Below, in pieces: positions 1-64,000 of a DNA stretch of 64,000 nt. Position 1 is the stretch's first letter; every line of letters starts with the position of its first letter. The stretch comes from Escherichia phage EscoHU1. A program made the translations under genes and the position numbers. The notes beneath the pieces are model-generated. The model was given only the letters and a program-made list of their open reading frames with translations, ran no database searches and had not been told where the DNA came from. The stretch is taken from sequence record NC_133119.1. The stretch is one strand, 5' to 3'.

Positions 1-318
1 TAAAATCTCTCCATTCTAAAGCCAATGAAGTAAGGTGCATTACATGGAACATGCTTAAGATCTTTAAGAGTAATTTTACGTCCTAAGCGTCGTTCCATAC
101 AAGTGAAACATAGAACAATATCTTTGGGCTGCTCTTTTCTTATCTGATCCCATACCCAATCTTCAACCATACACATTTCATGGTATTGTTCACAGTCTCG
201 ACAATAATGACACTGATGTTCTGGTACTTTTTGATTTTTAATACACAGTTCAGTAAAGCGTTTTCCTGCTCTGCCAGACATTTCTGATATTGTTTCTAGA
301 ACTTTGTTAATATTCATA
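1..318 (-). CDS. hypothetical Cys-rich (zinc-finger-like) protein, partial; 3' end lies beyond window start
   Basis: Hand translation of minus strand from ATG at 316-318 (MNINKVLETISEMSG...CHYCRDCEQYH...CFTCMERRLGRK) runs open to position 1; CxxC pairs. Confidence 0.4.
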
Positions 319-336
319 ACAAATTCCTTTAAATTG

Positions 337-412
337 GTTGACCGTCTGGGATTCGAACCCAGAACCTACGAGGTAAAAGCTCGGTACTCTTATCCAGTTG
401 AGTTAACGGTCA
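337..412 (-). tRNA. tRNA-Lys (anticodon UUU)
   Basis: Minus-strand cloverleaf: acceptor TTGACCG/CGGTCAA, T-arm CTGGG-TTCGAAT-CCCAG, anticodon loop CTTTTAC. Confidence 0.55.
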
Positions 413-600
413 ATTTAATACATGTATACTTCTTTAATAGAGTAGACTTTCAAGTAAGGATGATTAATACCAAATTCCGCCATCACTTCGTTTTCATCTT
501 TACCGTAGTGCGCTAGTGGATACTTCTTACGATCTTTGCTAGAACGTAAATCACTTACCTTTAAACGAAATAATTTCATTTCGAAATCCTTCTATTAAAT

Positions 601-678
601 TGGAAGCGGGTGCAGGAATCGAACCTACCTCTTTCTAGCTTATGAGACTAGCGATCTCTACCAGAGATCTAACCCGCA
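601..678 (-). tRNA. tRNA-Met (anticodon CAU; 1:72 unpaired, could be initiator-like)
   Basis: T-loop TTCGATT, anticodon stem CTAGT/GCTAG with loop CTCATAA, acceptor GCGGGT/ACCCGC with position 1 unpaired, encoded CCA. Confidence 0.5.
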
Positions 679-684
679 ATTATT

Positions 685-761
685 TGGTCTCCAATGAAGG
701 ACTCGAACCTTCAACCCCACCGCCCCAAACGGTGTACTCTAGCCAATTGAGCTAATCGGAG
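685..761 (-). tRNA. tRNA-Pro (anticodon UGG)
   Basis: Acceptor CTCCGAT/ATTGGAG, anticodon stem CACCG/CGGTG with loop TTTGGGG, T-arm GAAGG-TTCGAGT-CCTTC, CCA. Confidence 0.6.
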
Positions 762-978
762 AATATTCTTTGTTAACTCACTTTATAAAATATATTATAC
801 AGACATTTAAGTATAATAGCAAATGAGTTTTTAATAAATTTACTTATTGCGTAGGCCACCTGGAGGGTTCAAGCCCCACGGCTGACAAAGAAGTTTGCGA
901 GACTTCTCTTAAATGCCAGAATAGACCCGCCGATCTATCGGAACCTACTCGATAAGTAAACTTTCATTTACTTACTTA

Positions 979-1365
979 TTATGTGCTGTGTATTTCTCGA
1001 TGACAATTCGCACACACTAAAATACATTTCTGTAATTCTTCTCTCAGCTTATCCCTGGAAATACCAGAGGATCTGAATTGACTAATATTATAGTCTTTTG
1101 AGTTTTCATCAATATGATGAAAATCCAGAGCTTGTTTGCATTTATTATACCCACAAATAGAACATTCTAATATAGGGAAGTATTCTGCAATAATAGAATC
1201 AACAGTTTCACGTCTTTTTGCATTTTCGCTAATCTTACATGTTGGCTTCCACTTTTGTTTACCCGAGGGATATATTCCATTAGTATAGAAATATTCCTTG
1301 GTTAGTGGGTGTTCCACACCACAGTTTTTACAAAACTTGTATTCCATAGCTCCTCGAACAGTCAA
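979..1365 (-). CDS. HNH homing endonuclease
   Basis: 128 aa ORF with N-terminal CxxC zinc motifs and C-terminal HH...N...CANCH HNH signature; sits between tRNA genes. Confidence 0.7.
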   Translation of the reverse strand: MTVRGAMEYKFCKNCGVEHPLTKEYFYTNGIYPSGKQKWKPTCKISENAKRRETVDSIIAEYFPILECSICGYNKCKQALDFHHIDENSKDYNISQFRSSGISRDKLREELQKCILVCANCHREIHST

Positions 1366-1491
1366 TCTAGGCAGGACTTGAACCTGCTATCACTTGTGCG
1401 GATTTACGAGAACCATTCTTTCACTCGAATCGAACGAGCTTCTACCCTCGGCAAGCTGGTGCCCCCTCTCCACCACGCTAGAATGTTTATT

Positions 1492-1567
1492 TGGTACACC
1501 CACTAGGACTTGAACCTAGAACCCTCCGCTTAAGAGGCGGTAGCTCTAACCATTGAGCTATGGATGT
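1492..1567 (-). tRNA. tRNA, anticodon read as CUU (Lys); tentative
   Basis: T-arm CTAGG-TTCAAGT-CCTAG, acceptor ACATCCA/TGGGTGT with one G-U, loop CTCTTAA, encoded CCA. Confidence 0.45.
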
Positions 1568-1570
1568 ATA

Positions 1571-1660
1571 TTAGTCCATTGTACATCTACAAAAGAAACC
1601 CCATTTACCGCAGTGTGGACACTGTCCTCCAGAGTTTCTAGCAAAGGATTTGAACTTCAT
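1571..1660 (-). CDS. small Cys-rich peptide (about 29 aa), hypothetical
   Basis: Below ORF-track size cutoff; hand translation MKFKSFARNSGGQCPHCGKWGFFCRCTMD with AAGGAG RBS 7 nt upstream. Confidence 0.3.
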   Translation of the reverse strand: MKFKSFARNSGGQCPHCGKWGFFCRCTMD

Positions 1661-1678
1661 TCAACACTCCTTTAAAGT

Positions 1679-1755
1679 TGGCGCGACCGATGGGATTCGA
1701 ACCCACATTCTCTCCCGTGACAGGGGAGTACCATTACCAAGCCAGCCCCGATCGC
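1679..1755 (-). tRNA. tRNA-Asp (anticodon GUC)
   Basis: Acceptor GCGATCG/CGGTCGC, anticodon stem CTCCC/GGGAG with loop CTGTCAC, T-arm GTGGG-TTCGAAT-CCCAT, CCA. Confidence 0.6.
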
Positions 1756-1764
1756 ATAATTTGT

Positions 1765-1950
1765 TTACTCAGCTTTGAGTTTTTCGATAGCTTCCTTAAC
1801 CTCTTTTAGAGCTTCACGACGTGCATTCTGTTGCTGCATATCTTGTATTAACGTCAGTTTTTGGTTTTCAATTTCTTGATCCCAGACCTTAATATTATTA
1901 ATTAGATTATCACGATCAGCTTCTAGTCGAGCAATTGCACGAGTTGTCAT
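1765..1950 (-). CDS. hypothetical coiled-coil protein
   Basis: 61 aa ORF between tRNAs, charged heptad-like sequence. Confidence 0.45.
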   Translation of the reverse strand: MTTRAIARLEADRDNLINNIKVWDQEIENQKLTLIQDMQQQNARREALKEVKEAIEKLKAE

Positions 1951-1977
1951 ATCTATTTCCTCAGTTGTTAATGAAAT

Positions 1978-2060
1978 TGGCGGGCCGTGTAGGATTCGAA
2001 CCTACGTTGTCTTTCGACATGGATTAACAGTCCACCGCCAAACCGCTTGGCTAACGACCC
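1978..2060 (-). tRNA. tRNA with anticodon GUU (Asn) and an unusually long variable arm
   Basis: Acceptor GGGTCGT/ACGGCCC, D-stem GCCA/TGGC, anticodon stem GTGGA/TCCAT with loop CTGTTAA, variable GTCGAAAGAC mini-hairpin, T-arm GTAGG-TTCGAAT-CCTAC, CCA. Confidence 0.45.
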
Positions 2061-2067
2061 TAAAATT

Positions 2068-2143
2068 TGGACGACCGCATGAGATTCGAACTCACATAAG
2101 GAGGTTTTGCAGGCCTCCGCCTAAGCCATTCAGCCAACGGTCG
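2068..2143 (-). tRNA. tRNA, anticodon read as GCA (Cys); tentative
   Basis: Acceptor CGACCGT/GCGGTCG, T-arm GTGAG-TTCGAAT-CTCAT, loop CTGCAAA, CCA. Confidence 0.45.
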
Positions 2144-2321
2144 ATTTATCTTGTTTTTCGAGATCAACGAACTCTAAATCGTTGAAGTCTCCTAGAGTAC
2201 GGGAGTAATAACCGTCTCCAGCATCATAGCCTGATTTACCACACTTACACATCTTAAACTCACGTAGACGTGTAAAGATATGTTCAGAGCCACAACACTT
2301 AAATTTAACTAACTTTTTCAT
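2130..2321 (-). CDS. hypothetical zinc-ribbon protein
   Basis: 63 aa ORF with CC...H...C.C cysteine pattern. Confidence 0.45.
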   Translation of the reverse strand: MKKLVKFKCCGSEHIFTRLREFKMCKCGKSGYDAGDGYYSRTLGDFNDLEFVDLEKQDKSTVG

Positions 2322-2560
2322 CCAACACGCTCCGGTAAATCTTCGAGTTTATATTGAGTAGCCACATTAGCAGCATCTAGTAACAAACCCATATGTTTAA
2401 GAATTCTAGTGATAGCCTCGCCTTCTGCTTCTTCTACAAAGCAACGTAGTTGCATGAAGTCAATACCACCATCCATACCAGAGAAAATGTTAAGTAAGCG
2501 AAGCATTACCAGCTTACGTTCTTTTAATTCTTGTTCTGTCATGTTGCTTCTCCAGTTCAA
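2318..2560 (-). CDS. hypothetical protein
   Basis: 80 aa ORF with promoter cassette immediately upstream (2572-2600). Confidence 0.45.
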   Translation of the reverse strand: MNWRSNMTEQELKERKLVMLRLLNIFSGMDGGIDFMQLRCFVEEAEGEAITRILKHMGLLLDAANVATQYKLEDLPERVG

Positions 2561-2592
2561 TTTATGTAATAATTATACAGAACTTTAAGCGG

Positions 2593-2880
2593 TTAAGCAA
2601 CTACATTTTTCAGAAATATGATGCCTTTCTTTTTCTTCTTATATTTCCATGTTAATGGATTCTGTCGATTATGAACGCTTGAGATCTTTGTCTCGTCAAA
2701 GTTCTTCAGTACCATGTAATCACAGGCCAACTGTTCCAGTGGGATGTGATCTCCGTCAAAAGCATAAACATAAGGCTGTTGACTGGCACGATAATGATAT
2801 ACTTTGTTAATTCTGCGTTTCAGTGACTTATCCGCACAGTAAATAAAGAAGTTTTCAGGATGCATCAGCATCTCCTTCAA
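2593..2880 (-). CDS. hypothetical protein
   Basis: 95 aa ORF in minus-strand early region. Confidence 0.45.
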   Translation of the reverse strand: MKEMLMHPENFFIYCADKSLKRRINKVYHYRASQQPYVYAFDGDHIPLEQLACDYMVLKNFDETKISSVHNRQNPLTWKYKKKKKGIIFLKNVVA

Positions 2881-2883
2881 ATT

Positions 2884-2958
2884 GGTGCACCCCGTTGGTA
2901 ACGATCCAACCTCTCAAGCTCTTCAGGCAAGCGCTAATCCATCTCAGCTAAAGGTGCA
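2884..2958 (-). tRNA. tRNA-like sequence with non-canonical T-loop; anticodon unresolved (possibly GAA)
   Basis: Acceptor GCACCTT/GGGGTGC plus CCA and T-stem GTTGG/CCAAC, but T-loop ATCGTTA and weak anticodon stem. Confidence 0.3.
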
Positions 2959-2963
2959 AATAT

Positions 2964-3041
2964 TGGCAAACCTACTAGGACTCGAACCTAGACCGTACGG
3001 TTTTGGAGACCGACATGCTGTCCAGTAACACTCTAGGGATG
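2964..3041 (-). tRNA. tRNA, anticodon loop CTCCAAA (Trp, CCA); acceptor pairing not verified
   Basis: T-arm CTAGG-TTCGAGT-CCTAG and anticodon arm CGGT-CTCCAAA-ACCG resemble tRNA-Trp; 5' acceptor strand could not be paired by eye. Confidence 0.35.
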
Positions 3042-3048
3042 CAGAAAT

Positions 3049-3125
3049 TGGCGTCCTGTGCGGGGATCGAACCCGCAAATCCTACCTTGAAAGGGTAGTG
3101 ACTTTACCAGTTTGTCTAACAGGAC
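3049..3125 (-). tRNA. tRNA-Glu (anticodon UUC)
   Basis: Perfect acceptor GTCCTGT/ACAGGAC, anticodon stem CTACC/GGTAG with loop CTTTCAA, T-arm GCGGG-TTCGATC-CCCGC, CCA. Confidence 0.65.
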
Positions 3126-3132
3126 TTAAATT

Positions 3133-3223
3133 TGGTGTTGGATGATGGAGTCGAACCACCCGAGACCCTTCCGAGTCGGCAGATTTACAGTCTGCTTCGC
3201 TACCTCTACGATACTAATCCAAC
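3133..3223 (-). tRNA. tRNA-Tyr (anticodon GUA), long variable arm
   Basis: Acceptor GTTGGAT/ATCCAAC, anticodon stem GCAGA/TCTGC with loop CTGTAAA, long variable arm, T-loop TTCGACT, CCA. Confidence 0.55.
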
Positions 3224-3413
3224 ATATTTGAATGAAAAGTAAGTCGGTTAAACTCAAGGTGGAATATTTCAGGAAATCCTGACTTTACCCCTAAAAGCAA
3301 CTCGCTTAGTTACTTCTCATTCAGATATGTTTTCCAAATTAGATAACTATTATACCAAGTTTTGAAGGACTGAGCAAGTCAAATTTTAAAGAACTTGCTC
3401 AGTGCTATATCAG

Positions 3414-3689
3414 TTACTCGAAGCTAGGAGTGACACTCAGTTTGAATGGAAGCTCGAACACTTCTTCATAATCATCATTGAGCGTAATTACACGACCTTC
3501 TAGCTTAGTCATGGTGATTTCGATATCAGCCCTTGCATCAGGAGCCATACCAGCTTCCACACATTTAGCTTTGACTTCCGGCAGAAGTTCTACATCGTAG
3601 AAATAAAGCCATTCAATCTCACCCTCCCAGCCACCCCAGGATTTACAAACAGCACTTTCAACACCAGTTGCAGTAACACGTTTTGACAT
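3414..3689 (-). CDS. hypothetical protein
   Basis: 91 aa ORF, promoter cassette at 3720-3749. Confidence 0.5.
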   Translation of the reverse strand: MSKRVTATGVESAVCKSWGGWEGEIEWLYFYDVELLPEVKAKCVEAGMAPDARADIEITMTKLEGRVITLNDDYEEVFELPFKLSVTPSFE

Positions 3690-3719
3690 TCGTTAACCCC
3701 TTCATCAATTTATATAACT

Positions 3720-3749
3720 ATTATATCAGAAATCTTAAGTAAAAAGCAA
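3720..3749 (-). promoter_or_regulatory. T5-type early promoter (-35 TTGCTT, -10 TATAAT)
   Basis: Reverse complement gives TTGCTT, 18-nt spacer, TATAAT, followed by the conserved AT-rich leader. Confidence 0.5.
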
Positions 3750-3779
3750 GTACATTTTTAAAATTTCTGCTTGGAGGAG

Positions 3780-4052
3780 TTAAACTCCTGATTCTTCAGC
3801 CAGATCAAGCCCAACCAACGTGATTGCCATAATAGCTGCGCCATGTTCTTTCTCTCCTAGCTCTTTGGCTTGAGTGAGAATATTGAGGAATTGCTTTTGA
3901 AAATCTGCAACTTCTTCTGTCATGCCTGCTTCAGCAATAATTCCTTTCAGCATAAAGCGTTGTGCTGTAATTTCAGGATTAGCCATTTGTTTTCTCCAGT
4001 TATTTAGAATGTAAGCCAAACTTAGGATCATAGCGATCGTAAGTCGTACCAT
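3780..4052 (-). CDS. hypothetical protein
   Basis: 90 aa ORF. Confidence 0.45.
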   Translation of the reverse strand: MVRLTIAMILSLAYILNNWRKQMANPEITAQRFMLKGIIAEAGMTEEVADFQKQFLNILTQAKELGEKEHGAAIMAITLVGLDLAEESGV

Positions 4053-4136
4053 TAGTTGAAGCCTTGATGCTATGAAAACGACAGTACATAAATTTACGTA
4101 GTGCTTTCTTAATAGCTTTCATTTTATTTCCTTAAT

Positions 4137-4214
4137 TTGGTAGGGGTGGTGGGATTCGAACCCACAAAACCCGAATTTTAAGTCCGGTACCTATGCCAAT
4201 TCGATTACACCCCC
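4137..4214 (-). tRNA. tRNA with anticodon UAA (Leu-type anticodon) but short variable loop
   Basis: Acceptor GGGGGTG/CACCCCT, anticodon stem CCGGA/TTCGG with loop CTTAAAA, 5-nt variable loop, T-arm GTGGG-TTCGAAT-CCCAC, CCA. Confidence 0.45.
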
Positions 4215-4223
4215 ATGTAATCT

Positions 4224-4571
4224 TTAGAGTTCGTAACCCTGAATATATCGAGCAAAACCAGTAATCTCGAACTGAATTGCCCATGCTACTTCCATATGCT
4301 CAATCTTACTAAAATGAGCGTCAGACTGTTCTAGGAAATAACGAGAGATTATAGGGAACTCAATGTCAAAATCTTCCTTATCCATACCATAGAAGAAGTT
4401 TCCAGAAATATTACGAACTTCACGAAAGAAATCCTCAATCTGAAAATCCATCAGAGGATAAGTATATTCCTCTTTGCTATCATCCGTTTGGAAGAAGCGG
4501 AAATGCACAAGGCAAGAGCCAATCAGATTTACTGCTGGAGTAGTGTAAATATCCATGTTAACCTCGATCAA
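4224..4571 (-). CDS. hypothetical protein
   Basis: 115 aa ORF. Confidence 0.5.
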   Translation of the reverse strand: MIEVNMDIYTTPAVNLIGSCLVHFRFFQTDDSKEEYTYPLMDFQIEDFFREVRNISGNFFYGMDKEDFDIEFPIISRYFLEQSDAHFSKIEHMEVAWAIQFEITGFARYIQGYEL

Positions 4572-4743
4572 TATCTAGAGAAATTCCAAATTCTGGATTA
4601 ATACCAGAACCATTACATGCTGCACATTCCCACTCTTCAAAACGCATATCGCCAGGTTCAGCATCATTAATAGTACCTGTTCCATGGCAGTGAGCACACA
4701 TGCACTCTTCTAGTTCTTGTTTAAGCTCTTGAAACTTAGACAT
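4558..4743 (-). CDS. hypothetical zinc-ribbon protein
   Basis: 61 aa ORF with two CxxC pairs (CAHCHG...CAAC). Confidence 0.5.
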   Translation of the reverse strand: MSKFQELKQELEECMCAHCHGTGTINDAEPGDMRFEEWECAACNGSGINPEFGISLDIDRG

Positions 4744-4760
4744 ATAGTCTCCTAGTTAAT

Positions 4761-4838
4761 TGGTGGCTCCCGGAGGATTCGAACCTACCTACCTTTCGCT
4801 TATGAGGCGACGGCTCATACCAAATGAGCTTGAGAACC
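4761..4838 (-). tRNA. tRNA with anticodon CAU (Met or lysidine-Ile)
   Basis: Acceptor GGTTCTC/GGGAGCC with G-U pairs, anticodon loop CTCATAA, T-loop TTCGAAT, CCA. Confidence 0.5.
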
Positions 4839-4843
4839 AAATT

Positions 4844-4937
4844 TGGAGGAAGATGCCAGACTCGAACTGGCACACCGTGTCTCCACAGCTACTGGCTGTT
4901 TAGCAAACAGCTCCCTTACCTTTAGGGTTAATCTTCC
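4844..4937 (-). tRNA. tRNA-Ser (anticodon GCU), type II
   Basis: Acceptor GGAAGAT/ATCTTCC, anticodon stem GCTGT/ACAGC with loop TTGCTAA, long variable arm, T-arm GCCAG-TTCGAGT-CTGGC, CCA. Confidence 0.55.
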
Positions 4938-4951
4938 AAATTTATGAATAT

Positions 4952-4980
4952 ATTATATTAGAAATTTAGCTTCATGGCAA
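4952..4980 (-). promoter_or_regulatory. T5-type promoter positioned to transcribe the downstream tRNA cluster
   Basis: Reverse complement TTGCCA-17-TATAAT; predicted start about 8 nt upstream of the tRNA-Ser 5' end. Confidence 0.5.
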
Positions 4981-5431
4981 GAAAATTTTTCAAGTTTTCT
5001 GTATTCATTTCATCTAAATCCATGAGGGAAGTAAACCCATTTAGTTTTTTAGCAAACTTCTCACCAGCAGAATCATTATCGCCTACGGCTACTACTTTAA
5101 AAGGTTGTAATTTTAGCTGCTTTAGCAATGCTTTGCTAGGGGAAGATCCTAGCATTGCTAGTGCGGGATATCCCGCGTTGTGTAGTGCCACAGCTTTAAA
5201 TACAGATTCTGCAACTAATACTAGGTCTTCATTACCTGTAAGAGTTTCTAAACCCCATAGACATTGAGTAGAAGAATGCGTAAAATATTTAGCTTCAGAA
5301 GGACATTTTCCATGACCTTTAGCTGCACTAGGGTTATATGTTTGATATCCACGTAACATGCCAGAGAAATCATACAGTGGAACTGTTAACCATCCATGTG
5401 GAGAGCCAACAGTGATACTTACCACTATCAA
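4958..5431 (-). CDS. Toprim-like domain protein; start unresolved (possible frameshift with upstream 34-codon ORF)
   Basis: 157 aa ORF with VLVAES...VVAVGDNDSAGEKFAKKL (Toprim-like E and DxD motifs); first codon in frame is TTG with no RBS; an RBS-preceded ATG ORF at 5369-5473 overlaps in another frame. Confidence 0.45.
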   Translation of the reverse strand: MIVVSITVGSPHGWLTVPLYDFSGMLRGYQTYNPSAAKGHGKCPSEAKYFTHSSTQCLWGLETLTGNEDLVLVAESVFKAVALHNAGYPALAMLGSSPSKALLKQLKLQPFKVVAVGDNDSAGEKFAKKLNGFTSLMDLDEMNTENLKNFLAMKLNF

Positions 5432-5505
5432 AGCCCCTAGATAAAAGATGTTGTTTTAACTCGTCAACAGTCATATATGACTCCTATCTATAATTTATAG
5501 AATAT

Positions 5506-5534
5506 ATTATATAGAAAATTTCGGCATTAAGCAA
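5506..5534 (-). promoter_or_regulatory. T5-type early promoter
   Basis: Reverse complement TTGCTT-17-TATAAT. Confidence 0.5.
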
Positions 5535-5542
5535 GTGAAATT

Positions 5543-5839
5543 TTACTGAACACTGCACTGATACACTTGTTTGATACGTGTCACTGACTTCTTAGTTGGA
5601 TTGATAGAAGAACCTTGCCACCAACGTGATTCTGAGCTGAGAACAGCACCAGGAACAGCTTGTTCTTTTGGCAGAACAATATCAAAACATTGCTCACCCA
5701 TATTATCTTTAATGTGTGACCAAATATCCAAAGTAAATCGTTCTAACTTATTACAAACCTGAACTTGACAAAGTTCCTGTTGCGGAGCAGCAAATACAGA
5801 AGTAGATACTAGAGTCAATGCAAGTACAATGCGTTTCAT
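5543..5839 (-). CDS. secreted/periplasmic Cys-containing protein, hypothetical
   Basis: 98 aa ORF with N-terminal signal peptide MKRIVLALTLVSTSVFAAP and several cysteines. Confidence 0.5.
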   Translation of the reverse strand: MKRIVLALTLVSTSVFAAPQQELCQVQVCNKLERFTLDIWSHIKDNMGEQCFDIVLPKEQAVPGAVLSSESRWWQGSSINPTKKSVTRIKQVYQCSVQ

Positions 5840-5869
5840 GTTTGATTCCTCTCTCGAATTTATAAATAT

Positions 5870-5898
5870 ATTATACAGAAATTTTCTATATTAAGCAA
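5870..5898 (-). promoter_or_regulatory. T5-type early promoter
   Basis: Reverse complement TTGCTT-17-TATAAT followed by AAGGAG-type RBS; GC hairpin terminator (5905-5935) just upstream on the transcript. Confidence 0.5.
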
Positions 5899-5945
5899 GT
5901 GAAAATTTCTGTATAATAGCCCTCGCTTAGAGGGCTATAACTACT

Positions 5946-6638
5946 TTATTTGTTAACGCGTACAAAGTATCCTTTATAGGCTCCAAGAATGGAGTTACCT
6001 AAGAATACTAGCCACATTGCTAGGATTGCATAAGATGCACCTGTAGATTGAGCAGTTACAAGCCAAATGTATACAGTACCAATGTTAATAGCAATCCAGA
6101 TCAGCCATTGTTCAGCATATTGCTTGACCATAAGCCACATAGCAATCACACTACCAACCGCAGTAAATGCATCGAGCATCGGGAATGGATCAGCTGTAGT
6201 AGCAAGGAAGCTACCGTAACCTAAAGTAGCTACTGCTAGAACCCCTAGAGTCAGCAAAGCTTGGGCTTTAGTCAGAATCTTAGTTGGAACATCTGGCAGA
6301 TTACTTGGCTTATTTTTATGCCATAAGTACATTCCGTAGAACTGCATAGGAACGTAGTACAATAGGTTTAATGCTGCGTTACCATAAAGATCTGCATTTA
6401 AAGCTGTAATACCATAGGTAAGAACACCAACTAAGCCCCAAATATAGTTGGAAACGCGTCCTTTTGCAACCAAAATAACACAAACTACGTTGGTTATCGC
6501 AGTAGCCCAATCTAGAGGTGTACCATTATAGTTAGCTAAACTAATGAAGGCAACCGCTATGAACAGCCACAGATATTCCAGAGGTTTCCAGTTTTTAAAG
6601 TCATTTACGAGATAGTTAGTCATATTAAAACTCTCCAA
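5946..6638 (-). CDS. pnuC: nicotinamide riboside transporter PnuC-like membrane protein
   Basis: About 230 aa, multi-pass hydrophobic protein with W/Y-rich helices resembling PnuC; overlaps and follows the NadR-like gene. Confidence 0.65.
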   Translation of the reverse strand: MESFNMTNYLVNDFKNWKPLEYLWLFIAVAFISLANYNGTPLDWATAITNVVCVILVAKGRVSNYIWGLVGVLTYGITALNADLYGNAALNLLYYVPMQFYGMYLWHKNKPSNLPDVPTKILTKAQALLTLGVLAVATLGYGSFLATTADPFPMLDAFTAVGSVIAMWLMVKQYAEQWLIWIAINIGTVYIWLVTAQSTGASYAILAMWLVFLGNSILGAYKGYFVRVNK

Positions 6639-7680
6639 CGTTAAAGTGATGAATCAGCCAGTCTACTGCGTTTACTGCTTCGTCCATACGAACTTTGTAG
6701 TCCGGGGAGTCGATGTAAACAGTACGCCCTTCAGGGAACTGATTTGGAAATTCTTTCTTCATCTGCTCGAACAGTTCAGAAGTAATTGAACGATCGGAGT
6801 TAATACGTAAACCATCATCTACCCACTTGACAGTAGGCGCTAGAACAATTACTAAATCGTAATGTTCTTCTTTTGCAATTGCTGTAACCACAGGGTTCTT
6901 ACGATGTTCATAAAGTCTGTGGTAGAACTCAGTAATAAAAGCATTTGTATCCACAAACATGATCTTATTTGCAGTACGTTCTGCTTCAAATTCTAGCTCT
7001 TTGTGTCTGAACGCAATTTTACTATAATCTTCGCTGGTAAGCAGATTTTCGTTACCAACTAGATCAACTTCACAATACGTTCGGCCATATTCTTCTACCC
7101 ACGAAGTGTTGTATAGCTTCGCAAGGTATTTTGTTAAAGTAGTCTTTCCCGAGCTTTCAGTCCCAATGATTACAACCTTACGCACGTAATCTTTACGAAC
7201 TACGCTAGGAAGAAACTCCCAATACTTCATAAGATCATTACGAATCATTGTAGCTGAGATTGGAACACGAGTCCGATCAGAATCTACAATATAATGACCA
7301 AACTTCGGCAGATATTTCTTATATTCTGCATCATAGTCTAGTTCGCTAGAGAAAATGGTGATCTCAGGCAAATGTCCATAATTTTCATTAAGGATTCTAG
7401 CATATTCCGGCCAACCATTCGGATATTCAGGAATATCATCTTCAATAATGTACTCTACCGAAACGTGCTCAATATCCGCGTAAGTTTGTTCTAACCAACG
7501 AAGTCGATTCTTTAACTGTAATACTTCCTGATCACGTGTGTTCTGCTTATCCAGCCAACGATTATCATGACTAACTACAACAATAACTCGTTCACACATA
7601 GTTGCTGCTGTGTTTATTAGGTTAATATGACCACGCGTTAATGGTGCGAACTTACCAATTACTAGACCAGTCTTAATCAT
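6625..7680 (-). CDS. nadR: NadR-like bifunctional NMN adenylyltransferase / ribosylnicotinamide kinase
   Basis: N-terminal GKFAPLTRGH (nucleotidyltransferase HxGH-type motif) and central P-loop GTESSGKTT; start taken at MIKTGLVIGKF with RBS. Confidence 0.7.
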   Translation of the reverse strand: MIKTGLVIGKFAPLTRGHINLINTAATMCERVIVVVSHDNRWLDKQNTRDQEVLQLKNRLRWLEQTYADIEHVSVEYIIEDDIPEYPNGWPEYARILNENYGHLPEITIFSSELDYDAEYKKYLPKFGHYIVDSDRTRVPISATMIRNDLMKYWEFLPSVVRKDYVRKVVIIGTESSGKTTLTKYLAKLYNTSWVEEYGRTYCEVDLVGNENLLTSEDYSKIAFRHKELEFEAERTANKIMFVDTNAFITEFYHRLYEHRKNPVVTAIAKEEHYDLVIVLAPTVKWVDDGLRINSDRSITSELFEQMKKEFPNQFPEGRTVYIDSPDYKVRMDEAVNAVDWLIHHFNVGEF

Positions 7681-7710
7681 ATTTGATTCCTCTCTCAAAT
7701 TTATAAATAT

Positions 7711-7739
7711 ATTATACAGAGAATTTAGCATTCAAGCAA
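7711..7739 (-). promoter_or_regulatory. T5-type early promoter upstream of the NadR-like gene
   Basis: Reverse complement TTGCTT-17-TATAAT with conserved leader ...CATAAATTTGAGAGAGG. Confidence 0.5.
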
Positions 7740-7855
7740 TCGAATTTTTTAACTTTTTAGAGGAAAATCGCAGGGCACTTAAGGGTAGCAGATGAGTGGT
7801 GAGGACCAGAAATTGTTACCCCAATAAAAATCCGGGGGCAATTTTTAAAGACCCC

Positions 7856-7884
7856 TTGACATTTTCGCTGGGATAGGATAAAGT
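7856..7884 (+). promoter_or_regulatory. sigma70-like promoter (TTGACA-17-TAAAGT) for the plus-strand islet
   Basis: TTGACATTTTCGCTG motif, nearly identical to the promoter at 37111. Confidence 0.4.
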
Positions 7885-7945
7885 ATATGTTATGGATGAG
7901 TGATCAAAGAGACACACATTTTCTATATACTAGGAGGTGTCAAAA

Positions 7946-8974
7946 ATGACAGAAGAAGTAGCTAAGAAACCTGAATCTCTAAGTGAAGTAGCAGCAGAAC
8001 TGCATCGTCACGAAGAATCAGACAAGAAAAAGTGGGAAAAGCTTAAAGCTCAAGAGCGAGCTGACGAGCATCATTATCATCATCACCATCATGAACACTA
8101 TGAGGAAGATGATGAAGACGACGAAGAAGAAGATGAACATGAACATCATGGTTATCACAAATATGGAGAAAGAAAAATGCAAGAACCAGTAAACGTATTC
8201 ACTAACGGCTTCCCTGGCCTGATGGGTGGTTACCCAGCTAACGCAGGTGCTTTCGGTGGAGAAGGTATGGGTCTATTCGGAGCTATCCTAATCGGTGCTC
8301 TATTAACAGGCGGATTCGGTGGATTTGGTGGATTTGGCGGACGTGGAGCAGGTGCTGTGGCTGAATTAACTGGTGTAGAAACTGTTCTGAGTAACCAAAA
8401 TACGTCAAGTATCCTATCTGCAATCAATACTGCTCGTACTGAAGCTAACCAGGGAACTGGTGCTGTTCTAAGCGCAGTAAATGGTGTAGGTGCTGCAGGT
8501 GCTGCTAGCACTCAGCAGATTCTGACTTCTCTGTACGGTACTGGTGCTAACCTGTCCAATCAGATCTGTCAGGAAACTCGTAGCGTTATTCAGGGTCAGT
8601 TTGACCTGTCTCGCCAGATCGATCAGTCCTTCGCGGCTAACCAGATCGCTCGTGCTCAAGACAAGTTTGATGCTGCTCAGATCGCTTTCCAGCAGACTAT
8701 TCAGACTAACAACCAGTTCGCTGCTGTAGCTGCACAGGCGTGCGCTAACCAGAACGCTCTGGAACGTCAGATCGCTGAATGTTGCTGTGAACTTCAGACT
8801 GCAATCGCTGGTGTAACTACTGCGCGTATTCAGGATGAATTAGATGAATGCCGTCTGCGTGAAGCAATCGCTGCAGGTAATGGTGCTAATGGTCAGGTAA
8901 TCAACCAAATCGCTGTAAGTCTTGGTGCTATCACTCAGACTCTAGCTGGTCTGCAGGCTAAACTGCCGGCTTAA
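7946..8974 (+). CDS. low-complexity protein: His/acidic N-terminus, glycine-zipper hydrophobic segment, Ala/Gln-rich C-terminus with Cys cluster
   Basis: ATG at 7946 with AGGAGG RBS (ORF track starts at GTG 7937); HHYHHHHHEHYEEDDEDDEEEDEHEHH, GLFGAILIGALLTGGFGGFGGFGG, C-terminal AECCCE; host-like codon usage. Confidence 0.55.
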   Translation: MTEEVAKKPESLSEVAAELHRHEESDKKKWEKLKAQERADEHHYHHHHHEHYEEDDEDDEEEDEHEHHGYHKYGERKMQEPVNVFTNGFPGLMGGYPANAGAFGGEGMGLFGAILIGALLTGGFGGFGGFGGRGAGAVAELTGVETVLSNQNTSSILSAINTARTEANQGTGAVLSAVNGVGAAGAASTQQILTSLYGTGANLSNQICQETRSVIQGQFDLSRQIDQSFAANQIARAQDKFDAAQIAFQQTIQTNNQFAAVAAQACANQNALERQIAECCCELQTAIAGVTTARIQDELDECRLREAIAAGNGANGQVINQIAVSLGAITQTLAGLQAKLPA

Positions 8975-8996
8975 TAATTAAGGGGAGGAGCCCATT

Positions 8997-9431
8997 ATGA
9001 GTAAATATGGTTTTGTGAACAACGGATTTAATCAACAAATGGGCTCCCAGCAGCCCGTTCCGGGTCTAGATAACCCTTACTTACAACAGTTGCAACAGCG
9101 TTTGGCAGAAGCACAAAATATGCAACAGCAGTTCCAACAACCTGGAACTGCTAACCCTATGCAGATGATGCAACAGCAAATGGTAGGGCAGCCGCAAATG
9201 CCTCAACAAATGCAGCCTCAGATGCAGCAAATGCAACAAATGCCTCAACAGCAGCAAGTTCAACAACTCCAACATCCGCAGGTATCTGCGGAAGGACAGG
9301 CTGTTCTAGCCCTTTTCGAAGACTTCGCTAAAACAGAGGATGGGAAGCAACTTGTATCGCTTATGGGTAAGTTTAACAGCTTCTGTCAGAGTCAGGTTGC
9401 AAAAGCTCAGAATGGGGGTAATAACTCCTAA
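8997..9431 (+). CDS. Gln/Met-rich low-complexity protein
   Basis: 144 aa, GGAGG RBS, long Q/M/P-rich tract (QQQMVGQPQMPQQMQPQMQQMQQMPQQQQ). Confidence 0.5.
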   Translation: MSKYGFVNNGFNQQMGSQQPVPGLDNPYLQQLQQRLAEAQNMQQQFQQPGTANPMQMMQQQMVGQPQMPQQMQPQMQQMQQMPQQQQVQQLQHPQVSAEGQAVLALFEDFAKTEDGKQLVSLMGKFNSFCQSQVAKAQNGGNNS

Positions 9432-9440
9432 GGAGAAATT

Positions 9441-9635
9441 ATGTGTTGTAGAAAACCTGTGTCATGCTGTCCTATGCCTGTAGCACGTTGTTGCTCTCCA
9501 GCAATGTTTACACAAATACCGGTGTTCAATCCCTTTGCCTTTAAGCCTACTCTTATCCTGCCCCCTAGAGTAGATTTTCAGTCAAGATTGGTCTCCCGTA
9601 TGGGTGGTTGCTGTACACCGAGAGTATGGTTCTAA
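9441..9635 (+). CDS. small Cys-rich protein
   Basis: 64 aa ORF with GGAGA RBS, CC pairs at both ends (MCCRKPVSCCP...GGCCTP). Confidence 0.4.
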   Translation: MCCRKPVSCCPMPVARCCSPAMFTQIPVFNPFAFKPTLILPPRVDFQSRLVSRMGGCCTPRVWF

Positions 9636-9647
9636 ACCAAAAAACAA

Positions 9648-9682
9648 AAGCCCCTACGTCTTTTGACTAGGGGCTTTCTTGT
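9648..9682. terminator. bidirectional intrinsic terminator
   Basis: GC hairpin AGCCCCTA...TAGGGGCT flanked by A-run upstream and T-run downstream, between convergent genes. Confidence 0.55.
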
Positions 9683-10213
9683 TTATAAATTTAAGTAATC
9701 TAGAGAAGGTATCACACCATCAAATTCTTCTAGGATAGCAAACTCTCCAGCAAATTCTTTCCTCATTTCGTTAGCTTTTGCTATCGCACTTCCAAGATCT
9801 TCGTAACCAAAAGATCCTCCTGATCTTTTAATACCTTCCTTATCTCTTATTAATACTCTCCATTTTTGCCTGTTCTTCTCCCAGCATACATTAGCATACC
9901 CAGACTTAGACTTTAATTTCTTATTTCTTTGATTTTGAGAATCTGTAGATTCTCTTAGATTGTCCCATGCATTATTATTTCTAATCCTATCTTTATGATC
10001 GACCATGCTAGGTAGGTATCCTTTTACATAAAGGAATGCTAGAACATGGGCTAAGTACATTTTTCCAGAGATCTGAATTCTGATATATCCATCAGATGTT
10101 AGGCTTCCCGCAATGCTGCCGGCCTTCTTGTTTCCTCTACTAACCTTATATGTAAACAATCCAGTTTCTTGATCATAGTCAAAAAGCTCTTTCAATTTTT
10201 CTTGAGTTAACAT
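9683..10213 (-). CDS. HNH homing endonuclease with AP2-type DNA-binding domain
   Basis: 176 aa; N-terminal HNH_3-like region (YIRIQISGKMYLAHVLAF...VDHKDRIRNNNAWDNLRE) and C-terminal AP2-like region (GYANVCWEKNRQKWRVLIRDKEG). Confidence 0.7.
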   Translation of the reverse strand: MLTQEKLKELFDYDQETGLFTYKVSRGNKKAGSIAGSLTSDGYIRIQISGKMYLAHVLAFLYVKGYLPSMVDHKDRIRNNNAWDNLRESTDSQNQRNKKLKSKSGYANVCWEKNRQKWRVLIRDKEGIKRSGGSFGYEDLGSAIAKANEMRKEFAGEFAILEEFDGVIPSLDYLNL

Positions 10214-10229
10214 AAGTTCCTTAAATACA

Positions 10230-10263
10230 GAAAAGCCCTGCGCTCTCCAGGGAACGCAGGGCT
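10230..10263 (-). terminator. intrinsic terminator downstream of the SPFH gene
   Basis: Hairpin GCCCTGCG...CGCAGGGC followed by a T-run on the minus strand. Confidence 0.5.
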
Positions 10264-10287
10264 TACTTCAGAGATTACATGCTGGTA

Positions 10288-11235
10288 TTACTTATTACGC
10301 ATATCCATGATCATCTGGCCATCGTAACCAGTTCCCACTACTGTTTGCGGTACACCACCTTGGTATTTTTCAGCACGAAGCATTTCAACTTCCAGCTGCT
10401 TCCAACGAATCATTTCAGGAGTAATGGTACGTTGCAGAGCGGCGTTAGCTTCAGCTTCTTTCTTAGCTGCGTACAGTTTAGCATCTGCGTCACGTTCGTT
10501 AGCTACTGCCATGTTTTCACGAGCAGAGCGATCTGCTTCAGCTTGCTTAACTTTCTGCTGTGCTTCTTGTTCAACACGAGCCAGTTCAGCTTTTGCTGCG
10601 TTAACTTGTTCTTCACGAACTTTTGTGTTCTGTACCTGTTCCATAATTACCGGTGGCAGAGTAATATCCTGAAGGAATACTTGCTTAACGGTGTAACCAT
10701 AAGGGCGCGCATACTCTTCTACTTCTTGCTGAATAGCAGTTTGCAGTTGAGCCTGAATCTTAGCGTCGAACAGATCTTGTGCTTTTGGTACAGACTTACC
10801 AAACTCACGAATCGTAGATAGCATCTTCTCTTCAACGTATTTGTTAAGAGCTTGATCCTGAGTACCTGCGTTAACACGGTTCATAGGAGCTTTAGCTCCA
10901 TCAAACTGTAACATAACGGTAATGTCAACAGTAGACTTAAACTTATCCTGGCTAGGAACCTGAAGTTTATCCAGTTTCATAGAAATATCTTTCGTACTAA
11001 AAGTATCAAAAGAGGCTAATGGGTTAACAATATGGAAGCCTGGCAATACAGGATTCGGGCTAACTTTACCCAGGAAAGTTTGAGTCTTAACAGTACCATC
11101 CTGAACAACTGTATAGGAATTGAGAGCCAGAATAAGAGCACCAAGACCAACAGCAGCACCAACACCCCAACGTTTAATAGTACGAATTACTTTTTGCTCA
11201 GAAGTCAGTTCTTTAGTGTTTTTAGTAAACATATA
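10288..11235 (-). CDS. SPFH/band-7 (HflC/HflK/prohibitin-like) membrane protein
   Basis: N-terminal transmembrane helix then band-7-like domain and long coiled-coil tail; start taken at MFTKNTKEL because the longer ORF would overlap tRNA-Arg. Confidence 0.6.
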   Translation of the reverse strand, partial: YMFTKNTKELTSEQKVIRTIKRWGVGAAVGLGALILALNSYTVVQDGTVKTQTFLGKVSPNPVLPGFHIVNPLASFDTFSTKDISMKLDKLQVPSQDKFKSTVDITVMLQFDGAKAPMNRVNAGTQDQALNKYVEEKMLSTIREFGKSVPKAQDLFDAKIQAQLQTAIQQEVEEYARPYGYTVKQVFLQDITLPPVIMEQVQNTKVREEQVNAAKAELARVEQEAQQKVKQAEADRSARENMAVANERDADAKLYAAKKEAEANAALQRTITPEMIRWKQLEVEMLRAEKYQGGVPQTVVGTGYDGQMIMDMRNK

Positions 11236-11265
11236 TTTCCTTTGTTTAGTTACAGTTAATAAAAT

Positions 11266-11340
11266 TGGCCGAGGTGACAGGATTCGAACCTGCATAAAGG
11301 AATTTAGAAGACTCCTGCCTATCCCTTAGACTACACCCCG
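11266..11340 (-). tRNA. tRNA-Arg (anticodon UCU)
   Basis: Acceptor CGGGGTG/CACCTCG, anticodon stem GGAGT/ATTCC with loop CTTCTAA, T-arm GCAGG-TTCGAAT-CCTGT, CCA. Confidence 0.55.
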
Positions 11341-12192
11341 TTTAGGTATTTTTAAGAACTCTCGTAAAAGTCCATAAAAATACCCGACGGTAGGTAGGGT
11401 CAGCCCCCTCAGATTAAGCTCTGCAGCCCTTCCGTCAGACAATATCTTCCAGTTTAAGTCAGGGTGACTTTGTGGTTATGTTCTCCGTATGTGAAGAACT
11501 CGGTTAGGCTTAGGTCATGACTCCCAGCCTGCTGCTGCCGCTCAACAGGAATTATCGCGAATTACCTGTACTATTGGGCACCATTAGTGACATCTCTCAT
11601 GTCAGCATTTCCCACTCTCATATTCACGCGGTCTGTTAGAATCGCACCTCCGATTTTCGATGCGAAGCTGGATGCCTAGTCTCTAGGTTAAACGGGGCAC
11701 ACACTAGGCAGTGATCCCGAGTTCCGAGTTTGGTTGAGGCCGTCAGGTTTCCTCGTGGTTTAGCTGTTTCGATTCTAACCTAATACTGATCAGGCGGTGT
11801 ACCTCCTGAACCGTCATAGTATGTACTACAGCAGCGAATGCTTATCCGGTATAAGCCCGAGTTATCTGATTCTTTCCGACCGCAGGATTCGAACCTGCAT
11901 CTTCCACCAGTTACGGTTTGATATTACCGTTTATACTAGGACGGCAGTGTTATCACATAAGTCAGTTCGACACCCCACTAACATAAACTAGAGAAGAGTT
12001 TACGAGATTTCGGGACAGCTCCCGAGTTTTCCGCAGATTTTCAGTTCCCTATCAATAGCAATAAGCGTTAGCTCGTAGCCTCTCTCAGAGTACTTACTAG
12101 TCTCCAACTCACCGACTCTATTCAGTGGAATAGCTATCCTAGTAGGAATCACTAAACTCACTCAGCGTAATCGGCTCGCTGTTCTCTAATTT
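11341..12192 (-). ncRNA. candidate long structured non-coding transcript / tRNA leader
   Basis: About 850 nt with no ORF over 64 codons on either strand, visibly higher GC than flanking DNA, directly downstream of a consensus promoter (12201-12229) and upstream of tRNA-Arg; contains a tRNA-like T-arm at about 11880-11896. Confidence 0.35.
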
Positions 12193-12200
12193 ATGAATCT

Positions 12201-12229
12201 ATTATACAGAATTTTGAAGCGTTTAGCAA
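12201..12229 (-). promoter_or_regulatory. T5-type promoter driving the ORF-free region
   Basis: Reverse complement TTGCTA-17-TATAAT; no ORF downstream. Confidence 0.5.
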
Positions 12230-12237
12230 ATCAATTT

Positions 12238-12681
12238 TTAATTAAATTCGCCAGCAACCTGAGCAGCAATGCCACCATCGTAACGACCAGGAAACTCTTC
12301 CTTAATCGCTTTCATCAGCATACCCTTTGTAATCCCAGGATTCAACTTAACTAATTCTGCAAAGTATTTGCGAATCTCAGAATCAGATAACTGAGGCGGC
12401 AGATACTGTTGTAGCCATTTGTTCAGTATATATTCATACTGAGCAGACTGCAAGCTATAATTATCAAGGTCTTGACCGTGAAGTTTAGCTTTCGTCTGAT
12501 TAATGCTTTTCAGTTGAGCTTTTAGATAAGATACAAACTGTTCAGAAGTAATGAAGTCTTTATCAACACGCTGAAGATCTCCGATTATGGTCTGGTAGCT
12601 TTTAGCTACTTCTTTATCAGAACCATCAACCTTAGATTCCTGCAAAGCCCTACGCAAAACATCTAGAATATTCTCTTCCAT
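12238..12681 (-). CDS. GatB/YqeY-domain protein
   Basis: 147 aa; LNKWLQQYLPPQLSDSEIRKYFAEL...GMLMKAIKEEFPGRYDGGIAAQV resembles the YqeY/GatB C-terminal domain (EYLP.QLS...GR.DG). Confidence 0.5.
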   Translation of the reverse strand: MEENILDVLRRALQESKVDGSDKEVAKSYQTIIGDLQRVDKDFITSEQFVSYLKAQLKSINQTKAKLHGQDLDNYSLQSAQYEYILNKWLQQYLPPQLSDSEIRKYFAELVKLNPGITKGMLMKAIKEEFPGRYDGGIAAQVAGEFN

Positions 12682-12850
12682 TATTTAATTCCCAGTGCTT
12701 GGTTAAAAGATTGTTCTGTCATAACTGCCGAGACTTTGGCGAAATCAAACTTCTTAGGGTTTGTAGTAATTTCAGCAACGTTAGTAGTTTTAACTGTTTT
12801 CGTAGTACGGATACCACGAGTATTAACACCAATAATTACAACTGATTTCA
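12681..12850 (-). CDS. small hypothetical protein (about 55 aa)
   Basis: Hand-translated ORF MKSVVIIGVNTRGIRTTK... with GAGAGGAAG RBS; below ORF-track cutoff. Confidence 0.35.
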
Positions 12851-12882
12851 TATTTCGCTTCCTCTCATTAATTTATGAAAGT

Positions 12883-12911
12883 ATTATACAGAAATTTAAG
12901 TCTTTAAGCAA
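12883..12911 (-). promoter_or_regulatory. T5-type early promoter
   Basis: Reverse complement TTGCTT-17-TATAAT. Confidence 0.5.
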
Positions 12912-12919
12912 TCGAATTT

Positions 12920-13369
12920 TTAAGTTTTCTTAACCACAGGCTTATAGAACGTATGACCTTGAATCTTCGTTGTTTTCTTAAACTTCTTTGTCCAGTACGG
13001 TTTATCTTTACCACTATGAAAGTATAACGCTCCATGTGTTGGATCTTGTGGTAAATCAACGTAGTATATCACTCTAGCTAAATTCTTAGCAACTTGCCAA
13101 GCCTCATCGGTTTTATCAACTTTTGGTCTCTTGGCCACCCAAGAGAACTGGTTAGACTGATATACTACTTTACAGTAAGAATCAGGAAAAGTACCAGAGT
13201 TAACACGGTTTTTAGTAACCTGTGCAACTGCGATCATTCCTTTAGTGCCCTCACCTCGTGCTTCGAAGTAGATGTTTTTTGCAATGCAATCAATCTGCTT
13301 TGAGTCGTAGGTCGCATGACTATTGAAGCTATAGGTTAGGGCAGCTATTAAAAGCAAAGCTGCCTTCAT
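12920..13369 (-). CDS. SleB-family cell-wall hydrolase with signal peptide
   Basis: Signal peptide MKAALLLIAALTYSFNSHA then NIYFEARGE...IAVAQVTKNRV...YCKVVYQSNQFSW (SleB/Hydrolase_2 hallmark); start at MKAALL with GGAG RBS. Confidence 0.6.
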   Translation of the reverse strand: MKAALLLIAALTYSFNSHATYDSKQIDCIAKNIYFEARGEGTKGMIAVAQVTKNRVNSGTFPDSYCKVVYQSNQFSWVAKRPKVDKTDEAWQVAKNLARVIYYVDLPQDPTHGALYFHSGKDKPYWTKKFKKTTKIQGHTFYKPVVKKT

Positions 13370-13374
13370 TTTAT

Positions 13375-13692
13375 TTACTCCGGCCAATCGTACTCAATAC
13401 GATTAGGGCTTTCTTGATACCCTTCGTCTAGGAGATCATTACGCATGGTCTCTTTAGCTACTGGGTTCGAGGTTACTAGTACCACTTTCTTGGGTCTCTG
13501 ACCAAATTCTAGGAGTAAACGAAGAATTTGATAACCTTCCATACCATCTACAGCCAGATCGTTATCCATATAAACGAAATGACCGGTGGTATCGGTTTTA
13601 TTCAGAAACTCAACAGCGGCTTCGGGGGTTCGAATGATAATGTCCATTCCATGAAGGTTACGCACATCATCAATCAGAATATGAAAAATCAT
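13375..13692 (-). CDS. hypothetical protein, receiver-like fold suspected
   Basis: 105 aa ORF; alternating hydrophobic strands and acidic residues (ILIDDV...YMDNDL...VVLVTSNP). Confidence 0.4.
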   Translation of the reverse strand: MIFHILIDDVRNLHGMDIIIRTPEAAVEFLNKTDTTGHFVYMDNDLAVDGMEGYQILRLLLEFGQRPKKVVLVTSNPVAKETMRNDLLDEGYQESPNRIEYDWPE

Positions 13693-13722
13693 AATAGCCT
13701 CGTCTCATCAATTTAAAAATAT

Positions 13723-13751
13723 ATTATACAGAAAACTAAACTAATTAGCAA
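13723..13751 (-). promoter_or_regulatory. T5-type early promoter
   Basis: Reverse complement TTGCTA-17-TATAAT, RBS and ATG of the 13692 gene follow. Confidence 0.5.
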
Positions 13752-14131
13752 ATACATTTTTAAATTGAGAGACTAGTAAACCGATAAACAGCCTAGAGGC
13801 GCCACAGGCCATATCTTATGAGCCATGTACCTTTGATCTAGGGTTTGAATCATCAACGAATACTTTGCATCTTTTAGCTTTAGAAGGTTAGAAGTTTGAG
13901 TTCTTTTAACTTTTCAGCTTTCATACTTGAGCGTTGATCTTTGAAGTTGTGTTGGTACTACCAACGACCGTTTTTACAGTTCAGCTTAAGAGGCTGGTGT
14001 AATAAACATAATCTCCAATAGATTATACTTTATAGTATGGTCAGCGGTCTTATTTAACCTCGTATTTCAACCGCTGCTGCGAGGTAAGATGCTTGGGCTT
14101 TCGTCTACCGATTTACTAGTCTTTTAAATTA

Positions 14132-14770
14132 TTACTCTACTTCGATGAAAGTAGAGGCGTTGGACTCAGACAGAACAAAGTCAACGTTAGTTGCAAAGTC
14201 CTGGTATTCTTCGTCGTGTTGCTTGATCAGCTTTTCTAGCTCCAGCGGATCGATCAGGAACGGAGTGTTCTTGAGTTCCAGCAGGTTAAGCTGCATCTTA
14301 ACTTCATCCTCGGAAGTCTTCTTGTCGCGGGTAGCCATGGTATCCTGCAGACGCTCATACTTGGCGTCAAACTGAGCCTTCTGAGTGTTAAACTTAACAG
14401 TAGCAGCATGGAACTGCTTACGCATGTTAGCCAGCAACTGAGCTTTGAGTTCCATAGAACGCTTAGCTTCGATTGCTTCCGCAACAGTCATAGAGCGAGA
14501 ACCGATCTCTACAACAGTTTCAGCATTGCTCTTGATCAGCGCTGCTTTCAGATGATCACGCTGGGTCATCATATCCAGCAGAGACTGGAAATCAGTTTTA
14601 ATACGAGTAGACAGAGCATCTACTTCGATTGCAGCACCAACGACAACTTGATTCTTGTCTTTACCTTCACCAACAGCAATCAAAAGCTGTTGTTCAGTAG
14701 CTTTACGGATTTTAGCTTCCAGAGACTTGATAGTTGCCAGAGCACGAGTTTTAGAGATACGAGTAGACAT
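14132..14770 (-). CDS. hypothetical helical protein
   Basis: 212 aa ORF with host-like codon usage suggesting high expression. Confidence 0.5.
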   Translation of the reverse strand: MSTRISKTRALATIKSLEAKIRKATEQQLLIAVGEGKDKNQVVVGAAIEVDALSTRIKTDFQSLLDMMTQRDHLKAALIKSNAETVVEIGSRSMTVAEAIEAKRSMELKAQLLANMRKQFHAATVKFNTQKAQFDAKYERLQDTMATRDKKTSEDEVKMQLNLLELKNTPFLIDPLELEKLIKQHDEEYQDFATNVDFVLSESNASTFIEVE

Positions 14771-14824
14771 TATTTGCTTCCTTATATGAAGTTTGAGATT
14801 TGAATTTGTTTTAAAAACGGTCTA

Positions 14825-15007
14825 TTACAGACCGATTGCCAGCAGAGTGCGCAGAACAGTATCAGAACTGTTATCAATATTCGGATTGGCGCGATTCAGT
14901 ACGTTAAAGATTTTCTGGATGCCGGACTGACGTTCAGCCATATGACGCAGACCCAGGTTACGTTTTGCTACTTTACCATTTTTACGGACGTTTTTAGATA
15001 CTGGCAT
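14825..15007 (-). CDS. small basic protein, hypothetical
   Basis: 60 aa ORF, Lys/Arg-rich N-terminus. Confidence 0.45.
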   Translation of the reverse strand: MPVSKNVRKNGKVAKRNLGLRHMAERQSGIQKIFNVLNRANPNIDNSSDTVLRTLLAIGL

Positions 15008-15047
15008 AATTGTTTTCCTTTTGTTGTTCTCTCAAATTTATGAATAT

Positions 15048-15076
15048 ATTATACAGGATTTTGGAGCTGAAAGCAA
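15048..15076 (-). promoter_or_regulatory. T5-type early promoter
   Basis: Reverse complement TTGCTT-17-TATAAT. Confidence 0.5.
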
Positions 15077-15077
15077 A

Positions 15078-15779
15078 TCAAATTTTGATTTTTTCGATCA
15101 TGACGGCTACACAATAACTTTCAACTAAAGCATCGAATGCTGGATCATGCTTCACAGGATAGATTCCATAACGAATGGTGTCCATCTTTTCCATTTTAGC
15201 TTTTGCCCAGCTAGCACCTTCGGCTTCTAGATCTTTATAGCTATAACCAGCTTGCATCCACTGATTACGGAAAGATCGAACGTTACCTAAGTTCCAGAAT
15301 TTCCACGGAACTATTTCTTCATGGGTTCCGGCATGGAACGTATTTGCAGAGTAGATTGTCATATCAAACTCTGGGCCATTGCCGTAATACAGAGCATTAT
15401 CTCCTAGAGACAATTCCATAATGTTCTGAGCCATAGAGAAGGCAGCATAATTAGAGCCTACGTCATTAGTGCAGTGATGCTTACCATCACGGAAGGCAAT
15501 CAGTTTAGGATTACGACCATTTAGAGCCTCCATAATATGGAGCGCAGATGGACTGTTTTTAGCTTGATCCATCCAGAATGCAATAGTAGAGGCAGTTACC
15601 TTAGCACCCGCATTAAGCTGATCTTGAACGTCTAGAGTAACGAATACCAGATCAGGATCTTTATCAATTCCGTGCATCGCTACAAAAGCGAAAGAAGGCA
15701 TTGCAATATGAGTAGTACCGCAATTTCCTGGAGTACCTAGAGATTCAATGTCCAGCATACCAAAGGGCTTGAATTTCAT
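15078..15779 (-). CDS. DnaQ-like (DEDDh) 3'-5' exonuclease, putative
   Basis: 233 aa; N-terminal LDIESLG (Exo I D-x-E) and C-terminal H-x4-D (VKHDPAFDAL). Confidence 0.45.
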   Translation of the reverse strand: MKFKPFGMLDIESLGTPGNCGTTHIAMPSFAFVAMHGIDKDPDLVFVTLDVQDQLNAGAKVTASTIAFWMDQAKNSPSALHIMEALNGRNPKLIAFRDGKHHCTNDVGSNYAAFSMAQNIMELSLGDNALYYGNGPEFDMTIYSANTFHAGTHEEIVPWKFWNLGNVRSFRNQWMQAGYSYKDLEAEGASWAKAKMEKMDTIRYGIYPVKHDPAFDALVESYCVAVMIEKIKI

Positions 15780-15809
15780 AATTATGTCCTTTATTGTTGT
15801 AGAAAGCTA

Positions 15810-16022
15810 TTAAAGAGCTGTCTCTTTAATAGAATCCCACTGTTTGGGGTCTTTCAGAGGAAGTTCCTCTTCTTCAAACAGGTCTGTTCCATTTTCGTTA
15901 ACATCCCAGTTTTCTTCCATGATCTCTTCTAGAAGCTCATGTTTAGAAAGACGAGTGTAGTCTCTAGCAGATTTATGAGTGCTAGCACGATTAAAATCAT
16001 TCTTTGCAACGAAGTTACGCAT
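15810..16022 (-). CDS. hypothetical protein
   Basis: 70 aa ORF. Confidence 0.45.
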   Translation of the reverse strand: MRNFVAKNDFNRASTHKSARDYTRLSKHELLEEIMEENWDVNENGTDLFEEEELPLKDPKQWDSIKETAL

Positions 16023-16028
16023 AGTTTC

Positions 16029-16052
16029 TCCAAATAAGAGGGGCTTTCGCCC
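16029..16052 (-). terminator. stable hairpin, likely terminator or RNA-stabilising element
   Basis: GGGGGCGAAAGCCCC hairpin immediately downstream of gene 16064-16279. Confidence 0.4.
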
Positions 16053-16063
16053 CCTGATTTAAA

Positions 16064-16279
16064 TTACTTGCCCAGCAGTTTAAGGATATTTTCCTTAATA
16101 GTTTGAGCAGATTTTTCACTCTTATTGGTTTCAGCCAGTTTCAGAGCGAGTTCTTCCTGCTGTTTCTGAATATCAGCAGCAGTTTTCTGGTCAGCTTCAA
16201 TACGAGCTTGAAGTTCATCAGTAATAGTGGTAAAGGAAGCAACGATTTCAGTAACGGAACGTGGTTTCTTAGAGAACAT
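16064..16279 (-). CDS. hypothetical coiled-coil protein
   Basis: 71 aa ORF. Confidence 0.45.
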   Translation of the reverse strand: MFSKKPRSVTEIVASFTTITDELQARIEADQKTAADIQKQQEELALKLAETNKSEKSAQTIKENILKLLGK

Positions 16280-16311
16280 AAAAATATCCTTAATTAGTCA
16301 GAGAAAGAGTT

Positions 16312-16335
16312 AATATATGGGGCTTTCGCCCCATT
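16312..16335 (-). terminator. stable hairpin, likely terminator or RNA-stabilising element
   Basis: Same GGGGCGAAAGCCCC hairpin as at 16029, downstream of gene 16341-16856. Confidence 0.4.
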
Positions 16336-16340
16336 AATCA

Positions 16341-16856
16341 TTACTTCGCTTTACGCTTACGAGCAGGTTTAGCGGATTTACGCTCAGAAGCACCAGTAAA
16401 CTTAATACCGATACCATAGCACAGAGCGCGAACGTTGTCACGGCTATACTCTACACCGAAAATATTCGGTTTAACGGAGCCAAACTGTCCACGGGATTCA
16501 CGCATTACGTCAGCCATTGGCTTACGCTTCTGATTGACTGCTTTTTCATAGTCTTTCAGAGCCATACCGTTGCGGGCGAACATCTCAGCACCGCCGTTAA
16601 AGCTCAGAGTTACTGGTACAGACTTATGACCTTCACCTTTTATGAACACAACCTGCTTAGCAGTTGCGCGAGTAGAGTTCTTGGCCTTCGGCTTCTGGCG
16701 AACCGGAGCCGGAGACTTCAGGGCAGTCTGAGCCTGAGCATCAGTAGGATGCTTACGCAGATGACGTTCCAGACGAGTCTTACGATTGGCTTCGGTCTGA
16801 GTGAAAGTTTTAACTGCCGGAGCTGCCTGAGTTTTTGCGTTTTTCTGCTTAGCCAT
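16341..16856 (-). CDS. basic protein, putative nucleic-acid binding
   Basis: 171 aa, Lys/Arg/Ala-rich termini. Confidence 0.45.
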   Translation of the reverse strand: MAKQKNAKTQAAPAVKTFTQTEANRKTRLERHLRKHPTDAQAQTALKSPAPVRQKPKAKNSTRATAKQVVFIKGEGHKSVPVTLSFNGGAEMFARNGMALKDYEKAVNQKRKPMADVMRESRGQFGSVKPNIFGVEYSRDNVRALCYGIGIKFTGASERKSAKPARKRKAK

Positions 16857-16894
16857 TATTTGTTTTCCTTTTTGTTGATCAATTTATGAGATAT

Positions 16895-16923
16895 ATTATA
16901 CGAAATTTTGAAGCGTTTAGCAA
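16895..16923 (-). promoter_or_regulatory. T5-type early promoter
   Basis: Reverse complement TTGCTA-17-TATAAT. Confidence 0.5.
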
Positions 16924-16939
16924 ATGAATTTTTTAAAAA

Positions 16940-17218
16940 TTATCTGCCGATCATCTTAGCTTGTTCCTCACTGGAAACGTACTGATAACCACCCTTGTTA
17001 TATGCAGGAGCAGTACACAGTTTCTTGCGCTCAATTTCTTCTTGAGCTTTGCGTTCCCTTTCGGCTAATTCTTCATCTAGGTAAACTAGACGTTGCTCCG
17101 GAGGTGGTGGAAGCCTAGTTTCTGGCTCACCAATATTTGCCTTTCTGATCTGACGCGGAGATTGTGCGCGTTTTCTCAAAGGTTTAAATCCTAATGAGTT
17201 TGAGTTGTAAATTCGCAT
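16940..17218 (-). CDS. hypothetical protein
   Basis: 92 aa ORF. Confidence 0.45.
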   Translation of the reverse strand: MRIYNSNSLGFKPLRKRAQSPRQIRKANIGEPETRLPPPPEQRLVYLDEELAERERKAQEEIERKKLCTAPAYNKGGYQYVSSEEQAKMIGR

Positions 17219-17245
17219 AAAGCCCTCCTCACTTTCAATACGAAT

Positions 17246-17274
17246 ATTATACTAAATTCGAGGGCTTTAAGCAA
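17246..17274 (-). promoter_or_regulatory. T5-type early promoter
   Basis: Reverse complement TTGCTT-17-TATAAT. Confidence 0.5.
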
Positions 17275-17294
17275 GTGAATTTTTAAATTATTTA

Positions 17295-17771
17295 TTACAT
17301 CTCAGCAAGTTCTTGCTCAGTAATTACAGTATTGCATAGAGCATCAACTTCTTCGTTACCACGAATACCTGAGTGACCTTTAACCTTAACAAAGGTTGGG
17401 TTAGTATCATGGAAATTAATATACTGTTGAGTTAGTTTAAACGCTTCTTGCCAGAGTTCTAGATTAAGAGGAGTTTCACCATCTCCTTTCTTCCATCCTT
17501 TCTTCTGCCAAGACCACATCCAGCTTTCCATACCATTTTTGCAGTAAGCAGAATCAGTGTAGATAATTACTGGACGATTATCTTTCTTAGTAGACCAACG
17601 AAGAACTTCAACAATTGCAGTAAGTTCCATTTCGTTATTAGTAGTTTTATGGCTGAAGCCAGATTTAGAGCCAATACGATCATCATTATCATTATAGACA
17701 ACGAATCCCCACGCACCTAAACCAGGATTGCCCTTACATGCACCATCTGTATATATGTGGAAAACCGACAT
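17295..17771 (-). CDS. rnhA: ribonuclease H (RNase HI)
   Basis: YTDGACKGNPG...ELTAI...IYTDS.Y...KVKGHSG..GNEEVD motifs. Confidence 0.75.
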   Translation of the reverse strand: MSVFHIYTDGACKGNPGLGAWGFVVYNDNDDRIGSKSGFSHKTTNNEMELTAIVEVLRWSTKKDNRPVIIYTDSAYCKNGMESWMWSWQKKGWKKGDGETPLNLELWQEAFKLTQQYINFHDTNPTFVKVKGHSGIRGNEEVDALCNTVITEQELAEM

Positions 17772-18040
17772 TATTTGCTCCAATCAATTTCAAGCCAAAA
17801 ACCTTCACGCTGCTCATACTTAGCTTCCACAACATAACCTAGTTTGCTAAGTTTTTGCATGACGCTATTTCTAGCATTTTCTGAATATTCAGTCAATCCC
17901 TGGATGTGACAGTTAAATTCTTTATCTTTGATGGCTTTGTCAATCTCTACGGCAATAAGTGACTCTAAGTCAATTACTTCCTTTTTAATACTAGCAATAG
18001 TATTTTGTTTTGCTTCTAAAGCAGATAAAAGAATAGACAT
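17771..18040 (-). CDS. hypothetical protein
   Basis: 89 aa ORF, start overlapping rnhA stop. Confidence 0.5.
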   Translation of the reverse strand: MSILLSALEAKQNTIASIKKEVIDLESLIAVEIDKAIKDKEFNCHIQGLTEYSENARNSVMQKLSKLGYVVEAKYEQREGFWLEIDWSK

Positions 18041-18336
18041 TATTTTTCACCTTCTATAATGACCCTAGTCGCTGGTGGAACTGGCGGCATAGGTGGGATA
18101 CGTGGATGACCTCTCTGTGCATCATTTGGTGCTCTTGGTGGTTCAAGTCTAATTGCCCTTAATTCCTTTTCTAGGAATTGTTCTAACGCCCGTTCTATGA
18201 AATGATCGAAAGGTAAATGGTAATACTGAGACAGAGCTAAGAACCTGCGTTCTTGACTTTGTGTTAAATAAACTTTCTTTTTAAAGAGTCCCATAAGTGT
18301 CTCCAATTTATAAAATATATTATATTTTAATTTCAC
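18040..18336 (-). CDS. hypothetical protein
   Basis: 98 aa ORF with promoter cassette at 18319-18347. Confidence 0.45.
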   Translation of the reverse strand: MKLKYNIFYKLETLMGLFKKKVYLTQSQERRFLALSQYYHLPFDHFIERALEQFLEKELRAIRLEPPRAPNDAQRGHPRIPPMPPVPPATRVIIEGEK

Positions 18337-18347
18337 TCAGTAAGCAA
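18319..18347 (-). promoter_or_regulatory. T5-type early promoter
   Basis: Reverse complement TTGCTT-17-TATAAT. Confidence 0.5.
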
Positions 18348-18386
18348 ATGAAATTTAAATATAATAGCCCCGAAGGGCTATTTGAA

Positions 18387-19241
18387 TTAGACTGTGAATG
18401 GGTATGCAATAGCAGGATGGTGTTCATAGCCACGAACAGTAAAATCATCTTTATTTACCCACGTTAATACATCATCCAAAGTTTGGATATTTGGATTGAT
18501 TTCTAAAGTAGGAGATGCAAAAGGTTCACGATCGAATTGCTTGTGTTCCAGCAGAACATTATACTGATCTTCATAGATATGAAGATTAATAATCTTTTGA
18601 CGAGCAATACCTGGCTTAAGACCTGTAATCTGTGCCATAATAGCTAGAAGTGCATAGCATTGCACCATATTAAATACTTGGCCCAGCAAGAAATCATTAG
18701 ACCTCTGGAAAGAGTTTAGGTATAGTGTATCACCTAAAATAGAGAATTGATGGGTATGCATACACGGACGTAGGCATCCTTTACGAAATTCCCCAGGGTT
18801 CCAAAAAGTTAAAATTTCTCCACGATCGTCAATCCCTCTTTTCAAATTATGATAGACTTTGGCTAACTGATCAAATACCATACCATCAGAATTAGTCCAA
18901 TGACGTCCTTGAACACCATAGACTCGTCCCATATCATCCTCGCCTTTACGGAATGGATTACCTAGCCAGGCAATATTTTCATTTGCATTAGCATTCCATG
19001 TATTAACACCAATAGCGCGGAATTGTGCTGCTGAGTCGTACCCACGGAGATATCCGATCATTTCCATTATTGCTTGTTTAGCAAATGCTTTACGAGTAGT
19101 TACTAGCGGCAGTTCTCCTGCTCCTACGTTAAAGGTAAAGTCTGCATCAATAATGGTTAGGCAACGAACCCCTGTTCTAGGATTCGTTACCCATACACCC
19201 TCTTCAAGAATACGTTTTCCAGTTTCAATATATTGCTTCAT
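18387..19241 (-). CDS. thyA: thymidylate synthase
   Basis: MKQY...RTG...LVTT...[10 protein letters not shown]...QRS.D..LG..FN ThyA signature blocks. Confidence 0.8.
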
Positions 19242-19768
19242 TTAAATATCACCAATTCTTGTAAGAATGAAAGCGTTTTATCTGCATTCTGTCCTGCCAC
19301 ATAGTCCATTCTAGTTGCCATTGAATTAGTTAAAGTAATATGATGATGCAGATGTACATCAGCAGATAATGGTGTGGCTGAAGTAATAGTAGAGATATAC
19401 GCCATATCTAGATGATTTTTGACATACATTTCAAGAAGCAGAGTTGCTCCCCCTAATACTACAGTTACCTCTTCCTTGAGAAAATCAGGCAGACGGTATC
19501 CAATGTTGCTTATGCGTGTAGCTGATCTTATAGAGTTCGGTAGTGGTCTATTTGCATAAATAAATAGGTCAGAATCTCCTAGTATTCTTTTTTGCAGAGT
19601 CTCAGGGAATGCTAACCAAGTTCCTGCTCCTACAATAATATTGTCAGGTGCCAGAGAATCCAATGTAGCATAGAAGATATCTAGTTCTTCTTTGAAAGAA
19701 CCCCAGGGGAGCTTACCATTGAGGCCGAACTCCCCATTCGGCCCAGTTGCATAGATTGCTGTTATCAT
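19238..19768 (-). CDS. folA: dihydrofolate reductase
   Basis: N-terminal [27 protein letters not shown] motif, about 176 aa, directly upstream of thyA. Confidence 0.7.
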
Positions 19769-20913
19769 TAGAACATATCCTCAAATTCGTTGCCAAGATC
19801 TTTCAGAGTATCAGCAGAGGTTTCAGTTACTTGACCTACACGGTACGCTGCACCAATCTGAATCTCTTGTGGAGCAGGTTGTAAAGATGTAGTATCCAAC
19901 CAGTTCATAATCCACGGAATAGGGTTCTTAGTAATTACAGGTAAGTGGCTTGGCCATTCTACACCAATGTGCATAAATGCGTTACGTCCTACAAAGTAAA
20001 GGTATTCTTCAAGCAATTCTGCGTTCAAACCAATCAGACTGCGGCCTTTAAAGATAAAGTGGCCCCATTCAATCTCAGTTTTCAGAGTTTTTAGGAGTTG
20101 TGCTGGTGCTTTAGCTAATGCTTCATCTACCAGATCTTTATCAAACTGCTGGAACATAATCTGGATGATAGCTTTAGACATTTGAGTATGTAGAGCTTCA
20201 TCTTTAGCGATTAATTGCAGGTTCTTAGCAATACCTTGCAGAATATCGTTCTCTGCTAGAGCAAAGGTACATGCAAAGGATGCGTAGAACTGCATTGCTT
20301 CCAGACCGTAGATTGCAAAGTAAGCATCTAACAGCTTAGCCTGAGTTTCACGTTTAACTTCAGGGAACTCAGTTTCTGGATAAGTATTATCACCACGATG
20401 ATCACGTACTGCAAGGAAATACTGACCTAACAGATACAATTCATCAAACAGTTCAACAGAATCTGCGATACGTGCAAATGCTTCTTGGTTTTTAGTTACA
20501 GAATCAATAAATTCTGCTGGATCAGTCAGAACGTTACGAATAATATTACTATACGCACGGCTGTGCAGATCTTCGAAGTAGCTCCACTGCTTGAGCATAC
20601 CCTCCAATTCAGGACGGCTTACAAGCGGCATAATAGCTGCTTCAGGAGCACGGCTAATGAAAGAATCTGTTTGGGTCTGCCATGCTAAGTTCAGGAGAGT
20701 AATTTCCTGAATATCACGCGGGAGGTTTGGCCATTGTTTCTTATCGGCTTCCAGACTGATTTCAGTTTCAGTCCAAAATTGAGAACGTTGCAGAAGTGCT
20801 AGACGCTCAAGTTCAGGATGTGCTACACGAACGTAATCTGCGATACCAAGAGAATCGCCCAGGAAAAGGTCAGCGTTAGTATGATCCCAATTCAGGTTTA
20901 GTAAAGTAGTCAT
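19768..20913 (-). CDS. nrdB: ribonucleotide reductase beta subunit (class Ia)
   Basis: 381 aa with di-iron ligand blocks (E..H) and radical tyrosine region. Confidence 0.8.
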   Translation of the reverse strand: MTTLLNLNWDHTNADLFLGDSLGIADYVRVAHPELERLALLQRSQFWTETEISLEADKKQWPNLPRDIQEITLLNLAWQTQTDSFISRAPEAAIMPLVSRPELEGMLKQWSYFEDLHSRAYSNIIRNVLTDPAEFIDSVTKNQEAFARIADSVELFDELYLLGQYFLAVRDHRGDNTYPETEFPEVKRETQAKLLDAYFAIYGLEAMQFYASFACTFALAENDILQGIAKNLQLIAKDEALHTQMSKAIIQIMFQQFDKDLVDEALAKAPAQLLKTLKTEIEWGHFIFKGRSLIGLNAELLEEYLYFVGRNAFMHIGVEWPSHLPVITKNPIPWIMNWLDTTSLQPAPQEIQIGAAYRVGQVTETSADTLKDLGNEFEDMF

Positions 20914-20944
20914 TGATTTTCCTCTTTCTCACTATTTCAGGAAT

Positions 20945-20973
20945 ATTATAGCAAATCTGGTAGCGATTAGCAA
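20945..20973 (-). promoter_or_regulatory. T5-type early promoter upstream of nrdB
   Basis: Reverse complement TTGCTA-17-TATAAT. Confidence 0.5.
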
Positions 20974-20984
20974 GTAAAATTTCA

Positions 20985-21012
20985 AAGAAAAAGGAGACCC
21001 GAAGATCTCCTT
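20985..21012 (-). terminator. intrinsic terminator downstream of nrdA
   Basis: Minus-strand hairpin GGAGATC-TTCG-GGTCTCC followed by TTTTTCTTT. Confidence 0.5.
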
Positions 21013-21019
21013 GTTTTTA

Positions 21020-23350
21020 TTATAACTGACAGCCTCCTGATGCACAGCCTACTGCTTCTTCACCAGCTCCACCACCATTTTCAGTATTAAAATTAGCATA
21101 ATACCAAGTTTTTATACCATACTTAACAGCGATCATGAAGTCACGAACTACTACTGGGCCTGGAATGATTTCATTCTCGAATTTAGAGTAGTCATAATAC
21201 GACTGGAAGCTTGAAGACTGATTCAGGAACTTCTGGTAAACAGCATTCCACTTAATATACTCTACCCTATCAATGTCATAAGCCAGTTTATAGCTCATTA
21301 ATGTATCCCAATCAGTTGCACCTGGAGCAATTGCAATTACTTTATTCACTGCACTACCCTTGATAGATACAATCTTACGAGGCGGTTCAATAGAGTTAGT
21401 AACACCTAGCAGTACAGAGGAACTTTCACCCGGCATCTGAGCAGTCAGAACGGAGTTACGCATACCATATTTCAGGATATCTGCACGTAGAGATTCCCAA
21501 TCCATTTCTAGATCTACAGTTACCAGTTCATCAACAGTTTTCTTGTACGTGTCGATTACCAGAGTTCCTTGTGAAGGCTTAGTACGATTAAACCAGTCAC
21601 ATGCACCTTGTTCTTTAGCCAGACGTACAGAGGCTTTATGCAGGAAGTAGGACAGCTTTTCAGCTTCACGGTGAATCCAGTTACGGGCTTCAACACCTTC
21701 GTAAGCCAAACCTTCTGCTGCCATTGCACCTGCTGCGTTCATCAGGCCAATACCAACGTTTCGACGTTTCTTAGCCGTGTATTCCATAGTTGGGAATGGG
21801 TAATCCTGAATCTCGATGATTGTATCAACGAATTTCAGAAGAATGTAGCAAGTTTTCTCCCATTCAGCCAGAGATTCCATACGACCTAGTACAACACCAC
21901 CTAAGTTACACAGAGATACTTCACCAATATCTTCTGGACGCATATCGTCTAACTGATCTTGGGTCTTATACAGCTCCGTAATGTGATGGAATGGACGGGT
22001 TGGCTGAGTAATTTCAACACAAAGGTTGGTCATACGAATCGGGTCAAGGAAGTTACCATGACGGTTAGATTCACCAATGTGATGAGCATACATACGCCCT
22101 GTTTCCATACGGATACGTAACCAAGTATCTAGGATTTCTTTTGCAGAGATTCTAGGAGCTGCTGGAATTGTTTTTCCTTCGTGGTCGATCTTTGTAAGAG
22201 ATGCCACACGTTTCTCCGCTGCCACGTAGATTTCTTCAAACTTAGCCTCATCTTCTCCATAAAACGCTTCATGAACTTCTGGTGCGTAGAAGTAGGACAT
22301 TAGCGTAATATCTTCGTTTTTCAGGTAACGTTTTAACAGAAGGTTGTTAAAGCTCAGAGAGTAATCCATCTTATCGATTTTATTCTCGTCTGTAGCACGT
22401 TGCTGCTTAACCTGCATCAACTGAATGATTTCAGGATCGAAGTATGGGTAAGACACAGTAGCAGAACCACCACGGGTTTGCTGAGTGTTAGCTTTTACTG
22501 ATCGGTCAATGTGTCGATAATATGGCAGTTTTCCGGAATGCGGGAATGCCCCATTTCGCACCGGATCAGCAATTGATCGGCTTTCAAGATGATACCCGAT
22601 TCCCGCTCTGGCCGCGACCATTTTGAATACGATGTGCTCGGCTGTGTCGATGCTGTCCAGTGTGTCAGTGGAATCCACGAGGCAGCAACTAGCAAATCCA
22701 CGGTCACTAGAGCGCAGACCAACCAGTGGCGGCGTAGGAACGTTGATTTTGTGGAGTGACATTGCGTTGTAGAGGTCGATTGCATCTAGGATTGTCCAGT
22801 TAGGTTGAGATAACATCGCCATTGCCATACCCATGTAGGCAAACTGCGGGGTTTCATAAATTTCACCAGTTGCAATATTACGACGGGAATACTTGTCGAA
22901 GAACTGTTTCAGTCCACCACTAGTGAATAAACGATCGCGATCATGATCAATAACTTGGTTCAGAGCGTCAAACTGATCATCGCTAATCCATGCACTCATG
23001 TCTTCCCAAGCGCCGACACGAACCATATGATCGTGGAAGAAACGCAGAGAAGGAGGTTCAAAGGAATCATATAGGCGTTTACGCATCTGCGCAAGACGTA
23101 ATTCCTTTGCTACAGTATCATATGCTGGGTTGTCTTTGATAAGACCTTCAGCGGCTTTAATTAACACATCTTGGAGTGTATCGGAGTCTACAACACCTTT
23201 GGGCAGATTTTTCAGGGCAGCCATAACTACGGCAGACCAACTTACGTCAGTATCTTTACATGCCCACGCAGCCCAATCATTGAGTTTTTCAGGAGCAAAG
23301 TCCTGAACAGTACCGTCACGTTTAATTACTTTTTCGATACGATGGCTCAT
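21020..23350 (-). CDS. nrdA: ribonucleotide reductase alpha subunit (class Ia)
   Basis: ATP-cone N-terminus (VIKRDGTVQDF), catalytic Cys/Asn/Glu blocks, C-terminal CxxGxC; start at MSHRIEK with AAGGAAAG RBS and promoter at 23389-23417. Confidence 0.85.
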   Translation of the reverse strand: MSHRIEKVIKRDGTVQDFAPEKLNDWAAWACKDTDVSWSAVVMAALKNLPKGVVDSDTLQDVLIKAAEGLIKDNPAYDTVAKELRLAQMRKRLYDSFEPPSLRFFHDHMVRVGAWEDMSAWISDDQFDALNQVIDHDRDRLFTSGGLKQFFDKYSRRNIATGEIYETPQFAYMGMAMAMLSQPNWTILDAIDLYNAMSLHKINVPTPPLVGLRSSDRGFASCCLVDSTDTLDSIDTAEHIVFKMVAARAGIGYHLESRSIADPVRNGAFPHSGKLPYYRHIDRSVKANTQQTRGGSATVSYPYFDPEIIQLMQVKQQRATDENKIDKMDYSLSFNNLLLKRYLKNEDITLMSYFYAPEVHEAFYGEDEAKFEEIYVAAEKRVASLTKIDHEGKTIPAAPRISAKEILDTWLRIRMETGRMYAHHIGESNRHGNFLDPIRMTNLCVEITQPTRPFHHITELYKTQDQLDDMRPEDIGEVSLCNLGGVVLGRMESLAEWEKTCYILLKFVDTIIEIQDYPFPTMEYTAKKRRNVGIGLMNAAGAMAAEGLAYEGVEARNWIHREAEKLSYFLHKASVRLAKEQGACDWFNRTKPSQGTLVIDTYKKTVDELVTVDLEMDWESLRADILKYGMRNSVLTAQMPGESSSVLLGVTNSIEPPRKIVSIKGSAVNKVIAIAPGATDWDTLMSYKLAYDIDRVEYIKWNAVYQKFLNQSSSFQSYYDYSKFENEIIPGPVVVRDFMIAVKYGIKTWYYANFNTENGGGAGEEAVGCASGGCQL

Positions 23351-23388
23351 TTGGCTTTCCTTTTTGTAGTTATCAGGATTTAGGAAAT

Positions 23389-23417
23389 AGTTTACTTTAT
23401 TCTCAGTCATTTGGCAA
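23389..23417 (-). promoter_or_regulatory. promoter upstream of nrdA (TTGCCA-17-TAAACT)
   Basis: Reverse complement shows AT-rich UP-like tract, TTGCCA, 17-nt spacer, TAAACT. Confidence 0.45.
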
Positions 23418-23471
23418 ATAAAATTTTCTGATAGAAAAGGCCCAAGTATTTTCATACCCAGGCCTTCTATA

Positions 23472-23714
23472 TTACCAGTCTAGTTTTTCGGCTTGATTAA
23501 TTACTTTTGCTTTCGCATTTGCCCTCAAAAGAATATCTACTGATGTTGAAAGTTCATTATAATTAAAAGGCCGATTTGGATTAGAGGCTACAATTTTCCA
23601 CGCTAGGGTAGTCTTAGGACTTTCTTCCCCTTCCTTACGTGTAATCATATTAGCAGCACTCAGTGAAGTACGGTGGATCTTAGTTTTGCGGTGCAGATGT
23701 ACGACGTTTCCCAT
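23472..23714 (-). CDS. hypothetical protein
   Basis: 80 aa ORF between phoH and nrdA. Confidence 0.4.
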   Translation of the reverse strand: MGNVVHLHRKTKIHRTSLSAANMITRKEGEESPKTTLAWKIVASNPNRPFNYNELSTSVDILLRANAKAKVINQAEKLDW

Positions 23715-23715
23715 A

Positions 23716-24477
23716 TTACACCTTCCCCATATCCTTAAAGATATCGTAGAATGCTTTAGACTCTGGTGAGCGAACGTTGTCGATCAGTTCGATCATAGAG
23801 AAAGGGGAGTTTTCGTACTTCTCATAGACTTCCATAAGAAGTGCTAGACCTGAATCACCCTTGATGTCTTTCTGAGCTATATCCCCACAGATAATTAAAC
23901 GACAATCTTGTCCTACACGAGTCAAGAGACAGACCATTGCTTCAACGGAGATATTCTGAGCTTCATCGACAATTACATAGGAGTTGTTGAAAGTTCGGCC
24001 ACGGGCGTGTTCGATAGCCAGGAATTTGATTTTCTGACGTTCGACATATCCTTTGTAGGCGTGATCACCGATTGCCCATTTCATGCCATCGGCTATTGGT
24101 TCCAACCAAGGCTCTAGCTTTTCTGCTAGATCACCTGGGAGCATACCAAGAGATTTACCTAGAGGTTCGTTCGGACGCACGAGGATCACTTGCTCAATAT
24201 CTGAGTGAATGTCTACGAGTTCCTGAGCTGCAAGAACGGATGGGATAAAGGTTTTACCAGTACCTGGTTCACCGATACCCACAGTCACTGTGTTATTCTT
24301 GATCATATTGATATATGATTTTTGCTCACAGTTTTTACCAACTAGGGATTTAGCAACTGGATTGGCATAATCACCAGAGAAATCTGCTTGAATTACGTTA
24401 CTCTCGTACTTGTTGCCACGCTTTCTTGAACCATTGCGGTTCTCTCTTTTTTGACGTGCTTTTCCCATAAATAACAC
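23716..24477 (-). CDS. phoH: PhoH-like ATPase
   Basis: Walker A GEPGTGKTF and Walker B VIVDEAQN in a 253 aa protein. Confidence 0.8.
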   Translation of the reverse strand: MLFMGKARQKRENRNGSRKRGNKYESNVIQADFSGDYANPVAKSLVGKNCEQKSYINMIKNNTVTVGIGEPGTGKTFIPSVLAAQELVDIHSDIEQVILVRPNEPLGKSLGMLPGDLAEKLEPWLEPIADGMKWAIGDHAYKGYVERQKIKFLAIEHARGRTFNNSYVIVDEAQNISVEAMVCLLTRVGQDCRLIICGDIAQKDIKGDSGLALLMEVYEKYENSPFSMIELIDNVRSPESKAFYDIFKDMGKV

Positions 24478-24541
24478 TCCTATAGTGTACTTCGCTAACA
24501 GAGGATCAACAAAAAGATCTTGTTTATCAACTTACAAATAT

Positions 24542-24570
24542 ATTATACCAATATATGTGGTAGAAAGCAA
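24542..24570 (-). promoter_or_regulatory. T5-type early promoter upstream of phoH
   Basis: Reverse complement TTGCTT-17-TATAAT. Confidence 0.5.
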
Positions 24571-24682
24571 CTACAATTTTAAATAAGCCTATGATATTGC
24601 ATTTAAATAAAAAATTTGCTTGCTTTTATTGGGAAATGTATGGTACTAGATAATCATTTTATATCGCGTACACGGGGGCGTG

Positions 24683-24711
24683 ATTATACTATTTTTAGTA
24701 GAGGTTGGCAA
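24683..24711 (-). promoter_or_regulatory. second leftward promoter in the divergent region (TTGCCA-17-TATAAT)
   Basis: Reverse complement TTGCCA, 17-nt spacer, TATAAT. Confidence 0.45.
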
Positions 24712-24772
24712 ATAAAATTTTTTGACTCAGATCAATTTACAGAATGTTATAGTAAAATATTGTTGACATCCG

Positions 24773-24801
24773 CCTTCGAATGAGTTATAATAGTAGTCTT
24801 A
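24773..24801 (+). promoter_or_regulatory. consensus sigma70 promoter upstream of nrdD
   Basis: TTGACA, 17-nt spacer, TATAAT, then AAGGAGAG RBS and ATG at 24821. Confidence 0.6.
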
Positions 24802-24820
24802 GTTAGAGAAGGAGAGTATA

Positions 24821-26695
24821 ATGAATCGCAATGAAGAACTAAAGTATAAAGGAATGCAGTCCTTGATTAGAAACTGCAAAGAAATTATCGAAGGATCAGC
24901 AGATGAAGAGCTACTCTTTAATAATGCGAACAAACCAAGTGAACGTTTCCCTACACAAAGGGATATGCTTGCAGGGGAATTGAGTAAATATCTGATTCTG
25001 GAAGAAATGCCAATCCAGATTCGAAATGCTCACATGATTGGTGATATTCACTTCCATGATGCTGATTACGCTGCGTTAGGTATGACTAACTGTTGCCTGG
25101 TTGCTTTGGAAGATATGTTGAAGAATGGTATGAAGGTTGGTAATGCTGAAATCAGTACACCAAACTCTATTACTACTGCGGCTGCTATCACAGCTCAGAT
25201 TATCACTCAGGTTAGCTCCCATCAATATGGTGGTACTTCTGTAGACCGATTAGATGAAGTACTGGCTCCTTATGTTCGTAAGTCTTATGATAAGAATCAT
25301 GCGTTTGCAAAGCGTTGGACTAAGGATGAAGCCAAAGCATCTGTAATGGCTACGGAAATGACTGAGAAAGAAGTTTACGATGCCTGTCAAGGTCTAGAGT
25401 ATGAAATCAATACGATGTTCAACTCTAATGGTCAGAGTCCATTTATTACCTTTGGTTTTGGTCTAGGAACTTCCTGGGAAGCACGTCTTGTACAGAAAGC
25501 AATCTTAGAAGTGCGTATGGATGGTTTGGGTATCAATAAACGTACAGCTATCTTTCCTAAACTGGTATTTGTTTTGCGTGATGGCGTAAATATGAAACCT
25601 GGTGATGTTAACTATGATATCAAGAAGTTAGCTATGAAATGTACTGCTGAACGTATATATCCTGACTACATCAGTTATGATAAGGTTGTAGAAGTTACGG
25701 GAGACTACAAAGTCTCTATGGGCTGTCGTTCATTCCTGGCTGCTGCGGAAGATGGTGAAACTTCTGGTCGTAACAACTTAGGCGTTGTTTCCGTAAACCT
25801 TCCTCGAATCGCTATCGAAGCGGAAGGAAATATTGATATATTCTTCGATCTGCTTGAGCTGCGTGTGGATACCGCGTTAAAAGCATTGGAGTGGAGGGTT
25901 GATCGCTTAAAATACATTCAAGCTAAAGCTGCGCCCATCCTCTATATGTCAGGAGCCTTTGGATTACGTCTGGGGCCAGATGAATATGTATTTGATCATT
26001 TCTACAAGCGTGCTTCTGTATCTCTAGGATATATTGGTTGCCACGAAATGTTGCAGCTCATGTTTGGTAAAGATGTAGATACAATGTCTGAGTCTTGTAC
26101 CAAGTTCGTTCAACGTGTGCTACAATATATGCGTGATCGTGCTGATCAGAAGAAGGAAGAGACTCAACTAGGGTATAGTCTGTATGCTACACCATCTGAA
26201 TCTCTATGTGATCGCTTCTGTCGCCTAGACCGTGAGTATTTCCCAGAGCATGAAGATATTCTGGCTAAAGGATATTACACTAATTCCCATCACCTTGATG
26301 TGGAACGTAAGGTTGCTCCAAATGTGAAGTTTGATTATGAGTCTAACTTTACTCCTATTGCTTCTGGTGGGTGCATTTCCTATGTGGAATTACCGGATAT
26401 GAAACGATTCCCTGATGCACTGGAATGGGTTATTAACTATGCTGCAAGTAAAGTTCATTACTTCGGTATTAATACTCCAGTAGACTCTTGTGGGGAATGT
26501 GGGTTCTTGGGTGAAACTATAGCTTCTGAGGATGGTTTCAAATGCCCAATTTGTGGCAATCATGATCCTGAGACTCTTGAGGTAACTCGTCGAGTTTGTG
26601 GATATCTTGGAAATCCAGGTGCTCGTCCATTTAACCCAGGTAAACAACATGAGGTTATGGGTCGAGTGAAACATCAGGACATTCGCGCTAAATAA
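24821..26695 (+). CDS. nrdD: anaerobic ribonucleoside-triphosphate reductase (class III)
   Basis: 624 aa; C-terminal zinc ribbon CPICG and glycyl-radical motif RVCGYLG. Confidence 0.85.
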   Translation: MNRNEELKYKGMQSLIRNCKEIIEGSADEELLFNNANKPSERFPTQRDMLAGELSKYLILEEMPIQIRNAHMIGDIHFHDADYAALGMTNCCLVALEDMLKNGMKVGNAEISTPNSITTAAAITAQIITQVSSHQYGGTSVDRLDEVLAPYVRKSYDKNHAFAKRWTKDEAKASVMATEMTEKEVYDACQGLEYEINTMFNSNGQSPFITFGFGLGTSWEARLVQKAILEVRMDGLGINKRTAIFPKLVFVLRDGVNMKPGDVNYDIKKLAMKCTAERIYPDYISYDKVVEVTGDYKVSMGCRSFLAAAEDGETSGRNNLGVVSVNLPRIAIEAEGNIDIFFDLLELRVDTALKALEWRVDRLKYIQAKAAPILYMSGAFGLRLGPDEYVFDHFYKRASVSLGYIGCHEMLQLMFGKDVDTMSESCTKFVQRVLQYMRDRADQKKEETQLGYSLYATPSESLCDRFCRLDREYFPEHEDILAKGYYTNSHHLDVERKVAPNVKFDYESNFTPIASGGCISYVELPDMKRFPDALEWVINYAASKVHYFGINTPVDSCGECGFLGETIASEDGFKCPICGNHDPETLEVTRRVCGYLGNPGARPFNPGKQHEVMGRVKHQDIRAK

Positions 26696-26699
26696 TGAA

Positions 26700-26735
26700 T
26701 CAGCCAGGTTGCTAGTCGACCTGGCTTTTATTTTA
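26700..26735 (+). terminator. intrinsic terminator after nrdD
   Basis: Hairpin AGCCAGGT...ACCTGGCT followed by TTTTATTTTATTT. Confidence 0.6.
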
Positions 26736-26736
26736 T

Positions 26737-26765
26737 TTGCTTTCGAGCTAAAACTTATGTATAAT
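26737..26765 (+). promoter_or_regulatory. T5-type early promoter
   Basis: TTGCTT-17-TATAAT then ...TTTATAAATTTGAGAGGAG leader and ATG at 26794. Confidence 0.55.
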
Positions 26766-26793
26766 TGATTTATAAATTTGAGAGGAGAAAGCT

Positions 26794-27075
26794 ATGAGCG
26801 AATTGCTTCCGAAAGTAGATGTTTCCCATCTTGGAGAGCCTAGTGAAGAACGTAAGGCTCTAGATTGGTTGGGCGGATTTGATTATCGTCGTGTTGTTGC
26901 AACATGGAATGATAAGAAAGTTAAGAAGTTTCGGATACATTATGTAGGTAAAGACAAGTGGCTCTGGATTGATTATGAAGAATCGAAGGGGTCTACTAAG
27001 GCTGTGAAAATTTATCGTATGTATGGGTATTATTATGCTCACTGTGATAAGAATGAATTTACAGTACAGAACTAA
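26794..27075 (+). CDS. hypothetical protein
   Basis: 93 aa ORF with GAGAGGAG RBS. Confidence 0.5.
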   Translation: MSELLPKVDVSHLGEPSEERKALDWLGGFDYRRVVATWNDKKVKKFRIHYVGKDKWLWIDYEESKGSTKAVKIYRMYGYYYAHCDKNEFTVQN

Positions 27076-27084
27076 GGAACAAGA

Positions 27085-27288
27085 ATGAAAAACGTAAAAC
27101 ATCTTAAGTATCGCTTAATTTACAACGGACGTATGGAAACAGAAGATCTAGCTCAGCTAGCGATCAATTCAGATGAAGTTACAGTTCGTGCTTTGTCCAT
27201 CGAGAAGCTGCGTGCTTCTTACGAAAATCGTATTATGGAATTGGAGGAAAAACTTTATGGACTTCTTGAATCAGAATCTAAAAAGTAA
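27085..27288 (+). CDS. hypothetical protein
   Basis: 67 aa ORF, AAGGAACAAG RBS. Confidence 0.4.
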   Translation: MKNVKHLKYRLIYNGRMETEDLAQLAINSDEVTVRALSIEKLRASYENRIMELEEKLYGLLESESKK

Positions 27289-27451
27289 TTTAGAAAATAT
27301 GCTTATGGAGCAGTGGAATGCTGGGTATAATGCTGGAGTAGCTACCTGTATTGCTGGTTTGGATATGCTTATTAAGCAAGAGAAGGTTCGCCCAGAAGAA
27401 GCAATTCTGCTCCAAAATATCATCGAAGGATTCAAGCAAGGAATCGTATAA
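27257..27451 (+). CDS. hypothetical protein
   Basis: Internal ATG at 27257 with GGAGGA RBS; the longer track ORF from 27173 would overlap the previous gene. Confidence 0.4.
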   Translation: MDFLNQNLKSNLENMLMEQWNAGYNAGVATCIAGLDMLIKQEKVRPEEAILLQNIIEGFKQGIV

Positions 27452-28302
27452 TGCGTAGACTAATCGTTGTTAGTGGTGCAGGTTTGAGTGTAGATAGTGG
27501 TGTTCGTGCTTTCCGTACTGATACTGCTAGTGGGAAATCCTTGTGGGATGAGTACGATCTAGAGGAAGTATGTAGCTTGCCTAACTTTGAAGCTGGCTTC
27601 CGTCGCTTCTGTGGTGAAGATGACCCTAACTACTTCAGTGCTCGTTTCCCTGGCATTGATGAAGATGGTAACGATCTGTATCTCAAGACTCATGAGTTCT
27701 ACAACATGCGTCGTCAGGAATTACAGACTGTTGAGCCTAACATTGCCCATCTGCGAATTGCAGAATGGTTCCAGCGTTATGGTGCGGATAGCGTGAAGAA
27801 CTTCACTACTAACGTTGATGACCTTCTGGAACGTGCTGGTATCCCTCGTGATGAAATCATTCACGCTCACGGGTACTTGAAAGAGGTGATCTATCGTCAG
27901 GGTCGCAACCAAATCATCGAAGATGTTGGGTATACTGCGATTGCCCCTGAGGATTACGAATGGGTAAAACCAAACGTAACATTCTTTGGTGAGACGGCTC
28001 CGTGGTATATGGGTCAGATTAACCTGTTTGATACACTTACTAGCAATGATATGGTTATTGTAGTAGGTTGTAGCAACCAAGTAATCGACTTCAACTGGGA
28101 GCTATTTCCTGCTGTATGTCGTGGAACTAAGATGATGGTTGTTAACCCACAAGTTCGTTATGACGAACAGCTTGAGTATGAGAAACGTGGTGTTACTGTA
28201 TGGCGTGCTGGAGCTGCCGAAGTTTTTGGTAACAAACAATTCATTGGCCAAGTTGAAGCTTTTATGGAAGGAACTATTTATGCACCAGAAAAGCATAGGT
28301 GA
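27451..28302 (+). CDS. Sir2-family (sirtuin-like) NAD-dependent protein
   Basis: GAGLSVDSGVRAFRT (sirtuin NAD-binding motif), catalytic-type HG (IIHAHGY), FFGE block; no Zn-ribbon cysteines. Confidence 0.55.
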   Translation: MRRLIVVSGAGLSVDSGVRAFRTDTASGKSLWDEYDLEEVCSLPNFEAGFRRFCGEDDPNYFSARFPGIDEDGNDLYLKTHEFYNMRRQELQTVEPNIAHLRIAEWFQRYGADSVKNFTTNVDDLLERAGIPRDEIIHAHGYLKEVIYRQGRNQIIEDVGYTAIAPEDYEWVKPNVTFFGETAPWYMGQINLFDTLTSNDMVIVVGCSNQVIDFNWELFPAVCRGTKMMVVNPQVRYDEQLEYEKRGVTVWRAGAAEVFGNKQFIGQVEAFMEGTIYAPEKHR

Positions 28303-28442
28303 TCTTTTAGTATGGCCGGACGGTAGTTGGTGCTACCGTTTCGAATTTGCTACCGATGACTTCTCATGGAAGAGTGATGATTTCTGTGTTATCTACGAAG
28401 ATACAGCAGAATGGAAAGAATTCCTGATTAAGGAGGGAGAAT

Positions 28443-28628
28443 ATGGTGAAGAAGATTTTTAAGGGTATCTGGAAAGGTCTAGTATGGTTTGTCAACCTAA
28501 TTGGTGTGATTACCATTTATTCTCTGTTCCTATCTGTTATATGGGGTAAAGGTGAACTGAAGGTTCCAGTTCCTTTTACTGATGAAGTTAAAGTCTGGAC
28601 GTGGGATGCTACTGGTGGAAATAAGTAA
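28443..28628 (+). CDS. small membrane protein
   Basis: 61 aa ORF with one hydrophobic helix (WFVNLIGVITIYSLFLSVIW), GGAG RBS. Confidence 0.4.
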   Translation: MVKKIFKGIWKGLVWFVNLIGVITIYSLFLSVIWGKGELKVPVPFTDEVKVWTWDATGGNK

Positions 28629-29121
28629 TACTCCTGTGATTTTCCTGGATATTGATGGGGTGCTCAATTCGAGCATCTCTCACCATCATGCCCCAGATAA
28701 TGAAAAGCTGTTCTTTGGCAGTGATTGGGTTTATAAACCATTACTCCAGGCTTTTCAGAACTTCCTTAAACCTTCTCCAATAATGATTGTTGGGGTATCT
28801 TCATGGTTTTCTGTACGAAACGAGATGGAGAACGTTCAGATTATGACCGGGCTCGGTTTGATCGATCGTTTCCTTGGTACAACAGATTTTACTGGAGGTG
28901 GTTTATCTCGAGGTAATTCTGTCTTACGTTTCGTAGAAAAACATAAGCTCAAGCATTGGTGCGTCCTAGATGATGCTGGTGCTATGATGTACCAATTTCC
29001 TACTGTTATTGTAAATGGCAGGACTGGAATAAACCTTCAAGATTTAAATGCTATCAGCTATATGCTGGAATTTAGTCCAGATCTTGAAATGTGTAAGGCT
29101 CTTCAGAAACTTAAGGTATAA
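28606..29121 (+). CDS. HAD-superfamily hydrolase-like protein
   Basis: FLDIDGVLN (HAD motif I DxDG) and VLDDAG; start at internal ATG 28606. Confidence 0.45.
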   Translation: MLLVEISNTPVIFLDIDGVLNSSISHHHAPDNEKLFFGSDWVYKPLLQAFQNFLKPSPIMIVGVSSWFSVRNEMENVQIMTGLGLIDRFLGTTDFTGGGLSRGNSVLRFVEKHKLKHWCVLDDAGAMMYQFPTVIVNGRTGINLQDLNAISYMLEFSPDLEMCKALQKLKV

Positions 29122-29159
29122 GCATGTTCAATAATATTTTCATGAAAGAGGTAAATCCT

Positions 29160-29552
29160 ATGCTTCTCAACTTCTGGTGCTCTCTCCCTAATGGTATGTA
29201 TAATGAAACCATCAATCTGCTCAAGATTTGGTGTGAGAATAACGATATCTTCTTATCCTTTAAAGGCCCGCTAGAGGAAGCTCCGTGTATTGGAGTTAGC
29301 GTGGATTTAGGGGAGGGAGTAGAAGAGATTGTAGACTGGAAAGAACTCGATGAAATGGGTCTGGTTTTTGCCTTGAACCATAAGCTGTTTATGCCTGCAA
29401 ATCACCGTCTTATTGTAAATTATCGCACTGGTGAAGCTCCTGCTTTCCAGGTAAATGAACGTGAGGGCTGGTCATATTCGCCCGAGGAAGTAAATGAGGG
29501 GATTCAGAAACTTCGTCGTTTCGGATATATGATCCCAGGTTTAACTGCTTAA
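29160..29552 (+). CDS. hypothetical protein, paralog A of a tandem pair
   Basis: AAGAGG RBS then ATG 29160; C-terminal half aligns with next gene (W.EL..MGL..ALN...F.P......TGE.P...V....W.Y.......L.R.G...PGL). Confidence 0.5.
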   Translation: MLLNFWCSLPNGMYNETINLLKIWCENNDIFLSFKGPLEEAPCIGVSVDLGEGVEEIVDWKELDEMGLVFALNHKLFMPANHRLIVNYRTGEAPAFQVNEREGWSYSPEEVNEGIQKLRRFGYMIPGLTA

Positions 29553-29561
29553 GGAGGCAGA

Positions 29562-29957
29562 ATGGAACAAGTATTTTGGCGTCAGATAGATCCTAGTTTG
29601 GTAGAGCGTGCTGAGGGGCTCCTTGCACGTTGGTTGGGGGTTGACAAGGTTAGTGTAACATTTCCGTTTACTTCTGTAACAGACCCTAGTGTAGGTGTCT
29701 TTGTGGACGAAAATGAAGATGATGGTTGGGAAGCTGACTGGAATGAATTGTCCAGCATGGGCTTGATTGTTGCCCTCAACTTCTCTATATTCCATCCACG
29801 TGGCTTAGCCATTACACGTGACCCCGAAACTGGTGAATCCCCTTATCTTTTGCAAGTAGAAGATGATATTTGGGAGTACACCGAAGATATTCTCGAAGAA
29901 GCTAAAGGTCAATTAAATCGCATTGGAATCTATGTCCCAGGCCTAAATGATGATTGA
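29562..29957 (+). CDS. hypothetical protein, paralog B of a tandem pair
   Basis: 131 aa; clear similarity to the preceding ORF; AAGGAGG RBS. Confidence 0.5.
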   Translation: MEQVFWRQIDPSLVERAEGLLARWLGVDKVSVTFPFTSVTDPSVGVFVDENEDDGWEADWNELSSMGLIVALNFSIFHPRGLAITRDPETGESPYLLQVEDDIWEYTEDILEEAKGQLNRIGIYVPGLNDD

Positions 29958-30048
29958 TTTTCATTAGCTCAATCCTGATTACCGAGTCAAAATGACTCGG
30001 TTTTCTCTGTGCTCAAGGACACTGATAGCACCTTCGGAAAAATTTTAC

Positions 30049-30077
30049 TTGCAGGATGCTCAAAATCTTGATATAAT
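30049..30077 (+). promoter_or_regulatory. T5-type promoter (TTGCAG-17-TATAAT) heading a long leader
   Basis: Same cassette architecture as other early promoters; no ORF for about 490 nt downstream. Confidence 0.45.
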
Positions 30078-30573
30078 ATTTATATTGAATTGAGAGACAT
30101 TAGTAAAAATTGATTTTGCTAATTTTTCTTGTTTACAATCCGCAATACGGAACAGTTAGGCTGCCCCATTAAGGGTTGTTTTAACTATTACTAGTGTTTA
30201 TACTGCATTAGTTAATTATCAATTAAGTGATCTGCGTACCCTGAATTCGGAAAGGTAAATCCAAACCGTGCATATTTAGCTCGTTATATAGGCAGAGTTT
30301 TATATGGGGGTGCGAACGAAAAGAGCAGCGAATGGTGACACGTCCAGTAGCCACCTACCAATAGGATAGTGAGGGCAATCAGAATCGGCTTAGCGGCCAA
30401 TGACCTAGGTTCTGATCTGGATAAGAGTTAAGAGAGCGCAGCACTGAGGTATGATAACTTATTCATACTGCTTGATGATGATTAATGTTTGTGTAAATGG
30501 TAGTAATAGTTGTTCTATTCTTCTGAATAGTCCTAAAGAAAGATATCCGAATAACCAACATAGGAGTATTGTT
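30078..30573 (+). other. long ORF-free 5' leader, candidate structured RNA or replication-associated element
   Basis: About 500 nt between promoter and the GTG start at 30574; GC-elevated core at about 30150-30450. Confidence 0.3.
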
Positions 30574-33363
30574 GTGTTCTCAATCCTACAAGGTCACGCA
30601 GGATTTTCCAGAGATAAAGCCACTGGCATCTGGAAAGAGATCAAAGTGGAAGATTACACCTTTGCAAAGCGATTCTCTAAAGAGCATCCAGAAGGTAAAC
30701 CAGCTTCCATGCCCTTCAAATTTGATGTACTTGAAGAACTTGACCCGCAAAACCTTGCTGAAATGTTACCTATCATGCGTCGTCTTACCAAAGACCCGCA
30801 TATTGTAGCTATTCGTGGTAAATGTTTAGCCCCAAAAGATAATGTGCGTCGTACCAGGGGAAACTTTAACGTATCCAATCCTAGTCATATTATTGCTATG
30901 GACGTGGATGGTATTGTAGATACTGGTGGTTATGACAAGTTTAATCTTGTTGGCATGGCACGTCATATTATTAAGATGTTGAATAGTATTAGCGAGGATA
31001 TGTTTCCTCTTGATGCAGGGTTTATTGCCCATGCATCGTCTTCGGCTGGATTAAAACCAGGTATCCGAATGCACTTAATGCTAGAATCTAATGTCAAGGT
31101 AACGCAGGGACAGTTAAAGTTCTTATTTACATCTATCAATGACAGTAGTAAGCAAAAGTATGGCTTTGATATTGCTGACTTAGCTTATTATTCTTCTGTT
31201 CAGCTTCACTATTTTGCAGATCCCTTATTTGATGATGGTATAGTCGATCCGTTTAAAGCGGAGAATAAACCACGTCTTGTATATGTTAAGGGTTCGAAGG
31301 TGAATCTACCTAATAACCTAGTTGACTTTGAAACAACTAGAGGTGAGTTTAAAGAAGAGTTCTACTCCTTACTTGATCAAATTAAAGGCAAGAAGGCTGC
31401 ATCTGATAAAGTGGAAGAAACCATCAGCGAACTAGAAGAAGCTGAGGATGGAGTGTACCTGCGTATTATCCCAAAACTTTATCACAGAGCGTTAGAAGAT
31501 GGTGTTGACTTTACGTGGTTAGAACGTGAGATTAAACCAGCTTTATCTGAGTATATTGCGACTAAAGATAATAGTCGTAATATTCAAGATTACTTTAATA
31601 ACGGTCGTAAGCAGGCTCTCAAAGCCTTTGTAAATAACTCCAAACGTGAGATTCCACCAAACTTAAAAGGTGTACCATTAAAACGTCTAGACACAGATTC
31701 TCCACCAGAAGTTCCGTACCTGAAAATTAACATTGTACCCCCAAAAGGACATTTAACATTTGTTAAGGCAAGTCTTGGTACGGGTAAAACTACAGCAGTA
31801 ACTAAGTGGCTAGATGCAGGTGTTCTTCCAGGAAACTTTATTGCAATCACAAATACTAGGGCACTTGTATCTTCTAACGCGAAGAAATTCGGTGCTGGTC
31901 AGTATGATAAGTCAGTTGATATGCTGAACTTCAAACGTGGTGCCATTGATCGTATGTCTTCAACTATTCACTCTATCCATAAGTTCAAGAGCTTTGTGGG
32001 TCAGATTGATACGATCTTTATTGATGAATGTGACGCAGTAATGAATGATCTGTTATTCGCTCCGGTTGTTAAAAACCGTCGTGAATGTATTCAGGTTCTT
32101 CGTGATATCCTTATTACTGCTAAAACTGTTATCTTATCCGATGGTGATATCAGTGCAGAAACGATTGAAGCCTATGGTTCTTTGATTGATTTTGATAAAC
32201 CAGTCGCATTTTATAATCACCACCGTAAAATGCTGGCGAAAGCTCATGCTTATGAATTCCCTGATGAATCCAGTATTTGGGTTGCACTTCAAACATCTTT
32301 AGAGATGGGGGAGAAATCAATCCTAGTATCTGACTGTGGCCCGGATGAACTGAATGAGAAGGGAATGGCATTACGTCGTAATACTGGTGCGTTAGTTAAA
32401 GAAATTCACTCAAACTCTACGTCTGATGTAGATATCCGACGTATTCTGGATTATACAACTAATGAGCTAATTGATCAACAGATTGATTGTTTATTATGTA
32501 GTCCATCTGTAACGAGTGGTGTTGACTTTAACTATTTTGATAACGTATTCGTAATCACTAGAACCTCAAACCAAGCGCCAAACATGCGTTTTCAAGCAAT
32601 CAGGCGCGACCGTGGTGCTCAGAACATTTATTATTTTATTGATAAATCTACGAGTGGATTCTCTGCGGGTTCCGAGCAATATAATATTGACGAGGGTTGG
32701 ATTGAGTTAGCTCAGCAACTGTACGCACGCCGTCGTGAGCTGGAATCTAGAAACTATACCAGTACTTTGCGTTATTATCTTCTCGATCAAGGTGCAACTA
32801 TTGATATCTTCAGTGAAAGCTGGGGGACTATCGAAGGTGCAGGCAAAGAGTATACAGAAGAGCGAATCAAAGCTATTCTGCACTCAACTCCTGAATATTG
32901 CGCACCACGTCATGCAGATGCCTATGAAGCCAAGTTACTTCTGGTTCGCTATTATCATCTGGATTCTATTAAAGATGTAACAGTGGAACACGTTGAACAG
33001 TATATCAAGGATAAACCGAATGATAGAGCTGCATTTTTCCATAAGATGCACGAGATGTTCTGGGAAGATATCAAGAAGTGTTCAAACGTAACAATCAAAC
33101 CTTTTATTGAAGCTCTTAAGAATAAGAAGAAGGATTTCTTCCTTAAGACAGGTCAGAGTGCTAACCCAAAATATGCTCGTATGTATCTTGGCATGATGGG
33201 TATCGGTAAAGATCTGGATACGGAAAAGATTGTGGACTGGTACAGAACTTACTGTAAGATCGAATGTATGCCGATTCCAGTTAAGTTTATGACAGATGAA
33301 GAACGTCAGATGCATGAGGAAGCTCTTGCTGAATTGGGAGCTAGAAATGACAGTGAAGAATAA
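30574..33363 (+). CDS. large P-loop NTPase, putative replication initiation / origin-binding helicase-like protein
   Basis: GTG start with AGGAG RBS; N-terminal primase-like region (IIAMDVDGIV), Walker A GTGKTT, Walker B-like IFIDECD. Confidence 0.45.
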   Translation: MFSILQGHAGFSRDKATGIWKEIKVEDYTFAKRFSKEHPEGKPASMPFKFDVLEELDPQNLAEMLPIMRRLTKDPHIVAIRGKCLAPKDNVRRTRGNFNVSNPSHIIAMDVDGIVDTGGYDKFNLVGMARHIIKMLNSISEDMFPLDAGFIAHASSSAGLKPGIRMHLMLESNVKVTQGQLKFLFTSINDSSKQKYGFDIADLAYYSSVQLHYFADPLFDDGIVDPFKAENKPRLVYVKGSKVNLPNNLVDFETTRGEFKEEFYSLLDQIKGKKAASDKVEETISELEEAEDGVYLRIIPKLYHRALEDGVDFTWLEREIKPALSEYIATKDNSRNIQDYFNNGRKQALKAFVNNSKREIPPNLKGVPLKRLDTDSPPEVPYLKINIVPPKGHLTFVKASLGTGKTTAVTKWLDAGVLPGNFIAITNTRALVSSNAKKFGAGQYDKSVDMLNFKRGAIDRMSSTIHSIHKFKSFVGQIDTIFIDECDAVMNDLLFAPVVKNRRECIQVLRDILITAKTVILSDGDISAETIEAYGSLIDFDKPVAFYNHHRKMLAKAHAYEFPDESSIWVALQTSLEMGEKSILVSDCGPDELNEKGMALRRNTGALVKEIHSNSTSDVDIRRILDYTTNELIDQQIDCLLCSPSVTSGVDFNYFDNVFVITRTSNQAPNMRFQAIRRDRGAQNIYYFIDKSTSGFSAGSEQYNIDEGWIELAQQLYARRRELESRNYTSTLRYYLLDQGATIDIFSESWGTIEGAGKEYTEERIKAILHSTPEYCAPRHADAYEAKLLLVRYYHLDSIKDVTVEHVEQYIKDKPNDRAAFFHKMHEMFWEDIKKCSNVTIKPFIEALKNKKKDFFLKTGQSANPKYARMYLGMMGIGKDLDTEKIVDWYRTYCKIECMPIPVKFMTDEERQMHEEALAELGARNDSEE

Positions 33364-33580
33364 AAAGTGGGAGACAAGGAAGTTTCCCGTAAAAGAACGT
33401 AAAACTTCTGTTTACGATACTGCGGAGAAACTATGTAGGGTTGTACCACCTCGTCTCGCTGGTATCCCTAATGTCTCCATATGGTTACTTAAACAACGGA
33501 AGACTCGTGTGTCTCTTCGCATTGGCTTTGAGTTAGATAAAGTCTATGCTGAGCTTGCTTCTTTGCTCAAAGAATCGTAA
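33348..33580 (+). CDS. hypothetical protein
   Basis: Internal ATG overlapping end of previous gene; 77 aa basic protein. Confidence 0.35.
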
Positions 33581-33588
33581 AAATTTAT

Positions 33589-33617
33589 TTGCTTTCAGGA
33601 AAAATTTTCTGTATAAT
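33589..33617 (+). promoter_or_regulatory. T5-type early promoter
   Basis: TTGCTT-17-TATAAT then ...ATTCATAAATTTGAGAGAGGAG and ATG 33649. Confidence 0.55.
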
Positions 33618-33648
33618 AGATTCATAAATTTGAGAGAGGAGTTTAAAT

Positions 33649-34353
33649 ATGGCTGGTTCTCGTAGAAAGAAACTTATTCATGAAATCCCTGATGAAACCT
33701 TTAAAAAGGTTATTGAACATCTGGAGAATGGTGGTACTAAGAAAGCAGCATGTGAAATGCTCGGTGTTTCTTCTAACCCAACTATGGAACGAATGATCGA
33801 AGAATGGAGAGATCGTCAGGTTCAGGTTGCGGAAATGAAAAAGAAGAAGCGCGGAACACTGATTGAAGGTGTTGAGCTTGCAAACGTAATTGAACAGTAT
33901 CTTTCTGGTGATTCTTTTGAAGAAATCGCCGATCGTAACTATCGTTCTGTAGCGATGATTAAATCTGTTCTGGAACGTTATGGTGCTCTGCTTCGCTTAA
34001 ACGATATTGTTGATCCATTGAATCCTCCGTTGATTCCTGATGATGCAATGGCAGAAGAATTTGAAGTTGGTGAACTTGTTTGGGTTCCTGGCTACCAGTG
34101 TATTGGTGAAATCAAGAAAGCAATGACTAATCCAGTTGGTTGTTATCGTGTTTGGTTGTTATCAGAAGGTAAACAACAGAACGTTCACTATATGCACTAC
34201 GAATTAGCTTCTGTTAAACATCTGGAAAAGCTGGGAGTTGATGTTAAAGCTCTAGGCTTTAAGTGGAGTCGTGAAGAAGTTATCACATTGGTTAATGAAG
34301 CTGTTAAAGCTGCCTTGAAACTCGATAAAGAGAAAGGAAAACGCCGTGAGTAA
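33649..34353 (+). CDS. putative DNA-binding protein (helix-turn-helix)
   Basis: 234 aa; N-terminal HTH-like segment (GGTKKAACEMLGVSSNPTMERM). Confidence 0.45.
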   Translation: MAGSRRKKLIHEIPDETFKKVIEHLENGGTKKAACEMLGVSSNPTMERMIEEWRDRQVQVAEMKKKKRGTLIEGVELANVIEQYLSGDSFEEIADRNYRSVAMIKSVLERYGALLRLNDIVDPLNPPLIPDDAMAEEFEVGELVWVPGYQCIGEIKKAMTNPVGCYRVWLLSEGKQQNVHYMHYELASVKHLEKLGVDVKALGFKWSREEVITLVNEAVKAALKLDKEKGKRRE

Positions 34354-34600
34354 ACTAACTGATCTGTTAAAAGCTGGAGACGTAAAATATCTCCAGCGAG
34401 ATAGCTGGGAAAATAATGCCTATTCTACCACTATTATCAAAGTAGATGTTGATAATAATGACATCATAGAATTTACTTGGTGGTGGTCTAAAGATGGGCG
34501 TACTAAACTCACGCTAGACGATGCATCGTGGAAAACCACTGAGCTAACTCTAGACGAAGCTCTGGCCGACGATTGGGAGATCGTTGAACTAGATGTGTAG
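34346..34600 (+). CDS. hypothetical protein
   Basis: 84 aa ORF overlapping previous stop. Confidence 0.45.
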   Translation: MSKLTDLLKAGDVKYLQRDSWENNAYSTTIIKVDVDNNDIIEFTWWWSKDGRTKLTLDDASWKTTELTLDEALADDWEIVELDV

Positions 34601-34620
34601 CAGTTACTGAAAAATTTCAG

Positions 34621-34649
34621 TTGCTTAATCCTGTAATTCTTGATATAAT
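34621..34649 (+). promoter_or_regulatory. T5-type early promoter
   Basis: TTGCTT-17-TATAAT. Confidence 0.55.
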
Positions 34650-34707
34650 ATTCTCATAGTTTGAAAGAACTATTCTGTTTAATTCTTAATTAAGGAAATC
34701 GAAAAAT

Positions 34708-35118
34708 ATGACTACTCCAACTCAGTGGACTGATGAACTGTTCGAAAAAATGTCTTCCGACTACGTTGCTCGTATGGAGCAATTCCCAGAAGATGAGCGT
34801 CCGGGCGTTAGCATGGAAATTGTTAGCGAAATTGCTCAGGAAAATGGTGTAACTCCGAACGGTTTCCGTATGAAGCTGACCAAAGCAGGTCTGTATATCA
34901 AGAAAGCTGCTGGCTCTACTTCTAAATCAAGCGCATCTACTGGAGAAAAAGCTTCTGGTGGTTCTCGTACTTCCAAAGCTCAGGCTCACTCCGATCTTCG
35001 CTCTGCATTCTCTGATGCTGGCTTAGCACCGGACTTCCTGGACGACACGATCATCGACAAGCTGACCGGTAAAGCAGCTGCTCATCTGGCAGAAGCTATC
35101 AGAGCTATTACTAAGTAA
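34708..35118 (+). CDS. hypothetical protein
   Basis: 136 aa, host-like codon usage. Confidence 0.5.
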   Translation: MTTPTQWTDELFEKMSSDYVARMEQFPEDERPGVSMEIVSEIAQENGVTPNGFRMKLTKAGLYIKKAAGSTSKSSASTGEKASGGSRTSKAQAHSDLRSAFSDAGLAPDFLDDTIIDKLTGKAAAHLAEAIRAITK

Positions 35119-35154
35119 TTCTTAGATAAATCCACCAACACAAGGAATACAGTT

Positions 35155-35451
35155 ATGAATAAAGCTGAAATTATTGCTCAATGCGAAAAATTTGGTGAGT
35201 TTTATCTTCATTACGAAAAACTTCGTCAGAAAGGAACCACGTACCTTCAGGGTACTATGGAATTTGATCCAGCTCAGGATAAATACCTGGCTGAGCGTAT
35301 TAAACGTGAGCGCATCCGTAAGCCGAAAGAAGATGAAATCCTCGTTTTCTCTCGTACTAATGATAGCTTCCGTTTCATTCCTGTTGCGAAAGTTCGCCGT
35401 GTGACGAGCCTCCAGTCAGAGTTAGATCGTGCTTCTCCAGTAGGCCGATAA
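35155..35451 (+). CDS. hypothetical protein
   Basis: 98 aa ORF followed by hairpin terminator. Confidence 0.45.
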   Translation: MNKAEIIAQCEKFGEFYLHYEKLRQKGTTYLQGTMEFDPAQDKYLAERIKRERIRKPKEDEILVFSRTNDSFRFIPVAKVRRVTSLQSELDRASPVGR

Positions 35452-35459
35452 GAAACCAA

Positions 35460-35485
35460 TTAGCCCCTATATGGGGCTTTTTGTG
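35460..35485 (+). terminator. intrinsic terminator
   Basis: Hairpin AGCCCC-TATAT-GGGGCT followed by TTTTTG. Confidence 0.55.
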
Positions 35486-35501
35486 TATTTGGGATATGTA
35501 A

Positions 35502-35810
35502 ATGAGCGATCAAGTAAATCAAAACTATGAAGGACACGTTGACGACCAGTCCATCATGCTTTGGGAGAAGGAGGGGGAACAAGTAAGACTAACCGTATCT
35601 GAATTTCGTGGGAATCTATACATGGGAATTCGTTACTGGCTCCAAGATATTACTGGAGAGTGGTTTCCAACGAAATCCGGCTTCTCTTTTCCTTATACCC
35701 TAGAAACTACATCACAGCTATTCTACGCTTTTACGCAAATCCTCAGCGAATCTGAGGTCTTGCATGAAGTACAGAAACGAGCTGAAGAACTCAAAGCCAA
35801 GAATGCCTAG
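35502..35810 (+). CDS. PC4-like ssDNA-binding protein
   Basis: 102 aa; beta-rich core LTVSEFRGNLYMGIRYW...FPTKSGFSF resembling the PC4/p15 fold. Confidence 0.5.
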   Translation: MSDQVNQNYEGHVDDQSIMLWEKEGEQVRLTVSEFRGNLYMGIRYWLQDITGEWFPTKSGFSFPYTLETTSQLFYAFTQILSESEVLHEVQKRAEELKAKNA

Positions 35811-35827
35811 TTCTTGGCTTTTTCTTT
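35794..35827 (+). terminator. intrinsic terminator
   Basis: Hairpin AAGCCAAGAA...TTCTTGGCTT followed by TTTCTTT. Confidence 0.5.
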
Positions 35828-35837
35828 ATAAATGTAC

Positions 35838-35866
35838 TTGCTTTCGACTCAGTTTTCATATATAAT
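35838..35866 (+). promoter_or_regulatory. T5-type early promoter
   Basis: TTGCTT-17-TATAAT then ...TTTATATAAATTGATGAGAGG. Confidence 0.55.
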
Positions 35867-35877
35867 ATTTATATAAA

Positions 35878-36096
35878 TTGATGAGAGGATCAATTATGGC
35901 AATGACAATAACACTTCCAAAGATTCAAGCAAAACTTAATTTGCTCTCCATAGCAAGAATCAATTACCAGGATAGTATCGGCACTCCAAACCAGAAAGCG
36001 TACAAAGATGCGTGGTTGAAAGAAGCTGCTGATTTAGCTGGTATGGCTGCGCAGTATAGTAAAGAACTCAAAATGGAAATCGCAGATGATGAATAA
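35878..36096 (+). CDS. hypothetical protein
   Basis: 72 aa ORF. Confidence 0.4.
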   Translation: MMRGSIMAMTITLPKIQAKLNLLSIARINYQDSIGTPNQKAYKDAWLKEAADLAGMAAQYSKELKMEIADDE

Positions 36097-37060
36097 TGTA
36101 AAAGACTTTATTAAACGTTGTCAAGAAGCGTACTACCAGGGAATGAGTCTTATTTCCGATGAAGAATATGATCGTCTGATTAAAAGATTCCCACTAGAGG
36201 AAGAAATCGGACCGAAAGGTGATATCCCTCATTTGTATCGTATGTATTCTTTGCAGAAAGTCTATTACGATCGTGGTGATAAAGCTCCATTCAACCCACT
36301 TGGTCAGGTTGAAACTGATAAGTTAGATGGTTGTGCGATTTCTCTATTATATATTAATGGTGAGTTTGTTCAAGCGTTAACTCGTGGTAACGGTATTCTA
36401 GGGAATGATGTAACGCATAATGTTAAAATGCTGAACATCCCCAAAACTATTTCCCAAAAAGTACCAACTCAAATCACTGGTGAAGTTCTCATTACTAAAG
36501 AAGTAGAGAACAAACGTAACTATGCTTCTGGTGCTATTAACCTGAAAGATAGTGATGATTTCATGCAACGTATTGGTGAAGGTGGTTTAATCTTCGTTGC
36601 ATATGGTATCCAGTGTTCAGCGGAAACAGTCGGTATTACAGAAGCCTATTTAAAAGATATGCTTTGGCTAGAGAATGAGAACTTCTTGACAGTTATTAAT
36701 GTTCGTTCCTTCTTTAAATGGATTCCGACAGATGGTAAAGTTGTTCGCATTAACGACAACAATAAATTCTTCCGTGAAGGTTGGACTAATAAATTTCCTC
36801 GTGGTGCATTTGCTATTAAAGAGGATGAAGAAGGCGAAATTACCACACTTGTTAAAGTTGAATGGCAAGTAGGGGCTTCTGGTAAAGTAACTCCAGTTGG
36901 TTATTTCGAACCGGTGATTATTGATGATGCCACAATCGTTAAAGCAACTCTTAATAACGTTGATTATATTAACGCTCTCGATTTAGAGATCGGTTGCCAG
37001 ATTCGAGTGATTCGTGCTGGTGGTGTAATCCCTTGTATAGTAGAGCGAGTATACGACTAA
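36086..37060 (+). CDS. NAD-dependent DNA ligase, N-terminal adenylation/OB portion
   Basis: Adenylation motif TDKLDGCAIS (KxDG) and motif-III-like block. Confidence 0.7.
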   Translation: MMNNVKDFIKRCQEAYYQGMSLISDEEYDRLIKRFPLEEEIGPKGDIPHLYRMYSLQKVYYDRGDKAPFNPLGQVETDKLDGCAISLLYINGEFVQALTRGNGILGNDVTHNVKMLNIPKTISQKVPTQITGEVLITKEVENKRNYASGAINLKDSDDFMQRIGEGGLIFVAYGIQCSAETVGITEAYLKDMLWLENENFLTVINVRSFFKWIPTDGKVVRINDNNKFFREGWTNKFPRGAFAIKEDEEGEITTLVKVEWQVGASGKVTPVGYFEPVIIDDATIVKATLNNVDYINALDLEIGCQIRVIRAGGVIPCIVERVYD

Positions 37061-37110
37061 TTCGTAACCCTTTGCTACCCGTTTACCATGTCGGAATTAT
37101 AAAGTGGTTA

Positions 37111-37139
37111 TTGACATTTTCGCCGCTTAGGTATATACT
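37111..37139 (+). promoter_or_regulatory. sigma70-like promoter (TTGACA-17-TATACT)
   Basis: TTGACATTTTCGCCG block shared with the promoter at 7856. Confidence 0.45.
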
Positions 37140-37203
37140 ATTATCATTCAGTTGAGGGATAGAAAGTTATGGCGAGGGTAAGCAAAGTTAGTTAAAATTG
37201 TAG

Positions 37204-37232
37204 TTGCTAAATGCTTAAATACTTGCTATAAT
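37204..37232 (+). promoter_or_regulatory. T5-type early promoter
   Basis: TTGCTA-17-TATAAT then ...TTTATATAAATTGATAAGGAAG and ATG 37263. Confidence 0.5.
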
Positions 37233-37262
37233 ATTTATATAAATTGATAAGGAAGAAATTTG

Positions 37263-38042
37263 ATGAAAATCGAAATTCCAACACAATGTCCCTCTTGTGG
37301 TTCTAAGCTAGATCTTGTCAACGGGCAATTATTCTGTAGGAATAAGTCCAACTGTCCAGCGCAATCAAGTAAGTTAATCGAGAACTTCTGCACAAAAATG
37401 AAGTTAAAGGGCTTTGGCCCGAAAACTATTGAGAAGCTGGAACTGACTAAGATCTCAGAACTGTTTTACCTGACCGAAGAAGATTTGGTCGGAGCTGTGG
37501 GTAGCAAGGTTGCCGCTAAGTTGATTAGCGAGTTAAATACTAAGGTTCGCGGAGACATTGACTTTGGTTCGGTTCTCGGTTCTTTAGGAATTCCTCTTAT
37601 TGGAGAGGTTGCAGCAAAGAAACTGTCCCAAAATTGCACTAGCTTCCACGATGTGAAGGCTGACGGCAAGGCTGGAGAAAATTACAAAACCTGGCTAAAT
37701 TCCCCACAAGGCAAGGATGTTATTGAATTACCATGGAAATTCTCAACTGGTATTCGAGGTACTAAAGCTGATATCATCATTACGGATGATTTAGTTGCCC
37801 AGCCAAATGGAATCACGATCTGTATTACCGGATCTTTGCAAGATTTTGCAAATCGAACGGATGCAACAAACTATTTAGAAAGTCTAGGATATACGGTTAA
37901 GAAATCCGTTACCAAAGACGTCAAATACCTAATCTGTGAGGATGAATCAAAACGTTCTTCCTCATCTTATAAGAAAGCCGAAACGAATGGGATAGAAATC
38001 CTGTCGATTAAAGAACTATTGGAGAAAAATAATAATGTCTAA
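37263..38042 (+). CDS. NAD-dependent DNA ligase, C-terminal zinc-finger/HhH/BRCT portion
   Basis: C4 zinc finger CPSCGSKLD...CRNKSNCP, helix-hairpin-helix-like GFGPKTIEKL, C-terminal BRCT-like region. Confidence 0.65.
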   Translation: MKIEIPTQCPSCGSKLDLVNGQLFCRNKSNCPAQSSKLIENFCTKMKLKGFGPKTIEKLELTKISELFYLTEEDLVGAVGSKVAAKLISELNTKVRGDIDFGSVLGSLGIPLIGEVAAKKLSQNCTSFHDVKADGKAGENYKTWLNSPQGKDVIELPWKFSTGIRGTKADIIITDDLVAQPNGITICITGSLQDFANRTDATNYLESLGYTVKKSVTKDVKYLICEDESKRSSSSYKKAETNGIEILSIKELLEKNNNV

Positions 38043-38802
38043 ACTGAACTGGAACGTAGAAGGTGTAACCGAGTCTCTGAAAGCAAAAGCCACTGCTCTG
38101 GGTGTTGCTGTAATCTCTCAAGAACAAGTAGCTGCTATCGCTGCTGAACTGGCTACCGAGACTGGTAAAGACGTTACCGCTCGCTCTGTTGGCTCTAAGC
38201 TGCGTAAAGAAGGTTTCGAAGTACAGAAAGCTAACGAAGTACAGAAATCCCCGTGGACTCCTGAGCAGGAAGCTGAACTAGTTGATTTCCTGAACGCTCA
38301 TGCTGGTCAGTATACTTACGCTGAAATCGCTGCTGCTGTAGCTGGTGGTCAGTTCGGTGCTAAGCAGGTACAGGGTAAGATCCTGAGTCTGGAAATGACC
38401 ACTTCTGTTAAGCCAACTGAAAAAGCTGCTGCTGTTCGTTCCTTCACTCCGGACGAAGAAACTGACTTCGTTAATCAGGTTGTTGCTGGTGCTACTATTG
38501 AAGCTATCGCTGCTCACTTCGGTCGCAATATTAAGCAGATCCGTGGTAAAGCTCTGAGCCTGCTTCGTGAAGGTCGTATCGCTGCTATGCCGGTACAGGA
38601 AACTTCAAGTGCTAAAACTCGTGAAGATCTGTTAGAAGGTCTGGATCTGGCTAACATGACTGTTGCTGAGATCGCTGAGAAAACTGGTAAGTCTGAGCGC
38701 GGTGTTAAGTCTATGCTGTCTCGTCGTGGTCTGGTTGCTAAGGACTATGATGGTGCCGCTAAGCGTGCTAAACTGGATGCAAAAGCTGCGGCTGCTGAAT
38801 AA
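38035..38802 (+). CDS. hypothetical protein with three to four internal HTH-like repeats
   Basis: Repeated about 60-aa unit (..AEIAAA..G....KQ..GK.LSL..); strongly biased host-like codon usage. Confidence 0.45.
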   Translation: MSKLNWNVEGVTESLKAKATALGVAVISQEQVAAIAAELATETGKDVTARSVGSKLRKEGFEVQKANEVQKSPWTPEQEAELVDFLNAHAGQYTYAEIAAAVAGGQFGAKQVQGKILSLEMTTSVKPTEKAAAVRSFTPDEETDFVNQVVAGATIEAIAAHFGRNIKQIRGKALSLLREGRIAAMPVQETSSAKTREDLLEGLDLANMTVAEIAEKTGKSERGVKSMLSRRGLVAKDYDGAAKRAKLDAKAAAAE

Positions 38803-38817
38803 TCTGGTAAATTAAAC

Positions 38818-38852
38818 CTAAGGGGAGGGGGCTATGCTCCTTCCCCTTTTTG
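38818..38852 (+). terminator. intrinsic terminator
   Basis: Hairpin AAGGGGAGG...CCTTCCCCTT followed by TTTTG. Confidence 0.55.
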
Positions 38853-38884
38853 CATTTAGAAGGCACGAAAGCGTGCAAAGGAGA

Positions 38885-40357
38885 ATGACCTTGTTTAACG
38901 TGCAAGCTGTAGTGTTGAAGATGCTTCTCGCTTCTGAACAGAAGCAAATAGCATTGGAAACATTCTCAAAACTGCATAAAGATCATTTTAATGACGCTTT
39001 CTCCTCAATTTACCAAGCCGTCCAGAATTATTATAAGAAATATAACGCAATGCCGTCCATTGACGCACTGATGCTTGAGGCCAATAGGAACGCCCGCCTT
39101 TCTCAAGCTCTTGTCGTCTTAGCTAACACTCAAATTCCAGAAGTGAGCATGGAACAGGCGCTTGAAGTCCTAGAAGCCGAATATACACAGGATCTATTCC
39201 TGAAACTTCTAGAAACAGACGTGCTTCAAGATTTAACAATGCTGGATCAGGGAGAAATTCTCAACCGAGTTGCCTCCCTTCACTTAAAATTAGAAGAGAA
39301 AGTAACGAATACTGGAAAGGTATTCAACGCAGACACAATGCGTATTTTCCAGAGAGAAGAAGATACCAAACTGAACTTGATCGCTCTTGGTATTTGTAAT
39401 GAGTTCGACGCTCAAATTGGTTTAGCTCGCACAGAAACGTTACTGCTTGGTGGTTGGCGTGGTACTGGTAAATCCATTATCTGTTCAAACATACAGGTTC
39501 AGCAATATTTGAATGGAGACATTGCTCCATACTTCTCAATTGAGATGAAAGAGCACGAAGTGTTTAGACGTAATCTGGCTATGTTAGCTGGAGTATCTGC
39601 ATTAGCAATGCGTAATAACACTCTTGAAGGTGCTGCTCTGTTGAGATTAGCCAGAACTAGGGCTAGGATGTTTAATGGGGGTGAAGAGCTTTTCGATAAC
39701 TTCGTTAAGCAATACACTATGGCTAAAATGAGTGACTTCTATGATATGGAAAGTAAACTCCTTGAAGGCTATGAGCTTCACACTCCTATGATCATCGTTT
39801 ACGATCCTGAACTGTCTATTACGACGGTTGACGTAGAATTAAATAAACTAGTTGCTAAATATGGTGATAAGGTTACTGTAGCTCTTCTAGACTATATTAA
39901 CCAAACAAGACTTCCAGATTCAAAGACCATTGATATGTATGACTGGAAAGAACAGATGGTTGTTAGTTCATCTTTCAAATCTATCTGCCAGAAACATAAC
40001 GTGGCTGGTGTTGCCCCTTACCAGATTGACCAAGATGGTAGAACGCGTATGTCTAAAGGGATTCTTGATTCCGCAGATATGGCTGCTAATCTTAATGCTG
40101 CAAAAGCTGATAACGGTCAAGGTGCTATTATGTTTGACTTCGTTAAGACTCGTTCCTCTGATAGCGTGAAGTTTATGCCTAAGATGAACTGGGAAACTCT
40201 GCGAATGGATAACACTACCAACCTAGCAATGGAAGATATTGCGCAAATGGAAGCTGAGTTCGTTATTCCGATTGAAAAGGATAAACCAGCTCAACCTAAA
40301 CGTGCTAAGAAAGACAAAGCTGAAAATTCAACAGGTGAACAGGCCAGCGATATATGA
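38885..40357 (+). CDS. DnaB-like replicative helicase (RecA-fold ATPase)
   Basis: Walker A LGGWRGTGKS and FSIEMK (DnaB H1a-like); start placed after the terminator hairpin. Confidence 0.5.
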   Translation: MTLFNVQAVVLKMLLASEQKQIALETFSKLHKDHFNDAFSSIYQAVQNYYKKYNAMPSIDALMLEANRNARLSQALVVLANTQIPEVSMEQALEVLEAEYTQDLFLKLLETDVLQDLTMLDQGEILNRVASLHLKLEEKVTNTGKVFNADTMRIFQREEDTKLNLIALGICNEFDAQIGLARTETLLLGGWRGTGKSIICSNIQVQQYLNGDIAPYFSIEMKEHEVFRRNLAMLAGVSALAMRNNTLEGAALLRLARTRARMFNGGEELFDNFVKQYTMAKMSDFYDMESKLLEGYELHTPMIIVYDPELSITTVDVELNKLVAKYGDKVTVALLDYINQTRLPDSKTIDMYDWKEQMVVSSSFKSICQKHNVAGVAPYQIDQDGRTRMSKGILDSADMAANLNAAKADNGQGAIMFDFVKTRSSDSVKFMPKMNWETLRMDNTTNLAMEDIAQMEAEFVIPIEKDKPAQPKRAKKDKAENSTGEQASDI

Positions 40358-41244
40358 GTAGAATAACAGAACTACTTGATCTGAAAGGCATTGAATACAA
40401 AGACACAGGTGGGGACATCCTCATCTGTTGTCTCAATCCAGATCATGATGATAAACATCCAAGCTTGCGTATTGATCCTGAATCAGGTATTATGCATTGC
40501 TTGAGCTGTGGCTTCGGTAGAGGAATACCGAGCATTTACCATTATTTTAATGAGACTCAGTACAGACAGTCACCAAGATTGTCACAAGTACGTAAAAAGA
40601 TTTCAGAGATTAGGAATGGATCTACGAATCTTGCAATTCCTGAATCTGCTTACCTTTTCGAAGGTGATTTCCGAGGTATCAGTTCTAAGACCTTGAAGAA
40701 ATATTTTGCTTTCCAACATCAAGCAGACTGGGAAGGCAGAATTGTATTCCCAATAACAGATGCTGTTGGACGCAATATCCTATTTCTGGGACGTTCTATA
40801 AACAGTTCTGCCCCTCCTAAATACTTAGTAAAACCAAAACAAGTTTCACCACCGATTTTCCCTGTACGATATAATACACCAGTTCTTGTTCTAGTTGAAG
40901 GTATCTTTGATATGTTAAATCTAGAAGATAACGGTGTGGATTATGCTTCTTGCTGCTTTGGTACACATCAGTTTACATCTGATAACATTGCTGATAAGTT
41001 CAGTCCTTACATTATTGCTGGAGTAAGAGTAGTTGTTATCTTGCTAGATAATGATGCCTCTGGTAATAAAGCTGCCCAAGCACTAGCGAAGCTAATTCGT
41101 ACAAAAACACGTTTAACACCTGTAGTTGGTAACTTCCTTCTTCCAGAAGGCAAAGACCCAGGTGACTTAAATAAAGAAGAGATCGATATGTTGGCTCAAC
41201 GTATTGAAATTTTAGTTGCCGAATCGCTCAAAGATTTGGTATAA
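40354..41244 (+). CDS. DnaG-like DNA primase
   Basis: Zinc-binding CHC2-type motif (CLNPDHDDKHPS...HCLSCG) and Toprim region (VLVEGIFD...LDNDASG). Confidence 0.65.
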   Translation: MSRITELLDLKGIEYKDTGGDILICCLNPDHDDKHPSLRIDPESGIMHCLSCGFGRGIPSIYHYFNETQYRQSPRLSQVRKKISEIRNGSTNLAIPESAYLFEGDFRGISSKTLKKYFAFQHQADWEGRIVFPITDAVGRNILFLGRSINSSAPPKYLVKPKQVSPPIFPVRYNTPVLVLVEGIFDMLNLEDNGVDYASCCFGTHQFTSDNIADKFSPYIIAGVRVVVILLDNDASGNKAAQALAKLIRTKTRLTPVVGNFLLPEGKDPGDLNKEEIDMLAQRIEILVAESLKDLV

Positions 41245-41306
41245 TATATTGGTAAGTTAGAGAAGAAACACTGAAGTTATACTTACTTACCAAAAGGAGA
41301 CTAAAT

Positions 41307-43874
41307 TTGAAAATTGCAGTAGTTGATAAAGCTCTAAATAACACTCGTTATGATAAACACTTCCAGCTCTATGGTGAGGAAGTCGATGTATTCCACATGT
41401 GTAACGAGAAGTTATCTGGCCGTTTGCTGAAAAAGCATATTACAATCGGAACTCCAGATAACCCGTTCGATCCGAACGATTACGATTTTGTTGTGCTAGT
41501 TGGTGCTGAACCTTTCCTGTATTTCGCAGGTAAGAAAGGTATTGGTGATTATACTGGTAAACGTGTAGAGCATGGCGGCTATGCCAACTGGATTGCAAGT
41601 ATTAGTCCAGCTCAGTTACACTTTAAACCTGAAATGAAACCAGTTTTCGATGCAACTGTAGAAAGTATTCACGATATTATTAATGGTCGTGAGAAGATTG
41701 CAAAAGCTGGTGATTATCGTCCCATTACTGATCCAGATGAAGCGGAAGAATACATTAAGATGGTGTATAACATGGTTATCGGACCTATCGCATTCGACTC
41801 CGAAACCTCAGCTTTATACGCTCGTGATGGTTATCTGCTTGGTGTTTCTATGTCTCACCAAGAGTATCAGGGTGTTTATATTGACTCTGACAGCATCACC
41901 GAAGTAGCTGTACATTATCTCCAGAAAATTCTGGATAGCAAGAATCATCAGATCGTTTTCCATAACTTGAAGTTCGATATGCACTTTTACTCCTATCATC
42001 TAGGACTCTCCTTTGAGAAAGCACATAAAGAGCGTAGACTTCATGATACCATGTTACAACACTATGTTCTCGATGAACGTCGTGGTACTCACGGCTTGAA
42101 ATCTCTGGCTATGAAGTATACTGACATGGGCGATTACGACTTTGAACTGGATAAGTTCAAGGATGATTATTGCAAGGCACATAAGATCAAAAAAGAGGAT
42201 TTCAGCTATGATCTGATTCCATTTGATATTATGTGGCCATATGCTGCAAAGGATACCGATGCTACTCTGCGTCTGCATAACTTCTTCTTATCGAAAATTG
42301 AGAAGAATGAAAAACTTTGCAGTCTATACTATGATGTTCTAATGCCTGGTTGTGTATTCCTGCAACGTGTTGAAGATCGTGGTGTACCGATTTCTGTTGA
42401 TCGCTTGAAAGAAGCTCAGTATCAATTAACTCATAACCTGAACAAGGCTCGTGAGAAGCTGTATACTTATCCAGAAGTCGTTCAGCTAGAGAAAGATCAG
42501 AATGAAGCGTTTAACCCGAACTCTGTTAAGCAACTTCGTGTTCTTCTGTTTGATTATGTTGGTTTGACTCCAACAGGTAAACTGACGGATACAGGTGCAG
42601 ATTCTACAAACGCAGAAGCTCTGAACGAACTAGCTACTCAGCACCCGATTGCTAAAACTCTGCTAGAGATTCGTAAGCTGACTAAGCTGATCTCTACTTA
42701 TGTTGAGAAGATTCTTCTGAGCATCGATGCAGATGGTTGCATTCGTACTGGCTTCCACGAACACATGACTACTTCTGGTCGTCTGAGTTCTTCTGGTAAG
42801 CTGAACCTGCAACAGTTACCACGTGATGAATCTATTATCAAGGGTTGTGTAGTAGCTCCTCCTGGATATCGTGTAATCGCATGGGACTTAACAACTGCGG
42901 AAGTTTATTACGCTGCTGTACTGTCTGGTGACAGAAACATGCAACAAGTATTTATCAACATGAAGAATGAGCCGGATAAATACCCTGACTTCCACTCAAA
43001 CATCGCACACATGGTATTTAAACTGACCTGTGAACCACGTGATGTTAAAAAGCTGTTCCCAGCTCTGCGTCAGGCTGCTAAGGCAATTACCTTCGGTATT
43101 CTGTATGGTTCTGGCCCAGCGAAAGTAGCTCATTCTGTTAACGAAGCTCTTCTGGAACAGGCTGCTAAGACAGGCGAACCGTTTGTTGAATGTACCGTTG
43201 CAGATGCTAAGGACTATATCGAAACTTACTTCGGTCAGTTCCCTCAGCTTAAGCGTTGGATTGATAAGTGCCACGATCAGATCAAGAACTTTGGATTCAT
43301 CTATAGTCACTTTGGTCGTAAGCGTCGTCTGCACAACATCCATTCCGAAGATCGTGGTGTTCAGGGTGAAGAAATCCGTTCTGGATTTAACGCAATCATT
43401 CAGTCTGCATCTTCTGATAGCCTGTTGTTAGGTGCTATTGATGCTGATGAAGAAATCCTGTCACTGGGTCTAGGAAAAGAGATGAAGATCGTCATGTTGG
43501 TTCACGACTCCGTGGTTGCCATTGTACGTGAAGATCTGATCGATCAGTATAACGAGATTCTGATTCGTAGCATCCAGAAGGATCGTGGTATTAGTATCCC
43601 TGGCTGCCCAATCGGTATTGATTCTGATTCTGAGAAAGGTGGTTCTCGTGACTACTCTTGTGGTAAGATGAAGAAACAGCACCCATCAATCGCTTGTATT
43701 GATGATGATGAGTATACTCGTTATGTTAAGGGTGTATTACTCGATGCAGATTTCGAGTATAAGAAGTTAGCTGCAATGGATAAAGAGCATCCAGACCACA
43801 GCAAGTACAAGGATGATAAGTTTATTGCTGTATGTAAAGATCTGGATAATGTGAAAAGGATTTTAGGTGCTTGA
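41307..43874 (+). CDS. DNA polymerase (family A) with 3'-5' exonuclease domain
   Basis: 855 aa; exo motif AFDSETS and Pol A blocks (RQAAKAITFGILYGSG, VHDS); TTG start with AAGGAGA RBS. Confidence 0.85.
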   Translation: MKIAVVDKALNNTRYDKHFQLYGEEVDVFHMCNEKLSGRLLKKHITIGTPDNPFDPNDYDFVVLVGAEPFLYFAGKKGIGDYTGKRVEHGGYANWIASISPAQLHFKPEMKPVFDATVESIHDIINGREKIAKAGDYRPITDPDEAEEYIKMVYNMVIGPIAFDSETSALYARDGYLLGVSMSHQEYQGVYIDSDSITEVAVHYLQKILDSKNHQIVFHNLKFDMHFYSYHLGLSFEKAHKERRLHDTMLQHYVLDERRGTHGLKSLAMKYTDMGDYDFELDKFKDDYCKAHKIKKEDFSYDLIPFDIMWPYAAKDTDATLRLHNFFLSKIEKNEKLCSLYYDVLMPGCVFLQRVEDRGVPISVDRLKEAQYQLTHNLNKAREKLYTYPEVVQLEKDQNEAFNPNSVKQLRVLLFDYVGLTPTGKLTDTGADSTNAEALNELATQHPIAKTLLEIRKLTKLISTYVEKILLSIDADGCIRTGFHEHMTTSGRLSSSGKLNLQQLPRDESIIKGCVVAPPGYRVIAWDLTTAEVYYAAVLSGDRNMQQVFINMKNEPDKYPDFHSNIAHMVFKLTCEPRDVKKLFPALRQAAKAITFGILYGSGPAKVAHSVNEALLEQAAKTGEPFVECTVADAKDYIETYFGQFPQLKRWIDKCHDQIKNFGFIYSHFGRKRRLHNIHSEDRGVQGEEIRSGFNAIIQSASSDSLLLGAIDADEEILSLGLGKEMKIVMLVHDSVVAIVREDLIDQYNEILIRSIQKDRGISIPGCPIGIDSDSEKGGSRDYSCGKMKKQHPSIACIDDDEYTRYVKGVLLDADFEYKKLAAMDKEHPDHSKYKDDKFIAVCKDLDNVKRILGA

Positions 43875-44364
43875 TTTCAAATTGCCCGTATATGCTTTAC
43901 GGGCGTTTGTATCAATTGAGCAGGAAGGTGATTATTCCATAATTACAACAAGGTATAATAAATATGTGTTAGATAACAGGGAGTTGCCTGGCACATTCTC
44001 TCAACGTAGGTTAGCCTTATTTGAGAAGCGGAAAGAATTACCTTATAAGCTCTATCCTATTCGTGGTAGAATATCAATGTTGTCCCAATTAGTTGGGTCA
44101 AAGCGTAGCCAGTTCATAGATTCTGATGGAAATCTCATTAACTGGAAGAAAACTACGTTCTATGATGTTATCACATCTAAAGTTCTGCATTCTGCAAGAA
44201 TTTATAATGGAAAGTATCAATGCTATGTGGCTAAAGTCCCGTATCCATTCGTGCTATCCTATGTTCCAGCTTATATAAGCTATATTCTGGTAAATAATAG
44301 CCCTGTTATTTATCAAGTCCATCAAGAGGAGCCTGAAATTCCTAGACTTAGAATAAAATTATGA
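43867..44364 (+). CDS. hypothetical protein
   Basis: 165 aa ORF between polymerase and helicase genes. Confidence 0.45.
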   Translation: MLDFKLPVYALRAFVSIEQEGDYSIITTRYNKYVLDNRELPGTFSQRRLALFEKRKELPYKLYPIRGRISMLSQLVGSKRSQFIDSDGNLINWKKTTFYDVITSKVLHSARIYNGKYQCYVAKVPYPFVLSYVPAYISYILVNNSPVIYQVHQEEPEIPRLRIKL

Positions 44365-45713
44365 AGGTTGTTATATCTAATAAAGCCTATTTCAAGCCCG
44401 ATGATGAACTCTGGGATTACTGTAGTAAACAAACCACTTATCACATCGAGACAATGACTAGTAAATACCCTATTATGTATAAGAATAGTGGTGTTGTTGC
44501 TAAAGAGATTAAGTGGATTCCCATTACGCGTCTAGATTTACTAGATGCTAAGGGAGTAAAATACGAATTAGTTGACAAACGCACGTTAGCTCCGGTAGAA
44601 ATACCAGAACCTCAGTTCAAGCTACGTGAGGAAGATCAGCTTCCTATATATGAAGAGTGCGATGATACTTGTATTATCAATGGTAAGCCTGGATTTGGTA
44701 AAACTATCCTAGCTCTAGCTCTTGCATATAAGTTTGGCCAGAAAACTCTGGTAATCTGCACTAACACATCCATTCGTGAAATGTGGGCTGCAGAAGTTCG
44801 TAAATGGTTTGGATTCGAGCCGGGTATTATAGGTTCTGGAAAGTATAACATTGATCCACCAATCGTGGTCAGTAATATACAAACAGTGAACAAACATGCG
44901 AATAATCTTTCTAAGGTATTCGGTACTGTTATAGTTGATGAAGTTCACCACTGTGTAGCTACAACTTTCACTAATTTCCTAGAGATCTCATGTGCTCGCT
45001 ACAAGATCGGTCTATCAGGTACATTAAAACGTAAAGATGGGCTACAAGTTATGTTCAAAGACTTCTTTGGATATAAGATCTTTAGTCCTCCGGTTAATAA
45101 TACTGTTCCACCCACAATCCATAGGTACTCCGTGCCTGTAGAATTATCAGGAAACCAGAACGTACCGTGGGCACTACGTGCTAATGATGTATATAATCAT
45201 CCTGAATATCGGGAAACTATTATAAACCTAGCACATTTATATGTGTCTATGGGGCATAAGGTTCTCTTTGTAAGTGATAGGACGGAACTAATCCAAACAA
45301 TATTAGAAGCTCTCGCACAACGTGGTGTTACAACCTATGAGATTATAGGTGCAACTCCTTTGGATGACCGATTGAGAATCCAGAAAGATGTAGCGGAGGG
45401 CGGACCCTGTGTGCTTGCAGCAGCTCAGAGTATCTTCTCAGAAGGTATTTCTCTTAACGAGCTGTCTTGTTTAATAATGGGAAGTCTCATTAATAATGAA
45501 TCTCTCATAGAACAGTTAGCAGGCCGCGTTCAACGTATTGTTGACGGAAAGCTAGATCCGATTGTTGTAGATTTAATTATGAAAGGAGGTACTGGTTTAA
45601 GACAGGCTTCTGGACGTATGGCCGTGTATCGCAATAATGCGTGGAAAACTATTACTATGACTCCGGAGAAAGCAGTACAATTAGCTAAAATTGCATTTGG
45701 CAACTGCTCATAA
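44361..45713 (+). CDS. SF2 DNA helicase (T5 D10-like)
   Basis: 450 aa; Walker A GKPGFGKT, DExH box VDEVHH, C-terminal helicase motifs. Confidence 0.7.
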   Translation: MKVVISNKAYFKPDDELWDYCSKQTTYHIETMTSKYPIMYKNSGVVAKEIKWIPITRLDLLDAKGVKYELVDKRTLAPVEIPEPQFKLREEDQLPIYEECDDTCIINGKPGFGKTILALALAYKFGQKTLVICTNTSIREMWAAEVRKWFGFEPGIIGSGKYNIDPPIVVSNIQTVNKHANNLSKVFGTVIVDEVHHCVATTFTNFLEISCARYKIGLSGTLKRKDGLQVMFKDFFGYKIFSPPVNNTVPPTIHRYSVPVELSGNQNVPWALRANDVYNHPEYRETIINLAHLYVSMGHKVLFVSDRTELIQTILEALAQRGVTTYEIIGATPLDDRLRIQKDVAEGGPCVLAAAQSIFSEGISLNELSCLIMGSLINNESLIEQLAGRVQRIVDGKLDPIVVDLIMKGGTGLRQASGRMAVYRNNAWKTITMTPEKAVQLAKIAFGNCS

Positions 45714-45796
45714 TTATTGTATAATATACACATAAATTTGAGAGAGAAAGTTTCGGATTGATAAGAAAGTCCGAAGCAGAAAAATAAAAATTGTAC

Positions 45797-45826
45797 TTGT
45801 CAAATCCTCCCGATTTAATGTATAAT
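45797..45826 (+). promoter_or_regulatory. T5-type promoter (TTGTCA-18-TATAAT)
   Basis: Followed by ...CATAAATTGATGAGAGAC and ATG 45854. Confidence 0.5.
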
Positions 45827-45853
45827 ATATACATAAATTGATGAGAGACAAAA

Positions 45854-46216
45854 ATGAAATTCTTTGATTACGAGAGAATTTACCTCTTAGCTAGAGGAAA
45901 CTCCGACCTGATTGTCAAGCTATTTAATAGAATGCTTGCAGAGCCTGATGCTCACCAGTTACTGGTCGGTTCTTCATTCATCTTGAATGAATCAACTATT
46001 GTTGATAACCCTTACAAATTGTCTAATAGACAACTGGCAGAATATCTAGGAATTCTAAGTCTACGAAATTATGCCGAATATAAGTTTACAAACGATCCGA
46101 GTTTGGACATGCAATATGTCCCCATATGGATACCACGTTCTGTAATCGACACTAACCCACTAATTGCAATCAATAAATCGAAGATAATCTTTAAAGAGGA
46201 AATAAAATATGGCTAA
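45854..46216 (+). CDS. hypothetical protein
   Basis: 120 aa ORF. Confidence 0.45.
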   Translation: MKFFDYERIYLLARGNSDLIVKLFNRMLAEPDAHQLLVGSSFILNESTIVDNPYKLSNRQLAEYLGILSLRNYAEYKFTNDPSLDMQYVPIWIPRSVIDTNPLIAINKSKIIFKEEIKYG

Positions 46217-46982
46217 GTCTTGGGGCGAAACTACTGGCGGTTCTAACGATAAAATCGACTTCCTGAAATTCAACAACGGTGTAACTCGTGTTCGTATCGT
46301 TTCTGGTGTTCTTCCACGTTATGTCTACTGGCTGACTAACAAAGATGGTAATGCAGCTCCGTTTGAGTGCCTGCGTTTCAACCGTACTAAAGAGAGCTTC
46401 GTTCGCGGTAAAGCTGACCCGATTCACGAAATGGGCTTCTTCGAGAAAGAGCTGGACAAAGATGGTAATCGTGTTCCGCTGAAACCGAAGAAAAACTACA
46501 TCGCTTTCGTTATCGACCGTTCTGATAACAAACTGAAAGTTATGGAAGTTAAAGCTACGATCCTGAAAGGCATCCAGTCTATCATGAAGCAGCTGAAACT
46601 GTCCGACCCGTTCGATATCGATATTTCTATCGAAAAGAAAGGTAAAGGCTTCGATACTGAGTACGATGTACAGCAGATCGCAGCAATGCAGTTCCAGATG
46701 GCTCTGAAAGATCCTACTAGCGCAGAAGCTAAACTGCACGCCGCAGATGCCGATATCCTCGGTGAAGCTATGTGTGATGATACTGGTGAGTTCATCAAGT
46801 TTGAAAAAGTTCCTTCTCTGGAAGAAACCTACCCGGTTCCGTCCTACGAAGAGCAGAAAGAAGCTATTCTCGCCTTCATGGAAGGTCGTGAGAAGCAAGA
46901 CGGCGGTGACGCTAAGTCTGGTGGTGATGCTGGTTCTCAGAAAGGCATCGACGCTGAAGCTGCTAGCGATCTGGACGACTAA
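46209..46982 (+). CDS. hypothetical replication/recombination protein with acidic C-terminal tail (D11-position)
   Basis: 257 aa, host-like codon usage, Gly/Asp-rich acidic tail (DGGDAKSGGDAGS...SDLDD); function not assigned. Confidence 0.45.
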   Translation: MAKSWGETTGGSNDKIDFLKFNNGVTRVRIVSGVLPRYVYWLTNKDGNAAPFECLRFNRTKESFVRGKADPIHEMGFFEKELDKDGNRVPLKPKKNYIAFVIDRSDNKLKVMEVKATILKGIQSIMKQLKLSDPFDIDISIEKKGKGFDTEYDVQQIAAMQFQMALKDPTSAEAKLHAADADILGEAMCDDTGEFIKFEKVPSLEETYPVPSYEEQKEAILAFMEGREKQDGGDAKSGGDAGSQKGIDAEAASDLDD

Positions 46983-46990
46983 TAAACCAA

Positions 46991-47016
46991 GGGGAGCTAC
47001 GGCTCCCTTTCTTTTT
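46991..47016 (+). terminator. intrinsic terminator
   Basis: Hairpin GGGAGC-TACG-GCTCCC followed by TTTCTTTTT. Confidence 0.55.
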
Positions 47017-47021
47017 AACTT

Positions 47022-47999
47022 ATGAGAATACTATTTAGTGCTGATCATCATATCAAATTAGGACAAGATAAAGTTCCAAAGGAATGGCAGAAGCGTCGCT
47101 TCCTGATGCTAGGAGAACGGTTAAATGACATATTCCATAATCATAACTGTGATCTGCATATTGCTGGTGGTGATATTCTTGATGTTGCCGACCCATCGTC
47201 GGAAGAAATAGAACTTCTTGAACAGTTCATGTCAAGACTTGACCATTCAGGCAAGATCTTCACTGGGAACCATGAAATGTTAACTAAAACTATTTCATGT
47301 CTGTATCATTATGCAGGAGTTATTAATAAAGTAACAAACGGAAATTGGGAAGTCATTACTAAACCATATCGTTCTCCTGAATTTGATATTATCCCTTATG
47401 ATGAAATCCACAAACCAAAGTGGAAACCATCTGAGTCAAAACTATGTTTCACGCATGTTCGTGGTGAAATCCCTCCACATGTAAAACCAGAGATTGATCT
47501 AACGAGGTATAACTGTTATGACACTGTAATTGCTGGCGATTTACATTCTTATACTAATAGTCAAACTGTTGGTTCTACTAGACTTCTTTATCCAGGATCT
47601 CCATTAACTACATCGTTCCATAGAGAACGAACAAAAGGTACAAATGGTTGTTTTATCATTGATACCGACACATTAAAAGTAGAATGGATTGAACTTGGTG
47701 ACTTACCACAACTGATTCGTAAAACAATCGGAGTTGGTGAGGAAATGGAGCCTAGTGACTATGACCGTGTAATTTATGAAGTCACTGGTGACGTCGTTCA
47801 GTTAAAGTCTATTAAAGATTCTGATCTCTTAGATAAAAAGATTAACCATCGAGTTACTAAAGATGCTAAGTTAAATCTTGTTGATCTTGATATGTTAGGC
47901 GAGCTTGAGCTTTACTTCCGTGAAGTTGAAAAGCTGTCTCAAGACGACATTGATAGAATCTTGGCTAGAGCTGCTAAATATGTCAAAGATTATAATTAA
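47022..47999 (+). CDS. sbcD: SbcD/Mre11-like nuclease
   Basis: Calcineurin-like phosphoesterase motifs DHH, GGDILD, GNHE. Confidence 0.75.
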   Translation: MRILFSADHHIKLGQDKVPKEWQKRRFLMLGERLNDIFHNHNCDLHIAGGDILDVADPSSEEIELLEQFMSRLDHSGKIFTGNHEMLTKTISCLYHYAGVINKVTNGNWEVITKPYRSPEFDIIPYDEIHKPKWKPSESKLCFTHVRGEIPPHVKPEIDLTRYNCYDTVIAGDLHSYTNSQTVGSTRLLYPGSPLTTSFHRERTKGTNGCFIIDTDTLKVEWIELGDLPQLIRKTIGVGEEMEPSDYDRVIYEVTGDVVQLKSIKDSDLLDKKINHRVTKDAKLNLVDLDMLGELELYFREVEKLSQDDIDRILARAAKYVKDYN

Positions 48000-49818
48000 G
48001 ACACTAAAATTCAGCAACGTTATGTCTTACGGTAAGGATATCGTAATTCATTTCGATAAGAATCCAGTTACTCAGTTAATCGGAGGAAACGGTCTAGGGA
48101 AGTCCACTATTGCTACTGTTATTGAGGAATTGTTTTATAACAAGAACTCACGTGGTATCAAGAAGGACGCCCTATTCTCTTGGGGTTCTCCGAAGAAAGA
48201 GTATGATATGCATGCTTACTTCTCGAAAGATGAAGATGAGTATGAATTGCATAAAGTAGTTAAATCAACTGCTAAGGTTACACTGATTAAGAATGGAGAA
48301 GATATCAGTGGACACACAGCAACTCAAACGTACAAGATGATTGAAGAGATTATGGGTGGTGACTTCCAAACATTCACTAAACTAATCTATCAATCTGTTG
48401 GTTCCAATCTAGACTTCCTCAAAGCAACTGATGCAACACGTAAAGCTTTTCTTGTTAATCTGTTCAATCAGGAACAGTATAAAGAGATGTCAGAAACTAT
48501 TAAGGCTGATCGTAAAGAAGTGGCAAGTACGTTAAGTAACTTGCAAGGCCAGATGGCCGTAATTACGAAGATCCTCAATGGAAAAGGTAATCTCGGAAGT
48601 TTACAGGAGCCAGTTGAAGTTCCAGAATTTGATGAAGAACCGTTAGCACAAGAACTTACTGAATCGAAAATTAAGGCGGCATTAGCCAAGTCACAAGAGG
48701 CTAATATTACTAAACTCCGTAATTTGGACAAAGCTGTACAAGTTGCCGAACAATCTTTCGAGCCTTTCAAAAATTTCCCTGCGCCCACTGACCAATCTGA
48801 AGAGATCTCAAGTGTTACGCGTGACTTAACGATTGTTACCTCACGTGCGGGAGAAGTCAAGAAACGTTATCAGAAGTTTAAGCAAGAGGCTTCAAATACT
48901 GAATGTCCTACTTGTGGTACGCATCTTGATACAACTGCTGCTCAAAAAGCAATGGATATGGCTAGAACAGAATATGATCCTCTGTTTAAAGAGAAACAAT
49001 CTCTCGAAGCTACATTGGAGCAGTTAAAGAAAGAACAACTCGAGTACGCTGCGTATACTAGAGCTAAGGATGCTTTAGATAAGGCAGTAGCAGCTAGAGA
49101 CGAGTTCAAAAATTCAATGAGTGATGCTTCTTTTGAAGAACTCAATGTGCAGATCCTACAGGTGCAAATCCGACAATTAGAACAGGAAATCGCTGATGGC
49201 CGTTCTAAAGTTGCAATTGCCAAAGAGCATAATGCAAATGTCGAATTAGCCAATGCAAAATATAAAGCGAAACTAGAACAGATTGAAAAAGCTGAGGCAG
49301 AAATGTCTGAGATAACGTCCAAACTGGATGGAGTATCAGAAGCTGTTGCTGATCTTGATATTCTGATCGCTGCATTGAAAAATCTGGTAGGATATAAACT
49401 AGAGCATAGTGTGAAAGTATTTGAGGAATTGATTAATAAATATCTTTCTATTATGACTGGTGGTAAGTTCGCACTTGGATTTGAACTTGATGAAACTAAA
49501 TTACAAGTAGTAATCTTCAATGATGGAAACCGTACCAGTATGGAAAACTGCTCTACTGGTCAGCAAAGTAGAATTAACCTAGCAACTCTGTTAGCTATTC
49601 GAATGCTGTTAACATCTATTAGTAAAGTTAATATTAATCTTCTGTTCCTTGACGAAGTTATTAGCTTTATTGATACGAAAGGACTTGATACTCTCGTTGA
49701 ATTATTAAATGAGGAAGATAGTCTGAATTCTATCATTGTTTCTCATGGGCATACGCATCCATTAGCCCATAAGATTACTGTCAAAAAAGATGCAGAAGGA
49801 TTTTCCTACTTAGAATAA
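47980..49818 (+). CDS. sbcC: SbcC/Rad50-like ATPase
   Basis: N-terminal Walker A GGNGLGKST, long central coiled coil, C-terminal LLFLDEV (Walker B); start at ATG 47980 overlapping sbcD. Confidence 0.7.
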   Translation: MSKIIIKTLKFSNVMSYGKDIVIHFDKNPVTQLIGGNGLGKSTIATVIEELFYNKNSRGIKKDALFSWGSPKKEYDMHAYFSKDEDEYELHKVVKSTAKVTLIKNGEDISGHTATQTYKMIEEIMGGDFQTFTKLIYQSVGSNLDFLKATDATRKAFLVNLFNQEQYKEMSETIKADRKEVASTLSNLQGQMAVITKILNGKGNLGSLQEPVEVPEFDEEPLAQELTESKIKAALAKSQEANITKLRNLDKAVQVAEQSFEPFKNFPAPTDQSEEISSVTRDLTIVTSRAGEVKKRYQKFKQEASNTECPTCGTHLDTTAAQKAMDMARTEYDPLFKEKQSLEATLEQLKKEQLEYAAYTRAKDALDKAVAARDEFKNSMSDASFEELNVQILQVQIRQLEQEIADGRSKVAIAKEHNANVELANAKYKAKLEQIEKAEAEMSEITSKLDGVSEAVADLDILIAALKNLVGYKLEHSVKVFEELINKYLSIMTGGKFALGFELDETKLQVVIFNDGNRTSMENCSTGQQSRINLATLLAIRMLLTSISKVNINLLFLDEVISFIDTKGLDTLVELLNEEDSLNSIIVSHGHTHPLAHKITVKKDAEGFSYLE

Positions 49819-49821
49819 AAT

Positions 49822-50304
49822 ATGGCCGTAGATAGTAGAGAGAAAGGTAAACGTGGTGAATATCAGGTAAGAGATATACTACGTGAACGTACAGGTCTTG
49901 AGTGGGAACGTGTTCCAGGTTCTGGTGCTTTTGGCCAGAGCCATGGACTGAAGGGTGACATCTACCTTCCACCACAAAGCGGACACATTAGTAAATACTG
50001 CTTCGAAGTTAAGTGGTATAAAGATGATAACATATCAAGTAATTTATTTAACGTTGGTGAATCCACTCTAGAGAAGTGGTGGCAGCAGTGTTCCCGTGAA
50101 GGTGAACAGATGAACTCCAAACCAGCCTTAATATTCAAGAAAGACAGAGGACAGTGGTTAATTGCTTTGGATAGCTCAGACCCTATGGTCGACAACTTAA
50201 TGAGTCGTACCCATATGGTGTTAAATAAGAAAGACATGGAAATCGTAATCGGGTTATTCGAACCGTGGTTACATCACGCATCTGTTGAGGACTTAATTAA
50301 ATAA
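49822..50304 (+). CDS. hypothetical protein (D14-position), possible PD-(D/E)xK nuclease fold
   Basis: 160 aa ORF between sbcC-like and flap endonuclease genes. Confidence 0.4.
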   Translation: MAVDSREKGKRGEYQVRDILRERTGLEWERVPGSGAFGQSHGLKGDIYLPPQSGHISKYCFEVKWYKDDNISSNLFNVGESTLEKWWQQCSREGEQMNSKPALIFKKDRGQWLIALDSSDPMVDNLMSRTHMVLNKKDMEIVIGLFEPWLHHASVEDLIK

Positions 50305-51179
50305 TGAGTAAATCCTGGGGAAAATTTATTGAAGAGGAAGAAGCTGAGCTGGCTTCTCGTCGCAACCTAATGATTGTTGATGGAACTAACTTAGGCTTCC
50401 GCTTCAAACATAATAATAGTAAGAAACCCTTCGCTTCAAGTTATGTTTCTACAATTCAATCTCTCGCAAAATCCTACTCAGCTAGAACTACAATCGTTCT
50501 CGGTGATAAAGGAAAGTCTGTATTCCGTTTAGAGCATCTTCCTGATTATAAGGGCAACCGTGATGAAAAGTATGCTCAACGTACAGAAGAAGAGAAAGCA
50601 CTAGATGAACAGTTCTTCGAGTATCTTCGTGATGCTTTCGAGTTGTGTGAAACCACATTCCCAACTTTCACTATTCGTGGTGTAGAAGCAGACGATATGG
50701 CAGCTTATATTGTTAAGCTCATTGGTCATTTATATGATCACGTTTGGCTGATCTCTACTGATGGTGACTGGGATACTCTATTAACTGATCGAGTTTCTCG
50801 CTTCTCCTTCACCACACGTCGTGAGTACCATCTTCGTGATATGTATGAACATCATAACGTTGACGATGTAGATCAGTTTATCTCTCTGAAAGCAATTATG
50901 GGAGATCTTGGTGATAACATCCGTGGTGTTGAAGGCATCGGTGCAAAACGTGGTTATAATATTATCCGTGAATTTGGTAATGTTCTGGATATTATTGATC
51001 AACTCCCTCTGCCTGGGAAACAGAAATATATACAGAATCTGAACGCATCGGAGGAGTTGCTTTTCCGAAATCTGATTCTGGTTGATTTACCGACCTATTG
51101 TGTAGATGCTATTGCTGCTGTGGGTCAAGACGTATTAGATAAGTTTACGAAAGATATTTTGGAGATCGCAGGACAATGA
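50304..51179 (+). CDS. fen: 5'-3' exonuclease / flap endonuclease (T5 D15-type)
   Basis: 291 aa; N-terminal acidic site (MIVDGTNL), central ADDM, C-terminal H3TH block (GIGAKRG). Confidence 0.85.
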   Translation: MSKSWGKFIEEEEAELASRRNLMIVDGTNLGFRFKHNNSKKPFASSYVSTIQSLAKSYSARTTIVLGDKGKSVFRLEHLPDYKGNRDEKYAQRTEEEKALDEQFFEYLRDAFELCETTFPTFTIRGVEADDMAAYIVKLIGHLYDHVWLISTDGDWDTLLTDRVSRFSFTTRREYHLRDMYEHHNVDDVDQFISLKAIMGDLGDNIRGVEGIGAKRGYNIIREFGNVLDIIDQLPLPGKQKYIQNLNASEELLFRNLILVDLPTYCVDAIAAVGQDVLDKFTKDILEIAGQ

Positions 51180-51622
51180 TTAAAATTAAACTAACTCATC
51201 CAGATTGCATGCCAAAGATTGGTTCTGATGATGCCGCAGGTATGGATCTGCGTGCATTCTTCGGTACTAACCTTGCAGCAGATTTACGTGCTATTGCACC
51301 AGGCAAATCCCTTATGATTGACACCGGTGTCGCGGTGGAAATTCCGCGAGGTTGGTTTGGTTTGGTAGTTCCTCGCAGCTCTTTAGGTAAGCGTAAACTG
51401 ATGATCGCAAATACCGCAGGAGTGATCGATTCAGACTACCGTGGTACTATTAAGATGAACCTTTATAACTATGGTTCTGAAATGCAAACTCTGGAGAATT
51501 TCGAAAGACTTTGTCAGCTAGTGGTACTACCACACTACTCAACCCATCATTTTGAAATTGTTGACGAACTAGAGGAGACTGATCGTGGAGAAGGCGGCTT
51601 TGGAAGCTCAGGAAGTAAGTAA
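51176..51622 (+). CDS. dut: dUTPase
   Basis: 148 aa; VIDSDYRGTIK and C-terminal GGFGSSG dUTPase motifs. Confidence 0.85.
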   Translation: MIKIKLTHPDCMPKIGSDDAAGMDLRAFFGTNLAADLRAIAPGKSLMIDTGVAVEIPRGWFGLVVPRSSLGKRKLMIANTAGVIDSDYRGTIKMNLYNYGSEMQTLENFERLCQLVVLPHYSTHHFEIVDELEETDRGEGGFGSSGSK

Positions 51623-51638
51623 TTTTGCTGATCCTAAT

Positions 51639-51851
51639 ATGATAGGATCATTTGAACATCCCGCTACGTATCATCATGTTATGGTAGCAGAACCGGATGT
51701 GAATAACGTAGTTCTTAAGGTAGATCGTGAAGGCAATGTAATCCAGTGGGATGAAAAGGCTTTTGTCGAACTATGTAGCAATTCAGAAGATCCTACTCTT
51801 CGAGCTATGTTAGCAGTGTTTAACTTAGGTGTTATTGCAGGTAGCAGATAA
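51639..51851 (+). CDS. hypothetical protein
   Basis: Internal ATG of an 88-codon ORF after the dut stop; about 70 aa. Confidence 0.35.
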   Translation: MIGSFEHPATYHHVMVAEPDVNNVVLKVDREGNVIQWDEKAFVELCSNSEDPTLRAMLAVFNLGVIAGSR

Positions 51852-51856
51852 TAATA

Positions 51857-51892
51857 AACCCCAGTGGATTGTCCACTGGGGTTTTCTTTTAT
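51857..51892. terminator. bidirectional intrinsic terminator between convergent early and late units
   Basis: Hairpin AAACCCCAGTGG...CCACTGGGGTTT with A/T runs on both sides. Confidence 0.6.
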
Positions 51893-53976
51893 TTAGCAAG
51901 AAGTTGTTTTACCAATTCCTTGAGTTCATCAATTTCTTGCTGCTGCTTCTCAACCACTTCGTTAAGCTCGTTAAAAGCATTAACTAGCAAAGCGTTTACA
52001 CCAGCATGAGATACGCCGAGCATACTATCTTCTTTTTGTGGTTCGATCTTATATACTGCCTCTGGAAGAACAGCCTGTACATCCTGGGCTATAACACCAG
52101 CTTCAATGTTATAGGTAGTATCTTTTTCCTCTTTAAGGGTACTTCTCTTATAATATGTATAGCCTACCAGAGATTTAACCTTATCGCGAGCATTCTCAAT
52201 TTCCTTGAGGTTGGCTTTCATGCGTATGTCAGAAGTACTTACCCATTGACCTGCAGCAGCAGTACCACCACTATCAAAGCGATATTCAGCACCTTTACAG
52301 TATAAGCTAAGCTGTGCACCACCAGCAGCCCATAGCACAGCATCCATACCAGATACCCAATCCACACCCCATTTAACACTTTTCCATATAGCGTACGCTG
52401 CATCCGTAGCTTCATGCTCTACTAGCACTCCACAAGGTCTATCTCTCCAAGCAGTAAATGCCCCTCCTTTAATAGTACCACCTACTAAGCTTCCAGCACC
52501 ACCATCTGCTATACCCATACTTTTGAAGGTAGCTCGATCCCGTATTGGATCAGCTATTAAACCAAATGCCCCATGTACTTGTTGCCAAACACCCCAAGTA
52601 CCACTATCCATTGTACGTGTGCAGATAGAACTTTTCCAAGCACCTGTAAATAACGTAGCCCTTTGAGTTCTATAATTTGGATCAGGGTGGACCAAAGTTT
52701 CTAGAAAGAACCAAGCATCTTCTAATCCTGGGATTTGTTGGAAAGGGCGTACGCCTACAATATTAGAGCCAGGAGAAGGAGGAACTGTTAAGGTTGAATT
52801 AAAGTCTATACTGTCAATATTAAAACCTCCTGGATATCTTCCAGATATAGACTGTAGCAAGCCCCACTCACTTAATTCTAGATTTCTTCTAGCCTGAGCA
52901 GCTGAATTAGCCCCGGTACCTCCACTAGCTATTCCTAGCGGTATTTCCTGATTAGTTTCTAGATTGTAAGCTCCCCAAACCCCATCTGCTATTCTAAATA
53001 TCTTCTTAGCATCAGGACTACTCATTCTAGTATCTAGGGCAGTCTGACTAAATCTATTAATACCAAATTTAGTTTTAGCCCCTTCTATAGAATTAGCCCC
53101 TGTACCACCATTAGCAACTGGTACAGTAGACTGTGAATTGAATTGCTCTTGCCAACCTTTCCAATTACCAGTACCATCCAGAACGTTAGTCCAAGTACTT
53201 CCAGATAATCCAGTGGCTTTTAACATACCATACTGAGCAGCACCATTAATATCCACACCATGGCAATGGAAGTTATATGTCCACCATCCTTCAGTAACTG
53301 GAGGAATATGTGTAACACCATCTCCAGAAGAGTAGTATCCACTTTGTCCAGCGATTGCGATATAATTTAGAACATTCTCCCCATTAGGTATTACTTCAGC
53401 TAAGGCGCCAACTGGAACATTAAGATTTTTTCTTGCAGCTTTTGGAGTAGTTCCTCCAGTACCACCAAATGCAACTTTTAATGCTTGTACAGCCGCAGTA
53501 GAACTCTCAATTAAACCAAAATCTCCGCTATCATATATAAATAAAGAATATTTCTCATTGGGAGATACAATAAAAGTTCCATTACTCTGCTGACGAAGGC
53601 GTTCAACTTGTAAGGCCTTCTTAGCACCATCTAATGTAGTAGCACCAGTACCACCTTGAGAAATTTTAATAGCTTTAGTAAGTGCATTTAATTCTGTAAT
53701 ATCGTTATTAGCACCTTTAGCAGCTTTAGTATTTAAAGTAGTATTAATACCACCTAACGCAGTGTTGATATTACCAATTGATTCGTTAATACTATTGATA
53801 GATGCATCGGTAGCAGCTTTATCAGTATTATACTTTGAAATTTGTAGATATTTAGAAGTTAGCACAACAGCACCAGCTTCTCCGTCAATAGAGAAAACGC
53901 CGGCAACCGCGGCGTCTCTATTAACTACAACATAGGGGGCCATAGCCCCACTTTTTGGCATTAAATTACGTGACAT
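51889..53976 (-). CDS. tail fibre protein with C-terminal intramolecular chaperone domain (second L-shaped-fibre-like gene)
   Basis: 695 aa; Gly/Thr/Ala-rich shaft, C-terminal S74-type chaperone signature (...TSDIRMKANLKEI...VGYTYYKR...) and coiled-coil tail. Confidence 0.65.
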   Translation of the reverse strand: MSRNLMPKSGAMAPYVVVNRDAAVAGVFSIDGEAGAVVLTSKYLQISKYNTDKAATDASINSINESIGNINTALGGINTTLNTKAAKGANNDITELNALTKAIKISQGGTGATTLDGAKKALQVERLRQQSNGTFIVSPNEKYSLFIYDSGDFGLIESSTAAVQALKVAFGGTGGTTPKAARKNLNVPVGALAEVIPNGENVLNYIAIAGQSGYYSSGDGVTHIPPVTEGWWTYNFHCHGVDINGAAQYGMLKATGLSGSTWTNVLDGTGNWKGWQEQFNSQSTVPVANGGTGANSIEGAKTKFGINRFSQTALDTRMSSPDAKKIFRIADGVWGAYNLETNQEIPLGIASGGTGANSAAQARRNLELSEWGLLQSISGRYPGGFNIDSIDFNSTLTVPPSPGSNIVGVRPFQQIPGLEDAWFFLETLVHPDPNYRTQRATLFTGAWKSSICTRTMDSGTWGVWQQVHGAFGLIADPIRDRATFKSMGIADGGAGSLVGGTIKGGAFTAWRDRPCGVLVEHEATDAAYAIWKSVKWGVDWVSGMDAVLWAAGGAQLSLYCKGAEYRFDSGGTAAAGQWVSTSDIRMKANLKEIENARDKVKSLVGYTYYKRSTLKEEKDTTYNIEAGVIAQDVQAVLPEAVYKIEPQKEDSMLGVSHAGVNALLVNAFNELNEVVEKQQQEIDELKELVKQLLAK

Positions 53977-54018
53977 TAACTAGTACCTTTATAAGGGGGC
54001 TAGGCCCCTACTGTATTA

Positions 54019-57000
54019 TCATAGTGACGTTAAAGATGTAACAGCTTGCTTAAGTTGTTCTAACTCTTGCTCCAGTTTATTCATCTTATTACCCATATAA
54101 ACCATTGCACACGCCATATCTGTTAGAATAACATTACTATCAAGAGCAAGTGTGTCATCATTTCTGTCAGTTTCAATCTGGCGATCAATGTATTCCTCAC
54201 CATTTTCATCAACCCCGATCACATCCTCAAATACTGGTGAACCTGGGACAAGTTTCACATATTGCGGATCGATTTTTAACAGGTCTTGAGCTATCAGGCC
54301 AAAACGCTGAATATCAGATCCATTGTATTTGAACATCGTTGGCAACCATTGCATTACTCGATCATAACTTTCCTTTCCATCTGTGTAAACAATTTCTTTC
54401 TTTAAGTCACGATCAGATGTTGGGTTTTTTGCAAAGTCATAACCAACCCCCCACATATCTCCGGGCGAGTTTGCCCATGTTGAGAAAGTACCATTTACGT
54501 TAAACTCAAATCCTCTATGTTTATCGTTATCACCTAACAGCTTGAGTATTGTCCTGGACCATCCTTGGGCACCAGGGGATAACATACCAATTGCGAAACG
54601 TATGTTATAACCATTTGGGGTTGAAGTACCCCCAGCAACTACCGGACTAAATGACCCGTCGTTATTTACAGTGGAGATAGTGTTATAAGGAATTGCATTT
54701 CCTGATTGTGATGCTTCTATACCCCATCCATGATTATTGTAAAGAGCACCTGCATTGACCGCCCTGGTTTGTAAGTAACCTTGCGGATAGAAATCAAAAT
54801 CAGTACCATCAATTCCAGGACTATAAACTCTTAGGCGATGACATTTAATCTTGTCTGAACCAGATCTAACAGCCCCGGATAATGACATATCATTATACCA
54901 GTTATACCTAGTAAAGTTAGCCCAATCATCCAAAGGAACACTAGCCCCGGCATAAAGTTGGAGATTGTTTTGCTCACCCCCTTCCATTGTAAAACTATAA
55001 TTAGCACCAATTTTTATTTTCTGAGCACTAAATTGACCATTTTCGTCAAATTGGTAGAAAGCTGTTTTATCGGCGGTTGAGTTTGTAGTCCTTATTGTTG
55101 TTTTCGCTACACCAGATTGAAGTTCGTTGTAAATAGAGGAATACGAAATTAAGTTTCTAGAAGCATCGTGGTTCCTCATATAAAACAGCCCAGAATTGAA
55201 TCCATTATATAAGCTAGCGGCAACCTGAGCAAAGGTAGGTGTATTAACTTCGCCTAATTCTATGTTAGCCCTTGCATCTGCTGCATTCGTCGCCCCTGTA
55301 CCACCATTATTAATAGCTAGAATTCCTTGGGTATCATTATTTAAATCAGGCTTATTTGCAGAACCGTATAGAATATTAGTATGGATAGTAGGATTTTCAC
55401 CATCTAATTGATTATCATTTATAGTCCCGACAAAAACAATACCACTAGAGTATTGGGGGCAAATAAATGAGTGAGTATCCGCAGTTTTAGAATAAAATCC
55501 TGCAGAATACGATGGTAGTCCACCTATTCCTGTGTCATTTCTATAGTAGCCAGAACCAAAAGCTCTCATAGCTTTAAAAAGAGATACTAAATCAGGCTCG
55601 TTTAAAGTGAGTCCTGCACCACCTAAGCCAAAAGCACCACGAAGTAAAACCTCACCATTAATGCCATCCCAAACATTCTTAGTAACAACGTTACCTAGAG
55701 AAATATTACCACTCTCGTCTGGGCGAATAGTTCCGTTAACCATTGCTACATAAGGAAGTTTAATAGCTCCGGTATCATCAGCAGGACCAATTCCATTCAC
55801 AGTAGTGATATAGGGAATTTGCTCTTTAATTGCGCCAGCATCTTCCTCTCCCTTAGTTGGAGCGCGGAATGCTTGCCCTTGCATCATATCTGGTAAACGG
55901 AACGTCGTAGATCCATCACCAGTGGAGAAGTAAAGAGTTGCACCAGCTTGCCATTGTTCTTCAGTAACAGAAGGGATTAAGCCAGCCTCAATAGCTTCCC
56001 AAGTATCTGGATAATCTACACGAAGAACTTCACGACCATCAGCAGGAAGAACACCAGGGTAGCCAACACCTGAATCTTTATCATAAGGGAACCAAGTAAC
56101 TTCACCCAGCCATAAAGAGGGGTTACCCCCAGGAAGAGTAATCTGTACGTTACCTGCGTCATCTGCATGAACGTTATTGATTGATACGAGTTTCTGTTCA
56201 ATTTCTACTAATTCTAGGACAGGAGCCTCAGCAGTACCAGCAACCTTATACCAACCATATTTTGAATCAGTTTGGTTCCAGACTAGAATCTTTTCACCCA
56301 GAACACGATTTGCAACATCTGCATCAGCTTCTGCTTTTGTCTTATAAACTTTGATGAAACCAGATATATCTTCTTTATCCAGCTTGCTATCTACAATCTG
56401 AGCTGCGCGATCGGCTTCAGCCTTAGCACGATTTGCCTCAGTAGTAGCATCTACAGCCTTATCTCCTGCTTCTACAGCAGAACCAGCCGCATTAGTTTCT
56501 GATTCTTTAGCATTTAATTCTGATTGTTTAGCGGAAGCAGCATGTTCTCCAGCAGTTGTAGCAGCAGCTTCTGCACCTGCTTTTGCTGTTTCAGCACCAG
56601 TCTTAGCAGTTTCTGCAGCTGTCTGAGCTTGTTGAGCCGCAGTTTTAGCTTGTTCGGCAAGTCTACGACTGGTCTCCGCATTTTGAGCAGCTAATTCAGC
56701 AGAATTCCTGAATCCTTTAGATTCTTCCGCCGATGTAGCGGATGCTTCAGCACTCTTTTGTGACAGACCAGCTTGTCTCTCAGCTTCCGCAGCAGATTCC
56801 GCAGATTGAGTTGCAGATGTTTCAGAAGAAGTAGCATAAATTGCAGCTAGGTTCTCCGAGTCCTTAGCATTTGTTTCAGATTCTTTTGCTGCAATTTCGG
56901 AATCTTTTGCTGCCGCAGCAGAAGCAGCAGAGGCTTCTACAGCAGCAGTTAATTCACTAGCAGTAATAGAACTAATAGAATTACCTAAAACTACTGTATA

Positions 57001-57081
57001 TTTAGGATACTTACTAGCAGTAGTTGTAGTGTCATCTATGTTCAGAATCTGCTGTACAATAATTTTAGTTTTAAGTGCCAT
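54019..57081 (-). CDS. ltf: L-shaped tail fibre protein with C-terminal intramolecular chaperone domain
   Basis: 1020 aa; N-terminal Ala/Glu-rich coiled region, beta-rich shaft, C-terminal chaperone/autocleavage region (DRDLKKEIVYTDGKESYDRVMQWLP) and terminal coiled coil. Confidence 0.7.
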   Translation of the reverse strand: MALKTKIIVQQILNIDDTTTTASKYPKYTVVLGNSISSITASELTAAVEASAASAAAAKDSEIAAKESETNAKDSENLAAIYATSSETSATQSAESAAEAERQAGLSQKSAEASATSAEESKGFRNSAELAAQNAETSRRLAEQAKTAAQQAQTAAETAKTGAETAKAGAEAAATTAGEHAASAKQSELNAKESETNAAGSAVEAGDKAVDATTEANRAKAEADRAAQIVDSKLDKEDISGFIKVYKTKAEADADVANRVLGEKILVWNQTDSKYGWYKVAGTAEAPVLELVEIEQKLVSINNVHADDAGNVQITLPGGNPSLWLGEVTWFPYDKDSGVGYPGVLPADGREVLRVDYPDTWEAIEAGLIPSVTEEQWQAGATLYFSTGDGSTTFRLPDMMQGQAFRAPTKGEEDAGAIKEQIPYITTVNGIGPADDTGAIKLPYVAMVNGTIRPDESGNISLGNVVTKNVWDGINGEVLLRGAFGLGGAGLTLNEPDLVSLFKAMRAFGSGYYRNDTGIGGLPSYSAGFYSKTADTHSFICPQYSSGIVFVGTINDNQLDGENPTIHTNILYGSANKPDLNNDTQGILAINNGGTGATNAADARANIELGEVNTPTFAQVAASLYNGFNSGLFYMRNHDASRNLISYSSIYNELQSGVAKTTIRTTNSTADKTAFYQFDENGQFSAQKIKIGANYSFTMEGGEQNNLQLYAGASVPLDDWANFTRYNWYNDMSLSGAVRSGSDKIKCHRLRVYSPGIDGTDFDFYPQGYLQTRAVNAGALYNNHGWGIEASQSGNAIPYNTISTVNNDGSFSPVVAGGTSTPNGYNIRFAIGMLSPGAQGWSRTILKLLGDNDKHRGFEFNVNGTFSTWANSPGDMWGVGYDFAKNPTSDRDLKKEIVYTDGKESYDRVMQWLPTMFKYNGSDIQRFGLIAQDLLKIDPQYVKLVPGSPVFEDVIGVDENGEEYIDRQIETDRNDDTLALDSNVILTDMACAMVYMGNKMNKLEQELEQLKQAVTSLTSL

Positions 57082-57503
57082 TATTGAGTTACTCCATCGC
57101 TGATGTATACTTTACCTTCCATAATACGGAAAGAACTGACTTCAGAGCCAATTACATCACGAGTCATTAGGATATCATAATAACCAGCAAAACGTTGTCT
57201 TGGGTTATACTTATCACGTTCTTTAGATGCTTTTTCACCAATATTAGTAACGTCTGCAACGGAAAGACTAATTGCAGCAGCACCTTGAGCAGCATCAATA
57301 ACACGAGTTTTAAAGTTAGCTAGAACCTCGGCGTTCTCATCTAAACTAGATTTAATAGTTCCTCGGAGTGAATACCCCGTCAAATTAACAGGAACTTCTG
57401 TTGGTGGATATACACTATCATCAACATCCATAAATTGCATGATAAGACCATAAGGTACTTTTTCATCAACAACAATATCAATAACTCGGTTTTCTGTACT
57501 CAT
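57081..57503 (-). CDS. tail collar protein (T5 p132-like)
   Basis: 140 aa ORF immediately upstream of the fibre gene; size and position match T5 p132. Confidence 0.45.
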
Positions 57504-57508
57504 TATAA

Positions 57509-59566
57509 TTACCTTATATGGATATACCCACTATTTAGGTCTATCTTCATCTTGTAGTATGCTTCAGGATTCCCTGATAATGCAGCATTTCTATCGTAGA
57601 TTATATTAACACCGATTTGCGATAAGAAGGCATTTCCTGCCACAATCTTATCCGCAGTAACAGTTCCATTAACAATCATATTGCCATGAAGAACCATTGC
57701 AGGGTTAATCCATCCAGCCCCGTTCCATTGACGGGTAAATGCTGTTTGTGGAGCATTACTGTTAAATTGTGTTAGAACATCGTATTTAACCGGAGGTTTT
57801 CCAAAGTTATTTTGAAAGAATGCATTAGCCTGTCCATCATCCCAACCACCTAATCCAGGAATACCCATGGAGTACATCCCAGGACCACGCTGTCCATCAT
57901 GTCCTATAGTACCTTCAGTACCACTCCACTGAACTACATCAGACCAGCTAGTACCTTCAAGAAGTTTGTTAGTAACTGGATCAAGTGTACCTGTAGTCGC
58001 ATAGATATTTTGTGTCATATCTGTACGGTTAGGTGGAGTTTTTGACCAACCAGGAGGCGGATAATCTTGTTCTAGCGGTTTGGCCGGTAAAGATGTTGCT
58101 AACTTATAAACAAATACTGTTTGTTTACCTTGTAAACCAGTCCCAATATCTACGTCACCATTTGGCGTTCCAATTACTACACCACTAGAGATACGCAGAG
58201 TAGTACCATCATAACGTATCCATTGTGTAGCATTACCAATGTCTAATTTAGCTTTGGCAGAGGTATTATCCATACCCATCCAAATACCAGAGTTATTATC
58301 TCCCCAAGATTTACCTTGAGTGTAAATTGCTGGATTATCTTTACCAGACAAGTTAGTCATAATAAAGTTTGCAGCATTAATATCTCTAGTAATTACTTTA
58401 CCATCAACGTTAACCACACGATTTATAGGATCGAAAGAGATAGGTGCTTTTCCTTCTTCATCTAGCAGACCAATGTTAATAGCACCAGTAGCTGCATCAA
58501 TTAAGAATGTCTGTCTCCAGATTTCTCCATCTTTCATACTACCCTTAATAAAGGCGTAGTTAACATCAATACCCGTCTCATTGACAAAGCTATTGTCTAG
58601 GGGAGTATCTTCATTCAGAATAAATGTTACAGGAGCTGATTCTGTTATATCTTGTTTGTTTGGTCCCCAGGCAATTGATGATACCTTAAAAGTATGGTCA
58701 ACTTTCCATGGGAATGATATAATCGTTGCAGCTCTAGCAGCGCCCACGTTTATCTTTTGAGCTTTAGCCCATCCGGTTTTAGCGTATTCCTCGGAGTTTA
58801 TATAAGTAACCAAGAACTCACGAACGTTAGCACCAGCACCACGTTCCCAGTTCCACTCAATTCTAACATCATATCGTTCTTTACCATCAGCAATTCGTGC
58901 AGCTTTAAAAACAATATCGATAGGTGCAGTAGGAGGAACAAAGTTATAGGCTACAGTTAGAATATTAGGGAACTCATAGTATCCAGAAGAATCAACTGTA
59001 ATACCATCAGGCATAGTTACTTGACCAGATATTCTGATCTTATAATCTCCGATAGGAACTCCACCAAATTTAATAGTAGAACCTAAAGCCCCAATGTAAT
59101 ACTTAGTCCAAGGACTATCTTCAGTAGCTGTACTTTTCAACTCAATAGTACAGTAACTTGCTTCACCAGTTGTTTCCACAACAACTATCGGTGCGCCTAC
59201 CCCAACATCCACGGGTTCTGACTCAGATCTTGCTGTAACAATTATTGGCTTCTCTTTTGTTTTAAAGTTAGTTTCATTAGAGAGGTTAATACCAATTTTT
59301 GCATTTAAAAGTTCTGAGTCAATAATTGAGTCATAAAAAGCTCCCTGAACCTGATAGGTAGTTGAGGGAGTTAAATTATTGATCATAACAAAGAAAGTGT
59401 CGATTCCAGTGAAATCTCTTCTATCCACTTCTTCGCCAAGTTTAAGCCAGAATGATCTACCGATAACATCGTAGTCGGTATAGATAGAATGCTGGATATA
59501 CGCCATCGTATATCCAGTCATAATACTATTTAAGACCATCTTGGCTGGTGCATTATTCGAAATCAT
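57509..59566 (-). CDS. baseplate / central fibre protein (T5 pb4-like)
   Basis: 685 aa beta-rich protein between the hub and collar genes. Confidence 0.55.
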
Positions 59567-62416
59567 TTAAATAGATGCCCAATCCACAGATTGCTCGCCA
59601 TTATCACCTTCTGCTCTTATACGGAAGCGTAACTTCCTATTAATACCCAGAGCATCCTCGTTATGAAGAGCGTAGTCTGCCTTATTGTATATCAGTAGAT
59701 AATCGTAGACATACTGATCTTCAATTCGTACACTTCTTAATAAACGATCTAGGTTATCGTAGATTTCGAGAGTGTAGAAGATTCCATCAATGATATCTTC
59801 TTCTGGAATTCTATCCCAGGCCAACTTAACATCTGGTCCCACAAACTCCGATGCATCTCCTGAGGCTGTATTAGTAACCCTGAAGTTACTAACGACGCTT
59901 AAGTTTTTAGCAGAGTTAAGTTCTACCGATAATGTTACAGGAGAACTTCGTCTACCATTAATATCTACAGCTCTAATCTCAAAGACTGCTAAACCAGCAG
60001 GTTCTCCAATAATTTCTTGGATCATTCGTAGATTTGGATTAGTTTCTAGTTGCTGTACGATATAAGGATCAGCATGTCCTGAGTGAACGATGGAGTAATA
60101 AACAACATTATTAGTTAAGCTAGGAAACCAAGATAACTCACCATTCTTACCAATAGATCCTACTTGTCCACCCGGTGTTGGTGTATACATAAAGTCTCTA
60201 GGAGGCAGTACGTTATTACTAACATCAGGAATATCGTTACCACTATTATCAACCTGCTCGGAGTTAATGAATACATCCTCACCATACTCTTGCAGTGTAA
60301 TATTAATCTTACCTTCTCTAGAGTTTTCAACTTCATCAACTAGGAAGTATTTCTTATCCCAACCATAACGATCATATGTAAAAGCAATCGGATCGTTAGG
60401 CTCAATGCCTATGAAATGATATGGTAATGAGAATGTGAGAGTTCGTGAGTAACGAGACTTTTTCAGTTCTCTATCTGCAAAGCTACGTGCAGTATAGTAG
60501 TTAGTAATGTTTGCAAAAGAAAGCTGAAGTTTTTTATCTAACCCTTTATCTTGTTCTTTAAATATAGAGTTAAAGAATGTAATGGAGTTAGTTTTCCAGC
60601 TTAATGCGGGATCTAATATAGAGGCTTGTACTGAGTTGAATTTATTTCTACCAGTAGTATCTGATAGCTCCAGATCACCATAGGTATCTAAGAAGTCAAT
60701 CTCCAATGGAGTACTCGAGAACTTCTCAACAGTTATTCTATACTGGCCAGATAAGTTGTTGATAGCACCACCATAAGACTCTATTAATCCCTGCACGTTT
60801 TTAAATACTGACTCAGAGGTATCGAGAATAGTATTCATTTGAACTATTTGTCTATTCTCTCCTACAGCATCAGTCCAACCAACGTATCTCCAATAGGGTT
60901 GCCAAGAAACCTGGTAGGATTCATCAATGATATCCAGAATAGCTGCTTCTTGAATTAATTGCTGGAGAGGGAACTGATCAATAGTGATATTAGCACCGTA
61001 GCGGTCAGAGGTTAGGTAGTCCAGAGTTTGCCAGATACCATTTAAGCTAGTCTTATCAGCAGTTACTCTACCATCTGAATGATAGATCTTAATCTTCTTA
61101 CCTTGAACTTCAGCGCTAACTTCTGGAATTTCTGTTCTGTTTTCATTAATAGTAAAGCGAACAATAGCATAAGCAGTATCTAACAGTTTATAACGAGAGT
61201 CCCAGTATTCCGGTCCATTCTCATTCATGTTCTGTAGATAGAAACCTTTCTCTTTTGCAATGTTAACTAGAACATCAGCAGCAGATTGATCAGCCTTACC
61301 ATGATAAGTCCAGATACGGATATCTCCATTACCATCATTATACTTATATTCCTGTCCATGAACAGAAGGTTCAGAGCTTGGTTGACCAGAAGCAATACGT
61401 TGCATGGTATCACCAGCTACTTTCTTAGTACCAAAGCAAGTACGAGACTTACTATCATTAGGATCAATACAGATCATTGGTACATCACCAAAGTAGAAAT
61501 CTAGGAATCCATCAATCTCACCCTCACAGAAGGCGTACACTACATATACGATATTAGGGTTATGCAGTTCAGTATCTGCAAATACTGGGATTCCAGGAAT
61601 TTTCTGAACTCCATATACTACTGGCAGGAATTTAGCAGCTAAGTTAAAATCAAGATCTACTTCCTTAGTTACAGTCTCATAGTATTTCTTTAGACTATAG
61701 CTTCTAGAAAGACCAAATAACTTTTTCTTAGATTGTAACTTATAACGTTCTTCCTGAACCTGATACTTAGCAAGAATAGAAATACTCTTGTTAGCGTGGA
61801 AGAACCCGTAGTCTTCTTGATATTCAGGTCGCTTAGCACCATTAGACGGAACTAATTGGCCGGCAACAATCTCAAGCCCTCTATGGTCAGCATCATCTGT
61901 GAAACGTCCATTTACTCTATCAAAGTCATAGAATTGGTTTGAACAGTTCCATGTAATAACGGATGTACTAACTCCGGAAGTACCAATGTTATCCTTAATA
62001 CCACCACCAGTAATTTTACCACGGAAGTAAAGTAAAGGACCATTAGTGTCTGGATCTACAGGAAGAATGTTACCTTCTTCATCAATAACCGCTTGATGGA
62101 TTGAAATAGATCTATCTAGGAAGGATACACCATTTTGGACTAGTTTTAATACTTCATCCTCAGCAGTACCTGTGATAGTAAAAGAAAGGCTACCAATGGA
62201 AAGTTTTCTATTTTGTTTATGTGTTGTTATAGACTTAACTTTACCGGATGTGTAAAGAATACCATTATAAATTACATCCCTAAAATAGTCTGTAAGATAA
62301 ATGTACGCAGAACTTGATCCGGTAGAGCTTGGCAATTCAAGAGTAATAAGGCATGCAGTTTTTATTTTATTATTGGTTCTTAGATACTCTCTTGCACTGT
62401 CAAGAATTTTCTTCAT
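59567..62416 (-). CDS. baseplate hub protein (T5 pb3-like)
   Basis: 949 aa protein directly downstream of the Dit-like gene. Confidence 0.6.
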   Translation of the reverse strand: MKKILDSAREYLRTNNKIKTACLITLELPSSTGSSSAYIYLTDYFRDVIYNGILYTSGKVKSITTHKQNRKLSIGSLSFTITGTAEDEVLKLVQNGVSFLDRSISIHQAVIDEEGNILPVDPDTNGPLLYFRGKITGGGIKDNIGTSGVSTSVITWNCSNQFYDFDRVNGRFTDDADHRGLEIVAGQLVPSNGAKRPEYQEDYGFFHANKSISILAKYQVQEERYKLQSKKKLFGLSRSYSLKKYYETVTKEVDLDFNLAAKFLPVVYGVQKIPGIPVFADTELHNPNIVYVVYAFCEGEIDGFLDFYFGDVPMICIDPNDSKSRTCFGTKKVAGDTMQRIASGQPSSEPSVHGQEYKYNDGNGDIRIWTYHGKADQSAADVLVNIAKEKGFYLQNMNENGPEYWDSRYKLLDTAYAIVRFTINENRTEIPEVSAEVQGKKIKIYHSDGRVTADKTSLNGIWQTLDYLTSDRYGANITIDQFPLQQLIQEAAILDIIDESYQVSWQPYWRYVGWTDAVGENRQIVQMNTILDTSESVFKNVQGLIESYGGAINNLSGQYRITVEKFSSTPLEIDFLDTYGDLELSDTTGRNKFNSVQASILDPALSWKTNSITFFNSIFKEQDKGLDKKLQLSFANITNYYTARSFADRELKKSRYSRTLTFSLPYHFIGIEPNDPIAFTYDRYGWDKKYFLVDEVENSREGKINITLQEYGEDVFINSEQVDNSGNDIPDVSNNVLPPRDFMYTPTPGGQVGSIGKNGELSWFPSLTNNVVYYSIVHSGHADPYIVQQLETNPNLRMIQEIIGEPAGLAVFEIRAVDINGRRSSPVTLSVELNSAKNLSVVSNFRVTNTASGDASEFVGPDVKLAWDRIPEEDIIDGIFYTLEIYDNLDRLLRSVRIEDQYVYDYLLIYNKADYALHNEDALGINRKLRFRIRAEGDNGEQSVDWASI

Positions 62417-63027
62417 AGACTTTCCCTCAAGGAAAGTGAAATACCAGTATATGTACCATTGCTATTTAACGTAGAGCCGAAGCTGTCTCCGTTCATTAAT
62501 TTAGTTCTAAATAGAATACCATTAAATACCGGTTTCTCACTACCCGTAGTAGTAATGAATAGATCAGGGTAAACACTTATATTCCAAGTATTTCCTGCTG
62601 TGTTGATAGAGGTGATTTTGTACACTTTTGGATGGTTGGACAATTTAAATAAATCACCTGGTTTAGGCAGTCCACGAAGTGTACCCTTAGTGTCCATAAT
62701 AACTGTTGAACCTTTTTGTCCAGCAGGAATATTTACAGCACTAGTATCACCATGAACTCGGAAAGCTTCATATTGTGGTAATAACACATCAATATAGCTA
62801 CCTGTTCTTTTATAATCTAGAATGAATGAGTCTAATTTAGCAAATTCATCTGGGAATAATTCTGGATAAGAGATATTAATACCCCAATATTGAGCAGACA
62901 CCTTAACCTCCCTAACTTTACCATTAGGTAATTCATCACGAATCATAGGGTCATTGTCTACTAAGTTAACGCTTTCAAAACCTAACCCTGATAGCTCTGG
63001 GTTCGTGTATGGGTCTGGTAGTCTCAT
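62413..63027 (-). CDS. distal tail protein (Dit, T5 pb9-like)
   Basis: 204 aa ORF between tape-measure and hub genes. Confidence 0.5.
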   Translation of the reverse strand: MRLPDPYTNPELSGLGFESVNLVDNDPMIRDELPNGKVREVKVSAQYWGINISYPELFPDEFAKLDSFILDYKRTGSYIDVLLPQYEAFRVHGDTSAVNIPAGQKGSTVIMDTKGTLRGLPKPGDLFKLSNHPKVYKITSINTAGNTWNISVYPDLFITTTGSEKPVFNGILFRTKLMNGDSFGSTLNSNGTYTGISLSLRESL

Positions 63028-63135
63028 AGTTAATTTCTCCTCTTAATAACAATATTATAATAGTATTGGAAAATTTTATCAAGAAATTTTTATTTTTCCA
63101 TAAAGAAAAGGAGGACATAAAGTCCTCCTCCAGTA

Positions 63136-64000
63136 TTAAGAATTACCAAGTGATTTCAGGGTGGTTCCATTCTCATTAAGAGCCTGTTCCACGGCATCCC
63201 TGAAAGCAGCACTGTTGCTCGAAGCAAAGTCTCGGAAGCTAGCCGCATCCATCGTACTAATGTTCAACACAATAGGTCTACCCGATGTACCCTTTGAAGA
63301 TCCTTTGAGTTCATCAGTAGGAGTAGCCTTCATCGGAACCATAGGAGTGATTACTTCGGTACCATGCTCACCCATCTGGTAACTAACTCCAGGATACATA
63401 TTACCACCTTCTGCACGAGGTACGAAAGAGTTAGCATTACCAATCCCTTGATCTCCTCGAATATAAGAAAGTTCGCCTGCATTAGCCGACATAGAAACGT
63501 CTACGTTCTTCTGGCGCTCTCCAAGAGTTAAGTAACCAGCTGTCTCAGCACCAGAGTCTCCAATAGAAGACATACCAGATGCAGAGGATGCTTGAGCAAG
63601 AGCCATAGCACCTGCTAAACCAGCCGCAACCATCAGAGGAATAGAGAATGGATACGGAACAGCTGTTGCTGCTTGCATCACCGCTACTGCTGTCTGGATA
63701 ATGATTTGCTTCTTAGCTGCATCTTGCTGGATCTTGAGCTTTTCAGCCTCTAACTTCTTGATCTTAGCTTTGGATTGCTCAGATTTACCATCACGTTTCT
63801 GTTCTGCTGCAATAGCTGCATCAATAGCACTTACCTGTTGACCAACACTATACTGAATCATTGAAGACACAGTTTGCATACCAGCCGCTACTAGAGAAGT
63901 GGTATCCAGAGATCCTTGTGAGAACTGGATCATAGCGTTAGTTAGGTTACCCATGCTTTGTGCTACAGCGGTTGCTTCGGAGTTCAGTTCAGACAGCTTA
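63136..64000 (-). CDS. tape measure protein, C-terminal part (partial; gene continues beyond window end)
   Basis: Reading frame open to the window edge; Ala/Gln-rich helical segment and hydrophobic Ala/Gly-rich stretch; position upstream of Dit. Confidence 0.5.
   Translation of the reverse strand, partial: KLSELNSEATAVAQSMGNLTNAMIQFSQGSLDTTSLVAAGMQTVSSMIQYSVGQQVSAIDAAIAAEQKRDGKSEQSKAKIKKLEAEKLKIQQDAAKKQIIIQTAVAVMQAATAVPYPFSIPLMVAAGLAGAMALAQASSASGMSSIGDSGAETAGYLTLGERQKNVDVSMSANAGELSYIRGDQGIGNANSFVPRAEGGNMYPGVSYQMGEHGTEVITPMVPMKATPTDELKGSSKGTSGRPIVLNISTMDAASFRDFASSNSAAFRDAVEQALNENGTTLKSLGNS

What the first reader, a model, noticed from the sequence alone, without database searches (positions are those of the whole stretch)
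51889..57081. Two consecutive tail-fibre genes, each with its own C-terminal chaperone domain
Both the 1020-aa and the 695-aa proteins end in a chaperone-like block with a terminal coiled coil (…SDRDLKKEIVYTDGKESYDRVMQ… and …TSDIRMKANLKEI…VGYTYYKR…). Two such fibres suggest a branched or dual-receptor L-shaped fibre, as described for some T5-like phages, and mark this region as the host-range determinant.
Basis: partly seen in the sequence, partly recalled or inferred. Interest (0 to 1): 0.5.

Follow-up and report, generated by a model that had tools for sequence, protein, structure and literature searches.

The report
Known two-protein T5-like lateral tail fibre
These are the LtfA and LtfB genes of a T5-like Salmonella/E. 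coli phage: a two-protein side tail fibre, already described in phage DT57C, in which each protein ends in a self-cleaving folding-helper domain. The finding is correct but ordinary.

Summary
Two adjacent minus-strand ORFs (54019-57081, 1020 aa; 51889-53976, 695 aa) each end in a Pfam Peptidase_S74 intramolecular-chaperone domain. Both have the catalytic Ser/Lys pair (LtfA S889/K894, LtfB S582/K587) and a long terminal helix.

The window is an Epseptimavirus (T5-like) genome. The locus has the same gene order as DT57C: dut, ltfB, ltfA, ltfC, pb4, pb3.

- LtfA residues 1-442 are close to the solved DT57C LtfA (PDB 8HQZ, E 1e-245).
- LtfA residues 1-81 match the tail-attachment end of T5 pb1 (67% identity).
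- LtfA residues 223-442 match phiEco32 gp14, and LtfB residues 1-56 match phiEco32 gp15 and DT57C LtfB. This is the module pair proposed to join LtfB onto LtfA.
- The distal parts of the two proteins are unrelated to each other, which fits two different specificities.

Close relatives are already deposited: LtfA is 93.9% identical to that of Salmonella phage EH7, and LtfB is 94.8% identical to that of SIY1lw. Only the pairing of these two alleles seems unrecorded. The branch itself, the cleavage and the receptors are inferred by homology and were not shown here. This is already known and of low interest.

The parts
57081..57503 (-). ltfC (p132-like collar protein, 140 aa) that anchors the lateral fibre to the tail
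   Evidence: Pfam PF23926 LtfC, E 1.9e-15. 95% identical to DT57C LtfC. Its stop overlaps the ltfA start by 1 nt, as in DT57C.
54019..57081 (-). ltfA, 1020 aa: the proximal lateral tail fibre protein, with its own distal tip
   Evidence: Residues 1-442 match DT57C LtfA, PDB 8hqz_d, E 1e-245. phrog_5481 tail fiber. 93.9% identical to Salmonella phage EH7 over the full length.
56839..57081 (-). LtfA residues 1-81: tail/collar attachment end shared with T5 pb1
   Evidence: 67% identity to T5 pb1 residues 1-80, E 4e-31. 98% identical to DT57C in the first 50-aa bin.
55756..56415 (-). LtfA residues 223-442: module homologous to kuravirus proximal fibre proteins; proposed docking site for LtfB
   Evidence: 42% identity to phiEco32 gp14 residues 239-461, E 7.6e-46. 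Match to SU10 gp12, PDB 7z47_D, residues 249-462. The docking role is inferred from PMC4728585.
54418..55329 (-). LtfA residues 585-888: variable distal (receptor-binding) region, the mature C-terminus after cleavage
   Evidence: Identity to DT57C and SIY1lw falls to 14-52% here, while EH7 stays at 68-98%. AF2 gives a beta-rich model, mean pLDDT 78.6. The best PDB match is the T5 pb1 tip with its chaperone, 4uw8, E 2.9e-5, but TM is only about 0.25. Relatives at about 45% identity and 99% coverage occur on contigs of about 50 kb, including named phages atuna, slyngel and G29-2.
54022..54417 (-). LtfA residues 889-1020: Peptidase_S74 intramolecular chaperone, S889/K894, terminal helix
   Evidence: Pfam PF13884, 31.2 bits. 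Invariant S, D, R and K in 45 relatives. Aligns to K1F S911/K916 and T5 S1264/K1269. Fold matches the MyRF ICA domain 7dc3, TM(target) about 0.6.
53995..54009 (-). GC-rich hairpin in the 42-nt ltfA-ltfB spacer, just upstream of the ltfB ribosome-binding site
   Evidence: A hairpin of different sequence sits at the same place in EH7, SIY1lw, DT57C and phiEco32 g14/g15. Function not tested.
51889..53976 (-). ltfB, 695 aa: second lateral fibre protein
   Evidence: phrog_12321 tail fiber, matched 1-695 of 695. 94.8% identical to SIY1lw ORF44. Same position as DT57C ltfB.
53809..53976 (-). LtfB residues 1-56: conserved N-terminal peptide, proposed to plug into LtfA
   Evidence: 64% identity to phiEco32 gp15 residues 1-52, E 1e-16. 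Nearly identical to the DT57C LtfB N-terminus. 90-96% identity in the first bin against every T5-like relative compared.
52234..52863 (-). LtfB residues 372-581: variable distal (receptor-binding) region
   Evidence: 10-26% identity to the EH7 and DT57C LtfB here, against 86-100% to SIY1lw. No significant similarity to the LtfA tip. The AF2 model is unreliable in most of this part, pLDDT below 50 over roughly residues 345-540.
51892..52233 (-). LtfB residues 582-695: Peptidase_S74 intramolecular chaperone, S582/K587, terminal helix
   Evidence: Pfam PF13884, 54 bits. Matches the S16 gp37 chaperone 6f45 (E 1.8e-12) and MyRF ICA 7dc3 by sequence. Matches 7dc3 by fold, prob 1.0, TM(target) 0.62. 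pLDDT 82-93 over most of the domain.
51856..51884 (.). Bidirectional intrinsic terminator (13-bp stem) ending the fibre operon and the convergent dut operon
   Evidence: T5 has an annotated 'efficient bidirectional rho-independent terminator' at the same position.

Best explanation
This is the lateral (L-shaped) tail-fibre operon of a T5-like Epseptimavirus in its two-gene form, ltfA-ltfB, as described for phages DT57C and DT571/2.

Inferred mechanism:
1. LtfA trimerises. Its N-terminal ~80 residues insert into the LtfC collar on the tail.
2. Its Ala/Glu-rich shaft leads to a mid-fibre module (residues 223-442), which captures the conserved N-terminal ~50 residues of an LtfB trimer. Each fibre is therefore branched and ends in two different tips.
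3. Each protein carries its own C-terminal S74 intramolecular chaperone. This domain drives trimer folding of the adjacent tip and then cuts itself off just before the catalytic Ser (before S889 in LtfA, before S582 in LtfB). The mature fibres would be about 888 and 581 residues long.
4. The two unrelated tips bind two different surface polysaccharides (O-antigens). This lets the phage pass the O-antigen shield of more than one serotype before the separate pb5 protein engages the outer-membrane receptor.

Shown here: gene order, domain content, the catalytic dyad, the homology of every module, and the mosaic pattern. Inferred from DT57C, T5 and K1F work: the LtfA-LtfB contact, the cleavage, and the ligands.
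For: - Genome identity: 98.8% nucleotide identity to Epseptimavirus genomes over positions 27000-51800.
- Gene order identical to DT57C and T5.
- LtfC is 95% identical to DT57C LtfC.
- LtfA residues 1-442 match the solved DT57C LtfA, E 1e-245. LtfA residues 1-81 match T5 pb1 at 67% identity.
- LtfA residues 223-442 match phiEco32 gp14 (E 7.6e-46), and LtfB residues 1-56 match phiEco32 gp15 (64% identity, E 1e-16). This is the same module pair used to argue for the branch in PMC4728585.
- Cryo-EM of DT57C found no robust LtfB density on the tail core, which its authors take as indirect support for attachment via LtfA (PMC10713586).
- S74 domains with the Ser/Lys dyad are present in both proteins. 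Fold matches are to MyRF ICA and to the T5 pb1 tip with its chaperone.
- The tips are unrelated to each other. They are the variable, recombining parts of the genes, as expected for receptor-binding regions.
- The two-gene arrangement is common: 195 phage records cover at least 80% of LtfB and 107 cover at least 80% of LtfA. It is described as known in PMC8594841.
Against: - Nothing here shows the LtfA-LtfB contact directly. No solved structure matches the LtfB N-terminus.
- In the related kuravirus SU10, the homologous pair is described as the proximal and distal parts of one kinked fibre, not explicitly as a branch.
- The LtfB tip could not be modelled with confidence, so its fold and its ligand type are unknown.
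- The LtfA S74 hit is modest (31 bits).
- The SIY1lw paper states that SIY1lw carries no LtfB, although its ORF44 is 94.8% identical to this LtfB. This is an annotation disagreement in the literature, not evidence against the model.
Confidence: 0.88

Rival explanations
1. Serial fibre rather than branched fibre. LtfB extends LtfA end to end, as the distal half of one kinked fibre, and only LtfB carries the working receptor-binding tip.
For: The SU10 paper describes the homologous gp12 and gp13 as the proximal and distal proteins of one long fibre with an elbow. T5-type fibres are L-shaped.
Against: - The module homologous to gp14/gp12 lies at LtfA residues 223-442, not at the end. About 450 more residues follow it, ending in a variable tip with its own S74 chaperone. 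An S74 domain marks a free, matured C-terminal tip.
- In DT57C and DT571/2, exchanging the LtfA C-terminal region switches host specificity, and LtfB recognises a different O-antigen.
Confidence: 0.06
2. Two independent fibre sets. LtfB attaches directly to the tail (collar, pb4 or pb3), not through LtfA.
For: At low contour, weak densities near the DT57C tail tip were interpreted as LtfB folded back onto the tip. No structure of the LtfA-LtfB junction exists.
Against: - LtfB has no similarity to any T5 protein, while the tail proteins are nearly the same as in T5, which has one fibre protein.
- No robust LtfB density was found on the tail core.
- The LtfB N-terminus and the LtfA 223-442 module occur together both here and in kuraviruses.
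Confidence: 0.04
3. One or both proteins are enzymatic tailspike-like depolymerases or deacetylases rather than simple binders.
For: S74 chaperones were first described on an enzyme, the K1F endosialidase. The LtfB tip fold is unresolved.
Against: - No Pfam hydrolase, lyase or esterase domain at E below 0.01 in either protein.
- The LtfA tip model best resembles the non-enzymatic T5 pb1 tip.
- According to PMC4728585 and PMC8594841, T5-like lateral fibres bind O-antigen.
Confidence: 0.02

Closest known systems
LtfA/LtfB branched lateral tail fibres of T5-like phages DT57C and DT571/2 (Golomidova 2016, PMC4728585; Ayala 2023, PMC10713586, PDB 8HQZ)
   Same: - Same gene order: dut, ltfB, ltfA, ltfC, pb4, pb3.
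- LtfC is 95% identical.
- LtfA residues 1-~420 are 78-98% identical.
- The LtfB N-terminus is about 90% identical.
- Both proteins end in S74 domains.

   Different: - The distal parts are different alleles: 10-38% identity beyond LtfA residue ~450 and LtfB residue ~150.
- The proteins are shorter: 1020 against 1076 aa, and 695 against 788 aa.
- In DT57C the two C-terminal regions resemble each other and recombine. Here the two tips show no significant similarity.
- The genus is Epseptimavirus rather than Tequintavirus.
Salmonella phages EH7/LVR16A (LtfA) and vB_SalS-SIY1lw/GEC_vB_N3 (LtfB)
   Same: Full-length near-identity: LtfA is 93.9% identical to EH7, and LtfB is 94.8% identical to SIY1lw.
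   Different: Neither phage carries both alleles. The EH7 LtfB (625 aa) diverges after about residue 300, and the SIY1lw LtfA (1117 aa) diverges after about residue 600. No record in the phage collection matches the whole locus above 82% nucleotide identity at 93% coverage.
Phage T5 L-shaped tail fibre pb1 (single 1396-aa protein; tip plus chaperone structure 4UW8)
   Same: - N-terminal attachment end, 67% identity.
- C-terminal S74 chaperone with a Ser/Lys dyad at aligned positions.
- The LtfA tip model gives its best PDB match to 4UW8.
   Different: T5 has one fibre gene and no LtfB. The shaft and tip sequences are unrelated. The structural match has a low TM score (about 0.25), so similarity of the tip fold is only suggestive.
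Kuravirus fibre pair: phiEco32 gp14/gp15 and SU10 gp12/gp13 (PMC9509320, PDB 7Z47)
   Same: LtfA residues 223-442 match gp14 residues 239-461. LtfB residues 1-56 match gp15 residues 1-52. A GC hairpin lies between the two genes.
   Different: These are podovirus fibres attached to the adaptor, not to a siphovirus collar. By inspection, gp14 has no recognisable S74 motif at its C-terminus. The rest of the proteins are unrelated.
Peptidase S74 intramolecular chaperone domains (K1F endosialidase, S16 gp37, MyRF ICA)
   Same: - Pfam hits above threshold.
- Ser-x4-Lys dyad.
- C-terminal position.
- Long terminal helix.
- Fold match.

   Different: Self-cleavage and chaperone activity were not tested here.

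Membership tests
Peptidase S74 / intramolecular chaperone auto-processing domain | Sequence match to PF13884 above the curated cut-off, at the C-terminus of a fibre or spike protein | tested here: met
   LtfA 889-943 scores 31.2 bits and LtfB 582-642 scores 54 bits, against a cut-off of 22.
Peptidase S74 / intramolecular chaperone auto-processing domain | Catalytic Ser and Lys five residues apart (K1F S911/K916; T5 S1264/K1269) | tested here: met
   The invariant T-S and K columns in alignment A1 fall on LtfA S889/K894 and LtfB S582/K587. The Ser, Asp and Lys are conserved in 45 and 30 relatives. The K1F and T5 residue numbers were counted from A1 and agree with my recollection of the literature.
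Peptidase S74 / intramolecular chaperone auto-processing domain | Fold of solved chaperone domains, ending in a long helix that forms the trimeric coiled coil | tested here: met
   Foldseek matches to MyRF ICA 7dc3, prob 1.0, TM(target) 0.58-0.62, for both models. The LtfA model also matches T5 4uw8. Terminal helices of about 38 residues. These are monomer models only, so trimerisation was not modelled.
Peptidase S74 / intramolecular chaperone auto-processing domain | Autoproteolytic release of the domain after folding | not testable with these tools
   Needs protein chemistry, or mass spectrometry of virions.
DT57C-type two-protein (LtfA/LtfB) lateral tail fibre of T5-like phages | Two consecutive fibre genes between dut and ltfC/pb4/pb3 in a T5-like genome | tested here: met
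DT57C-type two-protein (LtfA/LtfB) lateral tail fibre of T5-like phages | LtfA N-terminus homologous to the T5 pb1 / DT57C LtfA attachment end, with an LtfC collar gene present | tested here: met
DT57C-type two-protein (LtfA/LtfB) lateral tail fibre of T5-like phages | LtfA mid-region homologous to phiEco32 gp14, and LtfB N-terminus homologous to phiEco32 gp15 | tested here: met
   E 7.6e-46 and E 1e-16. The LtfB N-terminus is nearly identical to that of DT57C LtfB.
DT57C-type two-protein (LtfA/LtfB) lateral tail fibre of T5-like phages | Physical attachment of LtfB to the virion through LtfA (branched fibre) | not testable with these tools
   Only single-chain structure prediction was available. 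No solved junction exists.
DT57C-type two-protein (LtfA/LtfB) lateral tail fibre of T5-like phages | Two tips with different receptor specificities | tested here: inconclusive
   The tips are unrelated in sequence and are the variable parts of the genes. This fits different ligands, but no ligand was identified.

The most novel reading that the evidence does not exclude
The only untested novelty is combinatorial. This phage pairs an EH7-type LtfA tip with a SIY1lw-type LtfB tip, a pairing not found in the phage collection searched. It could give an O-antigen (serotype) range that neither relative has. A second, smaller possibility is that the hairpin conserved in position, but not in sequence, between the two fibre genes, from T5-like phages to kuraviruses, is a regulatory element that sets the LtfA:LtfB ratio.
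Probability: 0.15. Interest if true: 0.25.

Novelty: already known. Interest (0 to 1): 0.1.

Why it matters
The practical value is for annotation and phage-therapy design. The two tips (LtfA residues ~585-888 and LtfB residues ~372-581) are the modules to swap or mutate to change which O-antigen serotypes the phage can penetrate. Correct labelling also helps: close relatives are annotated only as 'hypothetical protein', and one paper states that its phage has no LtfB although it encodes a 94.8%-identical protein. Nothing here changes current understanding of fibre biology.

Tried and rejected
- A PDB sequence search with the LtfB N-terminal 66 residues found nothing meaningful; the best hit was FtbO at E 0.04. 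The junction therefore cannot be placed on a solved structure.
- The AF2 model of LtfB residues 345-695, built on a 30-sequence alignment, was poor outside the S74 domain (mean pLDDT 59.8). Tip-fold matches from that model (pyocin fibre, phi812, OspA) were disregarded.
- The large protein search with the LtfB tip returned only 29 hits and missed the ~95%-identical phage proteins found by tblastn. Its candidate cap was apparently filled by S74 word matches.
- Promoter-like sites in the locus are no more frequent than in shuffled sequence (20 against 16.9 ± 5.1). No internal promoter is claimed.
- I looked for recombinogenic similarity between the ltfA and ltfB C-terminal parts, as reported for DT57C. 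Only short GGTGA-motif matches were found.
- Small plus-strand ORFs inside the genes (for example 52006-52305, 54150-54332) were treated as chance ORFs. No evidence for them was sought beyond the ORF list.
- Some loci fetched in parallel calls did not reach the scripting sandbox, so SIY1lw was fetched again.
Full report
**What is there.** Region 51889-57081 holds exactly two intact minus-strand ORFs: 54019-57081 (1020 aa) and 51889-53976 (695 aa).
- Upstream on the same strand lie a 140-aa ORF (57081-57503), a 685-aa ORF (57509-59566) and a 949-aa ORF (59567-62416).
- Downstream, on the opposite strand, lie the SbcC-like, D14, flap-endonuclease and dUTPase genes.
- Pfam identifies the 140-aa protein as LtfC. 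It identifies the 685-aa protein as the T5 straight-fibre protein pb4, with all four of its domains.
- Positions 27000-51800 are 98-99% identical at the nucleotide level to Epseptimavirus genomes such as PECP14, STK8t, Seabear and Stitch. The window is therefore part of a T5-like phage genome.
- The order dut, ltfB, ltfA, ltfC, pb4, pb3 is the same as annotated in DT57C. It is also the same as in T5, except that T5 has one fibre gene.

**The C-terminal blocks.**
- Both proteins hit Pfam Peptidase_S74 ('chaperone of endosialidase') above the curated cut-off. LtfA residues 889-943 score 31.2 bits and LtfB residues 582-642 score 54 bits.
- I aligned the last 190 residues of both proteins with DT57C LtfA and LtfB, T5 pb1 and the K1F endosialidase. 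The only invariant columns were T-S, a K five residues later, and one G.
- Counting along that alignment puts these columns on K1F S911/K916 and T5 S1264/K1269. As far as I recall the literature, these are the published catalytic pairs. In the window proteins they are S889/K894 and S582/K587.
- The Ser, Asp, Arg and Lys are invariant among 45 relatives of the LtfA tip. The Ser, Asp and Lys are nearly invariant among 30 relatives of the LtfB tip.
- By sequence, the LtfB block also matches the solved chaperone of phage S16 gp37 (6F45, E 1.8e-12) and the MyRF ICA domain (7DC3).
- AlphaFold2 models of the two C-terminal regions are confident over most of each S74 domain and end in a single helix of about 38 residues. 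Foldseek places both on the MyRF ICA domain (prob 1.0, TM on target about 0.6). It places the LtfA model on the T5 pb1 tip with its chaperone (4UW8, E 2.9e-5, but TM only about 0.25).

**Are both fibre proteins, and how are they joined?**
- LtfA residues 1-442 match the solved DT57C LtfA chain (8HQZ_d, E 1e-245). Residues 1-81 are 67% identical to the T5 pb1 N-terminus, the end that enters the collar. LtfC is 95% identical to DT57C LtfC.
- LtfA residues 223-442 match phiEco32 gp14 residues 239-461 (42% identity, E 7.6e-46) and SU10 gp12 (7Z47_D).
- LtfB residues 1-56 match phiEco32 gp15 residues 1-52 (64% identity, E 1e-16) and are nearly identical to the DT57C LtfB N-terminus.
- This is the module pair that Golomidova et al. 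used, together with mutant host ranges, to propose that LtfB hangs on LtfA and that each protein carries its own receptor-binding tip (PMC4728585).
- The DT57C cryo-EM study found no robust LtfB density on the tail core. Its authors took that as indirect confirmation (PMC10713586).
- PHROGs assigns both proteins to tail-fibre families, and LtfB matches phrog_12321 end to end. The second refutation condition, a non-fibre second ORF, is also not met.

**Modularity.** I computed identity in 50-residue bins.
- LtfA is 90-100% identical to EH7 up to about residue 750 and 68-100% identical after that.
- LtfA resembles SIY1lw only up to about residue 600, and DT57C only up to about residue 420.
- LtfB is 86-100% identical to SIY1lw throughout.
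- LtfB shares only its first ~100 residues with DT57C LtfB, and its first ~100 residues plus a short middle block with EH7 LtfB.
- The two tips of this phage show no significant similarity to each other. In DT57C, by contrast, the two C-terminal regions are related and recombine.
- The LtfA distal 436 residues have relatives at about 45% identity and 99% coverage on many contigs of about 50 kb, including phages named atuna, slyngel and vB_EcoS_G29-2.
- The LtfB distal part is shared with fibres of SE1Kor, SRT8 and 118970_sal2.
- This is the usual pattern of fibre-tip exchange among enterobacterial siphoviruses, noted in the BASEL study. That study also states that T5-like lateral fibres may consist of one large polypeptide or of two or more proteins (PMC8594841).

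**How common and how new.**
- At the protein level, 195 phage records cover at least 80% of LtfB and 107 cover at least 80% of LtfA.
- The nearest full-length relatives are 93.9% identical (EH7, for LtfA) and 94.8% identical (SIY1lw, for LtfB).
- No record in the collection carries the whole locus at high identity. The best is 81.7% nucleotide identity over 93% of the locus. The allele pairing may therefore be unrecorded, which is a trivial kind of novelty.

**Mechanism.** The steps shown here are gene order, domains, the catalytic dyad, module homology and the mosaic pattern. The following steps are inferred from work on DT57C, T5 and K1F:
1. An LtfA trimer is anchored through LtfC.
2. An LtfB trimer docks on LtfA residues 223-442.
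3. The S74 domains chaperone tip folding and then cleave themselves off, before S889 in LtfA and before S582 in LtfB.
4. The two tips bind two different O-antigens.
5. pb5 then binds the outer-membrane receptor. pb5 is encoded next to the terminase genes (PMC8594841), which by T5's gene order lies beyond this window. I did not search the window for it.

The rivals each have little support:
- A serial fibre. Its main support is that the SU10 paper calls the homologous pair the 'proximal' and 'distal' proteins of one fibre.
- Independent attachment of LtfB to the tail.
- Enzymatic tips.

**Verdict.** The feature is already known and of low interest.

Noticed in passing
window 53995-54009 (ltfA-ltfB spacer 53977-54018); L005 6064-6105; L007 3874-3915; L001 4151-4188; L008 7549-7588: A GC-rich hairpin sits between the two fibre genes, just before the ltfB Shine-Dalgarno sequence. 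Hairpins of different sequence occupy the same spot in EH7, SIY1lw, DT57C and between phiEco32 g14 and g15. The structure is therefore conserved while the sequence is not. It could be an attenuator or an mRNA-stability element.
   Followed up: partly
window 51856-51884: A perfect 13-bp-stem bidirectional terminator lies between the convergent dut-side operon (the last ORF, 51585-51851, matches phrog_5592) and ltfB. T5 has an annotated bidirectional terminator at the same place.
   Followed up: partly
window 335-11340, minus strand: A cluster of 14 tRNA genes: Lys x2, Met x2, Pro, Asp, Asn, Cys, Trp, Glu, Tyr, Leu, Ser and Arg. This is typical of T5-like phages.
   Followed up: no
protein P0031: A 389-aa protein 82% identical to the LtfA tip is labelled 'Brucella melitensis' and lies on a 115-kb contig. 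This is the size of a T5-like phage genome, so it is probably phage contamination or mislabelling in that assembly.
   Followed up: no
L007 3916-6003 (SIY1lw ORF44) compared with window 51889-53976: The SIY1lw paper (PMC12887010) says the phage lacks LtfB. However, its ORF44 is 94.8% identical to this LtfB and has the conserved LtfB N-terminus. This looks like an annotation or interpretation error in the literature.
   Followed up: partly
LtfB residues 108, 171, 290, 352; LtfA residue 593: There is a repeated 'x-GGTGA/G-x' motif followed by a short conserved stretch (for example ISQGGTGATTLDGAK), four times in LtfB and once in LtfA. It is shared with kuravirus fibre proteins. It probably marks repeated shaft or knot units.
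   Followed up: no
LtfA residues 342-403 (window about 55873-56058): The segment containing '...GDGSTTFRLPD...' recurs as a second copy in DT57C LtfA (residues 609-670) and in phiEco32 gp15 (residues 257-308). From memory, it resembles phage tail-collar-type domains. Pfam gave no hit at E below 0.01.
   Followed up: no
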